A DNA stretch of 64,000 nucleotides, from contig OZ242180.1 in the NCBI GenBank assembly GCA_965205485.1, positions 1,344,001-1,408,000 on the forward strand, written 5' to 3'. Position 1 is the first letter of the stretch, and every line of letters starts with the position of its first letter. The notes beneath the pieces were generated by a model, which was not told the DNA's origin, searched no databases, and saw only the letters and a program-made list of their open reading frames with translations. Below are positions 1 through 64,000 of this stretch, piece after piece. The position numbers were made by a program, and so were the translations under genes. The stretch comes from Candidatus Latescibacterota bacterium. Lineage in GTDB: Bacteria; Latescibacterota; UBA2968; GCA-2709665.

Positions 1-1
1 G

Positions 2-610
2 CACCGGCTTATCCACCACCTGGTCGCGCAGATGGACGCGACCGATACGTCCCGCCAGGGCGTCGGCAAAGGGCATAATGGATTCGCCCGCCGAAAGCAG
101 GTGTCCGGTGTCCAGGAGAACGCGTGCTCGACCGGGCAACTCGGACATCACCGCCTGAAAGTCACCGAGCCCCTGGAGACGGTTTCCCTTCCCGTTGCTC
201 AAATTGAGGACGATATCGGGGATGTTTTCCAGGAGCGTATTTACGCCCTCGATGAGGTCGGCGAGCGCTTCGGGTGTGCGGTCGCCTCCGCTCGTATTCA
301 TGGTCTTCACGCCCAGGGCCCGGCCCAGGTGGACGTCCCACTCGAGTTGGCGCAGGTTGTACGCGAGATTGCGCTCGTCGGAGTCTGCCTTGCGGCCCGT
401 GAGGTTGCGTATGTTGAAGCCGGAAAGCTGCATTCCGGCGCCGGCAATGGCGGCACGGACCATTGGCACGGACCAGTCGGGGTGGACAGGCGAGCTCTGC
501 GTACAATCGCGGAAGAGTTCCAGGCGTGTGAAGCCGGCCGACCGGGACAGATCCAGTATCCCGGGCAACTGCAGATCGGGACAGAGCGTCGGACTGAAGA
601 CGAGTTCCAT
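2..610 (-). CDS. Sugar phosphate isomerase/epimerase (TIM-barrel, AP-endonuclease-2/xylose isomerase-like family), 3' end outside the window
   Basis: Not in the ORF track because it runs off the edge. Manual translation from ATG 610 (overlapping the upstream TGA as TGATG): MELVFSPTLCPDL...LLDTGHL...GRVHLRDQ, with DxGH and HxRD metal-site motifs. Confidence 0.75.
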   Translation of the reverse strand, partial: MELVFSPTLCPDLQLPGILDLSRSAGFTRLELFRDCTQSSPVHPDWSVPMVRAAIAGAGMQLSGFNIRNLTGRKADSDERNLAYNLRQLEWDVHLGRALGVKTMNTSGGDRTPEALADLIEGVNTLLENIPDIVLNLSNGKGNRLQGLGDFQAVMSELPGRARVLLDTGHLLSAGESIMPFADALAGRIGRVHLRDQVVDKPV

Positions 611-1362
611 CAGTTGATACCCTCCCAATGCGCCCATTGATCGTCGCAGGTCTCGAAGCGGATATCGTTGACGTCCTTGCGAGCGAAGCGGCCGATCAAC
701 GCCATGCGGATGTTGCGGTTGACGTTTTTGGATCCCGCATGGAAGAGCTGGCTGTGCCAGAAGATGGCGTCGCCGGCGCTTCCGATAAATTCGCGCCCCT
801 CCGGCAACGTCCCTTCGGGATAGACGTCACTGGATGTGCCGCCGCGGACCGACAGCAGGGAGTGCGTCCTGAAGTATTCGTATGAGACGATGTGGCTGCC
901 CGGCCAATAGGTGAAGCAGCCGCCTTTCGATGCGACGTCGATGACGTAAATCGTGAGGTTGATCGTCGTGTATCCAACCGTCCCCTCGGGCACGCCGTTG
1001 GTCGGAGTGTAGTACCCGTCCAGATGGCCCCGTTCCGGAAGAGACCATGCCTTGTCCGCGGACGGGTAAACCAGTGCCGGACCCGCGCTGCCGGGATTGA
1101 GCCGGCCCTTGCCGACCATTTCCTCCATCATCTCGAAGAGCGGCGATTCGTGAACCGCGGCGCGGATGGCCGGATGGCTGGCCGGCACAGGTGTGCGGGG
1201 CCCCGCGTCGATCCAGGTTGCCGGATCGTCGCGGTCGGCCTCGATGCCGGTCCAGAGCGCATCCCGTGCGGCGCGAACCTGAGTGGACGTGAGCGCGCCG
1301 CGAACGATGAGGCAACCGTTTTCCTTAAAGAAACGCTTGTCTGAGGCGGAGAGATAAGGCAT
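610..1362 (-). CDS. Phytanoyl-CoA dioxygenase (PhyH) family Fe(II)/2-oxoglutarate dioxygenase
   Basis: FFKENGCLIVRGAL start, HLDG (HxD), WPGSH, GDAIFWHSQLFHAGSKN..R. Start moved to ATG 1362. Confidence 0.85.
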   Translation of the reverse strand: MPYLSASDKRFFKENGCLIVRGALTSTQVRAARDALWTGIEADRDDPATWIDAGPRTPVPASHPAIRAAVHESPLFEMMEEMVGKGRLNPGSAGPALVYPSADKAWSLPERGHLDGYYTPTNGVPEGTVGYTTINLTIYVIDVASKGGCFTYWPGSHIVSYEYFRTHSLLSVRGGTSSDVYPEGTLPEGREFIGSAGDAIFWHSQLFHAGSKNVNRNIRMALIGRFARKDVNDIRFETCDDQWAHWEGIN

Positions 1363-1521
1363 GGCATTTACCCCGGGAGTCGATATATTATTGATGTATC
1401 GCGTTGTTAAGGCAGCCAATATAGCGGAAAGACCGGCCGCGGAAAGATTTTTTTTCGGTATTGTGACCGGCCCGAACAGGAACCGCTTTCGCGGAACACC
1501 GATCCGCCCGAAAAAAACGAA

Positions 1522-1550
1522 TTGACTTGACATCTGGTGATCGCTATCTT
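1522..1550 (+). promoter_or_regulatory. Putative sigma70 promoter of the ACP/hydrolase operon
   Basis: TTGACT-17 bp-TATCTT about 45 bp upstream of the ACP ATG, in an AT-rich divergent spacer. Confidence 0.5.
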
Positions 1551-1594
1551 ACCTGTCCGTTCAGACCACCCACTAACATGAAAGGATCGTAGCT

Positions 1595-1834
1595 ATGGCT
1601 TCAACGGAAGATCGCCTCAGAAGTCTCATCGCGGAGAATCTCGAAGTCGACGGAAAGCCGATCTCGCTGCCTGATGATCTGAACATCAGCCTGATGGAGG
1701 CCGGTATTTCCTCCGTGGACCTGGTGGCCTTCGCAAAATTGGTCGCGCAGGAATTCGAGGTCAAGTTTACGCTTGAAGATTGTGGTGAAGTCAAGAGCGT
1801 ACGCGACCTTGTCAATCGTCTCGATGAAGGCTGA
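1595..1834 (+). CDS. Free-standing acyl carrier protein
   Basis: 79 aa, acidic; SLMEAGISSVDLVAF Ppant-serine region; EF.V...E.....SV.DLV C-terminal ACP pattern. Confidence 0.8.
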   Translation: MASTEDRLRSLIAENLEVDGKPISLPDDLNISLMEAGISSVDLVAFAKLVAQEFEVKFTLEDCGEVKSVRDLVNRLDEG

Positions 1835-1992
1835 GTCGCATTCCAATCGGAGCACGTTCACTGCATGGAGAATGGCCCCGGATTCCAATCCGGGGCCAAA
1901 TTGAATTTGCGGCAATTCGGCGCCCACTCTGTAGTTCAACCTCGGATCGAGTTGTTGAAATACCCAACCACGGCGAGACCAGCGACTTGACC

Positions 1993-2898
1993 ATGAATTC
2001 CAAAGCCGTTTGGGACATCCCGGAACCGCTCGCCACCTTCGATGTTCCCGTGGACGACAACACCCGCATTACCCTGCGCCGCCATGGAAATCCCGGGGGT
2101 CCCCGTCTCATACTCACCCATGGTAACGGTCTCGCGAGCGATCTCTATTATCCGTTCTGGTCATTGCTGCTGGACGAGTTCGACCTGATTGTCTACGACC
2201 TGAGGAACCACGGATGGAACGCGGTCAGTTCCATTCATGAGCATAGTGTTCCCACGTTCGTCAATGACCACGACCGTATTCTCGAAGCGATCGACCGACA
2301 CTGGGGGAATAGGCCGAAAATAGGCGTATTCCACTCGGTTTCGTCCCTGACCACGCTGCTTTCGCCCGTCAGAGGCGACGGATTCTCCGCGTGCGTTCTT
2401 TTCGACCCCCCACTGTGCAAGCACGGCGCCAGTTACGAAGAATTCGACGCCGCGGCAGAGCGCGTGGCCGCAATGACGCGACGCCGCGCGAACCATTTTA
2501 ATACCAGGGAGGAATTTGCGGACGTACTGCCCTATCTGCCGACCTTCCAGCGAGTCGTGCCTGGCGTCTTCGAACTTGTGGCAAGGACGACGCTTCGCAG
2601 ATCCCCGAACCGGCCAGGTTTTGAACTCCGGTGTCCGCGTGAATACGAAGCGCAGATCGTCGACTATGCTGCCACTTTTGCCGTGCTGGTGGACTTTCCG
2701 AAGTTCCGTTGCCCATTAAAGGTCATCGGCGCGGATCCCACGTTGCCGTTTTCATATCTTCCGACACTCGACCTAAGCGATATTGTAACCGTCGACTACG
2801 ATTTTCTCCCTGAAACGACCCACCTCCTGCTATTGGAACAGCCCGCGGAGTGCGTCGAGGCGATGCGCGAGTTCCTCGAGAGTCATTCGCTAATCTGA
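1993..2898 (+). CDS. Alpha/beta hydrolase
   Basis: HGNG oxyanion motif, YDLRNHG, nucleophile elbow variant FHSVS, C-terminal H (TTHLL). Confidence 0.8.
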   Translation: MNSKAVWDIPEPLATFDVPVDDNTRITLRRHGNPGGPRLILTHGNGLASDLYYPFWSLLLDEFDLIVYDLRNHGWNAVSSIHEHSVPTFVNDHDRILEAIDRHWGNRPKIGVFHSVSSLTTLLSPVRGDGFSACVLFDPPLCKHGASYEEFDAAAERVAAMTRRRANHFNTREEFADVLPYLPTFQRVVPGVFELVARTTLRRSPNRPGFELRCPREYEAQIVDYAATFAVLVDFPKFRCPLKVIGADPTLPFSYLPTLDLSDIVTVDYDFLPETTHLLLLEQPAECVEAMREFLESHSLI

Positions 2899-2902
2899 TT
2901 CC

Positions 2903-3508
2903 ATGGCGTCCCACTATCGCACTTCTTTCATGCTTCTCCTGCCGTTGTTTATTATTGCCGGTATCCTTGCCTGCCCGCCTGCTTCCTCAATAGCGCAGGA
3001 ACAAGCCAAAGACAGCGCGAAGGCGTGGTCATCGACGCTCAGGATGATTCGCGGCAAATTTCCGGATGTCGCGCAACTTTCCACGGACACGCTGCAAGCG
3101 TGGCTGAACAGGTTGCCGAAGCAGGAAGACCTCGTTCTGCTGGACACACGGGAATCAGAGGAATATGCCGTCAGCCATCTTTGCGGCGCCCGGCCTTCTC
3201 CCTCGAAGGCCGAAGCGCTGAAGGTACTCAGGGGCGTACCAGCGAACCGACGTATCGTCGTGTACTGTTCCGTGGGGTACCGCTCGTCTGAACTCGCCGG
3301 ATTCCTTATGGAGAAGGGCTACAGGAAAGTCTACAATCTGGAAGGATCGATTTTCAGATGGGCCAATGAAGGCCGGCCTGTCTGCCGGGGAGAAGAACGG
3401 GTGCGGGCGGTCCACCCGTATGACAGTTACTGGGGCCGCCTGCTTAAGAAGTCTCTGCACCAGATGGACCCTGCCGATTCACGAGCTTCAAAGGCGCCTT
3501 TGCAATAG
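2903..3508 (+). CDS. Exported rhodanese-like domain protein
   Basis: Hydrophobic N-terminus; LLDTRE.EEY..SH, YCSVGYRS active loop, NLEGSI..W. Confidence 0.85.
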   Translation: MASHYRTSFMLLLPLFIIAGILACPPASSIAQEQAKDSAKAWSSTLRMIRGKFPDVAQLSTDTLQAWLNRLPKQEDLVLLDTRESEEYAVSHLCGARPSPSKAEALKVLRGVPANRRIVVYCSVGYRSSELAGFLMEKGYRKVYNLEGSIFRWANEGRPVCRGEERVRAVHPYDSYWGRLLKKSLHQMDPADSRASKAPLQ

Positions 3509-3529
3509 CGGTCGGACCGGGAGTCTAGC

Positions 3530-4213
3530 GTGAAGCTGATCGTTACGAACGACGACGGGATTGATGCAGACGGGTTGAAAACGCTGGTTGGGCTGGCATC
3601 CCGGTGTGGCGACGTCGTCGTTGCCGCGCCGGCGGTGCCCCAGTCCGGCGTAGGACACCGGTTGACAACAGACCGTCCTGTCCGTGTGGATAGACTGACG
3701 GAAGCGCGTTTCCGGATATGGGGCACGCCCGCGGACTGTGCCCGGCTGGCCCTGAGCCGGCTGGCGCCCGATGGCGACTGGCTGCTCTCCGGGATCAACA
3801 GCGGAAGCAATCTCGGGGTGGATGTCTACGATTCCGGGACCGTGGCCGCGGCCCGGGAGGCGGCCATTCTGGGATGCAAGGCCGTCGCCCTGTCACACTA
3901 TAGAGAGAAGGACCGGACCATCGACTGGCGTCTTGCCGCCGAACGACTTGAGCCGCTTCTGAATAGAATACTGAGGGAAGCGGCGGAACCGGGTTGTTTT
4001 CTCAGCGTGAATCTGCCGCATCCTCAACACGAGAGGGTCGTTCTGGAAACAAGACAGGCCCATGTGGACACCAGTCCTCGAATGAACACTTACACGCGAA
4101 CCGGAGACGATTACGTGTACGCCGGTATCTACCGGGAGCGCCCGCGTCAGCCCGGCAGCGATATCGACACCTGTTTCAACGGCCACATTTCGATCTCGAA
4201 GATACGCGTCTGA
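3530..4213 (+). CDS. surE: 5'/3'-nucleotidase SurE
   Basis: TNDDGI, QSGVGH, GTPADC, SGINSGSNLG, SGTVAAA motifs. Confidence 0.93.
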   Translation: MKLIVTNDDGIDADGLKTLVGLASRCGDVVVAAPAVPQSGVGHRLTTDRPVRVDRLTEARFRIWGTPADCARLALSRLAPDGDWLLSGINSGSNLGVDVYDSGTVAAAREAAILGCKAVALSHYREKDRTIDWRLAAERLEPLLNRILREAAEPGCFLSVNLPHPQHERVVLETRQAHVDTSPRMNTYTRTGDDYVYAGIYRERPRQPGSDIDTCFNGHISISKIRV

Positions 4214-4232
4214 GCTGACTTATGGAGGACCA

Positions 4233-5087
4233 ATGCCAACGCTCTCGAACAGCAGCAAGGGAGTGGACAATCCCTGGTACCCGGAAGGAGGTCCGGGACG
4301 CCACCTCAAAGCCCGTCTGAAAACGGGCGACGTGTTGATCGGCGCGACGATCGAGGCGTACGCCCATCCTTCGCTCGTCAAGATGTTCCGGCACGCCGGC
4401 TTCGACTTCGTCTACATCGAGTACGAACACAGCCTCTTCGACCTGCAGGACCTGGCCGACACCATTCTCTCCGCACGCGACAACGGCCTGCCCGTCATCG
4501 CCAAGACGCCCCAACTGGAACGGCAGGAGGTCGCGAAGCTGCTGGAAGCCGGCGTGGTGGGAATCCAGCTGCCCCGTACGGAAACCGGGGAGCAGGTCAG
4601 GCGTCTGCTCAGCTACCTGAAATTTCCCCCCGCGGGGACCCGCGCCGTGGCGCCGGGGTGGGGCAACAGCGACTACAGGGAGGTTTCGGACTGGCGGAGC
4701 TGGATGGACGAACAGGACCGGGAGACCACACTCGTGGTCCATCTGGAGACGGTCACGGGCTATCGGAACGCCGGGGAGATTCTGAGTCAACCAGGGGTCG
4801 ACATGTGCTTTGTGGGGCCCGGAGACACCTCCATCGAGTTCGGACATCCCGGCGAGTTCGATCACCCCGAGGTGCGCGGTCCAATGGAAGCCGTCCTGAA
4901 ACTCTGCAAGAAGCACGGCGTAGCCTTCGGCACCATGCCCTGGAGCGCCGCCGCCGCGGGCGAGTGGGCTCGCAGGGGAGCCGCGTTTTACGAAGCAACG
5001 TCGGAATTGGGCTTCATCCGGGCGGGAGCCGCCGCTCTGGTGGAGGAATACCGCGCTCAAGTGGCGTCCAGTCCCGGGAAAGCCTGA
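4233..5087 (+). CDS. HpcH/HpaI aldolase family protein
   Basis: GFDFVYIEYEH, KFPPAGTR, HLET, FVGPGD motifs. Confidence 0.85.
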   Translation: MPTLSNSSKGVDNPWYPEGGPGRHLKARLKTGDVLIGATIEAYAHPSLVKMFRHAGFDFVYIEYEHSLFDLQDLADTILSARDNGLPVIAKTPQLERQEVAKLLEAGVVGIQLPRTETGEQVRRLLSYLKFPPAGTRAVAPGWGNSDYREVSDWRSWMDEQDRETTLVVHLETVTGYRNAGEILSQPGVDMCFVGPGDTSIEFGHPGEFDHPEVRGPMEAVLKLCKKHGVAFGTMPWSAAAAGEWARRGAAFYEATSELGFIRAGAAALVEEYRAQVASSPGKA

Positions 5088-5111
5088 CCATTCGGACGTC
5101 GACTCAGGGAT

Positions 5112-6905
5112 TCAGGAACCTTCCTGCGGGACCACTCGTACGGTAACGATGTCCATGCCGTGGTACTTCTGGTGCCTCACAGAAGAAGCGTAGTGTCGTA
5201 GAATTCGAAACGATAACTCGCTCTCGTCCGGGGTTTCCTCCTGTTCGCCGAGAAAAGCAAGGCGGTCTTCCAGGTTTTCTTCGTCGAAAACCGCTACGAA
5301 TTCCAGTTCCACGGCCTCGCCCTCGTTGCGGGCAACGACGATCAGACGCGGCACGCGGTCCGGAGAATATTCGTTTTCCGGCTCCAGCAGACTCACCAGA
5401 GTCTCCTCCCCCGCGGAGCGCAGGCGTCCGGTCGAGGCGGCGTCCCAACCCATCCGGCCTCCAACCTCTTCCAGAAACGCATCGATACGCGGCAAATCCG
5501 AAATATCCAGCCGGGCCTCCAGACGTCGGCGGCGCGGACGGGTCAGTTCAAGGAACGTCGTCAGTCCGATCGCTGTCGCCGTGCCCATGGTCATCCCGTT
5601 GCCGAGCAATGCGCCCCAGGGATTTCCCAGGATGCCCTCCAGGATATTCTGGTGTTGCATACCGAGGCCGATGGAGAATGCCAGCCCCGCAACGATGGCG
5701 TGTTGCAGGTCGAGGCCGGCCCGCGACAGGGTCTGAATTCCCTCAACGAAAAACATGCCGAGGGCGAACAGAAGAAAGCCGCCCATGACCGGGCCGGGAA
5801 TGGTGAGCAGGACACCCGTTACCTTCGGAAAGAAGGCCAGGACCACCAGAAGGCCGCCCATGGTATAGCCAACGTTGCGGGCGGATACCCCCGTCAGATT
5901 GATGAGCGAGGTCGAAAACGACGAATAGGTGCTCGTGGGTGGCGTACCGGCAATGCCGGACATCAGGATGCCAGCGCCGTTGGCATAGAGCGAGCCCTGG
6001 ATCAATCGAAAATCGGTCGCGCGAGGCCTGTTCCGCGCCGCCCGTTGGGCCACGACACCGTCGCTGATGCCCTTGATGGCCTGTACCAGGGTCACGATGA
6101 GAAACATGGGCAGCAGCGCCCAAAATCCCGCGTGCGGAGTCAGGTCCACGCCCGGAAAACCGCTTTCGGGGATTCCCACCCACGACGAACCGCTCAACCG
6201 CGCGAAATCGAATAGCCCGAACGGCGCGGCGGCCGCACAGCCCGCGGCGATTCCCCCCAGCAGAGACCACATTCGCAATGACGCGGGAGCCCGTAATATC
6301 AGCATCGTTGAAACAACCAGGGTTACCGCCGCAACACAGGGGCCCGCCGCTGCATGTGCGCTCTCCGGCACGCCTTTCAGCCGGTCGAGTGCAAACGGTA
6401 TGACCATGGCCGCGATCAGCATTTGAACCGTGCCGGAGACGACAGGCGTTATGATACGGCGCAGAAGCGGCAGCCATGTCCCCACTGCGACGTAGAATAA
6501 CGAGGAGACGACAACAAGCCCGGCCAGCATTGATGGACCGCCCTCCTCCAGGGCAAGGATCGAGACGGCGATGAAATTCGGGGTGACGCCCGTTATCAGC
6601 AGGTGGCCGCCGCCCAGCCGGCCGATCCTTGCGGCCTGTAAAGCGGTGGCCGCTCCGGTAAGGATCAGTGCCGCGAACACGGCCCACGACATGAATCGTT
6701 GATCCTGTCCGGCGGCAAGAACCGTAATGGCCACGACCAGCACAGTGGGCGTCAGCACAATCACGATACCCTGAATACCGACCCCGATTGCCAGAAGCAG
6801 GGGGCAGGACTGGTCTGTTTCGTAGCGGATTCTCTCGTTTGCAGGGGCAGGCATTAGAAGCGCCTCCCGTTCCGTCTCCGGGGGAACCGGGTGATCCTGT
6901 TGCAC
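5112..6905 (-). CDS. NCS2 (xanthine/uracil) family permease with a C-terminal degenerate HATPase_c/RsbW-like domain
   Basis: Many TM segments; TPVVSG and IPGPVMGG NCS2 motifs; about 140-aa acidic soluble tail with anti-sigma-kinase-like topology. Start uncertain. Confidence 0.8.
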   Translation of the reverse strand: MQQDHPVPPETEREALLMPAPANERIRYETDQSCPLLLAIGVGIQGIVIVLTPTVLVVAITVLAAGQDQRFMSWAVFAALILTGAATALQAARIGRLGGGHLLITGVTPNFIAVSILALEEGGPSMLAGLVVVSSLFYVAVGTWLPLLRRIITPVVSGTVQMLIAAMVIPFALDRLKGVPESAHAAAGPCVAAVTLVVSTMLILRAPASLRMWSLLGGIAAGCAAAAPFGLFDFARLSGSSWVGIPESGFPGVDLTPHAGFWALLPMFLIVTLVQAIKGISDGVVAQRAARNRPRATDFRLIQGSLYANGAGILMSGIAGTPPTSTYSSFSTSLINLTGVSARNVGYTMGGLLVVLAFFPKVTGVLLTIPGPVMGGFLLFALGMFFVEGIQTLSRAGLDLQHAIVAGLAFSIGLGMQHQNILEGILGNPWGALLGNGMTMGTATAIGLTTFLELTRPRRRRLEARLDISDLPRIDAFLEEVGGRMGWDAASTGRLRSAGEETLVSLLEPENEYSPDRVPRLIVVARNEGEAVELEFVAVFDEENLEDRLAFLGEQEETPDESELSFRILRHYASSVRHQKYHGMDIVTVRVVPQEGS

Positions 6906-6932
6906 GGTGAGGCTTCAAGATACAAAACGAAA

Positions 6933-7022
6933 AAGCCCTTTTAAAATCCTTTGCGGGTCGCCCGCGTGCCCACCGCTGGAATGCTCGCGCGCTGCCCGTA
7001 AATCGGAATTCTAAAAAGGCTT
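6933..7022. mobile_element. Small MITE-like element with imperfect terminal inverted repeats (single copy here)
   Basis: AAGCCCTTTTAAAATCC ... GGAATTCTAAAAAGGCTT flanking a GC-rich core. Confidence 0.4.
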
Positions 7023-7158
7023 CGTTGAGTTCACGGGCCGCCTGTTCCCACCCCCGTACTCAACTTCCCGTACCCGGCACCGCAAGATCGTGCCGGCGAT
7101 CGCAGATTTCGGACCCCCTCATCCTTTTCCGGGACGACCGGCAGGATGGGACCGATCG

Positions 7159-7440
7159 TTATTCCCGCTTATCGACAACCTCGCTAAGCTTCTCATCTGC
7201 CAGGCTGAACAGCCCTGCCAGGTACTGTTTGCGCAACAGGTTCAGTTCGTTAACCCGCTCCCAGAGCGCCTCCTCGATCCTCGCGGCCGCTTTTTCCCGC
7301 ACATCCGAAGAGAGGGTGTTGTCATTCCTGAATTCATACTTGTCGATCGTGAATTCAGCAATGTCGGAGATGTTGTCGCCAATGATCTGCATGTCAACCG
7401 CGCTCTGCATCGATCCGATTTTTTCTTCATCGCTGTTCAT
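7159..7440 (-). CDS. Hypothetical acidic helical protein
   Basis: 93-aa ORF with protein-like composition, co-oriented with the STAS and permease genes. Confidence 0.65.
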   Translation of the reverse strand: MNSDEEKIGSMQSAVDMQIIGDNISDIAEFTIDKYEFRNDNTLSSDVREKAAARIEEALWERVNELNLLRKQYLAGLFSLADEKLSEVVDKRE

Positions 7441-7508
7441 GGCTTCGCTCCGGTTCTTTTGGGTAGGTCTCCTGATTCACGAATGAATGAACGATTCCGG
7501 AATTCAAC

Positions 7509-7856
7509 TCAATTATCCTCGAACGCCTTGATTGCCTCTGCCTGTGACGCGTAAATGTCGATTATCTGATCGAAACCGCTGATGGTGATGACTTCACGGA
7601 CCGGATCGGTGAGCGTGCATACGCCGAATTGCTTTCCGGGGTCCTTGAATTTCCAGGCGATGATCACACCAACGCGGAGCCCCGCGCTGCTGATGAAAGT
7701 GACCTGCTCGAAATCCAGGATCAGAGCACTTTCTTCCGGGCCGATTCCAAACTCCAGCGTATCCTGAAGAACTTCGGCATTGTTGCCATCGATGCGACCC
7801 GCGAGGACTGCGATCAGGACTCCGTGCTTCCGCTCCCATGTAACGTCCAGATCCAT
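7509..7856 (-). CDS. STAS-domain anti-sigma factor antagonist
   Basis: GRIDG, LILDFEQVTFISSAGLR with phospho-acceptor Ser, V..V..ISGF; GAGGA RBS. Confidence 0.9.
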   Translation of the reverse strand: MDLDVTWERKHGVLIAVLAGRIDGNNAEVLQDTLEFGIGPEESALILDFEQVTFISSAGLRVGVIIAWKFKDPGKQFGVCTLTDPVREVITISGFDQIIDIYASQAEAIKAFEDN

Positions 7857-8402
7857 GACGATCCGTCCTCACTGCTGAAGTTCCCCGCATACCCGTTTCG
7901 CAGGCATTTTTCAGAGGACTCGGGACAGCGCCCGTCCGCGATGTCGGGTCGGCGCCGGCAGGCCGGGTTCAGGCATCGACTCCAAATTGAGTCCGAAGCC
8001 GACTCGATACAATTCAGAAAAACCGCCGGAGGACTTCCGGAGCAACTGGAACGGATAGAACCGTAACAGTGTGGTACCTGGGAGAACAAACCACGTCTCT
8101 GAAGCCAGTGACACAGAGACGGGCTCCGTCCTATAGAAAATTTAAAGGAATTATCACCAATCGCAACCCTGCGAGCCGTCATTTCGGGAATGGCGCCGCA
8201 GGGTACGTGGAGGGCACGGACGGAAGTCACGGGATGGGCATGGCATGGCGTGTTTTCCATAACAAACTCAACGCTAACTTCCCCATCGCTCCTGATTGTA
8301 CACGGAAAAAACACGAGCCCTGAGCGGACCTGGTAATCTACGATCCCTTCAGGGCTGAGGTCGACCGGTTGGAAGGCTGTTCCGCGCCGGGCTTGGGGGC
8401 GT

Positions 8403-9251
8403 TCAAGATCCCTGACACAATTCCGCTACCATCGCCGCATTTTCGCCCAGTTGATCGTTGAATTTCTGATACATCCCTACCAGAAGTATATCATTGGATT
8501 TGATATTGTTCAGCGTGAATGCGAACTCTTCGCGAATCTGGTTCCCGGAACCGATGGAACGTCCGGCCGCGAGGACTTTGAATGCAATACAGGGTTTGGC
8601 GGTATTCCTGATAATCCGACACATACGTTCGCGATGTTCGCGGAGGTAGATTTCACCAAGGGGCGGATGACCGAAGTTTCGTTCGAATTCCTTTTGTGCA
8701 CCCTCCAGATAATACAGGGCGGTCATGTAATAATCGATGTCCCAATCTTCGTCTTCGGCAATATCGATGATGCGGGGATTATGTACCGACAGGCCGACCA
8801 TGGTCCCGGTGCCACGAATGCGCTTGAGGATTTCCTGAAGATGTCCGAGGCGATTCTCCTTGAGACACCGCCCTGCGACCCCGCTTCCATGCGGCGCCAT
8901 TCCGATGGGTTCATGCCTGGCGGCTTCGTCGATCAGCGACGGATCCTCGTACCAGTTTCCGCCCCCGCTGAGACAGAAGTAATGGATCGCGCCTCCCTCG
9001 TCGCGGTATCGCCGAAGATCTGCGGCAGAACGTTCGGTAAGCGTATTTTGCCAGGCGTTTACGCCCACTTCTTCCGCGCGTCGGAGGGTCGCCATCACCT
9101 GGTCCGACGAATTGGCTTCTCTCTGATGCTCTGAGAGTAACTGATTGAAGTGCGAATACCCGTAGATCGGATTGTCGCCCATGATGAGCCGGCTGATCCG
9201 ATATCGTCCAAACGGGACCTTTGGAAGGTTTACCGCATTCAATTCGGACAC
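8403..9251 (-). CDS. Aldo/keto-reductase-like TIM-barrel protein
   Basis: LPKVPFG.Y.ISRLIMG, GLSVH, AFKVLAAGR patterns. Confidence 0.6.
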   Translation of the reverse strand: MSELNAVNLPKVPFGRYRISRLIMGDNPIYGYSHFNQLLSEHQREANSSDQVMATLRRAEEVGVNAWQNTLTERSAADLRRYRDEGGAIHYFCLSGGGNWYEDPSLIDEAARHEPIGMAPHGSGVAGRCLKENRLGHLQEILKRIRGTGTMVGLSVHNPRIIDIAEDEDWDIDYYMTALYYLEGAQKEFERNFGHPPLGEIYLREHRERMCRIIRNTAKPCIAFKVLAAGRSIGSGNQIREEFAFTLNNIKSNDILLVGMYQKFNDQLGENAAMVAELCQGS

Positions 9252-9479
9252 GCCTTATCCTCAATTCGAAAATGGCAAATTGACCACAAAAAGCACAAAA
9301 AGGACCGGTGCGAAACGGGGTATCGAGGTCGTTCATAAGGATGATATTTGCGTTCACGTCCGGTGACCAGATGTATCCTGGTAGTCCGCAGTTTAATCGC
9401 ATTTATCAGATTGCAAATATACGATTTAACGTCCCCGAAAAACGACGAGTCAAGGTTGCCTCCTCTGTCCTGCATCTCC

Positions 9480-10547
9480 TCAATCAAAAACAAGCACTGT
9501 TCGCGCGACTCTACCCTGGACCATATCTTCGAATGCCTCGTTGATCTCATCCAGAGGGCGGTAGCGGGATATCAACTCGTCCAGCTTGACCTTTCCCTGA
9601 CGGTACAGATCCAGAATCCAGAGGAAATCCACCCGGGCGCGGGCGGCACCGTGCCAGGAACCCATCACGGCGCGGTCCCGCAAGAGATCATCGCCGTCAA
9701 CGGAAACATCCTGGCCGGTGGGCTGCACCCCCACCATTACCGCGGTTCCACTGGTGCGGACCGATGCAAACGCCTGCCTGACCAGCGCCGGAAATCCAAC
9801 GACTTCAAAGGCATAGTCAGCGCCGCCGCCGGTGATCTCCAAGATCCGCTGTACGGGATCTTCGCTTCCGGCGTTGACGAAATGCGTGGCGCCGAACTGT
9901 TCCGCCAACTCCAGTTTGTAAGTTACCCGGTCCACGGCGATGATCTTTCCCGCCGATGCGAGCACACCGCCCTGGATGACGTTGAGGCCCACGCCCCCGC
10001 AGCCGAACACCGCCATTGTGGCGCCTGCTTCCACCTGTGCGCGATTGACCACGGCGCCGATACCGGTAATGACCGCGCAGCTGATCAGACACGCGCTGCG
10101 AAGGTTCGTGTCATCCGGCACCCTGACGCACGCATCCGCCGATACGATGGTCTGTTCGGTATACGTGGGCCTGTTGTGGAAATAGACCTTCCCGTTCCTG
10201 GAGATGCGACTCGGGATTTCGCCCTGATGGGTTTCGCAAAGCGCGGGGCTTCCCTCGCTGCAATTGCGGCAATGGCCGCACATAGCATCGAGTGAGAGGA
10301 TGATCCTGTCGCCGCATCCAACGCTGGTCACACCCGGGCCGACTTCCCTGACGATCCCAGCGCCCTCGTGTCCCATCACCCAGGGAAGCGCGCGAGGCGC
10401 GACATGCCCGTCGACGAGGTGATAGTCGCTGTGGCAAACCCCGGCGCCGACGATCTCGAGAAGCACTTCACCCTCGCGAGGAGGCGCGATTTCCACTTCT
10501 TCGACGGAGACGCGGGTCAGCGGTCTGTGGAGAACGGCGGCTTTCAT
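9480..10547 (-). CDS. Zn-dependent alcohol dehydrogenase
   Basis: GVCHSD, GHEGAG, CGHCRNC structural Zn site, GCGGVG Rossmann motif; start at MKAAVL. Confidence 0.92.
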   Translation of the reverse strand: MKAAVLHRPLTRVSVEEVEIAPPREGEVLLEIVGAGVCHSDYHLVDGHVAPRALPWVMGHEGAGIVREVGPGVTSVGCGDRIILSLDAMCGHCRNCSEGSPALCETHQGEIPSRISRNGKVYFHNRPTYTEQTIVSADACVRVPDDTNLRSACLISCAVITGIGAVVNRAQVEAGATMAVFGCGGVGLNVIQGGVLASAGKIIAVDRVTYKLELAEQFGATHFVNAGSEDPVQRILEITGGGADYAFEVVGFPALVRQAFASVRTSGTAVMVGVQPTGQDVSVDGDDLLRDRAVMGSWHGAARARVDFLWILDLYRQGKVKLDELISRYRPLDEINEAFEDMVQGRVARTVLVFD

Positions 10548-10634
10548 TTCTGTCTCTTTTCGCAAATGGCGCTGAAAAACAAGGCATTTTGGTGGATTGA
10601 CAGATGTGCTGAACTCAGGTCGATTACCGAAGGG

Positions 10635-11213
10635 TCAGCCAGTCTCGATGCCAATGCGGGCAAGGACGTCCGACCACCGTTTCGCATGGGTGTCGTGGGT
10701 GTGCAGGGGCCGGAAGCCGGCGGAGAGATAGCTCTTGATGGCCGGGACGCGCCAGTCGTCGGTCAACAGGTGGGCCTGGCGATAGCCCAGGTCTTTGAGC
10801 CGGTGGAGTACGGCCGCGTTGACAAGGTGTCCCAGGCCCTTGCCGCGCTGGCTTTCGTGTACGGCAACCATGTGCACTTCACCCACGATGCGTTCCGTCA
10901 GGTCCCGGCTCCAGGCGCACGCGGAACCCACAAGTCGGGAATCGAGTGTGGCGAAAAAGAGGCTGTCGGGATGAAACCGAGGATCGTTGACGAGTTTCTC
11001 ACGACACAATTCAGGCGTCCAGTCCCGTCCCACGTTGCCTTCCATGATTGCGCACCACCCCGCTTCGTCGCCGGACCGGTAGGTTCGCAGGCCATACCCT
11101 TCGGGGATCCGGACCTCCGGCAGGTCCTGCAGCGTATCCCTCTGCATTTCCAGCTGGGGCGACGGAGGCGGAGGCGGCTTGGCGTTCAAAAAGGAAAGTA
11201 CCCGGCGAAACAT
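10635..11213 (-). CDS. GNAT family N-acetyltransferase
   Basis: V..SQRGKGLG motif A and AIKSY...GF; start uncertain. Confidence 0.85.
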   Translation of the reverse strand: MFRRVLSFLNAKPPPPPSPQLEMQRDTLQDLPEVRIPEGYGLRTYRSGDEAGWCAIMEGNVGRDWTPELCREKLVNDPRFHPDSLFFATLDSRLVGSACAWSRDLTERIVGEVHMVAVHESQRGKGLGHLVNAAVLHRLKDLGYRQAHLLTDDWRVPAIKSYLSAGFRPLHTHDTHAKRWSDVLARIGIETG

Positions 11214-11294
11214 GGCTTGTTTCTCGTCAGAAAACCGTGGCAGGAACCGGACGCACACCGGACAGACGCTTTCAACGGTCTGTCAGGGGACAAC

Positions 11295-11461
11295 TAGTGT
11301 TCTGTCCCGGAAATAAGTTGCCTGAATTCGACCGCCGAGTCGCCCGGCTCGCGAGGCGCCTGAGCGCAGCCGACCTGCGTATGGTCGGCGAGCGAGGGGA
11401 ACGTAGCGAGACGGGATGAATCGCCGGTCGAATGGTGAGGAATTTTTGGGACAGGACACTA
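11295..11461. mobile_element. MITE family A, copy 1 (167 bp)
   Basis: TIRs GTGTTCTGTCCC / GGGACAGGACAC flanked by TA; near-identical inverted copy at 56144-56310. Confidence 0.8.
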
Positions 11462-11681
11462 TCGATCGTCGTCGACGAATTCGCGATTGGCGCATCTCAC
11501 TTCAATCGCACTCCGTACTGAGCGACAATATGAGCGACATCGCGGTCTGTGTCAACGGATATTCGCCCGTTCGAGCCGTGAATCGGCGGCCCGGATTCCC
11601 GCGTTCAGGGCTGGATTGTCGCCCCCAAACGGACCTCGCAATCGCACGCAGAAATATGCGTGTTGATTGTTCTGGAATGGC

Positions 11682-11710
11682 TTGACATTTAACAATCCTT
11701 ATGATATACT
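11682..11710 (+). promoter_or_regulatory. Sigma70 promoter of the nuo-mrp-atp cluster
   Basis: TTGACA-17 bp-TATACT with an extended -10 TGn. Confidence 0.75.
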
Positions 11711-11763
11711 AACACCGCCGAAAAGCGGTCGTCGGAAGAAGTACTATTCCAGAACTGCTTTTT

Positions 11764-11929
11764 TAGCAGTCCGTTGATAAAGTCGCTCCGCAGGCGAGGC
11801 CGAGCCATTGTGGCCGAAGACAAGGCGCGCAACCGAGTCCCATCCTGCGATTCGGCGAGGGCGCGCAACGCAGTATTTCGACCGCAAGGGCCGGCCGTAG
11901 CCCGGATGGACTTTTTCAACGGGCTGTTA
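11764..11929. mobile_element. MITE family B, copy 1 (in the nuoA leader)
   Basis: TIRs GCAGTCCGTTGATAAAGTC / GACTTTTTCAACGGGCTGT, TA-flanked; related copies at 28924 and 35774. Confidence 0.8.
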
Positions 11930-11953
11930 GCCCGCGAGAGGTCCAGGGACACG

Positions 11954-12319
11954 ATGCTGGTCGATTATCTTCCGATTGTTATTCTGATGGCAGTTGCCGT
12001 CGGGTTTGCAGCCGTCAGTTTAATCATTACGCATCTGTTCGGACCCCGCCGTCCCAACCCGGTGAAATTGTCGCCGTACGAGTCGGGCGTTCCTCCCGTG
12101 GGCGACGCCAGGCTGAGGTTTTCTGTCAAGTTCTACGTTGTGGCGATGCTGTTTATCGTCTTCGATATCGAAGTCGTTTTTCTATACCCCTGGGCCGTTG
12201 TCTTCAAGGATCTGCTGGCCCAGGGGAGCTTTGTTTTTACGGAAATGGCGGTGTTCCTCGGGGTCCTGGTTCTCGGGCTCGCGTATGTCTGGCGGAAGGG
12301 CGGGCTGGATTGGGACTGA
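11954..12319 (+). CDS. nuoA: NADH-quinone oxidoreductase subunit A
   Basis: [40 protein letters not shown]. Confidence 0.95.
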
Positions 12320-12375
12320 GGTCGGAAGCGACCGAAAAACAAACTTTCATCGACCGGCGAAGATTGGGCCGGACC

Positions 12376-14148
12376 ATGCCCATGGAAACGAAGAACGGGA
12401 CGCCGATTGCGCACATGAACGCTGACAACCTGACTTCGAAGAAGCTGGCGGAACGGTTCGGCGAAGACGTCCTCGAGGTTTCGGATTTTCGCGGCGACTG
12501 GGTGGCGGTCTGCGAGGCGGACCGGGTGTCGGATATGCTGGCCTTTCTGCGGGACGATCCGGACCTGGCGTTCGACCGTCTGTCGGATGTGACGGCGGTC
12601 GATTATTCCGAGTATCCGGGACCGCATCCGGGCACCCGGTTCAACGTGGTCTATCATCTATATTCCCACCTTCACAACCACCGGTTCAGGCTCAGGGCGA
12701 AGGTGGATGAAGAAACCTGCTGCATCCCGTCCGCGTGCGGGTTGTGGAAGGGGGCCGAGTGGCCGGAGCGTGAAGCCTACGATATGTTCGGCATCCGGTT
12801 CGAGGGGCATCCGGATTTACGGCGCATATTGATGCCGGTGAATTTCAAATACCATCCGCTGAGAAAGGACTACCCGGTAAACGGCCGCGGAGAACGGGAC
12901 GTCATCGCGCCGGAAGATCCCGGGTTCGAGGGCAATCCCTTCGAGGGCGACGATTCGCCCGACAGCGACCCGCTGGCATCGGAACGCATGGTCCTGAATC
13001 TTGGACCCCAGCATCCGGCAACCCATGGAACGCTGCGGCTCACGCTCGAACTGGAAGGCGAGCGCATCTCCAGGTGCATTCCGGACATCGGCTACCTGCA
13101 TACCGGCTTTGAAAAACTGGGTGAACACCATACCTACAACCAGTGGGTCACGGTGACCGACCGGATGAACTACCTTTCGCCGTTGTGCAATAACATCGGT
13201 TTTGCGATGACGGTGGAAGAACTGATGGGCCTGGAAATCCCGCCGCGCGCCACGGTAATCCGCGTCATCCTGTCGGAGCTTTCGCGCATCGCGGACCATA
13301 TGGTCTGGCTGGGCACGCACGCGCTGGATATCGGCGCGATGACAGTGTTCCTGTACACCTTCGAACAACGTGAACGCCTTTACGATATCTTCGAGGCCGT
13401 CACGGGGACCCGTTTGACCACGAGTTATACGCGGGTCGGAGGTCTGGGCTGGGACGTGCCCGACAATTTCCACGAACTGGTAACGGACTTCACGGCGCAA
13501 TTCCCCAGGGCGGCAGGGGAGGTGGACAGGCTGTTGACCCGAAACAGGATCTGGATCGACCGTACCAAGGGAATCGGCGTGATTTCGGCCGAAGACGCCA
13601 TCGCGTGGAACATGACGGGGCCGATGGCGCGCGGGTCGGGCGTGAACTACGATTTGCGGAAGGCCGAACCCTATCTGGGCTACGAGGAGTATGACTTCGA
13701 TGTTCCCGTGGGCGAGAAGGGCGATGTATACGACCGCTACCTCGTCCGGATGGAGGAATTGAACCAGAGCATCCGGATCGTCGAACAGGCGGTGAACAAC
13801 CTGCCCGGAGGCCCCGTCAAGGTCGACGACGCCAAGGTCATCCTTCCCGAGAAGGACGACGTGTATACCGGCATGGAATCGCTGATCCACCACTTCAAGG
13901 TAACGATGGACGATCACGGAATCGCGCCGCCCCCCGGAGAGATCTACGTGGCTACGGAGAGCCCCAACGGTGAATTGGGCTTCTATATTGTCAGCGACGG
14001 AAGCGGCGCAGCCTACCGGCTCCGGGTACGGCCCCCGTCGTTCATGAATTACCAGTGTTTCCCGCAACTGGCGAACGGGCATATGGTGGCCGACGTCGTG
14101 GCCATTCTGGGAAGCATTAACGTCATCGCGGGAGAGCTGGATCGATGA
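12376..14148 (+). CDS. nuoCD: Fused NADH-quinone oxidoreductase subunit C/D
   Basis: [22 protein letters not shown] and HPLRKDYP (C); [31 protein letters not shown] (D). Confidence 0.95.
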
Positions 14149-14178
14149 CCGCGACATCATCTTCACGGGCACACAGAA

Positions 14179-14658
14179 ATGGCGATCGCACTGTCTGAAA
14201 AGACACGGGAGAAGTGTGAGAAGTTAATCACGCACTATCCGCCGGAGTGGCGCAAGGCGGCAATCCTTCCGGTTCTGCACCTTGCGCAGAAGGAGTGGGG
14301 GTATATATCTCTGGAAGGACTGAGATACGTCGCGGAACTTCTGGAAATCCCGCCCGCCCATGCAGCGGGCGTGATGAGCTTCTATCCCATGTTCCACAAG
14401 GCGCCCGTAGGGAAATACGTCATTCACGTGTGCGGAACGCTGTCCTGTGCGCTCTGCGGGGCCCGAGAAATCACGAAGCACCTGAAGGAAAAGCTGAAAA
14501 TCGACGTGGGCGAAACCACCGCGGACGGACGATTCACGCTGGCCAAGGTGGAATGCATCGCGGCCTGCGAGGGTGCGCCGGCGGTACTGATCAACGAGGA
14601 TCTGCATCGCTGCGTGACACGGGAGAAGCTGGACCGTCTCCTTGACGGGTGCGCGTGA
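14179..14658 (+). CDS. nuoE: NADH-quinone oxidoreductase subunit E
   Basis: CGTLSC...CIAAC [2Fe-2S] N1a ligands. Confidence 0.93.
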   Translation: MAIALSEKTREKCEKLITHYPPEWRKAAILPVLHLAQKEWGYISLEGLRYVAELLEIPPAHAAGVMSFYPMFHKAPVGKYVIHVCGTLSCALCGAREITKHLKEKLKIDVGETTADGRFTLAKVECIAACEGAPAVLINEDLHRCVTREKLDRLLDGCA

Positions 14659-14678
14659 AACAGAACGATTGAGCGGAT

Positions 14679-15968
14679 ATGCCCGAAGAATACAAGATCA
14701 TCACCGAACGCTTCGGCGTCGAAGGCCTCCGGAATATAGACGTCTACAGGGCCCATGGCGGATACCGCGCTATTGAGAAGGCCTTTGGAATGTCGCAGGA
14801 CGAGGTGATCGACGAGGTGCGGGAGGCGGCGCTGGCGGGACGGGGAGGCGCGTGGTTTCCGGCAGGCGTAAAATGGGGCTTCATGCCGAAAGAGCCCCGT
14901 GAGCCCAGCTATCTCTGCGTCAATGCCGACGAGAGCGAACCGGGCACGTTCAAGGACCGGCACCTGATGGAGCAGGATCCGCATCAGATGCTCGAAGGCA
15001 CCATCATCGCGTCCTACGCGATGCGGGTGAGCGTGGCATACGTCTATATCCGCGGCGAAATGTTCGAGGCGAGGACGATCGTGGAACAGGCGATCGCCGA
15101 GGCGCGGGCAGCGGGATACATCGGCCGGGACATCCTGGGGTCCGGCTACGATCTGGAGGTCTACGTCCACCCCGGCGCCGGCGCATATATCTGCGGCGAG
15201 GAAATGGGTCTGATCCAGTCCCTTAACGGAAACCGCGCCGAGCCGCGTTCAAAGCCTCCGTTTCCCGCCCAGCAGGGCGTTTTCGAACGGCCCACCACGG
15301 TGAACAACGTCCAGACGCTTTCCTACGTACCCCATATCGTGAACCGGGGCGCGGACTGGTTCAAGGGAATCGGCAGCGAACGGTTTCCGGGCACGTTCAT
15401 CTTCTGCGTCAGCGGGCACGTGAACAGGCCGGGGATGTTCGAACTGGAAACCGGCGCGTTCACGATGCGCCAGATCATCGAGGATTTCGCGGGCGGCGTA
15501 CGCGACGGGCATGAACTGAAAGCCGTGATTCCGGGCGGGGCCTCAACACCTCCGATGACACCCGACCAGATCGATATCGTGATGGATCCGTCGAACTTTC
15601 TGGCGCCGGGCGGCGGCGAATTCCAGGGCATGTTCGGCACGGGCGGGATCATCGTGATGGATGAAACAACCTGCATGGTGGATGCGTTGTTGAATTTCAT
15701 GGTCTTCTTCGCGCACGAGTCCTGCGGTCAGTGTACGCCGTGCCGCGAGGGATGTCCCTGGGCGCGAGACATCGTGTGGCGGATCGAAAACGGTCTCGGG
15801 AAACCGGGCGACCTGGATACCCTGCTCGACGTTGCCCATAACGTCGGGCCGTTTTTGTGTCCGCCCTCGAGGTTGACAACCATATGCGGTTTCGGCGGGG
15901 CATTCGCAAATCCGATCCACGGATTCGTTCAAACGTTCCGCGACGAGTTCGAAGCCCATATCAAGTAA
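14679..15968 (+). CDS. nuoF: NADH-quinone oxidoreductase subunit F
   Basis: GRGGAWFP, NADESEPGTFKD, YICGEE, ESCGQCTPCREG...TIC (N3). Confidence 0.95.
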   Translation: MPEEYKIITERFGVEGLRNIDVYRAHGGYRAIEKAFGMSQDEVIDEVREAALAGRGGAWFPAGVKWGFMPKEPREPSYLCVNADESEPGTFKDRHLMEQDPHQMLEGTIIASYAMRVSVAYVYIRGEMFEARTIVEQAIAEARAAGYIGRDILGSGYDLEVYVHPGAGAYICGEEMGLIQSLNGNRAEPRSKPPFPAQQGVFERPTTVNNVQTLSYVPHIVNRGADWFKGIGSERFPGTFIFCVSGHVNRPGMFELETGAFTMRQIIEDFAGGVRDGHELKAVIPGGASTPPMTPDQIDIVMDPSNFLAPGGGEFQGMFGTGGIIVMDETTCMVDALLNFMVFFAHESCGQCTPCREGCPWARDIVWRIENGLGKPGDLDTLLDVAHNVGPFLCPPSRLTTICGFGGAFANPIHGFVQTFRDEFEAHIK

Positions 15969-16020
15969 GAACGATGCCGCGGTCGCAGGACAAGCCAATT
16001 TGGTTCCAGGGTAAACAACT

Positions 16021-17637
16021 ATGCCGACATTTACGATAGATGGCAGTGAAATCGAAATCGTTCCCGGAAAGAACGTGCTCCAGACGGCGATCGATAACGG
16101 AATATTCGTTCCGCACTACTGCTACCACCCGGGGCTGAGCGCGCCCGCAAACTGCCGCATGTGCCTTGTGGAGATGGAGGTGGGCGGCCGAAGCAGCCTT
16201 GGTCCTTCCTGCTCCGCCATGCCTGCCGAGGGTATGGTCGTGGATACGCAGTCCGACGTCGTCAAGGAAAACCAGAATGCCGTGATGGAGTTCCTGTTGG
16301 TGAACCATCCTCTGGACTGTCCCGTGTGCGATCAGTCCGGAGAGTGCGAACTACAGGATTACAGCTATACCTACGGATCCGACAGGAGCCGGTATCACGA
16401 GAAGAAGCTGGTCCAGCCCAAGAAAGACGTCGGCCGGCACGTGTTGTTGTATTCCGACCGGTGCATCCGGTGTACCCGCTGTACCCGGTTCTGCGACGAG
16501 ATTTCGGGGACCGGCGAACTGGGGTATTTCAACCGGGGCGTCCATAACGAGATCGACGTCTTCCCGGGCGCGCGGATGGACAATCGCCTGTCCGGCAATA
16601 CGGTGGATATCTGCCCGGTGGGCGCGCTGCTGGACAAGTCGTTCCTTTTCAAGCAGCGTGTATGGTTTCTGAAGTCGGTTGACACCATCTGCCCCGGATG
16701 CAGCACGGGCTGCAACATCAGGGCCGATTACAACAACGAACGGATCTACCGGCTCGTGCCGCGTCAGAATCCGGACGTGAACGAGTACTGGATGTGTGAC
16801 GACGGCCGCCACGGGTGGGGTTATGTACACGGCGACGACCGGCTTCTGTTTCCGATGTTGGGAAGAGGCGAGGAACAGGAACTGGCGTTGTGGGAGGCCG
16901 CACTGGACGCGGCAAGGGCAGGGTTCGAACGCATTCGGACGGATTACGGCGAGAATGCCGTGGCCGGTATTGCGTCGGCCTGTCTCACCAACGAAGAGCA
17001 TTACCTGTTCGGAAGCCTCTTCCGGAGCGGGCTGGCCGGAGGCCCCGTCGCGGTTCGTAACCGCGTCAGCGACGAAGGCGACGTGGTGTTCAAGGGCGGT
17101 TTCACCATTCACGCCGACAAGTCTCCGAACGCACGCGGCGCGCGGACCGTACTCGAGGGTCTTGGGTTGTCTCCGGTCGATACCTCCGAGATCTGGCGCG
17201 GCGTGGCCGATGGACGGATTCGGGGACTCTACCTGGCGGGCGGCGATCCGCTGGAATCGTTGTCCGACGAGGAACAGGCGGCACTCTCATCATTGGAATT
17301 CCTGGTCGTTCAGGATGTTCTGACCCGCGATTGGACGGCGATGGCGGACGTGGTCCTTCCCGGCGCGGCCTTTATCGAGAAGGACGGCACGTTTACAAAC
17401 GTCGACGGGCGGGTGCAGCGTATAAGGCAGGGCCTGGCGCCAGCGGGCGATGCGCGGCCCGACTGGGAGATCCTGCGGGACGTCAACCGTGTGATGGGGG
17501 GCGAGGCTGCGCAGACCGGGGTCGAAGAGGTCATGGCCGACATGTCGAATGCCATCGCGGCTTTCAGAGGGATGGACTACGACGTTATCGGTGAAGAGGG
17601 CCGACCGCTCATTGAGATCGAGGCATCGGGGACGTAA
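16021..17637 (+). CDS. nuoG: NADH-quinone oxidoreductase subunit G (short form, 538 aa)
   Basis: CYHP..NCRMC..C (N1b), HPLDCPVCDQSGEC (N5), CIRCTRC..CPVGAL (N4), CPGCSTGC..C (N7). Confidence 0.9.
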   Translation: MPTFTIDGSEIEIVPGKNVLQTAIDNGIFVPHYCYHPGLSAPANCRMCLVEMEVGGRSSLGPSCSAMPAEGMVVDTQSDVVKENQNAVMEFLLVNHPLDCPVCDQSGECELQDYSYTYGSDRSRYHEKKLVQPKKDVGRHVLLYSDRCIRCTRCTRFCDEISGTGELGYFNRGVHNEIDVFPGARMDNRLSGNTVDICPVGALLDKSFLFKQRVWFLKSVDTICPGCSTGCNIRADYNNERIYRLVPRQNPDVNEYWMCDDGRHGWGYVHGDDRLLFPMLGRGEEQELALWEAALDAARAGFERIRTDYGENAVAGIASACLTNEEHYLFGSLFRSGLAGGPVAVRNRVSDEGDVVFKGGFTIHADKSPNARGARTVLEGLGLSPVDTSEIWRGVADGRIRGLYLAGGDPLESLSDEEQAALSSLEFLVVQDVLTRDWTAMADVVLPGAAFIEKDGTFTNVDGRVQRIRQGLAPAGDARPDWEILRDVNRVMGGEAAQTGVEEVMADMSNAIAAFRGMDYDVIGEEGRPLIEIEASGT

Positions 17638-17651
17638 CACCGGGCGCACTT

Positions 17652-18692
17652 ATGGACTTCGCCATTGAAAGTACAGTCAAGATCGTTGTGGTATTCGGCG
17701 GGCTCATGGGCGCGGTCGCCTATCTCGTACTGGCGGAGCGGAAGATCAGCGCATATATCCAGAACCGTCTGGGTCCGAACCGGGTGGGGCCGTGGGGATT
17801 GCTCCAGCCGATTGCCGACGGTCTCAAGTTTCTCTTCAAGGAAGACGTGATCCCCCGGCACGTGAACCGCTTCGTCTATCTTGCCGCGCCGCCCGCCATT
17901 CTCGTCCCCGCGCTGATGGGTTTCGCCATCGTGCCGTTCGGTGACTCCATTACCCTGTGGGGCCGCGAGATCCGGCTGCAGATCGCGGACGTGAATATTG
18001 GTATCCTCTATCTCCTTGCACTGGCGTCGCTGGGGGTCTACGGCGTCGTTCTTGGCGGCTGGGCGTCCAACAACAAGTATGCCCTGCTGGGCGGGCTGCG
18101 GGCGTCCGCTCAGATGATCAGCTACGAACTGGCGCTCGGGTTGTCGCTGATCGGCGTGCTGATGGCCGCGGGCACGTTGCAACTGAATGAAATCGTCATG
18201 CAGCAGTCGGAACGGACGCTGTTCGGTTTTCTGCCTGGATGGAACGTATTCACGCAGCCGCTCGGGTTCGTGTTGTTCACCGCTGCCGCGTTCGCCGAGA
18301 GCAACCGGCTGCCGTTCGATCTGCCGGAGTCCGAACAGGAACTGGTGGCCGGATATCACGCCGAGTACAGCAGTATGAAGTTCGCCATGTTCTTCATGGC
18401 CGAGTATGCCCATATGATCACGGCGTCGGCCGTTATCGCCACGCTGTTCTTCGGTGGCTGGCATATGCCCTGGCTGGTGGACCCCGGAAGTACCTCGATT
18501 GGCGCCAGCCTGCTCAAGGTACTCGCTTTTCTGGTCAAGACCGGATTCTTCATGTTCCTGTTCCTGTGGGTACGCTGGACCCTTCCGCGCTTCCGGTACG
18601 ATCAGGTGATGTGGCTGGGGTGGAAGGTGCTGCTGCCGCTGGCGCTTCTGAACGTCTTCTTGACCGGGCTTTATCTGACACTAACGTACTGA
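17652..18692 (+). CDS. nuoH: NADH-quinone oxidoreductase subunit H
   Basis: ERKISA.IQNRLGPNRVG, QPIADGLK, AESNRLPFDLPE.EQELVAGY, PRFRYDQ. Confidence 0.96.
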   Translation: MDFAIESTVKIVVVFGGLMGAVAYLVLAERKISAYIQNRLGPNRVGPWGLLQPIADGLKFLFKEDVIPRHVNRFVYLAAPPAILVPALMGFAIVPFGDSITLWGREIRLQIADVNIGILYLLALASLGVYGVVLGGWASNNKYALLGGLRASAQMISYELALGLSLIGVLMAAGTLQLNEIVMQQSERTLFGFLPGWNVFTQPLGFVLFTAAAFAESNRLPFDLPESEQELVAGYHAEYSSMKFAMFFMAEYAHMITASAVIATLFFGGWHMPWLVDPGSTSIGASLLKVLAFLVKTGFFMFLFLWVRWTLPRFRYDQVMWLGWKVLLPLALLNVFLTGLYLTLTY

Positions 18693-18701
18693 GTGACACT
18701 G

Positions 18702-18865
18702 AGAAGCTGTTTTAAAACTCCCGGCGGTCTTCGCGCGGCTGCAAAAGCGCCGGTCGGCGTTGGTCAAACCCACCCGTATCCTTAGATATGGGCGGCTTTT
18801 CCCGCCTTGACCGCCACTTTTTCGCTCGCGATCGGGAACTCACCGGTAATTTTAAAACAGCTTCT
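18702..18865. mobile_element. MITE family C, copy 1 (in the slot normally held by nuoI)
   Basis: TIRs AGAAGCTGTTTTAAAA / TTTTAAAACAGCTTCT; copies at 34235 (inverted) and 59271. Confidence 0.82.
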
Positions 18866-18889
18866 AAGCGGCGCCCTGCGGGAGGGATA

Positions 18890-19426
18890 ATGGAGCAAAT
18901 ATTCTTTTTCGTTTTTGCCGCAATCGCGCTGGTTGCGGCAGTGCTCCTCGTCGCGTTTCGAAATCCGGTCTACAGCGCCCTGTCTCTGGTGGCTGCGTTC
19001 TTCGCCCTGGCAGGGCTTTTTGTTTTGCTGAATGCGTATTTCCTGGCGGTGGTCCAGATTATCGTGTACGCCGGCGCAATCATGGTACTCTTCCTGTTCG
19101 TAATCATGCTTCTGAACCTGGGTCATTCCGACACCCTTGAGCGCGTCGCGGGCAAATATCGACGCGTCGCCGTTGTCCTTCTCGCGGCGGCTCTGGTGGC
19201 GCAACTGGGCTTCATGGCAGGACGGCGCTGGGTCGGCACGCCCGCGTCGGGAGAGGCGCCGCTGTTTACCGACAACATCAACGCCATCGGCAAAATGCTG
19301 TATACCAGGTATCTGTTTCCCTTCGAGGTGGTTTCCCTGATTCTGCTGGTCGCCCTGATCGGCGTGATGGTCATGGTGAAAGGGGACCGGGAAAGCGGAG
19401 GAAACCAGTCCCGGCAGGCGCCCTGA
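18890..19426 (+). CDS. nuoJ: NADH-quinone oxidoreductase subunit J
   Basis: NPVYSALSL, QIIVYAGAIMVLFLFVIMLL, YLFPFEV; GGAGG RBS. Confidence 0.95.
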   Translation: MEQIFFFVFAAIALVAAVLLVAFRNPVYSALSLVAAFFALAGLFVLLNAYFLAVVQIIVYAGAIMVLFLFVIMLLNLGHSDTLERVAGKYRRVAVVLLAAALVAQLGFMAGRRWVGTPASGEAPLFTDNINAIGKMLYTRYLFPFEVVSLILLVALIGVMVMVKGDRESGGNQSRQAP

Positions 19427-19746
19427 TTCGTCCGGGCGCAAACGTTCGTTTTTCGTTTTCTCCGCAAATTCGCGATAGATTTTTAACATCATGAATAGTT
19501 CACAAAATCGGGTGGTGACGTTTAATCATTGCCTGTATTTCAACGGTTATAGTGTAGAGTTCACCGAAAGCATCTGCTAACGTGTGATCGGGATGTTCGG
19601 CGCAACTCTGTGTGGAGCACCTTAGACGGACTCTTCCTCATAGCCAGGAATAGGGTGTACGACAGCCTTTGGATTCTTATCCTGTTCATCCTGTTCATCC
19701 ATGTAAGATCTGAGTATTTGAATTAAATAGGAACAGTGAGATCGAG

Positions 19747-20052
19747 ATGGCAGTTCCGGTTACCTATTACCTGATACTGAGCGCGATGCTGTTCGCCATC
19801 GGCGTGACGGGCGTGCTGATTCGCCGCAACGCGATCGTAATCTTCATGTGCATCGAACTGATGCTGAACGCGGTCAATCTCCTGTTTGTGACGATGGCGC
19901 GCTATATGGGTTCGGGTTCCGGGCAGGTATTCGTATTTTTCGTGATGGCGGTGTCCGCTGCCGAAGTGGCGGTCGGACTGGCGATCATCATTGCGCTTTA
20001 CAGGAACAGGCAGACTTTGGACGTGGGTGACGTGAATCTGTTGAAATGGTAG
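19747..20052 (+). CDS. nuoK: NADH-quinone oxidoreductase subunit K
   Basis: [27 protein letters not shown] end. Confidence 0.96.
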
Positions 20053-20095
20053 GCGCCGCGTTTTACCCTGTCTGTTGATTTGTGTGGAATTGAAA

Positions 20096-21955
20096 ATGCT
20101 TACCGTAGTCATTCTGATCGTTCTCTTTCCGCTGGCCGGCGCGGCCGTTAACGGTTTGTTCGGGTACCGGCTGCGGCAGGCGTCAGGATATATTGGCGCC
20201 GCGGCGGTCGGTCTGTCGTGGGTTCTGTCTCTGCGCGTTCTGTTCTGGGTGATGGGCGGTGGAGAACTGAACGAAGACGTGTACGCGTGGATCGTGGCGG
20301 GCTCGTTCCATGCCTCGGTGGGGTTCCAGGTCGATGCACTGTCGACGATCATGATCGTGACGGTGACGACGATCTCGTTTCTGATCCATGTGTATTCTTT
20401 CGGATATATGCGCAACGACCCGGGGTTTGCCAGATTCTTCGCCTACCTCAACCTGTTTGTGTTCTCTATGCTGGTTCTGGTGCTCGCGAACAACTATCTG
20501 CTGATGTTCGTGGGTTGGGAAGGCGTTGGATTGTGTTCATATCTCCTCATCGGCTTCTGGTACGAGCGGAAATCCGCTTCCGACGCCGGCAAAAAGGCGT
20601 TCATCGTCAACCGGATCGGGGATTTCGGTTTCCTGCTTGGCATCTTTCTGATGGCGAGTTACCTGGGCACGGTGCAGTACGCCGAGGTATTCGAAAAGGC
20701 GCCCCTGATGTTGTCCACGGGGGTTGCGACGGCGATTGCGCTGTTGCTCTTTCTCGGCGCCTGCGGCAAGTCGGCGCAGTTTCCGCTTTACGTCTGGCTG
20801 CCGGACGCAATGGAGGGCCCCACGCCCGTCAGTTCATTGATCCATGCGGCGACCATGGTCACGGCGGGGGTCTATATGGTGGCCCGTTCGAATGTGCTGT
20901 ATACCCTCGCGCCCACCGCCGGGGCCGTGGTGGCCTGGGTCGGCGTCGCCACGGCGTTGCTGGCCGCGACCATCGCGCTGGTGAATACCGACATCAAACG
21001 CGTCCTGGCCTATTCAACGGTCAGCCAGCTGGGGTACATGTTCATTGGCGTGGGCGTCGGCGCATATACCGCCGGAATCTTCCACCTGTTCACACACGCG
21101 TTCTTCAAGGGTTTGATGTTTCTGGCCGCCGGCAGTGTGATGCACGCGATGCAGGACGAGCTGGATATGCGGAAGATGGGAGGGCTGCTGGGCAGGATGC
21201 GGGTGACCGGCGTAACGTTCTGGATCGGCGCGCTCGCCATCGCGGGAATCCCGCCGCTTGCGGGCTTCTGGAGCAAGGACGAAATCCTGGTGAGCGCCTA
21301 CCGCTCCGGAAACGTGGCGATCTGGGCTCTGGGCGTCCTGGGGGCGGTCCTTACGGCTTTTTATATGTTCCGGCTGATCCTGATGACTTTCCATGGAAAA
21401 CCCCGGGATCAGCGCCTGTACGACCACGCTCACGAGTCGCCGGCGAACATGACCGTCCCGCTGATCGTTCTGGCGCTGGGATCGGCCTTTGTGGGATTCG
21501 TGGGCGTTCCCCCGGGTCACGGCTGGATCGATGGGTTCCTGAGCGGTACGACCGGTGCGGCCCACCATGCGGCATCGGGAGGATTGTCCGGCGGCATGCT
21601 GGTGGGTATTTCCGTCCTTGCGGGCCTGGTGGGAATCGGACTCGCATACCGGATGCACAGAGAAGGCCGGCTGGGAGCGGCATCCTCGAACGCCGTTCAC
21701 GGGCTGCTGATACGCAAGTGGTACGTGGACGAGATTTACGACGCCCTCATCGTCCGGCCGATTCATCGGCTATCGCTGGTACTGGCGCGGGTTCTGGATG
21801 CAATCGTGGTGGACGGAATCGCGAACGGGCTGGGCCTGCTGGTGAAGGGCGCGGGCTGGGTCGTTACCCGCTTTCAGTCCGGCAACGCGCCCACCTATGC
21901 GCTCTGGATGGTAATCGGCGTGGTCGCGGTAATCTACTACGTCTCGGGGAACTGA
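20096..21955 (+). CDS. nuoL: NADH-quinone oxidoreductase subunit L
   Basis: WEGVGLCSYLLIGFW, KSAQFPL..WLPDAMEGPTPVS, KWYVDEIYD lateral-helix start; about 619 aa. Confidence 0.95.
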   Translation: MLTVVILIVLFPLAGAAVNGLFGYRLRQASGYIGAAAVGLSWVLSLRVLFWVMGGGELNEDVYAWIVAGSFHASVGFQVDALSTIMIVTVTTISFLIHVYSFGYMRNDPGFARFFAYLNLFVFSMLVLVLANNYLLMFVGWEGVGLCSYLLIGFWYERKSASDAGKKAFIVNRIGDFGFLLGIFLMASYLGTVQYAEVFEKAPLMLSTGVATAIALLLFLGACGKSAQFPLYVWLPDAMEGPTPVSSLIHAATMVTAGVYMVARSNVLYTLAPTAGAVVAWVGVATALLAATIALVNTDIKRVLAYSTVSQLGYMFIGVGVGAYTAGIFHLFTHAFFKGLMFLAAGSVMHAMQDELDMRKMGGLLGRMRVTGVTFWIGALAIAGIPPLAGFWSKDEILVSAYRSGNVAIWALGVLGAVLTAFYMFRLILMTFHGKPRDQRLYDHAHESPANMTVPLIVLALGSAFVGFVGVPPGHGWIDGFLSGTTGAAHHAASGGLSGGMLVGISVLAGLVGIGLAYRMHREGRLGAASSNAVHGLLIRKWYVDEIYDALIVRPIHRLSLVLARVLDAIVVDGIANGLGLLVKGAGWVVTRFQSGNAPTYALWMVIGVVAVIYYVSGN

Positions 21956-21959
21956 ACCT

Positions 21960-23486
21960 ATGCCTGGACTCCTTACAGGCCTGATTTTTGTACCATTGTT
22001 TGGCGGTGTTCTGGTCCTGCTGTTCGGTCGCGGCCGGGACGGATTCAGCCGCGTGTTCGCTCTGGCAGCGGCATCTGTGAATTTGCTGCTGTCCTTTTTG
22101 TTGTACGCCGATTTCAGAGCAGGCGTTCCCGGGATGCAGTTTGTGGAAAGGGTTGAGTGGGTGGGCCAGTTCGGCATCTCGTATTTCGTGGGAATCGACG
22201 GAATCAGTCTGTTGCTGGTACTGGTGACTACCCTGCTCACGTTCCTGGCGATTCTCGCCTCCTGGTCGTCGATTACGTCCCGGGTGCGGGAGTACATGGC
22301 GTCGATGCTTCTGCTGGAAACCGGGATGGTGGGGGTGTTCTGTGCCCTGGACCTGTTCCTCTTCTATGTTTTCTGGGAGGCCATGCTGATTCCGATGTAT
22401 TTGTTGATCGGCGTCTGGGGCGGTGAACGCCGGATCTATGCGGCGGTGAAGTTCGTGCTGTTCACCCTGGCCGGCAGCCTGTTGATGCTCGTGGCGATTG
22501 TCTATCTCGGTCTGCAGTACGATACATTCGATCTCATGGTTCTACAGAAGATGACCTATCTGCACCCGCAGCAGCACTGGCTTTTCCTGGCATTTTTCCT
22601 GAGTTTCGCCATCAAGGTCCCGCTGTTTCCGCTTCATACATGGTTGCCGGACGCGCACGTCGAGGCGCCAACGGCGGGCAGTGTCATCCTCGCGGGGGTT
22701 CTGCTCAAGATGGGGACCTACGGGTTGATCCGGTTCTGCCTGCCGTTGTTCCCGCTGGCGGCATTGTACTTCACGCCTTACATCATGGCGCTCTCCGTGG
22801 TCGGCATCGTGTACGGCGCCCTGGTCGCGATGGTACAGACGGATATCAAGAAACTGGTGGCTTACTCGAGTGTGAGCCACCTGGGGTTTGTGGTCCTTGG
22901 CATTTTCGCCATGAATGCCCAGGGTATGCAGGGCGGAATCATCCAGATGGTGAACCACGGACTGTCAACGGGAGCGCTGTTTCTGATTGTGGGTATGATA
23001 TACGAACGGCGGCATACGCGGCTGATTGCCGATTTCGGAGGACTGGCCAAAACCATTCCGGTATTCGCCACCTTCTTTTTGATTACAACGCTTTCTTCCA
23101 TCGGACTTCCCGGGCTGAACGGGTTTGTCGGCGAGTTTCTGATCCTCCTCGGAGCCTTTAAGGCAAACATGGTGTATGGCATCATAGCCGCGTCGGGTGT
23201 CGTCCTTGCCGCCGTTTACATGCTGTGGATGTTCCAGCGCGTGGTGTGGGGAGAGGTGACGGACGAACGTAACCGGAAACTGCCGGACCTGACCCCGCGC
23301 GAATGGCTCATCCTGACGCCGCTCGTGGTCCTGATGTTCTGGATTGGCCTGTACCCGGGAACATTTCTGAAGAAAACGGAATTGTCGGCCAAACTCGTGG
23401 TAGAACAGGTGCGCATACGGCAGATAGAAAGCCTGAACGAACTATACGTGTTGGATCGCAAAGACGAGAAAGACCTGATCGAATGA
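21960..23486 (+). CDS. nuoM: NADH-quinone oxidoreductase subunit M
   Basis: FYVFWE, KVPLFPLHTWLPDAHVEAPT, LLKMG.YG, FVGEF. Confidence 0.95.
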   Translation: MPGLLTGLIFVPLFGGVLVLLFGRGRDGFSRVFALAAASVNLLLSFLLYADFRAGVPGMQFVERVEWVGQFGISYFVGIDGISLLLVLVTTLLTFLAILASWSSITSRVREYMASMLLLETGMVGVFCALDLFLFYVFWEAMLIPMYLLIGVWGGERRIYAAVKFVLFTLAGSLLMLVAIVYLGLQYDTFDLMVLQKMTYLHPQQHWLFLAFFLSFAIKVPLFPLHTWLPDAHVEAPTAGSVILAGVLLKMGTYGLIRFCLPLFPLAALYFTPYIMALSVVGIVYGALVAMVQTDIKKLVAYSSVSHLGFVVLGIFAMNAQGMQGGIIQMVNHGLSTGALFLIVGMIYERRHTRLIADFGGLAKTIPVFATFFLITTLSSIGLPGLNGFVGEFLILLGAFKANMVYGIIAASGVVLAAVYMLWMFQRVVWGEVTDERNRKLPDLTPREWLILTPLVVLMFWIGLYPGTFLKKTELSAKLVVEQVRIRQIESLNELYVLDRKDEKDLIE

Positions 23487-23541
23487 ACCGGACGTCGGGT
23501 GCGTTCGGCCGTTGCACAACGTGTCGTGGAGGAAATCGGGT

Positions 23542-24027
23542 TTGAGAGTTCTGATGAGTCTCGGCGTTGTATTGTTCGGTGTATGGCTGCTCTGGTCTGG
23601 CCACTATACCATCGAACGTACGCTGGTTCTCGTGCTTGGGATCGTCTCCTGTCTGGCGGTGATCGGCATCGTCAGGCGGATGGGCATTGTCGATTCCGAG
23701 GGGCATCCCATCCACCTGGCAGGCCGTGCAATCGTGTACGTTCCGTGGCTGCTGCTTGCCATTCTCCGGTCCAATGTCGACGTGACATTGCGAATCCTGA
23801 ATCCACGCCTGCCCGTCAGCCCCACCCTGATTCGTACCAGGGCAACCCAGAAGACCGCGATGGGCAAGGTCATCTACGCCAACTCGATAACGCTCACTCC
23901 CGGGACGGTTTCGGTAGAAGTGGAGAACGACTTTATTCTCGTCCACGCGCTCTCGCGAGAAAGCGCCGAAGAACTCGCGGACGGTGAAATGGACCGCCGC
24001 GTACGGGCGGTGGAGGGAGGGTCCTGA
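23542..24027 (+). CDS. mrpE: Mrp Na+/H+ antiporter subunit E
   Basis: YANSITLTPGT motif; TTG start after GGAGG. Confidence 0.9.
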   Translation: MRVLMSLGVVLFGVWLLWSGHYTIERTLVLVLGIVSCLAVIGIVRRMGIVDSEGHPIHLAGRAIVYVPWLLLAILRSNVDVTLRILNPRLPVSPTLIRTRATQKTAMGKVIYANSITLTPGTVSVEVENDFILVHALSRESAEELADGEMDRRVRAVEGGS

Positions 24028-24314
24028 TGTTTGCGGCGGCGATGGCGGCGATTCTGATCACGATGGTTCTGGCTCTGGTTCGGGCGTTCGCGGGTCCGAC
24101 GGTTTACGACCGTATCCTCGCCGCGAATATGTTCGGCACCAAGATGATCCTCCTGATCGCGGTGATGGGCTTTCTTACCGGCAGGCCGGATTTTCTCGAC
24201 CTGGCGCTGATATACGTCCTGCTGAACTTCATCGGGACGTTTGCCGTACTCAAGTTCGTTCAGTACGGCAGTTTCGGTGCAGCTGACGGCGAGAACGGAG
24301 AGTCCACCGGATGA
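24027..24314 (+). CDS. mrpF: Mrp antiporter subunit F
   Basis: GPTVYDRILA, 3 TM segments. Confidence 0.9.
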   Translation: MFAAAMAAILITMVLALVRAFAGPTVYDRILAANMFGTKMILLIAVMGFLTGRPDFLDLALIYVLLNFIGTFAVLKFVQYGSFGAADGENGESTG

Positions 24315-24619
24315 TGGTCATCTATGTCGCCAGCTGGGCATGTCTGCTCCTGGGGTCGTTCTTCTGTATCGTGGGCGGTATCGGGCTGCTCAGACTTCCC
24401 GATTTCTACAGCCGCATGCACGGCGCCGGCATTACCGATACGCTCGGCGCCGGGCTCTTGCTCGTGGGGCTGATGCTGCAGGGCGGCCTCAGCATGGTCA
24501 CCGTGAAACTGTTTCTGATCCTCCTGCTGGTCTTCTTGACCGGCCCCGCATCGACCCATGCGGTTGCAAAGGCCGCCTTCACCTCCGGGTTGAAGCCTCT
24601 GGATAATCACCAGCCATGA
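24311..24619 (+). CDS. mrpG: Mrp antiporter subunit G
   Basis: GLLRLPDFYSRMH, TGPASTHA. Confidence 0.9.
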   Translation: MMVIYVASWACLLLGSFFCIVGGIGLLRLPDFYSRMHGAGITDTLGAGLLLVGLMLQGGLSMVTVKLFLILLLVFLTGPASTHAVAKAAFTSGLKPLDNHQP

Positions 24620-25185
24620 TCGAACTCATCGACGTTGTTCTGCTGGCTTTCCTGGTCGCCACCGCCGTCGCCGTCGTTCTCATCCGCAACCTGCTCGCCT
24701 CCGTGATCCTGGCCGGAATCTTCAGCCTGCTTTCCGCGGGGCTGTTTACCGTCATGGACGCCGTCGACGTGGCTTTTACCGAGGCCGCCGTGGGAGCGGG
24801 CATTTCCACCGTACTGCTTCTCGGTACCCTCCTGCTGACAACGCGGGTGGAGAGGAAGCCCTCCCGGGTGTCACCGCTTCCCCTTCTCGTGGTCCTGGCG
24901 ACGGGGGCGGTCCTGATCTACGGAACGCTGGACATGCCGCGTTTCGGCGACGCCGGGGCGCCGGTGCATACCCATATCGCGCCTGAATACCTCAAGGATT
25001 CCGTGCCGCACGTCGATGGTTCAGCGCAACGCGTGGACGTTGAGAATATCGTGACTTCCGTCCTTGCCAGCTACAGAGGATACGATACGCTTGGCGAGAC
25101 CACGGTGATCTTTTGCGCGGGCATCGGGGTGTTGCTGCTGCTGAAGGGGTCACGGCCGGGCCGCGACCGGGAGGAAGGGCGGTGA
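24616..25185 (+). CDS. Mrp subunit B-related protein (DUF4040 plus MnhB N-terminal part)
   Basis: DAVDVAFTEAAVGAG, NIVTSVLASYRGYDTLGE. Confidence 0.85.
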   Translation: MIELIDVVLLAFLVATAVAVVLIRNLLASVILAGIFSLLSAGLFTVMDAVDVAFTEAAVGAGISTVLLLGTLLLTTRVERKPSRVSPLPLLVVLATGAVLIYGTLDMPRFGDAGAPVHTHIAPEYLKDSVPHVDGSAQRVDVENIVTSVLASYRGYDTLGETTVIFCAGIGVLLLLKGSRPGRDREEGR

Positions 25186-25601
25186 AACATCAGATCATAC
25201 CGAGGGTCATCGCCAAGCTGCTCATCCCGCTGATCCTTCTGTTTGCGCTATACGTCCAGTTTCACGGCGATTTCGGGCCCGGAGGGGGGTTCCAGGCTGG
25301 CGTGATCTTCGCGGCTGCGTTCGTGCTCTACACCCTGATCTTCGGTCTGGAAGAGGCGAAGCGTGTGGCCAGGCCCGCCGTCGTGGAAATCGTCATTGCC
25401 CTGGGCCTGCTCCTGTATGCGGTCACCGGGGTCGCGGGGATATTGAAGGGCGGCCGCTACCTGGACTACGGTGTGCTGGGAACGGATCCGGTGGGCGGCC
25501 AGCATCTGGGGATTCTATTGATCGAACTGGGCGTGGGAATCACCGTGGCTTCGGTGATCATCGGGGTCTTCTTCGCCTTTGTCGGCAGGACGAGATCATG
25601 A
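25182..25601 (+). CDS. mrpB: Mrp antiporter subunit B
   Basis: HGDFGPGGGFQAG, IELGVG; GTG start overlapping the upstream stop. Confidence 0.88.
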   Translation: MKHQIIPRVIAKLLIPLILLFALYVQFHGDFGPGGGFQAGVIFAAAFVLYTLIFGLEEAKRVARPAVVEIVIALGLLLYAVTGVAGILKGGRYLDYGVLGTDPVGGQHLGILLIELGVGITVASVIIGVFFAFVGRTRS

Positions 25602-25957
25602 CCGCGTTCCCGGGTTTATACAACTACTGGATCGTCATCGTCCTGATGATGATCGGGTTCTACGCGGTGATCGCCAGCGGCAATCTGGTCAAGAAACTGA
25701 TCGGCCTGAATATCTTTCAGACGTCGGTCTTCCTGTTCTACATCAGCCTGGGCAAGGTCTCCGGTGGGAGTGCGCCGATCATCGCGGAGGGAGTGCAGAG
25801 CTATTCGAACCCGCTGCCGCACGTGCTCATTCTCACGGCGATCGTGGTCGGTATCGCCACGACGTCTCTCGGGTTGGCGCTCGTGGTGCGCATACAGGAA
25901 GCCTACGGCACAATAGAAGAACAGGAAATCTACGATCAGGGTGAGGAGACGCCCTGA
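25598..25957 (+). CDS. mrpC: Mrp antiporter subunit C
   Basis: NLVKKLIGL, NPLPHVLILTAIVVG. Confidence 0.92.
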   Translation: MTAFPGLYNYWIVIVLMMIGFYAVIASGNLVKKLIGLNIFQTSVFLFYISLGKVSGGSAPIIAEGVQSYSNPLPHVLILTAIVVGIATTSLGLALVVRIQEAYGTIEEQEIYDQGEETP

Positions 25958-27474
25958 TGTCCGTCCACCTGCCCGCTTTGCAGATCGTGGTACCCCTCAT
26001 CGCCGCGCCTGTCTGCCTGTTGCTCAGGCGAAGGATGCTGGCCTGGGCCTTCGCCGCGGCTGTCGCATGGACGGCGATGGGGATTGCCGCGCTGCTGCTC
26101 ATAAGGGTCCTGGATTCCGGCACGATCTCATACGCGCTGGGAAGCTGGAGCGCCCCCTGGGGGATCGAGTATCGGATCGATGCGGTCAATGCGTTCGTCT
26201 TGCTCCTGGTGGCTTCCATAGGCGCTATTGTACTCGTTTACGCGCCTCACAGCGCGGCCCGGGAAATCCCGCACGACCGTCACTATCTGTTTTACGCGGC
26301 ATATCTCATGTGCCTGACGGGCCTGCTGGGCATCGCCATTACGGGCGACGCGTTCAACCTGTTCGTCTTCATCGAGATTGCCTCCCTTTCAACCTACGCG
26401 CTGATCAGCCTTGGAAGCGACCGACGCGCCCTGACGGCCGCCTACCAGTACCTGGTGATGGGCACCGTCGGGGCGACATTCATCCTGATCGGCGTGGGGC
26501 TCCTGTATATGGCAACCGGGACCCTGAACATGGCGGACCTCGCGGTCCGTCTGGGCCCGGCCCTGGGCACCCGCACCGTGCTGGCGGCGTTCGCGTTCCT
26601 CAGCGTGGGCCTGTGCCTGAAACTGGCCCTGTTTCCCCTGCACATGTGGCTGCCCAACGCGTATTGTTATGCGCCGTCGATGGTGACGGCCTTTCTTGCG
26701 GCAACGGCGACCAAGGTCTCCATCTATGTCCTCCTCCGGTTCATCTTTACCGTGTTCGGACCCCGATTCGCATTCGATACGATCGGGATCCAGGTCGTGC
26801 TGTTGCCGCTTTCGATCCTGGGAATCTTCGCGGCCTCAACGGTGGCCATCTTTCAGACGAACATCAAGCGTATGCTCGCCTGGTCCAGCGTCGCACAGGT
26901 CGGATACATGATGCTGGGCGTCGGCCTTGTGTCGGTGAGCGGCGCCGGACCGGATATCCGGTTCGGGCCGGGATCGCTGAACGGCCTGACGGCGGGAATC
27001 GTCCACCTCTTCAACCACGCGGTGATGAAGGGCGCGCTGTTCCTTGGCATGGGTTGTGTCGCCCTCCGCGTGGGCTCCGTAAAACTCGACGACATGCACG
27101 GTCTCGGACGCCGCATGCCGGTGACGATGGCCGCCTTTGTACTCGGAGGCCTCAGCCTGATCGGCGTACCGCTCACGGTGGGCTTCATCAGCAAGTGGTA
27201 CCTGGTTCTGGCTGCCCTGGAGAAAGGCTGGTGGCCGGTAGCGGTACTGGTCCTGCTGGGTTCCCTGCTGGCGGTCGTGTACGTATGGCGCGTGGTTGAG
27301 GTCGCCTACTTCCGCAAGCCCCCCACTACGGCCGGCACAGACGAGGCGCCGATGCTGATGCACATCCCGATGTGGGTCCTGATCGCGGCCACCCTCTATT
27401 TCGGGATTTCGACCTCCTTCACGGTTGGCGTTGCCCGGCAGGCCGCCGGATGGCTCATGGGCATCTCGCCATGA
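25957..27474 (+). CDS. mrpD: Mrp antiporter subunit D (first)
   Basis: TGDAFNLFVFIEI, K.ALFPLH.WLPNAY, KRMLA.SS. Confidence 0.9.
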   Translation: MSVHLPALQIVVPLIAAPVCLLLRRRMLAWAFAAAVAWTAMGIAALLLIRVLDSGTISYALGSWSAPWGIEYRIDAVNAFVLLLVASIGAIVLVYAPHSAAREIPHDRHYLFYAAYLMCLTGLLGIAITGDAFNLFVFIEIASLSTYALISLGSDRRALTAAYQYLVMGTVGATFILIGVGLLYMATGTLNMADLAVRLGPALGTRTVLAAFAFLSVGLCLKLALFPLHMWLPNAYCYAPSMVTAFLAATATKVSIYVLLRFIFTVFGPRFAFDTIGIQVVLLPLSILGIFAASTVAIFQTNIKRMLAWSSVAQVGYMMLGVGLVSVSGAGPDIRFGPGSLNGLTAGIVHLFNHAVMKGALFLGMGCVALRVGSVKLDDMHGLGRRMPVTMAAFVLGGLSLIGVPLTVGFISKWYLVLAALEKGWWPVAVLVLLGSLLAVVYVWRVVEVAYFRKPPTTAGTDEAPMLMHIPMWVLIAATLYFGISTSFTVGVARQAAGWLMGISP

Positions 27475-28937
27475 CCGCTTCGGATGCCACGCTGCTCGCC
27501 GTTGTGCTGCCTCTGCTCGGCGCCCCGCTGATCGGCCTTCTCGGAAACAGGCCCAATCTGCGGGAGACGGCCACGCTGGTCACCGGCGGCGTGCTGTTTT
27601 TCGTGGTACTCTCACTGGTACCGGTGGTCCTTTCGGGTTCGAGACCCGGCATACAGATTCTGGAGGTGATGCCGGGCCTGGCGCTGGCCTTCGAAGTCGA
27701 ACCGCTGGGCATGCTCTTCGGGTTGATCGCCTCCGGACTCTGGATCCTGACGTCTCTGTATTCCATCGGATACATGCGCGGTCATCACGAATCCAACCAG
27801 ACCAGCTTCTACGTCTTCTTCGCGGTGGCCATTTCGGGCGCCCTGGGCGTCGCGTTCGCCCGGAATCTGTTCACGCTGTTTATCTTCTACGAAGTGCTCA
27901 CCCTGTCAACCTATCCGCTGGTCACGCACCATCGGACGGAGGAAGCGCTCCGGTCGGGCAGGATCTACATGGGCATACTGCTCGGTACGTCTGTCGGGCT
28001 GATGCTGCTGGCAGTGGTGTGGACGTGGCAACTGACGGGCACCCTGGAATTCGTACCCGGCGGAATCCTCGCGGGCAAGGCGAGTCCGGCGGTGGTGGGC
28101 GTACTGCTGGCGCTCTACGCGTTCGGGACCGGCAAGGCGGCGCTGATGCCCTTTCACCGCTGGCTGCCCGCGGCGATGGTTGCGCCCACGCCCGTGAGTG
28201 CGCTGCTGCACGCGGTGGCCGTGGTCAAGGCGGGCGTGTTTACGGTGATGAAGATTGTGGTCTACATCTTCGGCATCGACCTGCTCGCGGACACCGGTAT
28301 GAGCCTGTGGCTGGCCTACGTCGCCGCGGCAACCCTGCTGATCGCGTCCCTGGTGGCATTGACCAAAGACAATCTCAAGGCGCGTCTCGCCTATTCCACG
28401 GTCAGCCAGTTGTCCTACGTGGTGCTGGGTGCGGCTCTTGCCAATAGCTGGGGCATTATTGGCGGCTCCATGCATATCGCGATGCACGCCTTCGGAAAGA
28501 TCACGCTGTTCTTCTGCGCCGGCGCAATCATGGTGGCCGCGCACAAAACGGAAATCAGCGACATGGCGGGTATCGGGAAGACGATGCCGGTTACGATGTT
28601 CGCGTTTTTTGTGGGGTCGCTCAGCGTAATCGGCCTGCCCCCGCTCGGCGGTTCGTGGAGCAAGTGGTACCTGGCGCTGGGCGCGGCGGATGCGGACCGG
28701 ATCATCTTCGTGGCCGTATTGCTAATCAGTTCACTCCTGAACGTCGCGTACCTGATGCCGATCGTCGCACGCGCTTTTTTCGCGACACCCGCCACCGTGC
28801 CCGCCGATCCGTCTCCTATCCGGGAAGCCCCGGCGTTCTGCGTGGTACCCCTGTGCCTGACGGCGCTTGGATGTATGGCGCTCTTTTTCTTCGCCGACGA
28901 CATCTACCGGCTTCTGGCGCCCATAGCAGTCCGTTGA
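27471..28937 (+). CDS. mrpD: Mrp antiporter subunit D-like (second)
   Basis: LFIFYE, KAALMPFHRWLPAAMVAPTPVSALLHAVAVVK; the last codons and stop lie inside MITE B copy 2. Confidence 0.85.
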   Translation: MTASDATLLAVVLPLLGAPLIGLLGNRPNLRETATLVTGGVLFFVVLSLVPVVLSGSRPGIQILEVMPGLALAFEVEPLGMLFGLIASGLWILTSLYSIGYMRGHHESNQTSFYVFFAVAISGALGVAFARNLFTLFIFYEVLTLSTYPLVTHHRTEEALRSGRIYMGILLGTSVGLMLLAVVWTWQLTGTLEFVPGGILAGKASPAVVGVLLALYAFGTGKAALMPFHRWLPAAMVAPTPVSALLHAVAVVKAGVFTVMKIVVYIFGIDLLADTGMSLWLAYVAAATLLIASLVALTKDNLKARLAYSTVSQLSYVVLGAALANSWGIIGGSMHIAMHAFGKITLFFCAGAIMVAAHKTEISDMAGIGKTMPVTMFAFFVGSLSVIGLPPLGGSWSKWYLALGAADADRIIFVAVLLISSLLNVAYLMPIVARAFFATPATVPADPSPIREAPAFCVVPLCLTALGCMALFFFADDIYRLLAPIAVR

Positions 28938-29073
28938 TAAAGTCGCTCTGCGGGCGAGGCCGAAGACAAGGCGCACGACCGAATCGAATCGCGTGATTCG
29001 GCGAGGGAGCGCAACGCAGTAATTCGGCCACCAGAGCCGGCCGCAGCCCGGATGGGCCTTTTCAACGGGCTGA
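28924..29073. mobile_element. MITE family B, copy 2
   Basis: Same TIRs and internal sequence as 11764-11929. Confidence 0.8.
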
Positions 29074-29098
29074 TTGCCCATCCCTGACGGAAGAGACC

Positions 29099-29344
29099 AT
29101 GGACGAAAAAAAGAAAAGCCGGCCGGACAAACCGGGCAACTCAAAGAAAATCCACCTGGCGTTATACGCGGTCTGCGTCATTCTGATCGTGGTGGATCTC
29201 GTCATGGCCAGGCACGGCCATTTCACGGCAGAGGCATGGTTGGGCTTTTACGGGTGGTACGGGTTTGCGGCATGTGTGGCGCTCGTTCTGATCGCCAGGG
29301 GACTGCGGGTCGTACTGGGACGCAAGGAAGGCTACTATGATTGA
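29099..29344 (+). CDS. Small two-TM membrane protein of the Mrp cluster
   Basis: 81 aa, two hydrophobic stretches, GFYGWYGF..C and R.EGYYD; overlaps the next start. Confidence 0.75.
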   Translation: MDEKKKSRPDKPGNSKKIHLALYAVCVILIVVDLVMARHGHFTAEAWLGFYGWYGFAACVALVLIARGLRVVLGRKEGYYD

Positions 29345-31025
29345 CCCGTTTCCACCGGCGCTGATCCTGATTGTCGGATCGCTGCTGATACCGGTCCTGC
29401 GGGGGCGCTTGCAATCGGCCTACATGCTGCTGCTCCCGGTTGCAGGGCTTGCCCATCTGATCGGACTGACCCCAGGAGAATACTGGAAGATCGGGGTCTT
29501 CGACTATTCCATGACGCTGGTTCGCATCGACAGGCTCAGCCTGGTCTTCGGCTATGTCTTCCATATTGCCGCCCTGCTGAGCATCGTCTATGCGCTACAC
29601 GTGAAGGACAATACGCAGCACGTCGCGGGCCTGTTCTATGCGGGCAGCGCCGTCGGCGCCCTCTTCGCGGGCGATCTGATCACCCTGTTTGTCTTCTGGG
29701 AACTGACGGCGATATCTTCCGTATTCCTGATCTGGAGCCGCCGGACCGACCGCGCCTACGCCGCCGGAATGCGCTACCTGATCGTGCAGGTCTGCTCGGG
29801 CATGATTCTGCTGGCGGGCATTCTTGTTCATCTTCGCGAGACCGGATCGATCGCATTTGCAGAGTTGGGGCTGAACGGCCTGGGCACGACGCTCGTCTTC
29901 ATTGCTTTTGGGATCAAATGCGCGTTTCCCCTGCTCCACAACTGGCTGTCGGACGCCTATCCGGAGGCGACGGTAACCGGGACCGTGTTCCTGAGCGCTT
30001 TCACAACCAAGCTGGCGGTCTACGCGCTTGCCCGGGGCTTTCCCGGTACCGAGATCCTGATCCCGATCGGCGCCGCGATGACCCTGTTTCCCATGTTTTA
30101 CGCGATCCTCGAGAATGACCTCAGACGGGTGCTGGCCTACAGCCTGAACATCCAGTTGGGATTTATGGTTGTCGGTATAGGAATCGGGACCCAGATGTCC
30201 CTGAACGGAACGGCCGCCCACGCAGCCACCCACGTCATTTACAAAGCCTTGCTGTTTATGTCGATGGGCGCGGTGCTCTATCGTACGGGTACGGCCAGGG
30301 CTTCGGAACTGGGCGGGCTCTACAGGTCCATGCCTCTGACGGCGGTTTTCTGCATCATCGGCGCGGCGTCGATTTCGGCCGTTCCCTTCTTCAACGGTTT
30401 CGTCAGCAAGTCATTTATCCTCGGTGCCGTGGCCAATGGACACTACGTCCTGACCTGGCTGGCGTTGTTGTTCGCTTCGGCGGGCGTGTTGCTCTATACG
30501 GGCATCAGGGTCCCCTACCTTGCCTTCTTCTCGGAGGATTCGGGGATCCGCTGCAGGGAGGCGCCTCTGAACATGCGTGTCGCCATGGGTGCGGCAGCCG
30601 GCCTGTGCGTACTGATTGGCATCTTTCCGAAACCACTCTACGCTGTCTTACCGTTTGCCATAGATTACGAACCCTATACGGCGGAACACCTGGTTACCCA
30701 GTACCAACTGTTGTTCTTCTCAGCGCTGGCCTTCGTCGTGATGAAGCGGACCGGCGTCTATCCGTCCGTATTGCGGTCCGTAAACCTGGACACGGACTGG
30801 GTGTATCGACGGCTGCTGCCCGGTATCGTCGGGGCTGTGGCGCGGGTGGGTGGTTCCGCCGGAAGTTCGATCCTGAAGAGCGGGAAGGCGCTGGTCGCGG
30901 AGGCCGCTTCAGGATGCCGTCAATACCACGGTCCCCAGGGCATTCTGGGTCGAAGCTGGACGACGGGTACTGCCGTGTTGGTCGTGACCATCTCGCTGGC
31001 CGCGTTCCTGATCTTCTGCTTCTGA
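29337..31025 (+). CDS. Mrp antiporter-like subunit (third; MrpA/NuoL-like with C-terminal extension)
   Basis: LFVFWE, KCAFPLLHNWL.DAYPEAT, FTTK; C-terminal DTDWVYR, an amphipathic stretch and a final TM. Confidence 0.85.
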   Translation: MIDPFPPALILIVGSLLIPVLRGRLQSAYMLLLPVAGLAHLIGLTPGEYWKIGVFDYSMTLVRIDRLSLVFGYVFHIAALLSIVYALHVKDNTQHVAGLFYAGSAVGALFAGDLITLFVFWELTAISSVFLIWSRRTDRAYAAGMRYLIVQVCSGMILLAGILVHLRETGSIAFAELGLNGLGTTLVFIAFGIKCAFPLLHNWLSDAYPEATVTGTVFLSAFTTKLAVYALARGFPGTEILIPIGAAMTLFPMFYAILENDLRRVLAYSLNIQLGFMVVGIGIGTQMSLNGTAAHAATHVIYKALLFMSMGAVLYRTGTARASELGGLYRSMPLTAVFCIIGAASISAVPFFNGFVSKSFILGAVANGHYVLTWLALLFASAGVLLYTGIRVPYLAFFSEDSGIRCREAPLNMRVAMGAAAGLCVLIGIFPKPLYAVLPFAIDYEPYTAEHLVTQYQLLFFSALAFVVMKRTGVYPSVLRSVNLDTDWVYRRLLPGIVGAVARVGGSAGSSILKSGKALVAEAASGCRQYHGPQGILGRSWTTGTAVLVVTISLAAFLIFCF

Positions 31026-31150
31026 TGTCCCGGAACGTACAATCTTATTTTAGTGACGTAAAAACAGTCATTTAAGAACGTATTCCGTACCGAAGGTCGC
31101 CGGCCTCAGCCCGCAAATACGTGCCTGCGCGCCAATTTCGAACTTTAGGC

Positions 31151-31180
31151 TTGACTTTTCTATCGCATCCCCGTTAATTA
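31151..31180 (+). promoter_or_regulatory. Possible internal promoter before nuoN-atp
   Basis: TTGACT followed 17-18 bp later by AT-rich TTAATTA in a 190-bp spacer; weak -10. Confidence 0.3.
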
Positions 31181-31214
31181 ATGCCGCTAATAATTCTCAA
31201 CGAGGACTACCGCG

Positions 31215-32663
31215 TTGCCTGACGTGAACTGGATTGTACTCGTTCCCTCGCTGATTGTCGCAGCAAGTGCGTTGCTGATCCTGTGCATCGACATTGTCCG
31301 ACCGGCAAATCGGGGTGTTGGAGCCGCATACGCGGCCATCATCGGAACGGGCCTGGCGGCGGTCGCCTGCGCGGGTCTCTGGGGGCGGTCCGAGCAGGCC
31401 TTCGGCGGGATGCTCGCGCTGGACAACTTCGCGCTCTTTTCCAACATCATATTTACGGTCGGCACGGCGCTGACCATTTTTGTCTCCACGGGGTACCTGA
31501 GGCGGGAAGAAAGCAGCCGCAGCGAGTACTATCTGCTGCTGCTGACGGCCACCCTGGGGATGATGCTGATGGCCGCGGGGACGGACCTTATCGTGATCTT
31601 CCTGGGGTTGGAGCTGATGTCGCTGTCGCTCTATATCCTGGTTGGATTCCTCAGCTCGCGTTCCGTCTCCAACGAAGCCTCTCTGAAATATCTGCTGCTT
31701 GGCGCTTTTGCGACCGGTTTCCTGTTATACGGGATTGCCCTGATTTACGGATCGACAGGTTCCACCAGCCTCCAGCAGGTTGGCGCAATGCTTCTGCGGC
31801 GCGTTGACGGAGGCGGGTTGATGTTGTATGCCGGCATGGTATTGCTGGTTGTGGGCTTCGCATTCAAAGTGGCGGCGGTTCCGTTCCATATGTGGGCGCC
31901 TGACGTCTACGAAGGCGCGCCCGCGTCGGTTACCGCCTTTCTCTCGGCCGGTCCCAAGGCGGCAGCCTTTGTCGCGTTCCTGCGCGTGCTGATGGTATCT
32001 CTGGAATCGATGAAGGCGGAGTGGACGGCGGTACTCTGGATCCTGGCCGTGCTGACCATGACCGTTGGCAACCTGAGCGCGCTGGGGCAACGCAGCATCA
32101 AGCGAATGCTGGCCTATTCCAGCGTCGCCCATGCCGGTTACGTGCTGGTTGCGCTTACCGCGGCCAACGGCCAGGGGATTTCCGCCGCTCTGTTCTATCT
32201 GCTTGCCTATACGTTTATGAATATCGGCGCATTCGCGGTCGTGATTCTGGTTGCGCGGAAGGGCGAAGAGAACGTCGACATATCGGATTACGCGGGGCTG
32301 GGTTTCAAGCATCCGGTCCTCGGGCTGACGATGACGCTGTTTATGCTTTCATTGGCGGGTCTCCCGCCTACCGCCGGATTTTTCGGGAAGTTCTACATAT
32401 TCCGGGCGGCAATCGATGCCGGCCTGGTCTCGCTTACCATTATCGGCGTGCTGAACAGCCTTGTCTCGGTTTATTTCTATCTCGGGGTCGTCGTCAGTAT
32501 GTATATGAGACAGCCTGCCGACGAAGAGCCGGTGGGCACATTTCCACCTCTCGCTCGAACGGCGCTGCTGGTAACGTCCCTTGCGACCCTCTATATCGGC
32601 CTCGCTCCGTCGCGGTTTCTGGAATTGGCCAGGCAAACGGTAGGCAGCCTCATTGGAACTTAG
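31215..32663 (+). CDS. nuoN: NADH-quinone oxidoreductase subunit N
   Basis: EASLKYLLLGA, FKVAAVPFHMWAPDVYEGAP, KRMLAYSS, GFFGKF; TTG start after GAGG. Confidence 0.95.
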   Translation: MPDVNWIVLVPSLIVAASALLILCIDIVRPANRGVGAAYAAIIGTGLAAVACAGLWGRSEQAFGGMLALDNFALFSNIIFTVGTALTIFVSTGYLRREESSRSEYYLLLLTATLGMMLMAAGTDLIVIFLGLELMSLSLYILVGFLSSRSVSNEASLKYLLLGAFATGFLLYGIALIYGSTGSTSLQQVGAMLLRRVDGGGLMLYAGMVLLVVGFAFKVAAVPFHMWAPDVYEGAPASVTAFLSAGPKAAAFVAFLRVLMVSLESMKAEWTAVLWILAVLTMTVGNLSALGQRSIKRMLAYSSVAHAGYVLVALTAANGQGISAALFYLLAYTFMNIGAFAVVILVARKGEENVDISDYAGLGFKHPVLGLTMTLFMLSLAGLPPTAGFFGKFYIFRAAIDAGLVSLTIIGVLNSLVSVYFYLGVVVSMYMRQPADEEPVGTFPPLARTALLVTSLATLYIGLAPSRFLELARQTVGSLIGT

Positions 32664-32726
32664 ATGCTGTGCCTGCGGTTTCGGGGTCACTCACGCCCTT
32701 CCATTCAAAACCCATCGCGTTGATCG

Positions 32727-32978
32727 ATGGAGGAAGAAAAAAAACAACCCGGTCTGGCCGCGGCTTATCGTAGAGCCGGCCCTTATCTGAACCTGGGAAT
32801 CGAGTTTGCGGCGTCTTTCATTCTCTGTCTTTTTGCCGGGAAATGGCTGGACGGCAAACTCGGAACGGCCCCCTATCTGATGTTGGCGGGATTGGCTCTG
32901 GGAATCGTCGTCGGTTTCCTGAACCTGTACAGAACGGCGATGCGACTCCAGGAACGCGAAAAGCAGGACCGCCAATAG
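32727..32978 (+). CDS. AtpZ/AtpI family (ATPase gene 1) protein
   Basis: G.WLD.KLGT.P motif, 2 TM segments, at the head of the atp genes. Confidence 0.85.
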   Translation: MEEEKKQPGLAAAYRRAGPYLNLGIEFAASFILCLFAGKWLDGKLGTAPYLMLAGLALGIVVGFLNLYRTAMRLQEREKQDRQ

Positions 32979-32995
32979 CCGCCCGGAGGTGAGAC

Positions 32996-33400
32996 GTGGG
33001 AACCGAATTCCTCCGATTTGCCAGACAGGTCGGGGCTGTCCTGATCGCGGCGGCAATCCTGGGCGGATACCCGCTATACGTCTACTGGGGGATTGAAGTG
33101 GTCCGGGCGGCGGCCGTAGGGTGTGGGATCGGCGCACTGAACGCACTGGCCGGGGGGCTCTCGGCCATCTGGTCGTTCGACAGGCCGCAGCCGGTCTTTC
33201 TGAAAGCGCTGTTGGGCGGAATGGTCGTTCGGATGCTGGTCATCTGCATTGGATTGGTGCTGTTGGTCAAATTCACAACGCTGTCGGTTTACGGTCTGGT
33301 TTTCTCTCTGTTTTCGTCCTATCTGCTCTTTCAGATTCTGGAAATCCGGTTCTTCGTGAAGCGCGCCGCGGTTCGGCGGGATTCACGATCAGGGGTTTGA
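32996..33400 (+). CDS. atpI: ATP synthase I-like membrane protein
   Basis: 4 TM segments with GMVVR motif, directly before atpB. Confidence 0.65.
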   Translation: MGTEFLRFARQVGAVLIAAAILGGYPLYVYWGIEVVRAAAVGCGIGALNALAGGLSAIWSFDRPQPVFLKALLGGMVVRMLVICIGLVLLVKFTTLSVYGLVFSLFSSYLLFQILEIRFFVKRAAVRRDSRSGV

Positions 33401-33404
33401 TTCG

Positions 33405-34205
33405 ATGGCATCGGAAAACGCCGCGGAAGGCAAAAAAGACTACATCATGGAGCATCTGCTCGATTCTTCAGAGCTCCACCTGCCCTTTCTTCACGTCGAA
33501 ATACCCCGTTTTGAGCTGTTCGGCATCGACGTGTCCATTACCCGGCACGTGGTCATGATGTGGATTGCGGCGGGGTTTCTCCTGTGGGTCTTCATCAGGA
33601 CAACCCGGCGTCGCGGCCTTGTACCCACCGGATTTGCGAATCTTCTGGAATCGGTCGTCGTTTTTATCAGGGATGATGTCGCCGTTCCCAACATCGGAGC
33701 AAAGGAAGCCGGACGGTTTCTACCCTTTCTCTTTACCGTATTCTTCTTCATCCTGACCTGCAATCTGCTGGGCCTCGTACCCTATGGCGCGACCGCCACC
33801 GGTAATGTGAGCGTAACCGCCGGGCTGGCGATCTGCGCCTTTCTCGTCATTCAGATGGGCGGCATTCTTCACAACGGCTTTCTGGGTTATTTCAAGGGAC
33901 TGGTCCCCCACGGACTGCCCCTTCCGATCACGCTTCTGATGATCCCGATCGAGCTCATCGGGTTGGTTGCCAAACCGTTCGCCCTCTGTATTCGTCTCTT
34001 TGCCAATTTGACTGCCGGACACGTGATCATCCTGGCGTTGCTGGGGCTGATCTTCATGTTCAAGTCGTATGCCGTCGCGCCCGTGTCCGTACTGTTCGCG
34101 CTGGCGATTTACCTGCTCGAAATCTTCGTGGCATTGGTGCAGGCGTATATTTTCACCATGTTGTCCGCCGTCTTCATCGGGATGGCGGTGCATCAGGATC
34201 ACTGA
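33405..34205 (+). CDS. atpB: F0 subunit a
   Basis: KPFALCIRLFANLTAGH (conserved Arg), QAYIF..L. Confidence 0.96.
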   Translation: MASENAAEGKKDYIMEHLLDSSELHLPFLHVEIPRFELFGIDVSITRHVVMMWIAAGFLLWVFIRTTRRRGLVPTGFANLLESVVVFIRDDVAVPNIGAKEAGRFLPFLFTVFFFILTCNLLGLVPYGATATGNVSVTAGLAICAFLVIQMGGILHNGFLGYFKGLVPHGLPLPITLLMIPIELIGLVAKPFALCIRLFANLTAGHVIILALLGLIFMFKSYAVAPVSVLFALAIYLLEIFVALVQAYIFTMLSAVFIGMAVHQDH

Positions 34206-34234
34206 TCGTTGGAAACGTTGCATTATAAACCCTT

Positions 34235-34398
34235 GGAAGTTGTTTTAAAATTACCGGTGAGTTCCCGAGCGCGAGCGAAAAAGTGGCGGTCAAGGCGGGA
34301 AAATTCGCCCCTATTTGTCTATACGGGTGGATTTGACCAACGCCGACCGGCGCTTTTGCAGCCGCGCGAAGACCGCTGGGAATTTTAATACAGCTTCT
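34235..34398. mobile_element. MITE family C, copy 2 (inverted), between atpB and atpE
   Basis: Reverse complement of 18702-18865. Confidence 0.82.
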
Positions 34399-34424
34399 TA
34401 ACTTCCTAGCGGAGGAGGTACGTT

Positions 34425-34676
34425 GTGGCAGACGTGGCATCCGTGGCGGCTGAAGCATACGGTTATTTGTCCGCCGGCATTGGCGCGGGGCTGGTAACGA
34501 TCGGCGCCGGAATTGGTATCGGACGTCTGGCCGGCATGGCCGTGGAGGGCACCGCACGGCAGCCCGAAGCAGCCGGCGATATCCGGACTTCCATGATCAT
34601 TACCGCGGCCTTCATAGAGGGTGTGGCCCTCTTCGGGCAGGTGGTCTGCTTCCTTCTGGCGACAAAAGGCGGCTGA
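34425..34676 (+). CDS. atpE: F0 subunit c
   Basis: GAGIGIG, ARQPE, FIEGVALF; GGAGGAGG RBS. Confidence 0.96.
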   Translation: MADVASVAAEAYGYLSAGIGAGLVTIGAGIGIGRLAGMAVEGTARQPEAAGDIRTSMIITAAFIEGVALFGQVVCFLLATKGG

Positions 34677-34717
34677 GTACGCATACCGTTGAGGACGTCT
34701 AAACCAGAGGAACGTGT

Positions 34718-35215
34718 ATGTTGCTGAACGTGGATACAGGTCTGATGTTCTGGACCATTGTTACCTTCGTCCTGCTGCTCCTTGTTCTCAGGGCGGTTGC
34801 CTGGAAACCGCTGCTGGCCATGCTGGACGAGCGTGAAAGGCGTATCCGGGATTCCCTGGACCAGGCGGAAAAGGCCCGGGAGGAAGCCCAGAGTGCGGCT
34901 GAAGAAAACCGGCGCGCAATGGAGCAGGCCCAGGCCGAGGCGCGACAGGCCATTTCCGAAGGACGGGAGGCGGCCGAGCGTGCAGCCCAGGAAGTGCGTC
35001 AACGCGCGTCGGACGAGGCCCGGCAGATGCTGGAGCAGGCCCGGCGAACGATTCGGCAGGAGAAGGAGCAGGCGATCCAGGAACTTCGTACGCACGCCGC
35101 CGGCCTGGCCATCGAAGCCGCCGGCAAGGTGTTGGACGAAAACCTGGACAACGCCAGGAACAGGAAGCTTGTCGACGAATTCATCGACAGCATTCCGGAC
35201 AATGGACAAAACTGA
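34718..35215 (+). CDS. atpF: F0 subunit b
   Basis: N-terminal TM, WKPL..LDERE..I, coiled coil. Confidence 0.95.
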   Translation: MLLNVDTGLMFWTIVTFVLLLLVLRAVAWKPLLAMLDERERRIRDSLDQAEKAREEAQSAAEENRRAMEQAQAEARQAISEGREAAERAAQEVRQRASDEARQMLEQARRTIRQEKEQAIQELRTHAAGLAIEAAGKVLDENLDNARNRKLVDEFIDSIPDNGQN

Positions 35216-35230
35216 TTTCCGGAGCGGAGC

Positions 35231-35776
35231 TTGAACGAAACCCCCGTCGCAATGCGTTATGCCAGGGCGCTCATCCAGGCGGCAGAAGAGCGGGACGCGC
35301 TGGACCGGGTGCGCGACGACCTGGAAGGCCTTCTGAACCTGATCAGGGTATCGGAAGACCTGCGCGCCTTTCTCAGTGACCCCCTGATTTACCCGGAACA
35401 GAAGCGGGCGGCGGTCCGGAGACTCTTTTCCGGCCGGATCGGGGACCTCACCCTGAATTTCCTGCTGCTGCTGTGCGACAAACGGCGCGAGCGGGGTCTC
35501 GACGGGATTATTCGGGCGTTTCTGATGCTCCTGGACGAGCAACGGGGTCTGATCACCGCACACGTACGGTCGGCGCAGGAACTCTCTCAGGACCAGCAGG
35601 CAAGGCTCGCGCAACGGTTGTCGGCCTGGTCCGGAAAGCAGGTACGGCTGGACGTCGAAATCGACCGGGGACTCAGAGCGGGCTTTGTAACCAGGATGGG
35701 CGACCACGTATTCGACGCAACCCTCGAAGCGCAGTTGAACCGGATGCGCCAGAGGCTGGTTTCGGGCTTATCATAG
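35231..35776 (+). CDS. atpH: F1 subunit delta
   Basis: A.RYARAL, NFL.LL.DKRR, D.T...L. Confidence 0.94.
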   Translation: MNETPVAMRYARALIQAAEERDALDRVRDDLEGLLNLIRVSEDLRAFLSDPLIYPEQKRAAVRRLFSGRIGDLTLNFLLLLCDKRRERGLDGIIRAFLMLLDEQRGLITAHVRSAQELSQDQQARLAQRLSAWSGKQVRLDVEIDRGLRAGFVTRMGDHVFDATLEAQLNRMRQRLVSGLS

Positions 35777-35844
35777 CGGTCCGTTGAGAAAGTTGCTCTG
35801 CAGGCGAGGCGGCCGCAGACCGGATGGGCTTTTTCAACGGGCTG
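35774..35844. mobile_element. MITE family B, copy 3 (internally deleted)
   Basis: TAGCGGTCCGTTGAGAAAG...GGCTTTTTCAACGGGCTG; begins at the atpH TAG. Confidence 0.7.
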
Positions 35845-35865
35845 AAAACCGAGGTGTAGACACTT

Positions 35866-37386
35866 ATGGCGATGAACTTGCAGATTCGCCCCGACGAAGT
35901 CTCCGATATTCTCAAACAGCAGATTCTGGAGGCCGAAAGGGACATTGACGTTTACGAAACCGGGACCGTGCTGCAGGTGGGCGACGGCGTGGCGCGCGTT
36001 CACGGGCTGGGCAACGCGCAGGCCAGTGAACTGGTGGCGTTTCCCGATAACATCATGGGCATGGCTTTCAACCTGGAAGAGGACAATGTCGGGTGCGTTC
36101 TCTTCGGGGACGACACGGCAATCAAGGAAGGCGACCAGGTCAGGCGTACGGGACGCGTCGTCGAGGTGCCCGTGGGCGACGAATTGCTGGGCCGTGTGGT
36201 TACGCCTCTGGGTGAGCCGCTGGATGGCAAGGGACCGGTTCAGACCTCGCAGACGCTGCCCGTGGAACGGATTGCGCCCGGGGTGATTCAGCGCCAGCCG
36301 GTGGAAGAGGCGCTGCAGACCGGAATCAAGGTGGTGGATGCCGCAACGCCCATCGGGCGCGGACAGCGTGAGCTGATCATCGGCGACCGGCAGACCGGAA
36401 AGACGGCCATCGGTCTGGACGCCATCATCAACCAGAAGGACAGCGGCGTCAAATGCATCTATGTGGGTATCGGACAGAAGGCCTCGTCCGTGGCCAAGGT
36501 CGTCGCCGAGCTCGAGGCGAACGGCGCGCTGCCATACACCATCGTCGTTTCGGCCACGGCCAGCGATCCGGCGCCGCTTCAGTTCCTGGCCCCGTATGCC
36601 GGTTGTTCGATGGGCGAGTACTTCCGCGACAAGGGCGAACACGCGCTGATCGTGTACGACGATCTCTCCAAGCAGGCCTGGGCATACCGTGAAATGGCCC
36701 TGGTCCTGCGCCGTCCGCCGGGGCGGGAAGCCTATCCGGGCGACGTGTTCTATCTGCACTCGCGTCTTCTGGAGCGCGCCTGCAAACTGAGCGACGAAGA
36801 GGGCGGAGGCTCTCTCACGGCGCTGCCCGTCATCGAGATCCTCGAAGGGGACGTATCCACGTTCGTACCGACCAACGTGATTTCCATAACGGACGGGCAG
36901 ATTCTGCTGAAGCCGGAGTTGTTCTATTCGGGCATCAGGCCGGCAATGGACGTGGGCGCTTCCGTTTCCAGGGTTAGCTCGGCTAAAACCGGGGCGATGA
37001 AGGCGGTTTCCGCTACCTTGAGCGGCGATATCGCGCGTTACAACGAGGTCCAGGCCTTTGCGCAATTCGGGGCCTCCGACCTGGACACGGCCACCCGCAA
37101 CCTGCTGAACCGCGGCGAGAAACTGATCGAGATTCTCAAACAGGGCCAGTACGCGCCGATGTCGCTCGGAGAGCAGGTGGTGTCCCTTATCGTTGGTGCG
37201 AGCATCGATGAACTGCCCACGGAGGACGTGAGACGGTTCGAGGCCGAAGTGCTTGCCTATATGCGCGACCACCACCAGGATATCGTGGACGAGATCACGG
37301 GTAGCGAAGAATTGAGCGACGAGGCACGGGGCGTCATCGATGCCGCCATCGAGCGTGCCAAGCGCGGCTTTCAGGCGTCGGCGTAG
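35866..37386 (+). CDS. atpA: F1 subunit alpha
   Basis: [29 protein letters not shown]. Confidence 0.97.
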
Positions 37387-37398
37387 GAGGAGTAGCCG

Positions 37399-38250
37399 GT
37401 GGCCACATTGCGTCAACTCCGAAACCGGGTGACCGGTGTCACGAATATCCAGAAGGTCACCCACGCCATGCAGTTGGTGGCCGCGGCACGGGTGCGCAAG
37501 GCCCAGGACGCGATCCTTGCCGCCCGGCCCTATGCCGAACAACTGGACCGAATTCTTCAACGGCTGACCGCAAGTATAGACGCGGACCGGCATCCCCTGT
37601 TCCGGCAGGGAGAATCCGGTCGGATTGCGGTCGTCGTGGTGACGGCGGACCGTGGGCTGTGCGGCGGGTTCAACGCAGGAATCTGCCGGAAGGTGCTATC
37701 GGAGCTCGAAGAACAAGGTGAAGTCGAGCTGGTTGCTGTCGGCAGGAAGGGGCGCGACTTTTTTCGACAACGCGGATATGAGATCAGCCGGGAATACCTG
37801 GACGTGTTCGCCCACCTGCATCTCGGCCAAGCCGTTTCCATCGCGCGGGACGTGACGGGTCGATTTGTGTCCGGAGACGTGGACCAGGTGTGGATCGCCA
37901 ACAACGAGTTTCTCTCCCTCGGACGCCAGGAGCCGGCAATCAACCGGCTTCTGCCGATTGTGCCTGAGGAAACCGACGAAAAGAGCGCCGCCGGCGAGTA
38001 CATCTTTGAGCCCGATCCGGAGCAATTGCTTGAGACGCTCGTTCCGAGACACGTGAATTTCCAGGTCTGGCGCGCACTCCTGGAGTCCAATGCCGGAGAG
38101 CAGGCCGCCCGCATGGCGGCGATGGATAACGCGACCAGGAATGCCGGAGACCTGGTCGAAGAATTAACGCGCGAGATGAACAAGGTGCGCCAGTCTTCAA
38201 TCACGCTGGAGTTAATGGACATCATCGGCGGCGCCGAGGCTGTGGCTTAG
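37399..38250 (+). CDS. atpG: F1 subunit gamma
   Basis: DRGLCGGFN, EQAARMAAMDNAT.NA, RQ..IT.E. Confidence 0.96.
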   Translation: MATLRQLRNRVTGVTNIQKVTHAMQLVAAARVRKAQDAILAARPYAEQLDRILQRLTASIDADRHPLFRQGESGRIAVVVVTADRGLCGGFNAGICRKVLSELEEQGEVELVAVGRKGRDFFRQRGYEISREYLDVFAHLHLGQAVSIARDVTGRFVSGDVDQVWIANNEFLSLGRQEPAINRLLPIVPEETDEKSAAGEYIFEPDPEQLLETLVPRHVNFQVWRALLESNAGEQAARMAAMDNATRNAGDLVEELTREMNKVRQSSITLELMDIIGGAEAVA

Positions 38251-38314
38251 CGACGGCTACTGTTGCAGTTTGCGACAGGCTGTTTGCAGAGGTCTTGTCG
38301 ATCCCGTGCCGCTT

Positions 38315-39906
<1,592 letters not shown>

Positions 39907-39919
39907 TTACAGGAACGCG

Positions 39920-40324
39920 ATGCCGACGTTTCAGCTTGAAATTGTAACCCCGGAAAAGACGGTCTACTCGGGCGAGGTGGAGCAACTGCGGGCGCCGGGT
40001 ACCGAAGGCGGGTTCGGCGTGCTCGCGGGACACCATCCGATGCTGGCCTCGCTGCGCATTGGAGAGATGGTCTTTTTCGAAGGGGAACAGGGACCGAAGT
40101 CGGTCGCAATCAGTGGCGGGTTCGCTGAGGTGCAGCGCGACCGCGTCACCGTGCTGGCCGAGACAGCGGAATTCGCGCCGGATATTGACGTAAACCGAGC
40201 CGAAGCCGCCAGAGACCGCGCGCGGGAAATGCTGACGCGAAAACAAGAACAGCAGATTGACGAGGCGCGGGCGACGTTGGCCCTGGCGCGGGCTGTCAAC
40301 CGGCTGCGGATCGGGGTACAATAG
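39920..40324 (+). CDS. atpC: F1 subunit epsilon
   Basis: LEIVTPE, GVLAGH.P, SGGFAEV, C-terminal helical hairpin. Confidence 0.95.
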   Translation: MPTFQLEIVTPEKTVYSGEVEQLRAPGTEGGFGVLAGHHPMLASLRIGEMVFFEGEQGPKSVAISGGFAEVQRDRVTVLAETAEFAPDIDVNRAEAARDRAREMLTRKQEQQIDEARATLALARAVNRLRIGVQ

Positions 40325-40363
40325 GGCGGACTGGAAGACAATGCCTCAGCCGCGGTTCAGCGT

Positions 40364-40393
40364 GGGTGGGTTTCAAAACCCACCCGCTTTTTT
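40364..40393 (+). terminator. Intrinsic terminator after atpC
   Basis: GGGTGGGTTT-CA-AAACCCACCC stem followed by a T tract. Confidence 0.7.
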
Positions 40394-40779
40394 GTTCCTA
40401 AAACCCGTATCGATGATTTCCGCTAGCGGGCCGGGGAAACCCCACCAGCCCTCTACAGAGAATAGTGGGTTTATCCGGAATGGAACTCAGTTGGGTCATG
40501 GACATGTACCGTTTTACACTGCTCGTATCCGAGTAACCACACGGGATACTTAAACGATGTCAATCAGGAGCACGACCAGAGCAGAGCGCGTTGTTCCGTT
40601 CAGCACCGACCTTTGATGTTCTTACGCGGCCGGTAGGGCAGTGGACCATGTGCATACAGTGAGGCAATTCGCGCTGTGCATATGGCAGGCCCCGCGCCCA
40701 GCGGCGACTTTTGGTTCCTTTTGGTCGCTTCAAAAGGAACACGCCGTAGGCAGGGAATTTGGGGAATAGGGGTTATTGC

Positions 40780-40840
40780 TTTTGATTTGGTTTTTGAATT
40801 TGCCTTTCGATTTTAGCTGACTGCTGATAGCTGATGGCTG
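40780..40840 (+). repeat. T-rich tract with GCTGANN heptamer repeats upstream of the nitroreductase
   Basis: GCTGACT-GCTGATA-GCTGATG, same architecture as upstream of atpD. Confidence 0.6.
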
Positions 40841-40870
40841 CTTTAATTCTCACCTTTCAAGGGTTTCTAC

Positions 40871-41623
40871 ATGACAAATCCCACTATCGACCTCCTGCTT
40901 TCTCACAGAAGTATCCGCAGGTTCCGGAACCGGCCGCTTCCCGATGGTGTGCTCGAAACGCTGATCCAGTGCGGGCAACAGGCGAGCACGTCCAGCAACG
41001 TGCAGGCGTACACCGTTATTCACGTGGCCGATCCAAAGCGGAAGAAGCGACTGGCCGAACTCTGCGCCGACCAGGTGCAGATACACCAGAGCGCGGCGTT
41101 TCTGGCCTTCTGCGCCGATCTGCACCGGGACAGGATGGCCAACCAGATGCACGAGGCGGAGCGGTTCGACGGGGACTATGCGGAGGCGCTGATGATTGCG
41201 ACGGTGGACGTGGCGCTGATGATGCAGAACGTGGCGATCGCCGCGGAGTCGATGGGATTGGGCATCTGCATGATCGGCGCGATGCGGAACAACCCGAAAT
41301 CGGTGGGCAGGTTGCTCGATTTGCCCCCTTATGTCGTGGCCGTGGCCGGCTTCTGCATCGGGTATCCGGACCAGGCGCCGGAAGTCAAACCGCGCTTGCC
41401 GCTCGATGCGGTCCTTCATCGCGAGCGATACCTGTGCGACGAAACCCATCGACTGGCCATGGAGGAATACGACAGGACGATGGTCGAGTTCTATGCCTCG
41501 CAGGGGATGCACGAGGGCGACGAGCGATGGACAAAAGTCATGGCCGGGCGCACCGGACAGTTTCACGCCCGCGCCGAACTGGATGAATTCCTCACCGCCC
41601 AGGGCTTCCGGCTGCGGCGCTGA
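40871..41623 (+). CDS. nfsA: NADPH-dependent nitroreductase/flavin reductase (NfsA/NfrA1 family)
   Basis: HRSIRRF, ASTSSNVQAY, AESMGLG.C.IG..RN, KPRLP. Confidence 0.88.
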   Translation: MTNPTIDLLLSHRSIRRFRNRPLPDGVLETLIQCGQQASTSSNVQAYTVIHVADPKRKKRLAELCADQVQIHQSAAFLAFCADLHRDRMANQMHEAERFDGDYAEALMIATVDVALMMQNVAIAAESMGLGICMIGAMRNNPKSVGRLLDLPPYVVAVAGFCIGYPDQAPEVKPRLPLDAVLHRERYLCDETHRLAMEEYDRTMVEFYASQGMHEGDERWTKVMAGRTGQFHARAELDEFLTAQGFRLRR

Positions 41624-41719
41624 AATCCCTTCCGATCTGCCTTCCCCTTGACGTTCTCCACGTCATTGCGTATACATTTAGAAACAAATCAGCCCGCGCA
41701 ACCGCGAAAGAACAGAATA

Positions 41720-42031
41720 ATGCCTGATTCGACAATAGACAGGCTCGTCGGCGAGGTCGTAAAGCGCGTAAACCCCCTGCGAATCGTGCTTTTCGGATCG
41801 GCGGCCAGGAATGAATCAGGAGAGCAGAGCGACATCGATCTGCTCGTCGTCATGCCCGATGGTGTACACCGTCGCCGGACCGCACAGAAACTCTACCGTG
41901 AGATTAAGGGTTTACGCGTGCCATTCGATATCGTCGTTGCAACCGTAAAGGACCTGGAACAGCACAAGGATAATGACAGATTGATCTACAAGAACGCCCT
42001 CGAGGAAGGTATCGAAGTTTATGGAGTCTGA
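41720..42031 (+). CDS. Minimal nucleotidyltransferase (MNT) antitoxin-like protein
   Basis: LFGSAAR...SDIDLLVV and a downstream D. Confidence 0.85.
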   Translation: MPDSTIDRLVGEVVKRVNPLRIVLFGSAARNESGEQSDIDLLVVMPDGVHRRRTAQKLYREIKGLRVPFDIVVATVKDLEQHKDNDRLIYKNALEEGIEVYGV

Positions 42032-42125
42032 TTCGCCGGTATCGTGGCCTGCGAGCAGACGGCAAGACATCGAGACCGGTCAGTTGTCTCTTGCTGATAC
42101 AGTACTCTGTTGGGCACGTCATTGA
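42021..42125 (+). pseudogene. Possible stub of the cognate HEPN gene
   Basis: ATG overlaps the MNT 3' end by 11 nt; MESDSPVSW resembles a HEPN N-terminus, then the sequence loses similarity and stops after 34 aa. Confidence 0.35.
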
Positions 42126-42141
42126 ATCAAGAAGAAAGACC

Positions 42142-43470
42142 ATGGGCGACGCTGTCGAAAATATCGATCGGCTGAAAGCGGAATTGGACGCATTGCGGCC
42201 ATTGCCGTCGGATGTCGTGGGGCGGATAGAACAGAAGCTCCGGATCGAGTCGAACTACCACTCCAATGCCATAGAAGGCAACAACCTGACCCTCGGGGAG
42301 ACGCGAAGTCTGATCCTTCACGGACTTACTGCGCACGGGAAATCAATGCGCGATCATCTGGATATCGAGGGTCACGACGAGGCGGTAAAGGCGATTGAAA
42401 CCGCGGTCGAGAGTAAAGAGGAACTCAACGAGGTCTTTATCCGCAATCTCCATCGATTGCTCTTGAAAAAACCCTATGAAATCGACGCGCAAACCCCCGA
42501 TGGGCGGCCCACGAAACGACTCATAACAATCGGCAACTACAAAACCCAGCCAAACAACGTCCGCACCTCAACCGGAGAAATCTACTATTTCGCAGCGCCC
42601 GATCAGGTAAAGCCGGCGATGAGCGATCTCATGGACTGGTATAGAAAGGCCGAGAGTCAGGGCGAGCACCCCATTGCCATCGCGGCCACGTTTCACTATC
42701 GCTTTGTCAGAATCCATCCGTTCGACGATGGCAACGGTCGCATGGCGCGGCTCTTGATGAATATGATCCTGATCAGACACGGCTACACTGTGGCAATTGT
42801 TCCCATCCAGGAAAGAAACCGATACATTGAATCTCTGGAACAGGCGGACAAGTCAGAAGACCTTGCCGAATTCGTCGCCTATGTTGCTGGCTGCTGCGAA
42901 TACACCCTGAACCTCCATCTGCGAGCCGCCCGCGGCGAAGACATCGAAGACGCGGAGGACATAGACAAAGAGATCGCACTCTTTGTCAAAAAGAGTACAA
43001 GCAACACAATCGATGCGCGGGAATACGCCGACGAAGTGCTGTACCCGTTTTTCATTTATTGCAGGAACAAGGTTGAACAGATTTCATCGGTCTTCGGAAG
43101 AGTAGAAATTTCGGCCGATGCGTTTGCAAGACGGATTGACAACCAGAATTTACGTTTCGACTTGATGGAAGCAGAGGGCCCATTGCCCGAAGAGGCGTAT
43201 TCTGTTTCCACTCGCGCGAATTTCAGGTTATCGGAATATCGCGGGAACCAAAGAGAGGGCGTATTCCTCGATTGTACAAATGAAGCGGATCCTGACGATT
43301 ACCTTTGGGATTTTTCGGCAAATTTCAGCACGGACGGTCACGCATCCTCCAATCGCTTTCATGAGGCCAGATATTCTGGACGAGAGCTGGATCGCCTTAA
43401 GAAAATCTTCAATGACATGATCAGGGGAATGATGCAGAAGCTAACACAGACTGCTGACGACAGTCGATGA
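42142..43470 (+). CDS. Fic family protein (class II, autoinhibitory helix) with an unassigned C-terminal domain
   Basis: HPFDDGNGRMAR catalytic motif; SNAIEGN inhibitory motif N-terminal to it. Confidence 0.9.
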   Translation: MGDAVENIDRLKAELDALRPLPSDVVGRIEQKLRIESNYHSNAIEGNNLTLGETRSLILHGLTAHGKSMRDHLDIEGHDEAVKAIETAVESKEELNEVFIRNLHRLLLKKPYEIDAQTPDGRPTKRLITIGNYKTQPNNVRTSTGEIYYFAAPDQVKPAMSDLMDWYRKAESQGEHPIAIAATFHYRFVRIHPFDDGNGRMARLLMNMILIRHGYTVAIVPIQERNRYIESLEQADKSEDLAEFVAYVAGCCEYTLNLHLRAARGEDIEDAEDIDKEIALFVKKSTSNTIDAREYADEVLYPFFIYCRNKVEQISSVFGRVEISADAFARRIDNQNLRFDLMEAEGPLPEEAYSVSTRANFRLSEYRGNQREGVFLDCTNEADPDDYLWDFSANFSTDGHASSNRFHEARYSGRELDRLKKIFNDMIRGMMQKLTQTADDSR

Positions 43471-43586
43471 AGGCAAATTCACGGACCACGGTAACAGACT
43501 GATTGGGACGAAGACCTGCACAATTGGGTGTATCGGAAATCGTATAATGTCTTTGTGTCTTCGCGGCTTAGTGTGAGTTTATTGCC

Positions 43587-43898
43587 ATGAACGCGAAAAT
43601 TGACATTTCGAGAGAAGAGATCGCCGGATTCTGCCAGCGGAACGGGATCAAGCGGCTGGCGCTGTTCGGCTCGGTGCTCCGTGACGACTTCACGCCGGAG
43701 AGCGATGTGGATGTGATCGTGGAGTTCAAGCCAGGCAAGTCGCCGGGACTGAAGTTCATCAAAATGCAGGATGAGTTGTCGGCAATATACGGGAGAAAAG
43801 TCGACCTTCACACCTTCAGGGGGGTTGCAAGCAACCCGAACTGGCTGCTTCGGAACGAAATACTCGACTCAGCGGAGGCGGTCTATGAGCAGACGTGA
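43587..43898 (+). CDS. MNT antitoxin (MntA-like)
   Basis: LFGSVLRDDFTPESDVD, KVDL. Confidence 0.9.
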   Translation: MNAKIDISREEIAGFCQRNGIKRLALFGSVLRDDFTPESDVDVIVEFKPGKSPGLKFIKMQDELSAIYGRKVDLHTFRGVASNPNWLLRNEILDSAEAVYEQT

Positions 43899-44223
43899 CG
43901 ACCGTGTAAGCCTCGTGGATATGCTTATATACGCAAGAGAGGCCGTTGGGTTACTAGGTGAGGCAACACTGGATGATATTGTCGAAGATCGAGTAAGACA
44001 GCTGGCGCTTACGAAATTGGTGGAGGTTGTTGGCGAAGCGGCCAGACGCGTTTCTGAGGATACTCGCCGGCAAAACGATTCGATTCCCTGGTCTCAAATT
44101 ATCGGGCTACGAAACCGTCTGGTTCACGGCTACGATGACGTTGACCTCGAAATCCTGCGATCCATAATCCGAAACGACATGCCGCAACTGATTGAGCATC
44201 TCGAGACGATCGTAAGTGAGTAA
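43885..44223 (+). CDS. HEPN/DUF86 ribonuclease toxin (HepT-like)
   Basis: GEAA, IPW..I.GLRNRLVHGY (Rx4HxY); overlaps the MNT gene. Confidence 0.9.
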   Translation: MSRRDDRVSLVDMLIYAREAVGLLGEATLDDIVEDRVRQLALTKLVEVVGEAARRVSEDTRRQNDSIPWSQIIGLRNRLVHGYDDVDLEILRSIIRNDMPQLIEHLETIVSE

Positions 44224-44322
44224 GCGTAGAAACACAACGTGGCCAGACGGTTGAATGCTCATTGTATTTCCGAGCCTTTCAACTGCCTGGCCGCGTTTCT
44301 CTGTGATATCTGTTCCCTGCCG

Positions 44323-45060
44323 TCAGACGGAAACAGCGGACCGTGCGAAGGCGGAGGCGAGGACGTAGAGGATCCAGAGTCCGAAGACGCCCATCCCCGC
44401 GAGCTTTGTTCGAATCCCCGCAACAGCCCCCAGACCCACGGCAACCAACAGGTATTTCCAGACGGCGAAGACGGTGATCATGGTTAGGAAGTGGTCCGCG
44501 AAGCTCCCTTCCATGGATTCAGGCACTAGCAGACCCAGGCCAGGTTGTACCGATGGCGAATCCCATGCCGCGGTAATCAGCACCGTCACAATGGCGGCAG
44601 GGATGACCACCAGTGAGCTGTAGCTTACAACGGCCAGAATCTTTTTATACGTGCCGTCGCCGCCGAAGACGAAATTGGCGAGCGCGAGAAATATCAACCC
44701 CTGGACAAATATCGTCACGCCAGTCCCGATAGAAGGGAGGACTACGGCGCCCAGGCCCATCACCCTCTGCGCGCTTTCCAGGGCCAGCGCCCGTTGTTCT
44801 TCCGTAAGGGATTCATCCTGCGCGAGCCGCTCCTGCATGGCCTCCATCCCGGCCGTCTGCGCGGCGGGCATGAGCTGGTACGCCGAAATCATGCCCACGA
44901 CCACGATGATGATCATTGGAAGATACCAATCCCGGTGATCGACCTGTGCGTTAACAGCGGCGAATGTCCGACCGGGTGAGATCAAGGCTCCGATCATCCT
45001 GCTGACGATACCCATCTCCTCTCCGCTCTCCACGTCCTGTGCCTCTGTAGATTCTTCCAT
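44323..45060 (-). CDS. Yip1 family membrane protein
   Basis: RMIGALISPG.TF start, about 5 TM segments; GGAG RBS. Confidence 0.75.
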   Translation of the reverse strand: MEESTEAQDVESGEEMGIVSRMIGALISPGRTFAAVNAQVDHRDWYLPMIIIVVVGMISAYQLMPAAQTAGMEAMQERLAQDESLTEEQRALALESAQRVMGLGAVVLPSIGTGVTIFVQGLIFLALANFVFGGDGTYKKILAVVSYSSLVVIPAAIVTVLITAAWDSPSVQPGLGLLVPESMEGSFADHFLTMITVFAVWKYLLVAVGLGAVAGIRTKLAGMGVFGLWILYVLASAFARSAVSV

Positions 45061-45295
45061 TGTTTTCTCCTCCGAGTACGGACCTCACTTCTTCAGCTTG
45101 CCCTGACAAAACGAAATGCGGACGTCCCAGGTAATATAAACTCTCAGGCACAAAATACAATGCCGATACCGCGACCTGACGTTCGCCCACCGGGCGGTTT
45201 ACGGCTTGCGGGAGACAGGATGATTAGGCAAAATGGGGGACTCGTAGACGCGAAGTGATGTGAATTTGCCATGCGACCTGAAAGGGGTGAACGAA

Positions 45296-48274
45296 ATGTC
45301 AATCGGGAAAGAGCGAAGCCGACTCGTGAGCGCTTCGATGCGATCGAATGCGCTGGCCAATGCGGCGCGACACGATTGGGCGCGCGAACAGCAGGAACGC
45401 GCGATTGCGGCAGCCGACGAGTGGGTGGGCTGTACGGACGAAGCATTGTGGGAAATGGTGACCGCACAGGAGCTGCCGCGGACAGTCTACACGAACGAGG
45501 GCGTGACCTATAAGGGCCAGCAGCCGTACTGCCCCGGCTGCGGGGAGGAAGCGCCGGCGAAATCGGGGCGCGAATGGTGGGAATTCGACGACGCCAGGCC
45601 GTGGAAGATCTGGTGCGAGCATTGCAAGGAAGTCTATCCGAAGAACGACTTCGGGGCGTTCTACAGGACCGCCCTGGACGCGCACGGGATGTTCAGGCGC
45701 GAGTTGGGCGACCGGTCGCTGCTATTCAACGCAGATCATCCCGATCCGTCCGATCCCCGGCACGAACTCTACGTGGACGACGGATACGGGATGTTCGACG
45801 AACAGGGTAACCGGCACGATATGATCGCGTACTACAATTACGAAGCCGTGTGGCGCCGGATACAGCGAGGCGTTGCCGCGCTGGCCGAAGCGTACGCGCT
45901 CACCAGTGACCGACGCTACGCCCACAAGGCGGGTGTGCTGCTGGACAGGATCGCCGACGTCTACCCGGAGATGGACTACCTGCCGCTGCACGAACTGGGA
46001 TTTCAGCACAGCCAGGGCGGGTCGGGTAGAGGCCGCATTGAGGGTTGCATCTGGGAAACCTCCGTCGCGCAGGGCCTTGCCCGCAGCTATGATCTCATCT
46101 TCGACGGTATTCAAGGCGACGACGACCTGGTGGCGTTCTGCTCGGACAAAGCCGGACGATTCGCCCTGGGGGACAAGAGCAGCATCGGCGCAATCTGCGG
46201 GCATATTCACGAACATCTGCTGCTGGAGGCGCTCGCATCGGTGAAGGATGGGCGGATCAATGGCAATACGGGCATGAACCATTCCTCCCTGGCAACCGCG
46301 GCGATCGCCCTGGACGAACCGGATTCGACGCCGCAGTGGCTGGACTGGCTGTTTCATCCGGGGTTTCCAGGTGAACACGCAGCGCAGAAGGACCCGGTGA
46401 CCTGGGTGTTGACTGAAGGGCTCGACAGGGACGGCATGGGCGGCGAATGCGGCAGCTACGGGCTCATCTGGACCCGCCACATGCGGGAACTGGCGCAGAT
46501 TCTGTCCGTGTATCCTGAGTACACGAAACACAATCTCGTCGCGGATTACCCCAAGCTCAAGCAGGCATTTCTCGTGGAATCCCGGTTGAACGTGCTGGAC
46601 GGCATGATGCCCAATACGGGTGACAGCGGCGCCGTGGGCGCATGGGGCAGGCAGGGCGATGCCGCGACCTATGCGCGGGCGTACAGGCTGTACGGGGACC
46701 CGCGTTTCGCATCGCTGGCCTGGCAGGAGCACGCCGATCACGGTTCCACGCTGCGTCTGGACGACGACATATTCCTGGAGGACCCGGATGCGCTGATCCG
46801 GGAGATTCGGAAAGTCGGTCAACAGGGTGCGGGCACCCTTACGAGCGAACACTTCGGCCGGTACGGGCAGGCGCAGTTGCAGACCGGAAGTCCGAAAGAC
46901 GGTCGCGCCGTGTTTGTCCATTACGGACAGGGAAAGGGTCACTCCCACCACGATTGCCTCAACCTGGGACTGCTGGCGAAAAACGTGGCGATGATTCCGG
47001 ATCTCGGATATCCCGAATATACCGGGACCTGGCCGAAACGGCACGCGTGGACGGCCAACACGATCAGTCACAATACGCTGCTGGTGGGAGATACGAGGTC
47101 GGCATACAGTCCGGGCGGGCAGATCGAAACCTTCGCCGCCGAACCGCCGTTGCGCGCTATCCAGGTGGATGCGCCGGACGCCTATGAAGGGATGCGAACC
47201 TACCGGCGTACGGTTGCGCTGGTGGACGTGGACGAGGACAACAGCTACGTACTGGACGTGTTCCGGGCGCGGGGCGGGACCAACCACCGGTTGTCCTGGC
47301 ACGGCGCCGCCGAAGCGGCGCATGTTGACGGCCTTGATCTTGACCGGCAGGAAGGCGGTACGTTCGCAAGCCCGGACGTTCCGTTCGCGACGCTGGACGG
47401 GGAGAACGAGGACTACTACAAGGAGAGCGGCTTCACGTACCTCTACGACGTTGCGCGCTCGTCAGGGGCCGTACAACAACCTTACACCGTAGACTGGAAG
47501 ATCGAAGATATCCGCGGCCGGATCCCGGAGGGCGGCGAACCCCATCTTCGTCTCCACGCGCTCACGTCCTGCGACGAGGTCGCGCTGGCGACGGGGGATT
47601 CGCCCCGCAGGCTGCAGCGGCCGAGATATCTCATCCAGAGCAGGCTGGGCGAGGAGATGCAAAGCCGGTTTGTCAACGTCCTGGAACCCTACGACGCCAA
47701 TCCGTACATCGTTCGGATAAGCGAACTGGAAGTGCGACACGGAGGAGATGCCTGCGCCGCCGCCGCCGTGGCCGTGGAATTGGCCGAAGGTCGAAGGGAC
47801 GTCCTGATCAGTTGCGAGGAGCCGATGGACGTCGAGGTGGAAGGCGGGATCAGATTCAACGGGATGTTCGGAATGATCCGGCAGAAGGGCAATGAGGTTC
47901 AGTTGATGCGAATGATCGGCGGTACATGGCTCTCTTCAGGGGCCGCTGAACTGAAGTCGGAACGCGCATCCTGGCGCGGGAAGGTGGCGCGGATCGACGC
48001 GTCCGACCCCGCGAACAACCTGGTTGACCTGGATCCGCCTCTTCCGCGGGACCCAGACCTCGCCGGGCGCACGATCCACTTCATGAACGACCTGCCGATG
48101 GACACGAGCTACAGAATCGCGGCGGTCACGAAAGACGGGGTCTCGACCGGCGACATTACGATTGTCAGGGGACTCAGAGAGGGTACCGACCTCGCCAGCG
48201 GGTACACGTACCTGGTCAATCCCGGGGATGAATACGTTGTGCCGACGATCACAGGGGTGGGAGCAAGCACGTAA
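45296..48274 (+). CDS. Heparinase II/III-like protein (alpha/alpha toroid plus beta-sandwich)
   Basis: GHSHHDCLNLGL, PDLGYP, SHNTL; N-terminal CPGC/CEHC; no signal peptide evident. Confidence 0.75.
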   Translation: MSIGKERSRLVSASMRSNALANAARHDWAREQQERAIAAADEWVGCTDEALWEMVTAQELPRTVYTNEGVTYKGQQPYCPGCGEEAPAKSGREWWEFDDARPWKIWCEHCKEVYPKNDFGAFYRTALDAHGMFRRELGDRSLLFNADHPDPSDPRHELYVDDGYGMFDEQGNRHDMIAYYNYEAVWRRIQRGVAALAEAYALTSDRRYAHKAGVLLDRIADVYPEMDYLPLHELGFQHSQGGSGRGRIEGCIWETSVAQGLARSYDLIFDGIQGDDDLVAFCSDKAGRFALGDKSSIGAICGHIHEHLLLEALASVKDGRINGNTGMNHSSLATAAIALDEPDSTPQWLDWLFHPGFPGEHAAQKDPVTWVLTEGLDRDGMGGECGSYGLIWTRHMRELAQILSVYPEYTKHNLVADYPKLKQAFLVESRLNVLDGMMPNTGDSGAVGAWGRQGDAATYARAYRLYGDPRFASLAWQEHADHGSTLRLDDDIFLEDPDALIREIRKVGQQGAGTLTSEHFGRYGQAQLQTGSPKDGRAVFVHYGQGKGHSHHDCLNLGLLAKNVAMIPDLGYPEYTGTWPKRHAWTANTISHNTLLVGDTRSAYSPGGQIETFAAEPPLRAIQVDAPDAYEGMRTYRRTVALVDVDEDNSYVLDVFRARGGTNHRLSWHGAAEAAHVDGLDLDRQEGGTFASPDVPFATLDGENEDYYKESGFTYLYDVARSSGAVQQPYTVDWKIEDIRGRIPEGGEPHLRLHALTSCDEVALATGDSPRRLQRPRYLIQSRLGEEMQSRFVNVLEPYDANPYIVRISELEVRHGGDACAAAAVAVELAEGRRDVLISCEEPMDVEVEGGIRFNGMFGMIRQKGNEVQLMRMIGGTWLSSGAAELKSERASWRGKVARIDASDPANNLVDLDPPLPRDPDLAGRTIHFMNDLPMDTSYRIAAVTKDGVSTGDITIVRGLREGTDLASGYTYLVNPGDEYVVPTITGVGAST

Positions 48275-48360
48275 AATTCCTCACACAAAGACACAAAGGC
48301 ACGAAGGCACAAAGGAAAGGCGGGCGACCACAAGGTTCTGCAACGGCTTCCGATGTCTCC

Positions 48361-48920
48361 CTATTTCATCCTCTCATAGTCCGCGCGGGTAATCTCAAAA
48401 TCCAGTACCTTCCCGCCGTCCACCTCTCGTGCAGCGGTCAGGCCCAGGGACCGCCACAATGCAGACTGAACGTGGATTGTCCGCTGCTCACGTCCATCGG
48501 GCAGAAGCGGTCGATTCCCAGTTCTCCAAACGCGAACGCCATCAGACAGCGTACGACCTCTTTTCCGTACCCCCGACCCCACAACGCCTTGTCCCAGATC
48601 CCGATGGGCAGGCGCATCACCTTCTCGCCCGCGACTTCCCCACGTTCCAGGTTCATCCACTGAAGACACGCTTCGCCGATGGCGCGGCCGCTCGCCTTTT
48701 CAACAATGGCAAACAGGAATCCCTGTTCCGCCATCGCTTTGCCGGCCCCTTTGAGATACTCGCTCGTGACGGGTTCGCCGGGCGGGTCCCCTTCCATTGC
48801 ATTCAGGAAATCGGGGTCTCGATAAAAGGGAACGGCCAGATCGAAATCCGGCTCATCGAATGGCCGCAGACTCAGGCGCGGCGTTTCCAGGTGAAGGTTG
48901 TGACCTGCGAAGTTGCCCAT
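48361..48920 (-). pseudogene. RimJ/RimL-type GNAT acetyltransferase, frameshifted near 48465-48486
   Basis: LETPRL.LRP and WGRGYGKE in one frame, ADNPRS in a second, ALWRSLGL...RADYERMK in a third. Confidence 0.65.
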
Positions 48921-48970
48921 TCTCACGATCCCACTTTTCACTGTACCAGGGCTGGTTCCGGATCTCGACT

Positions 48971-49963
48971 CTACGCCGAACACGCCAGTTCCATCCCGTC
49001 TTCGACGTCCACGGTCACGCGCAGAACGCCCGGGCGGACGAGGGAGGCGGACATCGGCTGATTGTTGACGCGGACCCGGGGATACCGGCACCACGCCGCG
49101 GGTACGTCGGCGTCCAGGGTGAGCGCGCGGCACGTCACCCGGTCTGACAACCCGTCCAGGTTCAGACGATAGCGCTTTTCAACGTCCGTGTCGACGAGGG
49201 TTGTAACTGTCGTATGGCGGCGGGTGAGATGGTAGAAGGTGGCTTCCTCGGGCACGGCGCACCACACGTCGTCTCCGCCTTCCTCGACAACGGCATCGAA
49301 ACGGCGCCGAAGCTGGTCCGCCGTGCAGTCCTTGTTCCGATGGACCGCCTCATCCAGCGGGCAATGGCAATAGTCGATGATCCATCCGTTGTCGGCCTGC
49401 GCATGGCGTATGTTCCGGTACGGATCGAACTCGCTGTAGAAGGGTTCGTAAAACTGGTCATGCAGGGCCGTTCGGTTCAGCCAGAAGAGTTCGTCGACGG
49501 GCCGGTTGAGCGCATCCGTCAGACTCATCGCGCCCAGGTAGCCGTACTCGCGGCACGCTTCCAGTACGTGGTCCGCCATATTCGTATTGTTTCCCGGCGA
49601 GCAGTAGAGGTCAACCGGTCCGTCGATGGCCTCCTCCAGCACCTCCTTCGCCTCCCGCAACTCCCGGTCCAGCATATCCGGCCGTATGACTTCGTGGCTC
49701 CACGAATGGTTGCCCACGCCCCAGCCGCGGTCGACCATCTCCTTCATTTCCTTACCGGTCATATGCCTGAAACCGTTGTAGCTGGAAGCGCCGAGTTGCC
49801 GGATTTCGCCAATGTGGCCCGCTACCGCCTCCATGTGCCCCGGAATACCGAATGCTTCATGGATCGGCACCGCGCGCTCGTGCAGTTCGATCAGGGCTTC
49901 GTCGTACGTAATCGAGTAGACCCATTTCTTTCCGTGTTTCCAGTCACAGATCCTGATCGCCAT
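48971..49963 (-). CDS. Polysaccharide deacetylase family protein
   Basis: SITYDE, GNHSWSH (HxxxH), C-terminal H. Confidence 0.75.
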   Translation of the reverse strand: MAIRICDWKHGKKWVYSITYDEALIELHERAVPIHEAFGIPGHMEAVAGHIGEIRQLGASSYNGFRHMTGKEMKEMVDRGWGVGNHSWSHEVIRPDMLDRELREAKEVLEEAIDGPVDLYCSPGNNTNMADHVLEACREYGYLGAMSLTDALNRPVDELFWLNRTALHDQFYEPFYSEFDPYRNIRHAQADNGWIIDYCHCPLDEAVHRNKDCTADQLRRRFDAVVEEGGDDVWCAVPEEATFYHLTRRHTTVTTLVDTDVEKRYRLNLDGLSDRVTCRALTLDADVPAAWCRYPRVRVNNQPMSASLVRPGVLRVTVDVEDGMELACSA

Positions 49964-49976
49964 TGAATCACCCTTT

Positions 49977-50744
49977 CTAACCTGAATTCACGGCATCCAT
50001 GAACGCGTTGAACGTGGTGCTGAATCCGATCTTCCACTCGAAAATGTGGATGCCGTAACGCGTGGCAAGACGCTCGTCAAAGGTATCTGGACGTTCCACG
50101 CCCACCGTCCCGTCGCGCATCAATATGCATCGGTACCCGCGGGAGAGCATCGCCTGTCCGCCGCCTTCGGAACCCAGAACGCACATATCGGCCGCGAATC
50201 CCGTGTAGACCAGGGTGTCGATGTCATTGGCTTTCAGATATGCGTCCAATGTGTCGGTGTAAAAGACCATGGGCTCGTCGCCGACGGGGGACACGATTGC
50301 AGCCCGGCGCATCTTCGCGAGCGGCGAGTGCTTCATATAGTCGGGGCCGTGCGCACGGTCCAGCATTTCCTTCTGGCGGCCGGTGGGTTTCCAGACGTTC
50401 GACCTGTCCCGTCTGGACGGGATGTCCGGGTATTGTTCGTCCATCCAGTCGGCTTCCACGTGTACCACGGGAAGGCCGATCGCCCGCGCCGCGTCCATGG
50501 CCGGGCGCATCACCTCGCACATGATCCGGTACCCTTCCGCCGTGGCCTCGGGCCAGCCCAGGTCCACACAGTAGTCCATGTTCAGGGGAGGACCGTCGGG
50601 ACAGCCGATATTCCAGCAGTGCATGCCGATGAGGGCCGTTCGCCGGACGGGAAGCTCGAACGTGACCGATTCGTAACCGGGGTTGTCGATCGGCAGGGCG
50701 CGGTAGTAACGCGCGTTCAGATGGATGGTTGTGGCGTCGGACAT
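49977..50744 (-). CDS. Isochorismatase/cysteine hydrolase family protein
   Basis: GLPVVH, TLVYTGFAADMCV, LMRDGT. Confidence 0.75.
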   Translation of the reverse strand: MSDATTIHLNARYYRALPIDNPGYESVTFELPVRRTALIGMHCWNIGCPDGPPLNMDYCVDLGWPEATAEGYRIMCEVMRPAMDAARAIGLPVVHVEADWMDEQYPDIPSRRDRSNVWKPTGRQKEMLDRAHGPDYMKHSPLAKMRRAAIVSPVGDEPMVFYTDTLDAYLKANDIDTLVYTGFAADMCVLGSEGGGQAMLSRGYRCILMRDGTVGVERPDTFDERLATRYGIHIFEWKIGFSTTFNAFMDAVNSG

Positions 50745-50801
50745 TTCATGCGCCTTTCGGGAACGACGATGAGACTGGATGTTCGGCGGGGATACGCGGG
50801 G

Positions 50802-52673
50802 TCAACGCATCGGCCCTCGGCCGTGAATGAGAATGTCAACCGGGTGGGACAGCAGGACCAGGTCCTGGATGTCAAACTGCTCGAGCAGGCCGAAACAGAA
50901 CGAAACCGGTTCCTGCGTGTAGTCCACGCTCCAGTCGATAAGCCGGCGGAGCGTGTCGGGAAGGTTGGCGCGCAATGCGTCGACGCCCCGGGGCCGCAGG
51001 GCTGCCGCGCACAGGGCAATGAGGCCGGTGGAAAGGCCCTCAGTATTTATGTCGATGGAATTCGTGCCGGATGTCGACTCGATCCAGCGCCGCAGTGCCA
51101 GCAACTGCGCCGTACAGATACCCAGCGGACGGTCGCCGGCGGCGGCGATGCATTCCATAAACAGGTAGTGATACTCCCCGTCCGCGATAACCTGTTCGCC
51201 AAACGCAAGCAGGTCGGCTGCGAAAACGCGTTTGCCCGCCTCGAGCGCGTTCTTTACAGCCCTCGCAGCGCCGGCCCGGCCGTTTTCCGGGAGGACAAGC
51301 AGGACGTCGCTCGATCCCTGCGGATCGAATTCTGTGACGGGAACATTCCAGCGGTCCATTTTCAGAAGATGGTGCGAGATGCTTACGTCGGACAGCGTCC
51401 GTGACTTGAGGGCGGTTCGCGACTCCACCGCGTAAGCGGACGGCAGGCGGAGAACCCTCGAAAGGCGCCTTCGGTCCTGCTGCCTTGAATCGGCGGTCGA
51501 TCGTTTCTCCGGCAGGCGCCGGGCGAGATTTCCGGCGATCGAGAGGAACGTGGGATTGCCCGGCGGCAGCCCCACGTTGAGTTCCCACTCGGTGCGAATT
51601 TCGTCGTCGCACGGAATATCCTCGGTGCGGATGTCCAGCTCCCAGGATTTCTTCAGGAGTTCATATAAGCGCTCGCGGATGTCTTTCTCGTAGTTGTGGG
51701 TGCCCGGGTCTTCATTGGCGTAAAAACCGATGCGATCGGACGCGCCGAATCTCTCATAGACCTTTCGGGCGGGCGTATACAGGGCCGGCCGCATGAATTC
51801 CGGGCGAAATATGCTGTCATTGACGCTGTGTACAAGCAGCGCCGGACGGGGCGCAAACATGGCGGTGAGGGTGTCGTAATCCGCCACGGTGCAGAGATCG
51901 ACGGGCGTCTGTTCCAGGTCGCCGTGGTCCTGCCATCGCCTGGTCGCGCGATGCCAGATCGGAGAGTGTCCCGAAACCGGCACGGACACGCCGATGCGTT
52001 CATCGATTGCCGTGAGTACGGCCGTCTGCCATCCCCCGCCCGAGAGACCGGTCATGGCCACCCTGTCGGGGTCTGCGTGCTCGTGAGCGAGCAGAACGTC
52101 CAGACCGCGTTTCATCGCCAGGTACATGGCGCTGACACCCGCGACGCCGCACAGGTCGATGTGCGCCTGCTGCATGTGGTTGAGCGAGCCCTGCAGTTCT
52201 CCCATGCCGATGAATTCGAAGTTCAGGGCGAGCATGCCGCGTTTGGCCAGGTTGATACACCGTACCTGCTTGTAGTCCATGGCCTTACCGCCCCGATGAT
52301 GGCCGTTGGGGTTGAGCACGGCCGGTACCCTGCCTCGCAGATTCTCGGGCTCGTACAGCAGCGCGGGGATCCGCATGCCCGGATACCCTTCGTAATGGAG
52401 TTTCCGGATGCGGTAGCCGTTACCCTTGAGAACGCCCCGCCAGCGGACGTCCGGCGGACGATCGTTGACGTCCGAGTCGAGTCCGGTCAGGAAGACTTTC
52501 TTCAGGAGGTCCCTGCGAATCCTGGCGGTTCGGCTTTTCCACTCCGCGGGGGTCGCGGGCGGTTCCAGACGCGGCAGCTTTTCCACATAATAATCCATCA
52601 TAATGCGGGTATGCCGGTTGCGCAGGAGCTTTCGCGAGAGCGCGTGCGCGATCTGTTTGGACGTGAGAGGCAT
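50802..52673 (-). CDS. Acetylxylan-esterase-like alpha/beta hydrolase
   Basis: PAVLNPNGH, MTGLSGGG nucleophile elbow, APRPAL, HNY. Confidence 0.75.
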   Translation of the reverse strand: MPLTSKQIAHALSRKLLRNRHTRIMMDYYVEKLPRLEPPATPAEWKSRTARIRRDLLKKVFLTGLDSDVNDRPPDVRWRGVLKGNGYRIRKLHYEGYPGMRIPALLYEPENLRGRVPAVLNPNGHHRGGKAMDYKQVRCINLAKRGMLALNFEFIGMGELQGSLNHMQQAHIDLCGVAGVSAMYLAMKRGLDVLLAHEHADPDRVAMTGLSGGGWQTAVLTAIDERIGVSVPVSGHSPIWHRATRRWQDHGDLEQTPVDLCTVADYDTLTAMFAPRPALLVHSVNDSIFRPEFMRPALYTPARKVYERFGASDRIGFYANEDPGTHNYEKDIRERLYELLKKSWELDIRTEDIPCDDEIRTEWELNVGLPPGNPTFLSIAGNLARRLPEKRSTADSRQQDRRRLSRVLRLPSAYAVESRTALKSRTLSDVSISHHLLKMDRWNVPVTEFDPQGSSDVLLVLPENGRAGAARAVKNALEAGKRVFAADLLAFGEQVIADGEYHYLFMECIAAAGDRPLGICTAQLLALRRWIESTSGTNSIDINTEGLSTGLIALCAAALRPRGVDALRANLPDTLRRLIDWSVDYTQEPVSFCFGLLEQFDIQDLVLLSHPVDILIHGRGPMR

Positions 52674-52715
52674 GCGGGCGGCTCCCGAAAGACAGCGCAC
52701 AAGAGCGCGAGCCGA

Positions 52716-53771
52716 TCAGTTCAGCAAATAGGTCTCGTACGGGTTCTGACAGGGGTTGTTCTTGCTCACGTGCATGCGGCCTGCATCGGTTTCGATGATC
52801 ACGGAGAACGTGGTCGCCCAGTACCCCGTCGTGGGATGATCGTTGGGATGGCGACAGATGGAGGTGGGATGGTCTTCGTGATCACTCAGGGCGGCTTTCA
52901 GGCTTTCGATTGCAAACGGGCGTTCCATTTCATTGAAGAGTTTCTGGATCCGGATTTTTCGGCCGCCCGACTGGATGAGTTCGGGAAAGACATCGTTGTT
53001 GTGAGCCAGTTCCGGATGCTCGCAGTGGTTTGTATGGGTCACCAGGCCAACGCCGTCGTCCCGGATCACGTGTACGTTTTCCAGGGTCACTTCCAGGTCC
53101 GCGGGCCCTTGCGGTGTGGCGAGAATGATGTTGGCGGGGATGGCGCGCCTCGCCCTTCGCACCGCCTGCACGGCGTCTTCCATAGTGGCCGTCTCGTAAA
53201 TGCCGCGGACCGTGAAGTAGTGCGGCACACCGACGGGGCGGGAGGGCGCGGGCAGCGTATTCAGGCAAAGCCCGATACCCTCGCTGTTCAGGCCGATGTA
53301 GGCGATGATGCCGGCCTGGGTAATGTTCAGGATGGCGGGCTTTCCTTCCGGACGGCGGGTGAGGACGATGGTATAGGGGTTGAGCCCGGGGTCGTTGTCC
53401 CAGTTCTGGCCCACAATATTGCCGTGTCCGGCGGGGGCGGTAAGTGAAAACGAAGTGCAGCCGGAATCCGCTTCCGCCTGAAGCTGATTTCGTACCTGGA
53501 GCATCATGAGATCGTCCATGGAGACGCCGGAGGACTCGGACGTGCCGCGCATCTCGTCGAGCATGTGGGGTGCGTACCGCTCCACGTACGGGATGCAGTC
53601 CCGGGCGACGCCCATCGCCCTTTCCACCGGGACGCTGACGCTCTTGTTCACGCGTTCAAGCGCGATATCCGCAAAGCCCCGCACTTCCTCGCGGGCGGCC
53701 TCGCCGATCTGCCGCCCCATCTCCAGCGCCGAGCCGGCGACTTCGATCTCACGGTATCGTGTGTCTGACAT
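52716..53771 (-). CDS. Peptidase C45 (acyl-CoA:6-APA acyltransferase-like Ntn hydrolase)
   Basis: G/CTS autocleavage site, GQNWD, G.NS.G, HTNH; GGAGG RBS. Confidence 0.88.
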   Translation of the reverse strand: MSDTRYREIEVAGSALEMGRQIGEAAREEVRGFADIALERVNKSVSVPVERAMGVARDCIPYVERYAPHMLDEMRGTSESSGVSMDDLMMLQVRNQLQAEADSGCTSFSLTAPAGHGNIVGQNWDNDPGLNPYTIVLTRRPEGKPAILNITQAGIIAYIGLNSEGIGLCLNTLPAPSRPVGVPHYFTVRGIYETATMEDAVQAVRRARRAIPANIILATPQGPADLEVTLENVHVIRDDGVGLVTHTNHCEHPELAHNNDVFPELIQSGGRKIRIQKLFNEMERPFAIESLKAALSDHEDHPTSICRHPNDHPTTGYWATTFSVIIETDAGRMHVSKNNPCQNPYETYLLN

Positions 53772-53827
53772 TCGGACCTCCTGGAAACCCCAAAGGCGGT
53801 TAGGGGCGAGAGGTAACACCGATGGCC

Positions 53828-53931
53828 GGGCGCCCACAAGGGACGCCCCTACAAAACCAAACGTCCACGAATTGAACTTTCCCGGTTCCGCGCCGATGAT
53901 GCATTTGTAGGGGCGTCCCTTGTGGGCACCC
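53828..53931. repeat. Inverted REP doublet (REPIN-like)
   Basis: GTAGGGGCGTCCCTTGTGGGCRCCC on both strands (53828-53852 and 53907-53931). Confidence 0.75.
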
Positions 53932-54043
53932 AGACAATGGCGCTGGCAACCGTGAGTTGATTTCGCCAGACCCAACCGCTAACCTGGTTCGGCTGAAGGC
54001 TGATGGCTCTGTAGGATGGGCTGGGGAGAGAGGTCTGCGGCGT

Positions 54044-55285
54044 CTATACGCGGTTTCGATCCGCCACTTCCCTGACGATCTGTGCGGCGAGTTCACAGTG
54101 TTCGGGTTCATAGCGTTCGCAGAATGACGTCCAGCGTACGAAGGACTCCAGAAAGCGCTGTGCATTGGGGCACGTATCCCCGCTGTACGTGTACTCTCCG
54201 GAAGCCGGCGGCCTGGAATAGGGATACTGCTTCTTCTCCGCTTTTTCGGTGAGAAAGGGCAGCGCCGGAGGCAACAGGTAATACCGTCCCATGCCCGCAC
54301 CCGGGATACCCGCGTCCGCGACCTGTTGCGCGAAGTCATCCGGTGTACATACAAACGCATCGGGATCGACGCTGAACCCGGTCATCCAGCAAGAGTAGAC
54401 GTTCATATAGTCCGGGATGGGAAGCGGCGTGATGCCCGGGATTTCATCCAGTTTTTCGGTGAGCAGGCGGATCATCCGGTCGCGCTGTTCCACGTTTGGA
54501 CGGATGATCTCGAGTTGCGCCAGGGTGACCGCAGCCGTGCACTGGGGCATGCGGTGGGCGAATCCGGGCACGACGTGCTGCCTTCCGAACCCCTCGAGCA
54601 TCTGGCCGCCGCGGCTGTGGCCGATGAAACGCATGCGTTCGGCCAGATTATCGTCGTTGGTCACCACACAGCCGCCAACGTCCGAACCCATGGTTTTCTC
54701 CGAGTCGAAGGAGAATGCGCCCGCATCGGAGAGAGACCCGGCCAGCCTTCCCTTGTATTCCCCGAAGACGGCCTGGCAGACGTCTTCATAGAGAAAGAGA
54801 CCGTGTTTGCCGGCGAGTTCGACAATGGGGTCCATATCGCAAATCGTACCGGTCATGTGCACAACCAGAATCGCACGTGTGCGGTCTGTTATACAGGGTT
54901 CAATCGTGTCCGCGCTGCTGATCATGGTACCGGCGTCCGTGTCCGCGAAAACGGGGATGTAGCTCTCCCTGATGATACCCTGCACGGTGCCGTAGTCCGT
55001 CGCTGAACTGACGATGATCTCATCACCGGGTTCAAAGTCCAGCGCGCAGGCCAGAACGGCCAGCGCGGGCGTGCACCCGGGCGTGGCAATGCAGTGTTCC
55101 ACGCCCATCTCTTCGGCGAACGCGTCTTCAAATCGCCCGATCATGTTGCACGTCAGACCGGAGTCGACCACCTCCTGGAGATAGGTCGTCGCGTTGGGTC
55201 CGATGGTGCGCGGAAAGGGCTGTGGCAGCGTGCCGGCAAGCCCCGCGGCGGCATCCGCGCCGTATCTTGCGCGTTCGACGGTCAT
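54044..55285 (-). CDS. DegT/DnrJ/EryC1/StrS PLP aminotransferase
   Basis: EDVCQA, FSFDSEKTM (PLP Lys), GG.VVT.D. Confidence 0.9.
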   Translation of the reverse strand: MTVERARYGADAAAGLAGTLPQPFPRTIGPNATTYLQEVVDSGLTCNMIGRFEDAFAEEMGVEHCIATPGCTPALAVLACALDFEPGDEIIVSSATDYGTVQGIIRESYIPVFADTDAGTMISSADTIEPCITDRTRAILVVHMTGTICDMDPIVELAGKHGLFLYEDVCQAVFGEYKGRLAGSLSDAGAFSFDSEKTMGSDVGGCVVTNDDNLAERMRFIGHSRGGQMLEGFGRQHVVPGFAHRMPQCTAAVTLAQLEIIRPNVEQRDRMIRLLTEKLDEIPGITPLPIPDYMNVYSCWMTGFSVDPDAFVCTPDDFAQQVADAGIPGAGMGRYYLLPPALPFLTEKAEKKQYPYSRPPASGEYTYSGDTCPNAQRFLESFVRWTSFCERYEPEHCELAAQIVREVADRNRV

Positions 55286-55321
55286 GATTCATCCTTTCCG
55301 GCAGTTCGCGATTCAGGAGGG

Positions 55322-56074
55322 TTATTTCTTCTCCTGCGCGGCGTACATTTCCTTCGAATAGACGTGTGGCTGTATCTCGTGGTTAGTTGCCTCGATCATG
55401 CCCTCGAGGTATTCCACGGTTTTCCCGACCGCGGCTTCAACCAGAATTTTCCCCAATTCTTCGGTCGCCTTCATGGGCTCCTGGTTTTCCTGGTCGTGCA
55501 TTGCATCGTGCCGGATGTTCTCCGGACAGATAACCATGGCCATGGCGGTTTCGTACTCGCCCGCGTGGCCGGGTACCCGGCTCGTGCAGTGTTGCTCGGC
55601 GATCTCACGACTCAGGTTCCAGTAGGAGTGGAACTGCACGTTGGCTTCCGGCGCGGTGAGCTGAAAGAAGAGCTGCCACTGCCGGAGGATGCCCATCATG
55701 GGCGCTTCGTTGCCCCCGTGCCCGTTGAGAATCAGCACGTTATTGACGCCGTGGCGCACCAGGCTCTCCACGGCGTCGAAAAGTACTGCCAGCCAGCTTC
55801 CTGGTTTTGCGGTGACGGTCCCCTTATGGATCATGTGATGTTCGGAGATACCGACCGCCATCGGCACGTTAACCACAACGTTGGGGTAGAGCCTACGGGC
55901 GGCTTCGGTGGCCACATAGGTCGACGCGCGGATGTCGTACTCCATGGCCAGGTGCTCGAGGTGCTGTTCATTGCTGCCGGTTGGGATGATGGCGGTACCG
56001 AACCGACCGGCTTCCAGGGCTTCCCGGAATTCTCTGCGGGTAAATTTGGCCAGCGCGACTTCCTGGTTTGACAT
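55322..56074 (-). CDS. Creatininase family protein
   Basis: PTGSNEQH..H, SEHH, NGHGGN, HAGEYET. Confidence 0.9.
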   Translation of the reverse strand: MSNQEVALAKFTRREFREALEAGRFGTAIIPTGSNEQHLEHLAMEYDIRASTYVATEAARRLYPNVVVNVPMAVGISEHHMIHKGTVTAKPGSWLAVLFDAVESLVRHGVNNVLILNGHGGNEAPMMGILRQWQLFFQLTAPEANVQFHSYWNLSREIAEQHCTSRVPGHAGEYETAMAMVICPENIRHDAMHDQENQEPMKATEELGKILVEAAVGKTVEYLEGMIEATNHEIQPHVYSKEMYAAQEKK

Positions 56075-56143
56075 GCCAATTCTCCTATTGAGACGTGAAG
56101 TTTTGTCCGGGAAACAGATCGTCTGTAATCGACCGCCGGGATT

Positions 56144-56310
56144 TAGTGTCCTGTCCCGAAAATTTCTCACCATTCGACCGGCGATTCATCCCGTCTCCCT
56201 GCGTTCCCCTCGCTCGCCGACCATACGCAGGTCGCCTGTGCTCGGGCGCCTTGCGAGCCGGGCGACTCGGCGGTCGAATTCAGGCAACTTATTTCCGGGA
56301 CAGAACACCA
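56144..56310. mobile_element. MITE family A, copy 2 (inverted)
   Basis: Reverse complement of 11295-11461. Confidence 0.8.
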
Positions 56311-56312
56311 GT

Positions 56313-57608
56313 TCAAATCGCCGTCTTCCGGCGGGCAAAGTGGATGGTGTCGTCCAGCACGATCAGGGCCATATACGTCGTCACATCGGTACGGGATTCA
56401 TCCAGACCTGCAAGAACCCCGCGGAACCAGGTGCGCCGCTTTTCGTTCCAGGGTTCGATGGTGCCGATATCACGGTTGAAGTCGCTGATCTCGGAGCCGG
56501 ATTTGCCATGGTTCTTATTGAGCCACGCAAGGATCTCTTCGTCAGTACGGCCCGCCCTGATGAGATCGGTAAAGTCGCCCATGGAGAACCCGAAAAACTC
56601 CGCGATCTTCTTGTCCAGGCCGGAATCCTCCGCGTATTTGTACTGACCCAGCAGATCGTGGATTGCCGCTCGGCCCTTGTCAATCATCCGGGCCAGGCCG
56701 AACAGACCGCCCACGGAATTGTCATAAGGGCTTCTCGGCGGATGGCGGGTGAGATCTACAACGCCGAAAGACACCTCGTCATCCACGTCGAGCAGGTCGA
56801 ACCACGTGGTGATGTCGGTGCGTTTCGGCGCCGCATTCGCCAGCGCCGCCTTGAAGACCGCGCATTCCTTGATGTTCTCCGGACCTTTTCCGGATATTCG
56901 ATGGTTGAACTGCGATATGTCGCCTGAGTGTGCGCCGGTGTTTTCCCGGACCCAGTCCCCGAGTTCCAGGTCGTTCGGATTCTGGTAGGCAGCTTCCTGA
57001 AAGTCCTCCGCGGAGAATCCCAGAAAGTCCGTGATCGCCTGGTCTATCGGGCAGTTGTAGACATACTCTCCGGACGTTCCGGCCTGTTCCGCGCGGGCCT
57101 TGTCCGCCATTCGCGCCAGACCGAAGACCCCCGCGACGTCCCGGCGGTAGGGTGACCTGGGAGCCCTTTTCGCGAGATCCACGTCTCTGAAGTTGGCCCA
57201 GTCGTCCAGTTCGATGGACTGGAATACGGTGACGATGTCGGTTCGACCGGGCGCGAACTTCTCGATGCGGTCCTTCAGCCGCTGTTTGCCCGCTTCGTCG
57301 TCCGGCTCGCGCTGGAGATGGTACTGATTGAAAGCGTCGATCTCCTCGTCCGTCCGGTCCGAAACCTCCCGTATCCAGCGCGCGAGATCCGAATCGCCAT
57401 AGCGCCCGGCGGCATCGGCAAAGTCGTCGTGCGAGACCTCCAGAAATTCCAGCAGGATCTTGTCCAGGCCCGAATCGTCGCCGTACAAGAATTCACCCAG
57501 CGTCTCCTCATTGTAGGCACGGGCCTTATCGGCCATGCGGGCGAGGTTGACAATACCGGCAACGGAGACATTGGACGGACGGCGCGGCGGTTGGCGACTC
57601 AGGTCCAC
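56313..57608 (-). CDS. Protein with three tandem DUF5069-like domains
   Basis: Three roughly 140-aa repeats starting DL...PR.P....G...LARM.DK.RA. Confidence 0.75.
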   Translation of the reverse strand: MDLSRQPPRRPSNVSVAGIVNLARMADKARAYNEETLGEFLYGDDSGLDKILLEFLEVSHDDFADAAGRYGDSDLARWIREVSDRTDEEIDAFNQYHLQREPDDEAGKQRLKDRIEKFAPGRTDIVTVFQSIELDDWANFRDVDLAKRAPRSPYRRDVAGVFGLARMADKARAEQAGTSGEYVYNCPIDQAITDFLGFSAEDFQEAAYQNPNDLELGDWVRENTGAHSGDISQFNHRISGKGPENIKECAVFKAALANAAPKRTDITTWFDLLDVDDEVSFGVVDLTRHPPRSPYDNSVGGLFGLARMIDKGRAAIHDLLGQYKYAEDSGLDKKIAEFFGFSMGDFTDLIRAGRTDEEILAWLNKNHGKSGSEISDFNRDIGTIEPWNEKRRTWFRGVLAGLDESRTDVTTYMALIVLDDTIHFARRKTAI

Positions 57609-57626
57609 ATGACTTCCTTTCTCAGT

Positions 57627-57857
57627 CTACCATTCATTATAATCTACTCGTTCGCAACCCTTTTCAATCGCTTGAGCCATTTCTTCAAGGTTAGCCTTGT
57701 CGATCGCACCAGCGAACCTCAACAGGTATTTCCCTTGAATTCCTGCCGATTGGACGTGTGACAATGAACGGGCAAACTCCAGCACCCGTTTCTGCTGTGA
57801 CACGTTCAACTTGTGAGTCTCTTCAAGGATGTCTTTTTCTATAGATGTATCTTCCAT
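57627..57857 (-). CDS. Putative VapB-like antitoxin (orphan)
   Basis: QKRVLEFARSL...LLRFAG.I....L.EM..AIE.GCE.VD.NEW pattern of small proteins that usually precede PIN toxins. Confidence 0.55.
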   Translation of the reverse strand: MEDTSIEKDILEETHKLNVSQQKRVLEFARSLSHVQSAGIQGKYLLRFAGAIDKANLEEMAQAIEKGCERVDYNEW

Positions 57858-58031
57858 GTTTTCGCTGCAGTTCCATACGACGGTGACCAGTCAAGTTTGG
57901 AATTCGAACGACATTCGACGTACAACCATTGCCCAAGCCCCTGCTCGGACTGTGTCCGAATTAATACAAGCGACAGCCTTGAAGAACTTTCACCGTCATT
58001 TGCATTTGTCGACCTACTCGCGGACACTTCG

Positions 58032-58286
58032 TCACACGGTATGCGCAATGGCATCTGCTTCGATTTCCGCTCGGTCTACGGCGTAACCTGCCGATTTGAC
58101 ATTTGCGATCGCTGAAAGAATCGTCGCTTCGAGGGAAACACCCTCACGGCAAAAATCAATCGAGAAGACTCCGTCGCACACTCCGGGCGTTCCGTCGTCG
58201 CATCCGGCCTCGAACAATTCGTCCGCGATTTCTTCGGTCAATTCAAATTGACCCTTTAGTATCAAGGCAAATTCGTACTTTGCCAT
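58032..58286 (-). CDS. Hypothetical HicB-like protein
   Basis: YEF.LIL...LFEAGCDD.....F.RE..SL...I.SAI..V; acidic; follows the HicA-like gene. Confidence 0.55.
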   Translation of the reverse strand: MAKYEFALILKGQFELTEEIADELFEAGCDDGTPGVCDGVFSIDFCREGVSLEATILSAIANVKSAGYAVDRAEIEADAIAHTV

Positions 58287-58312
58287 TGCAAAAGTCCTTT
58301 CCAACCTACCAC

Positions 58313-58561
58313 CTACATTAAGTAATGCGGACACCTCGCAACGGACCGTCGGATTACTCTGGCATGGTCTTCAGGACTCCTTGGCGTTGAGTAAACAGCC
58401 CTGACACAGCCGCTCCGATCCCGTAGCGGGCAAAACAGACGGCCCCAGGTGTGGGCGCGTGGCCCCGCTTTTCGGAACGTCCACCCGTGTTCCAGGGCGT
58501 ATGCAATGGCCGCACGAATGTGTCTGTTGGGATGATCTGACAATAGTACGCAAACCCCCAT
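58313..58561 (-). CDS. HicA-like small basic protein
   Basis: HP...I..A..YA...GW......H.WG...C...V.STP; probable TTG start at 58543. Confidence 0.55.
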   Translation of the reverse strand: MGVCVLLSDHPNRHIRAAIAYALEHGWTFRKAGPRAHTWGRLFCPLRDRSGCVRAVYSTPRSPEDHARVIRRSVARCPHYLM

Positions 58562-58629
58562 GCACTGTCAAGGAATCCGGGAAGTCGCAACCGGTCCTTG
58601 ATCAGTGCGCAGGTTGCCCGTGTTCGCAC

Positions 58630-59256
58630 TTACGTATTCATTCTGGTAAGCATATCGCGGTCGTTGAGGAAGGGGACGGAGCCGTCCAGAAAGGCCTGGA
58701 GAAGGTCGTCCGGGGTCAGGTCGGACGTATCGATTTCAAACTTGCGCATGATCCAGCAGGCGCTGTACTCCGCCTGGAATTCATCCAGGATTACCTGGAT
58801 GTCTTCCCTGGGGACGATGTGATATGTATGGCGGTCCTCTTCCATGCGTCTCTCGATCACGTCGACGCCGGATTTGAGATGGACCAAAATGGTGTCCTTC
58901 GGCATTTCCGCTTCCCAGGCTCTCGGCGTTTCGGAGAGGCGGCCCACGGCGGGGTAATAGTACCTGGGGCCGTAGATGTATTCCTCGATGTGAAAACCGC
59001 CCAGCAGAATGTGTTCATATTTGTTGATCAGCCGGACGTGGTAGGCGAGCTGGAACCGCTGGTAACGTTCCTTGATGGCTTCCGGCAGACCCAGCATGAT
59101 CCGCTGATCGCCTTCGGTCTTGAGCATCTGGCAGTCGGGAATGCTGAAGTGATCGTCCAGGTGATGAACGATGCCCCGTTCGCGCCCCCACTGCATCAGG
59201 CCGTCGAAAAGGGTTGTTTTTCCGGTGTACTCGCAACCGATCGCGATGATGCGCAT
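58630..59256 (-). CDS. P-loop nucleoside/nucleotide kinase-like protein
   Basis: GCEYTGKTT Walker A, lid R, IDTSDLT end; AGGAG RBS. Confidence 0.7.
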   Translation of the reverse strand: MRIIAIGCEYTGKTTLFDGLMQWGRERGIVHHLDDHFSIPDCQMLKTEGDQRIMLGLPEAIKERYQRFQLAYHVRLINKYEHILLGGFHIEEYIYGPRYYYPAVGRLSETPRAWEAEMPKDTILVHLKSGVDVIERRMEEDRHTYHIVPREDIQVILDEFQAEYSACWIMRKFEIDTSDLTPDDLLQAFLDGSVPFLNDRDMLTRMNT

Positions 59257-59270
59257 AGCGAAGTCTCCTT

Positions 59271-59460
59271 AGAAGCTGTTTTAAAATTCCCAGCGGTCTT
59301 CGCACGGCTGCAAAAGCGCCGGTCGGCGTTGGTCAAATCCACCCAAGAGTGGCGAGGGGCGCGCAGCCACGATACATTGAATATGGGCGGATTTTCCCGC
59401 CTTGACCGCCACTTTTTCGCTCGCGCTCGGGAACTCACCGGTAATTTTAAAACAACTTCC
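59271..59460. mobile_element. MITE family C, copy 3 (longer central segment)
   Basis: Same TIRs and body as 18702-18865, with about 25 extra bp in the middle. Confidence 0.82.
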
Positions 59461-59638
59461 TAATGAATCAGCCGACGCGCGCCACGGGACACGCTGAGGC
59501 ATGAAGTGTTGTGATGCAAGATCGGGTAGACGGTAGAGGTGAGACGTTAGAAGAAATCATCGCCCGGTATGTTATTCCTTCTTGCCTCCGGCAGGAAAAG
59601 AAACTCCACAGGGCAGGTAATCTCTCCCGTCTTACGTC

Positions 59639-60415
59639 TCACGTCTTCCTCGGGGTCGTTGTGATGGGCGGAGTAACGGCCTGAATGAACGCGTTGACGC
59701 GGTTGGCGTCGGTGACATCGTGTGAAAATTCCGGGGGACGCAGCTCGCCGCCCATGAAGGCGTTCGGGTTGCGAAACGTCATCCGGCTGGGAACGCTGCC
59801 GCCCGCGGCGACGTGGATCTCTCGGGCGCCGGTGCCGGCCACGACTTTAGCGACGTTGCGTTCGGTAATACCGCCGCCGGGCATGATCACGATTCGTCCG
59901 GCGGCCTTCTCGATCAGCTCCGCGATGAGATCGATCCCTTCCAGCGCCGAGATTTCCTGGCCCGAAGTGAGTACCCTGTCCACGCCCAGCGAAATCAGTT
60001 CGTCCAGCGCCCTGAGGGGATCGGCGGTCATATCGAACGCCCGGTGGAACGTCACCGGAAGCGGGCGGATACGTTCGACGAGAGCACCCGTGCGCTCCAC
60101 GTCGATCGATCCGTCCGGATTCAGAAGGCCGATCACAATCCCGTCGGCGCCACCTTCGGCGGCAGTTTCGACGTCCCGCGCCATCGTTTCGAACTCGACG
60201 TCGGAATAGCAGAAGTCGCCTCCCCTCGGCCGGACGATCACGTTGAGCCCGATGTCGATATGCTTGCGGGCAACATGAATGGCGCCCGCGCTGGGCGTGG
60301 TGCCGCCTTCGATCAGGTTGTCGCACAACTCCACCCGGCGGGCCCCGCCTTCCTGGGCGGCGATGGCCCCCTGCGCGGAACCGACGCAGATCTCAAACAG
60401 TACTTGCGTGTTCAA
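59639..60415 (-). CDS. cutC: Copper homeostasis protein CutC
   Basis: ELC..L.EGGTTPS, RPRGGDF.Y, TFHRAFD, RVLTSG, MPGGG; TTG start after GGAGGT. Confidence 0.93.
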   Translation of the reverse strand: MNTQVLFEICVGSAQGAIAAQEGGARRVELCDNLIEGGTTPSAGAIHVARKHIDIGLNVIVRPRGGDFCYSDVEFETMARDVETAAEGGADGIVIGLLNPDGSIDVERTGALVERIRPLPVTFHRAFDMTADPLRALDELISLGVDRVLTSGQEISALEGIDLIAELIEKAAGRIVIMPGGGITERNVAKVVAGTGAREIHVAAGGSVPSRMTFRNPNAFMGGELRPPEFSHDVTDANRVNAFIQAVTPPITTTPRKT

Positions 60416-60496
60416 TTTGCACCTCCGTGCGTGATGTCGGGGATTCCGGGCGGACATCAGAAAGAGCCCCGCGACAGCGCCGGCCGCGATTCGTGT

Positions 60497-63400
60497 TCAA
60501 TCCTGCGCAATATACCCGAATTCCATGTCGTCCAACCACAGGACCTGATCGGGTTCTCCTCCTGATTCGAACGCGACGGTCACGGTTGTGTACCCCGGTT
60601 GGACGTCCAGCTCCGCCCCGTATCCGGTCCACGCCCGGGCGGGTCTGACGGGGACGTCGAGATGGGTACCCTGCTGTCCGGACACGGACACGCGGGCATG
60701 GGTGGCCGTGCCGCGCGCCTTGAATCGCATGTGATAACGGCCGGCCTTGCGCAGGCGCATCGGACGGCTCCTGAGCGACATGGGGTCCGTGTCCCGCGTA
60801 AATTTGAGGCAGGCGTTTCCTTCCGTAGCATCCTCGACGCTCCACGCGGGCCAGCTGAGATCGTGGGTGCGGGAGTGCTGCACGTTCCAGTAACGCGGCG
60901 GGTAATCCACGATGCCGGCTTCGAAACCGCCGTTGCAGAGCAGGTTGATGATTCTGCCCCGGTGGCTCTCGACAAGGAATGCCCGAAGATCCGGTCGGCC
61001 GTCAGGCGGATATCGTACGAAGACTTCCGCTCCTTCTCTAAGGCAGGCCCTTACGTGGCCCTTCCCGTACACGCTCACGTCCGGGTCCCAACGGTCCTGA
61101 ATAAGCAATTCCGCGCCTTCAGCGACGAGTTCGTAGACACCCGGCACGCACGGCGTGAACTCTTCGAAGGCGATGATATCCCCATTGTCCGCGATGGCTG
61201 TCTGCAGGGCCACAGTCTGCCGGCCGTCACCGTCGGGTAGCGTCAGGTGAAGCGGTTCCGGGGTCTTCGTCAGATCCGCGACCGGGTCGATCCACAGGAC
61301 GGACTCGCCAGCGTCCACCAGGTCGACTTCAACTCTCCCGTCACGCCACGTGAAATCGATGGGACTCGCGTTCTGCGGACGCGCCGGCGGGGAGACGTAC
61401 ACCGAGCCCGGCGCACGGGGAAGATGGATGGAGACACGCACAGGCGTCCGATGCCGGACCTGGATCTGCGCGGCAGCGCTATGGCGGTTGTAGCTTGCCG
61501 CCGCGTCGCATTCCGCATCGGCGGTCAGGAGAATCTCACCATCCTGGCTGAGCCGGGCGCCACCGTGAAGCAGCCAGCGATCGAGCCGGTTCCCGATATG
61601 GCTGACGTTGACGACCCTGCCGTCCGTATGAATACCCACGCCCTCAATGGCGCCGCCCTCCCGGTTTCGAAACAGGACGCATTCGGAGCGGTTCCCGGAC
61701 TGAAAGCTGACGCCATCGGCCCGGTCAGTCTCCAGGCGGCGGATATTATCGACTTTCGGGCCGTCCGTATCCTTGTACGCATGCAGGACCGCCAGGATTT
61801 GCTCGCTGGTCTTCTTCTCAGTCGTGGCCCGGATGTTCCACTGCTGGGGGAAGGCTTCGGTAACCCGGCACCAGTCGCGCGTCTTCAAAGGAAACGGCCG
61901 GTCGTTGTTCTGTATGTATTTCAGGGGGCCGTCCGCCAGGTGCCGGACCAGGAGCCGCTGGTTCCGCTGGCGGATGGTCATGGATTGACTGACCTCGTCC
62001 ATATCCGCGCGTTCGAAGGTGTTGAGCGTCCAGGAGAATTCCCGCGGTTCAGACGCTTCAAGGTCGTCGCAGATGACAAAGACGTCCGGGCGGATGAAGA
62101 GAACACGCCGTTGGAACTTCTCGAGCAACTCCCCGTACGCGCCGGAAGCGTCGCCGGTGAAGAAGCAGGCGTCTGGCGTATTGAAAAGAGCGGTTATCTC
62201 TCCCTTGTGGGCGATGCCCCGGCGCTGGCTTTCGCCGTCGACGAGGATGGCGTTATGCGCCTGTGTCGTCCGGGTCCATTGGGCGTGGTACGTGTCCCCG
62301 TAATAGGTGTAATATCCCGCGTCGCAGCAGAGTATCTCGCCGCCGGCGTGGATGACGAATCCGTTCTGGTCCTGGTGTGCGTGGCTGTGATCGCCCCACT
62401 GGCTGCTTCTGAAGAAGATGCGGCTGCTTCCGTGATCGTAGAACCTGTCGTACGCCGCGAGCTGGCCGACGTCGGGGAACAGGCGGGCCTGCACGACATC
62501 AACCGGCGGCCTGGGCCTGACGCCGCTGTCGGAGAGATACTGGAGCGGGAGATGCACCGGGTTGCAGACCCGTGAATCGCTCCACCACTTGACCGTGGGG
62601 TCCCCGGTCATCGCGGCCAGAAAAGCGGAAACGTACGTATCCGCATCGCTGCCGAAATTGGGATCGATCAGGGAATAGCAGTCTCCCCAGTGGTTCCACC
62701 AGTAATTGAGGGACATACAATACAACCAGAACGAACCGGTATTCTGCCACCGGGGTTCGCGGAAGACGTCCAGACCCGTTGCGGTCTTGAGTGCGGCCAG
62801 TGCCTCGAGGATGAACTGCACTTTGTGGCCGTATTTCTGACCCTCGGTATACCCGCCGTCGCTGCTTCCCCACGCAACTCGGTTGGCGTACTGGCGGATG
62901 AGGTAGTCGGCCCACTCCCGTGTACGCGCGGATTCGGTAGCCACGGCCAGGACCGTGGGAAGCAGCGCGTGCATGCACTGTTGCCCGTGGGAATTCTGGT
63001 AGTTCAGATGGATCTGAAGTCCTTCCCGGATCCACTTATAGGCCGCTTCGCAATGATACACGATGTGGTCCAGAATCGCTGAACGTTCCCGGGTCGTAAG
63101 CAGATCGTAGAGTCGATCGTACGCGAGGGCCATTCCCTTCAATCCGTATTCGTAGCAGTAGACGACGGTATCGTGCTGCCCGCGGTCCTCGAGGTGGACG
63201 TCCACGCGGAATTGAGCCAGAAAAGCCATCCACCGCCGCGCGGCCGCGGCATACTTTTCGTCGTCCGAGATCAGATACGCGAACGAGAGCGCATTGACGG
63301 TATCGGCGCCCCTCTTGAGTTCGGCGATCTGAAAGTCCGCCGGGAACATGGTGCGGCCGTCTCTCAGATGAAAGACCTGGCCGCGGCGTTCCCCCAGGTT

Positions 63401-63925
63401 CGCGGGCACGGACTGCAGGTTCAACCCGGGCGGGGCGATCTGAACCAGGGCGTCGGCCCGGTGTTCGAGGTGGCGCCAGGCTTCACGGCCCGGCCCATGC
63501 CTGCGGTCGCGGAACTCCTCCAGGGTTTCAGGGGTTACATAGATACGGGGATGGTCCGGCATCGCGTCGAGGATTCGCTCCGACGGGGGCACTGCAAGCG
63601 GTACGGATTCGGGCGTGACGTGAAAACGCCGCACGGGGCCGGGCAGGGACCGCTCGCCCTCTGGTGTCACAACGAAGTAACGCCAGTACCACGTTCCGCG
63701 GTCGAATTCGACCGGCGGGTTGAAGAACGGCATGTCGATGCCGGCGAATCGGAAGATTTCACCCCTGAAATCGGGACGCCTGCCGATCTCCACGATGTAT
63801 GTGGCGGCCCTGTCGTCCGCGCGCCAGATCAGGGACGGGGGATTCTGGATCGAGATGGAACCGTCAGCTGGCGTGATCGGCGGGTGCCGGTCGGGCTGAG
63901 GCGACGTGTCGACGGCGAAAGCCAA
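60497..63925 (-). CDS. DUF4962 / heparinase II/III-like polysaccharide lyase with a C-terminal CBM-like domain
   Basis: N-terminal QNPP..W beta domain, toroid with NSH, SHAHQDQNGF, AHNAILVDG, and a C-terminal NLL.NGGFE domain. Confidence 0.75.
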   Translation of the reverse strand: MAFAVDTSPQPDRHPPITPADGSISIQNPPSLIWRADDRAATYIVEIGRRPDFRGEIFRFAGIDMPFFNPPVEFDRGTWYWRYFVVTPEGERSLPGPVRRFHVTPESVPLAVPPSERILDAMPDHPRIYVTPETLEEFRDRRHGPGREAWRHLEHRADALVQIAPPGLNLQSVPANLGERRGQVFHLRDGRTMFPADFQIAELKRGADTVNALSFAYLISDDEKYAAAARRWMAFLAQFRVDVHLEDRGQHDTVVYCYEYGLKGMALAYDRLYDLLTTRERSAILDHIVYHCEAAYKWIREGLQIHLNYQNSHGQQCMHALLPTVLAVATESARTREWADYLIRQYANRVAWGSSDGGYTEGQKYGHKVQFILEALAALKTATGLDVFREPRWQNTGSFWLYCMSLNYWWNHWGDCYSLIDPNFGSDADTYVSAFLAAMTGDPTVKWWSDSRVCNPVHLPLQYLSDSGVRPRPPVDVVQARLFPDVGQLAAYDRFYDHGSSRIFFRSSQWGDHSHAHQDQNGFVIHAGGEILCCDAGYYTYYGDTYHAQWTRTTQAHNAILVDGESQRRGIAHKGEITALFNTPDACFFTGDASGAYGELLEKFQRRVLFIRPDVFVICDDLEASEPREFSWTLNTFERADMDEVSQSMTIRQRNQRLLVRHLADGPLKYIQNNDRPFPLKTRDWCRVTEAFPQQWNIRATTEKKTSEQILAVLHAYKDTDGPKVDNIRRLETDRADGVSFQSGNRSECVLFRNREGGAIEGVGIHTDGRVVNVSHIGNRLDRWLLHGGARLSQDGEILLTADAECDAAASYNRHSAAAQIQVRHRTPVRVSIHLPRAPGSVYVSPPARPQNASPIDFTWRDGRVEVDLVDAGESVLWIDPVADLTKTPEPLHLTLPDGDGRQTVALQTAIADNGDIIAFEEFTPCVPGVYELVAEGAELLIQDRWDPDVSVYGKGHVRACLREGAEVFVRYPPDGRPDLRAFLVESHRGRIINLLCNGGFEAGIVDYPPRYWNVQHSRTHDLSWPAWSVEDATEGNACLKFTRDTDPMSLRSRPMRLRKAGRYHMRFKARGTATHARVSVSGQQGTHLDVPVRPARAWTGYGAELDVQPGYTTVTVAFESGGEPDQVLWLDDMEFGYIAQD

Positions 63926-64000
63926 GGTCCGGTATCCTCTGGAATGTCGAAGTAAAGCGATTGAATGAAAGTGAAATCTCGTCGTTCTCGCGGTGTACGT

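Follow-up and report, generated by a model that had tools for sequence, protein, structure and literature searches.

Complex I genes nuoB and nuoI outside the nuo operon of a Latescibacterota bacterium, in Fe-S biogenesis and oxidative-stress clusters

A nuo operon with two gaps

The window analysed here, a stretch of 64,000 nucleotides on contig C1 of a Candidatus Latescibacterota bacterium (G000), encodes 12 of the 14 complex I subunits in the following arrangement:

11682..11710, + strand: predicted sigma70-type promoter of the nuo operon, TTGACA-17-TATACT (sequence)
11764..11929, no strand: MITE of a second family, between promoter and nuoA (27-nt inverted arms)
11954..12319, + strand: nuoA (HMM)
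12320..12375, + strand: 56-bp nuoA-nuoCD spacer, site of the missing nuoB (cognate gene at G000:C1:4260891-4261385, +)
12376..14148, + strand: nuoCD, fused, with quinone-site His/Tyr/Asp (HMM, alignment, motifs)
14179..14658, + strand: nuoE (TIGR01958 over cut-off)
14679..15968, + strand: nuoF, with NADH/FMN motifs and N3 ligands (HMM, motifs)
16021..17637, + strand: nuoG, short form, 538 aa (HMM, motifs)
17652..18692, + strand: nuoH (HMM)
18699..18868, no strand: MITE, site of the missing nuoI (cognate gene at G000:C1:4831631-4832128, -)
18890..19426, + strand: nuoJ (HMM)
19747..23486, + strand: nuoK, nuoL and nuoM, with charged pump residues (motifs)
23512..31025, + strand: mrp-type antiporter cluster between nuoM and nuoN (sequence features, not HMM)
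31215..32663, + strand: nuoN, followed by the atp operon

The fused NuoCD aligns over its full length to solved NuoCD/49-kDa chains and carries HPATHG, DRMNY and HALD at residues 213, 262 and 315 (motif search), and Fe-S ligand motifs are present in NuoE, F, G, I and B, with the four Cys of N1b in NuoG spaced by 15 instead of 13 residues at the last interval. NuoA, K, L, M and N likewise retain their charged residues, and the quinone-site His/Tyr/Asp are present; the pump roles of the charged residues in NuoK, L and M are those established in E. coli work. With these motifs intact, the operon does not match a degenerate complex I that has lost its NADH, quinone and pump residues, and the earlier sequence-only reading that the remaining subunits are whole and NuoD keeps its quinone site is borne out. 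The promoter spacing upstream of nuoA is identical in 12/12 relatives compared, and the second MITE family, which occupies 68 genomic places, is missing at this position in most relatives. The nuoN of the operon lies 7.7 kb behind nuoM, past the mrp antiporter cluster, an arrangement shared by groups g1 and g2, G041 and G046 and absent from G016, G017, G034, G035 and others.

Both gaps are as that reading described them. Only 56 bp separate the end of nuoA (12319) from the start of nuoCD (12376), which leaves no room for nuoB, and a 170-bp element fills the interval between the end of nuoH (18692) and the start of nuoJ (18890). Nor does the window hold another NuoB-type or 2x[4Fe-4S] reading frame: the two NuoB and two NuoI proteins, used as tblastn queries, gave no match (best E 0.46), and CxxCxxCxxxC-type ORFs are confined to NuoF and NuoG.

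The element at nuoH-nuoJ is short and is bounded by inverted repeats of 26 nt that are 88% complementary; it has many copies (91 distinct genomic places of ≥120 bp) and empty sites, as befits a MITE. Among 18 relatives it is found at this site only in G014; two others have unassigned gaps of ∼200 bp, and the rest show 25-73 bp between matched segments. In contigs from all four sequencing runs (two samples of one study, possibly the source of the window itself) the site is empty, with its joint at 18701>18867; a single X4 contig spans nuoA-nuoCD with no insert. The insertion is late and polymorphic, and MITE-free alleles in relatives and reads rule the element out as the cause of nuoI loss. At the orphan nuoI locus the copy of this MITE lies upstream of rny and does not flank nuoI. 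Assembly error is excluded, mainly because independent assemblies share the layout.

Two remote loci for nuoB and nuoI

Both genes are present elsewhere in the genome, each full-length and above its HMM cut-off. NuoB (164 aa; TIGR01957, 232 bits vs a cut-off of 142.7) is encoded in the suf operon in the order rrf2-nuoB-nfuA, ∼2.9 Mb from the window operon on the contig, and NuoI (165 aa; TIGR01971, 142 bits vs 113) in the cluster sod-prx-erpA-rny-nuoI-iscU-like-queG-miaB-lipA, ∼3.5 Mb away, where rny overlaps it. The relocation proposed from the sequence therefore stands insofar as both genes are intact elsewhere with all cluster ligands, but they occupy two loci and not one. This is the simple split operon that had been named as the alternative, made of ordinary, separate genes, and the idea of a nuoB/nuoI fusion falls away. 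The split is not featureless: the two genes now lie in clusters for Fe-S biogenesis and oxidative stress, and this placement is conserved across the class.

A nuoA-nuoCD junction lacking nuoB is shared by 20/31 genomes, and the order rrf2-nuoB-nfuA is present in 21/24 (G000 included in both counts); the NuoB ligand motifs are kept in 36/36 sequences. In eight relatives (G015, G035, G036, G041, G042, G043, G045 and G046) an orthologue 88-93% identical to the suf nuoB sits in the order nuoA-nuoB-nuoCD, and because of this position we assign the suf nuoB to the window operon as its cognate partner. The suf operon of G015, G042 and G045 reads rrf2-nfuA with nuoB absent, and two genomes (G035 and G046) carry both copies, one in each operon. 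That nuoB can do without the suf position is shown by nine relatives (G015, G036, G041, G042, G043, G045, G114, G115 and G117), in which it is found in the operon only or the suf locus is unseen; their operon nuoB is either the orthologue of the suf gene or a more distant one. Long outgroup branches in the nuoB gene tree led us to leave its root unused and to read only shallow groupings. A candidate deletion scar after nuoA in G017 resembles the nuoB start at 6/8 bases and is too short for use. No nuoB was seen in suf in the three Phycisphaerae genomes checked.

For nuoI the pattern is more uniform. A nuoH-nuoJ junction lacking it is present in 30/33 genomes of the class, G000 included, and of 38 matches (3 canonical, 4 with no fetched locus) all 31 counted extra-operon copies directly follow rny. 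The NuoI ligand motifs are kept in 34/34 sequences, the closest outside homologues lie in H-I-J order, and NuoI and NuoH orthologues co-occur; the remote nuoI is the cognate partner of the window operon. It overlaps rny by 164-194 nt in 21/21 genomes of three families. The overlapping frame is open, and nuoI codons 1-30 carry a strong second constraint, a pattern that an unstructured RNA sequence signal could also give; the overlap appears to be under selection. No conserved RNA structure was detected in the nuoI 5′ region, where RNAalifold energies fell within those of column shuffles in 5/5 windows. The IscU-like protein encoded after nuoI has 3/3 conserved cysteines in 5/5 genomes of families f3 and f4 and 1/3 in 26/26 genomes of f1 and f2, where two of the three cluster-binding cysteines of an IscU scaffold are lost.

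The suf promoter and further nuo loci

A palindrome, AAACTTGAC-N6-GTCAAGTTT, is present at the suf promoter. A strict regex for it gave no match, and a weight matrix built from 11 sites in relatives was used instead; the G000 suf promoter ranks first genome-wide with this matrix (30.1 bits, next 21.5), which spans a -35 hexamer and includes in its training set a same-genus site identical to that of G000. Scores for the promoters of nuoA and sod are below 0, and the matrix found no such site in these two regions or in those of rny, apbC and rrf2-nuoB. No such site precedes sufB in G031, and none was found in G042. The motifs C-x9-C-x5-C of the Rrf2 protein and GGCQGC of NfuA are conserved in 24/24. 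The part of PMC8593673 available to us describes NfuA, ErpA and Mrp/ApbC as carriers of Fe-S clusters and places type 1 sites of IscR upstream of isc, erpA and nfuA. The suf operon resembles the IscR-type control described there in its three-Cys Rrf2 gene, nfuA and conserved promoter palindrome. It differs in that the Rrf2 protein is not IscR proper (TIGR02010, 62 bits vs 207) and also falls below the Suf-regulator cut-off, passing only the Rrf2 superfamily model, and in that the operon carries a gene for a respiratory client. Separate regulation of nuoB and nuoI is plausible given the conserved clusters in which they lie.

A second, headless operon, nuoABCDHIJKLMN, lies at C1:4242902-4253678 and retains B and I genes of its own. 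Since suf is divergent from it, landings could be biased by rearrangement in the vicinity. The NuoB paralogues share just 56% identity, and all 21 f1 relatives examined have at least two. In one family B and I have been exported from both nuo operons: G031 reads sufBCDSUT-nuoB1-cysE-like-nuoB2-nuoI2, and both its nuo operons lack B and I, while the nuoB1-cysE-nuoB2-nuoI2 cassette of G032 and G033 lies apart from suf. Elsewhere, apbC/mrp lies directly upstream of nuoB in G059, G061 and G062, as does sod in L307, a record titled Bacteroidota. In G132 and G141 nuoB moved together with nuoG to unrelated neighbours, and rny-nuoI there has no iscU. Orphan nuoB loci in the phylum of G157 (4/30) have lpd, a convergent gene of the GcvT family or unnamed ORFs as neighbours, and nuoI is an orphan in 4/4 fetched Poribacteria loci, where it adjoins a guaB-like or radical-SAM-like gene (named by eye). 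Poribacteria were rejected as a second case of nuoB export, as the order nuoA-B-C is kept in the best 30/30 loci and only G135 differs.

Selection, chance and the meaning of the split operon

Starting from the directly observed gene positions, orthology, intact ligands, class-wide conservation, two-copy genomes and overlap, we consider it somewhat probable that an ordinary complex I is built from 14 split-encoded subunits and, jointly, that selection keeps NuoB and NuoI under promoters serving the building, carrying and protection of Fe-S clusters. Taken by themselves, the assembly of the 14 subunits into an ordinary NADH:quinone oxidoreductase is likely, as is the production of NuoB and NuoI together with the machinery that loads them; coupling of their gene positions to Fe-S supply is an evenly balanced proposition. 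In such a model nuoI would have left the operon early and then been locked to rny by the overlap, and nuoB would have been copied to the rrf2-nfuA site, where the copies coexisted until lineages lost one or the other. The three-Cys Rrf2 protein would bind the suf promoter palindrome, leading to NuoB being co-produced with Suf and NfuA; its level would go up under a shortage of clusters or damage to them, in keeping with co-loading or repair and not with iron sparing. NuoB and NuoI would then join NuoCD and NuoH from the main operon.

Several points stand against coupling. Many exported genes have unrelated neighbours (Poribacteria, the phylum of G157, G132/G141), and the gene directly before nuoI, rny, is not an Fe-S gene. 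The IscU-like protein has lost cysteines, the G032/G033 cassette lies away from suf, and the suf position of nuoB can be dispensed with.

The unrelated neighbours in Poribacteria and in the phylum of G157 would be expected if small soluble subunits moved by chance duplication and loss, surviving wherever a promoter suited to aerobic growth exists, with the Fe-S neighbours as inherited accidents. This neutral account, which we regard as rather unlikely, also fits the flips of nuoB position between close genera, the MITE-rich, rearranging genomes, the general scatter of nuo genes in three Phycisphaerae genomes and a report, as far as the source was accessible, that nuo genes are not co-localised in 14% of complex I genomes (PMC4453560). 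It sits poorly with the fact that nuoA, E, J and K of the window-type operon never moved in the fetched regions of families f1-f3, whereas B and I moved repeatedly, in G031 from both operons, and with the apparent selection on the rny-nuoI overlap. Chance is also an improbable cause of landings next to suf/nfuA, apbC and an iscU that was originally intact: because Fe-S biogenesis genes lie at only 4 places in G000, a random move would land beside one with a chance that we roughly estimate, with genes uncounted, at <1%. The independent Fe-S landings are few (∼3-4), and the events share ancestry.

Far less probable is that isoforms share or swap Q-module parts, with separate control of NuoB and NuoI combining the NADH-type and headless enzymes. 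The NuoB paralogues of the f1 relatives and the single cassette of nuoB1, nuoB2 and nuoI2 in G031-G033 would suit such an exchange, but cognate B and I genes exist for each operon, the paralogues are only 56% identical, and nuoB is exported in G059, G061 and G062 as well, of which G061 and G062 gave a single NuoB match at the thresholds used. The suggestion that the two genes are swappable is unsupported for the same reason, as the second operon has both in place. That the complex uses a different connector, or that the operon is decayed or misassembled with nuoI removed by the MITE, scarcely merits belief: only the local absence and the MITE speak for it, and it is already refuted by intact cognate genes elsewhere, the same gaps in 20/31 and 30/33 assemblies, MITE-free alleles and intact catalytic motifs.

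The favoured reading, of an ordinary enzyme encoded at split loci, agrees with canonical NDH-1 with fused NuoCD (7q5y_B, 7awt_D) in its 14 subunits, Fe-S ligands and quinone-site and pump motifs, and differs in the distances of 2.9 and 3.5 Mb to nuoB and nuoI and in the mrp cluster splitting nuoM from nuoN. Acidobacterial nuoACDHJKLMN operons leave the same two subunits outside, at other locus tags (PMC6018796); the portion of that paper at hand does not comment on their neighbours, which here are suf for nuoB and an overlapping rny for nuoI, with two-copy genomes in addition. NUO-2 of Nitrospina gracilis (PMC3578206), in the sections available, likewise has nuoB outside its operon and belongs to one of two complex I sets, but nuoF2 is also outside, nuoI is in the cluster and cofactor sites are altered. 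The 11-subunit headless complex I, as described in the accessible text of PMC3144371, matches the second operon; the window operon differs in having nuoEFG. Operons lacking B and I are thus already published for Acidobacteria, and what is new are the transitional genomes, the repeated landings beside Fe-S carrier genes and the overlap. Our search, which left most subscription literature outside, found no paper on the Fe-S neighbourhood of nuoB and nuoI or on the rny/nuoI overlap. In a two-hybrid assay, Nqo9 and Nqo3 were interaction partners of ApbC from H. pylori, according to the part of PMC8144621 seen.

For annotation, nuo operons lacking B and I should not be taken as incomplete or novel enzymes, which removes a false lead. 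The two-copy genomes catch exit from the operon midway, and the ∼60-codon conserved overlap of RNase Y with a respiratory subunit appears to be an unusually long bacterial overlap under selection. We hold it as a tentative possibility, short of an even chance, that several lineages independently rewired complex I by placing NuoI and NuoB, its last [4Fe-4S] links to quinone, under Fe-S biogenesis and oxidative-stress control, as a transcriptional Fe-S gate on assembly or for replacement of damaged parts. If so, the rewiring would be traceable within the class by comparing genomes that have nuoB in the operon, in both places or in suf only, nuoI would be held in place by dual coding with RNase Y, and the neighbourhoods would name the carriers loading N2 and N6a/b (NfuA or ApbC for NuoB, ErpA/IscU for NuoI). 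To our knowledge, how complex I assembly is matched to Fe-S cluster supply is an open question. Were the coupling true, gene order would offer a testable pointer to the carriers that mature each of its clusters, and to how assembly of this most Fe-S-rich enzyme is matched to that supply.

The window operon and its remote nuoB and nuoI

In the window the complex I genes run nuoA, nuoCD, nuoE, F, G, H, J, K, L and M, followed by an mrp-type cluster, nuoN and the atp operon. The 56 bp between nuoA and nuoCD leave nuoB out, a search of the 64-kb window found no NuoB- or NuoI-like sequence, and the ligand and catalytic motifs of the encoded subunits (quinone site included) are undamaged, all as the sequence-only reading had stated. 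Its further suggestion that both genes were relocated also stood, as they were found at two separate loci, while the missing Fe-S link with a possible new connector was not borne out and resolves to a split operon, an arrangement listed in print before.

The window covers C1:1344001-1408000 of a genome (G000; one contig, C1, of 5.1 Mb) that holds two nuoB and two nuoI genes. One pair is in place within a second, headless operon (nuoABCDHIJKLMN without nuoEFG; C1:4242902-4253678, minus strand), which is kept in family f1 and part of f2 and runs divergent from the suf locus. The other copies lie in sufB-sufC-sufD-sufS-sufU-sufT-rrf2-nuoB-nfuA-radical SAM and in sod-prx-erpA-rny-nuoI-iscU-like-queG-miaB-lipA.

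Features of the split operon
window 11954-12319: nuoA
window 12376-14148: nuoCD, fused
window 31215-32663: nuoN, after the mrp-type cluster and before the atp operon
C1:4260891-4261385: the other nuoB, in the suf operon
C1:4831631-4832128: the other nuoI, in the sod/rny cluster

Both remote proteins score above the cut-offs of their families. NfuA, ErpA proper, the IscU-like protein, CysE and ApbC are family matches but fall under the equivalog cut-offs, and the names of prx, miaB, lipA and the suf core genes rest on sequence features. The IscU-fold protein (C1:4831228-4831608, minus strand) is kept across f1/f2 with only the middle of three cluster cysteines (two ligands lost in 26/26 genomes) and is intact in f3/f4. 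Behind nfuA, a radical SAM gene with a CUAEP/CCAEP tail (C1:4262027-4264803) and a convergent ATP-grasp-like gene are conserved in f1. A separate NuoF-like/NuoG-like pair (C1:4123571-4127101, minus strand; 40% and 29-38% identical) near an Fe-S protein match is a candidate input module or dehydrogenase.

The nuoH-nuoJ gap is indeed filled by a MITE of 170 bp; its terminal inverted repeats are 26 nt long and it recurs at 91 places in the genome. It did not cause the absence of nuoI, because only one of 18 relatives (G014) carries it there and contigs from four runs (two samples, one study) have the empty site, one of them spanning nuoF through nuoH into nuoJ. Two more MITE-like elements lie 5′ of nuoA (window 11295-11461 and 11764-11929), one of them separating the predicted promoter from the start codon. 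The nuoJ-nuoK junction carries an insertion of 288 bp (window 19443-19732) that contigs of three runs skip and that has no further long copy in the genome and no inverted repeats. The nuo operon, full mrp-type antiporter set and atp operon form an energy supercluster (window 23512-38300 and on), the mrp set between nuoM and nuoN being patchily distributed across the tree. Upstream of the operon are ORFs named by eye as aldo-keto-reductase-like, Zn-alcohol-dehydrogenase-like and GNAT-like (8403-9251, 9480-10565, 10635-11258), the last a conserved divergent neighbour in f1/f2.

Gene order in relatives and the probable history of the move

The relatives' gene order (31 relatives, then 132 class genomes, read from fetched regions) answers directly that the remote nuoB is the partner of the window operon. 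In G015 its 93%-identical orthologue lies in nuoA-nuoB-nuoCD and the suf operon reads rrf2-nfuA; five further relatives (G036, G041, G042, G043, G045) also have it in the operon, and two (G035, G046) occupy both sites, with copies 78.5% identical in DNA within each genome and nearly identical proteins in G035. Among genomes in which the junction could be read, G000 counted, nuoA-nuoCD lacks nuoB in 20/31 (three of the other 11 are f4 genomes whose operon is canonical), rrf2-nuoB-nfuA occurs in 21/24 and nuoH-nuoJ lacks nuoI in 30/33; in 97 of the 132 class genomes nothing matched the window NuoH at a strict threshold, and these stand outside the counts. NuoI matches in 38 genomes comprise 31 fetched loci with nuoI after rny, three in H-I-J order and four outside the fetched set, and the nearest homologues beyond the group occupy the nuoH-nuoJ interval in operons of this type.

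When 13 proteins encoded at the three loci were concatenated for a tree (34 genomes, 5,200 columns), the operon-copy genomes G015 and G036 nested within f1, where the suf-only G017 is their sister (support 1.0), and the nuoB tree (28 sequences) groups by lineage, not by position. The G015 operon copy and the G017 suf copy are 87.0% identical, no different from the other orthologues of these two genomes (83-90%). The simplest reading is that nuoB was duplicated to the rrf2-nfuA site, the copies coexisting with occasional homogenisation until one was repeatedly lost; repeated moves to and from that same site would fit too. The exit of nuoI was probably earlier, because rny-nuoI is common to f1, f2 and f3, to two genera of f4 and to two genomes that do not belong to the class sample.

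The rny-nuoI overlap

The Arg/Lys-rich tail of RNase Y carries on in the -1 frame over ~60 codons of nuoI (C1:4831947-4832128, minus strand, locus L096), as it does in three families; the frame scores over the TIGR03319 cut-off, with the model ending at residue 520 of 599. Among 25 loci examined, rny extends 164-194 nt into nuoI in 21/21 from f1-f3 and 98 nt in the two outside genomes, and in two f4 genomes it abuts nuoI or shares 4 nt with it. Synonymous choices that would put a stop into the rny frame occupy 0/163 sites in nuoI codons 1-53 versus 59/408 after codon 66, a boundary set after the stops were seen and in genomes that are kin, not independent; other T-ending codons are not avoided (18% versus 21.5%). 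Synonymous codon identity over nuoI codons 1-30 (one genome for each of nine genera) reaches 0.72, more than in any other of the 459 windows taken from 17 genes (mean 0.456, sd 0.048; next-highest gene 0.611; first 30 codons of other genes 0.35-0.53). Over the same stretch, peptide identity in the RNase Y frame is 0.67 versus 0.38 in synonymous re-codings (maximum of 300, 0.435), and control regions agree with the simulation. The pattern is best read as dual coding, with an unstructured RNA signal as the less likely alternative; a search for a conserved RNA fold in the 5′ region of nuoI found none. Either cause would lock nuoI to rny.

Recurrence and the Fe-S neighbourhood

Exit of nuoB and nuoI from nuo operons recurs across lineages, judging from gene order. 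G031 lacks both in both operons and has sufBCDSUT-nuoB1-cysE-like-nuoB2-nuoI2, the last four genes forming a cassette (loci L145, L147, L149) that G032 and G033 keep remote from suf; the second operon of G031 also ends at nuoK. In G059, G061 and G062 apbC/mrp directly precedes nuoB, and in G132/G141 nuoB was relocated together with nuoG, the second set's B-C-I-D being a cluster of its own. G135 (record titled Poribacteria) has a full operon without either gene, a second without nuoI, and nuoB 3 kb after apbC; at its locus L235, 2.7 kb and a thiC-like gene (named by eye) separate two nuoI paralogues. In best-hit samples skewed towards this NuoB subtype, poribacterial nuoB is within the operon in 30/30 loci, and four of 30 are orphans in G157's phylum (Acidobacteriota; the record is titled Aminicenantes), a non-orphan, L365, coming from the unpublished G244. 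Poribacterial nuoI lies >280 kb from nuoB in 17/17 genomes where a single contig carries the two, and in 4/4 fetched loci no nuo gene adjoins it. In G160 (record titled Bacteroidota; L307) an orphan nuoB directly follows a superoxide dismutase gene.

In published work, 86% of the genomes that encode complex I have their nuo genes co-localised (PMC4453560), split operons are defined (PMC4758237), nuoE, F and G are named as frequently outside the operon (PMC3144371), nuoB2 of Nitrospina stands alone (PMC3578206) and Fe-S carriers are covered (PMC8593673, PMC8144621). An operon with separate nuoB and nuoI is already in print for Acidobacteria (nuoACDHJKLMN, both genes at other locus tags; supplements of PMC6018796). 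The literature search found no description of nuoB in a suf operon, of the rny-nuoI overlap or of this phylum's layout, which subscription papers or supplements may hold; what is new is where nuoB and nuoI lie, the intermediate stages of their relocation and the overlap.

The split operon almost certainly encodes an ordinary enzyme. Whether selection for Fe-S coupling set the positions of nuoB and nuoI is a closer matter, with chances even or slightly better. In its favour, the genes landed independently about 3-4 times next to suf/nfuA, apbC or an iscU that was at first intact, and G000 has Fe-S biogenesis genes at four places. Also in favour are the suf-promoter palindrome, conserved in relatives and first-ranked in G000, and the Rrf2 and NfuA cysteines kept in 24/24. 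The ligand loss of the IscU-like protein counts against it, as do the unrelated neighbours of poribacterial nuoI, the four acidobacterial nuoB orphans and G132/G141 nuoB, and the several relatives that do without a suf copy. If Rrf2 behaves as holo-IscR does at type 1 sites (PMC8593673), a shortage of clusters would raise nuoB, a response that would suit co-loading or the replacement of damaged subunits better than iron sparing.
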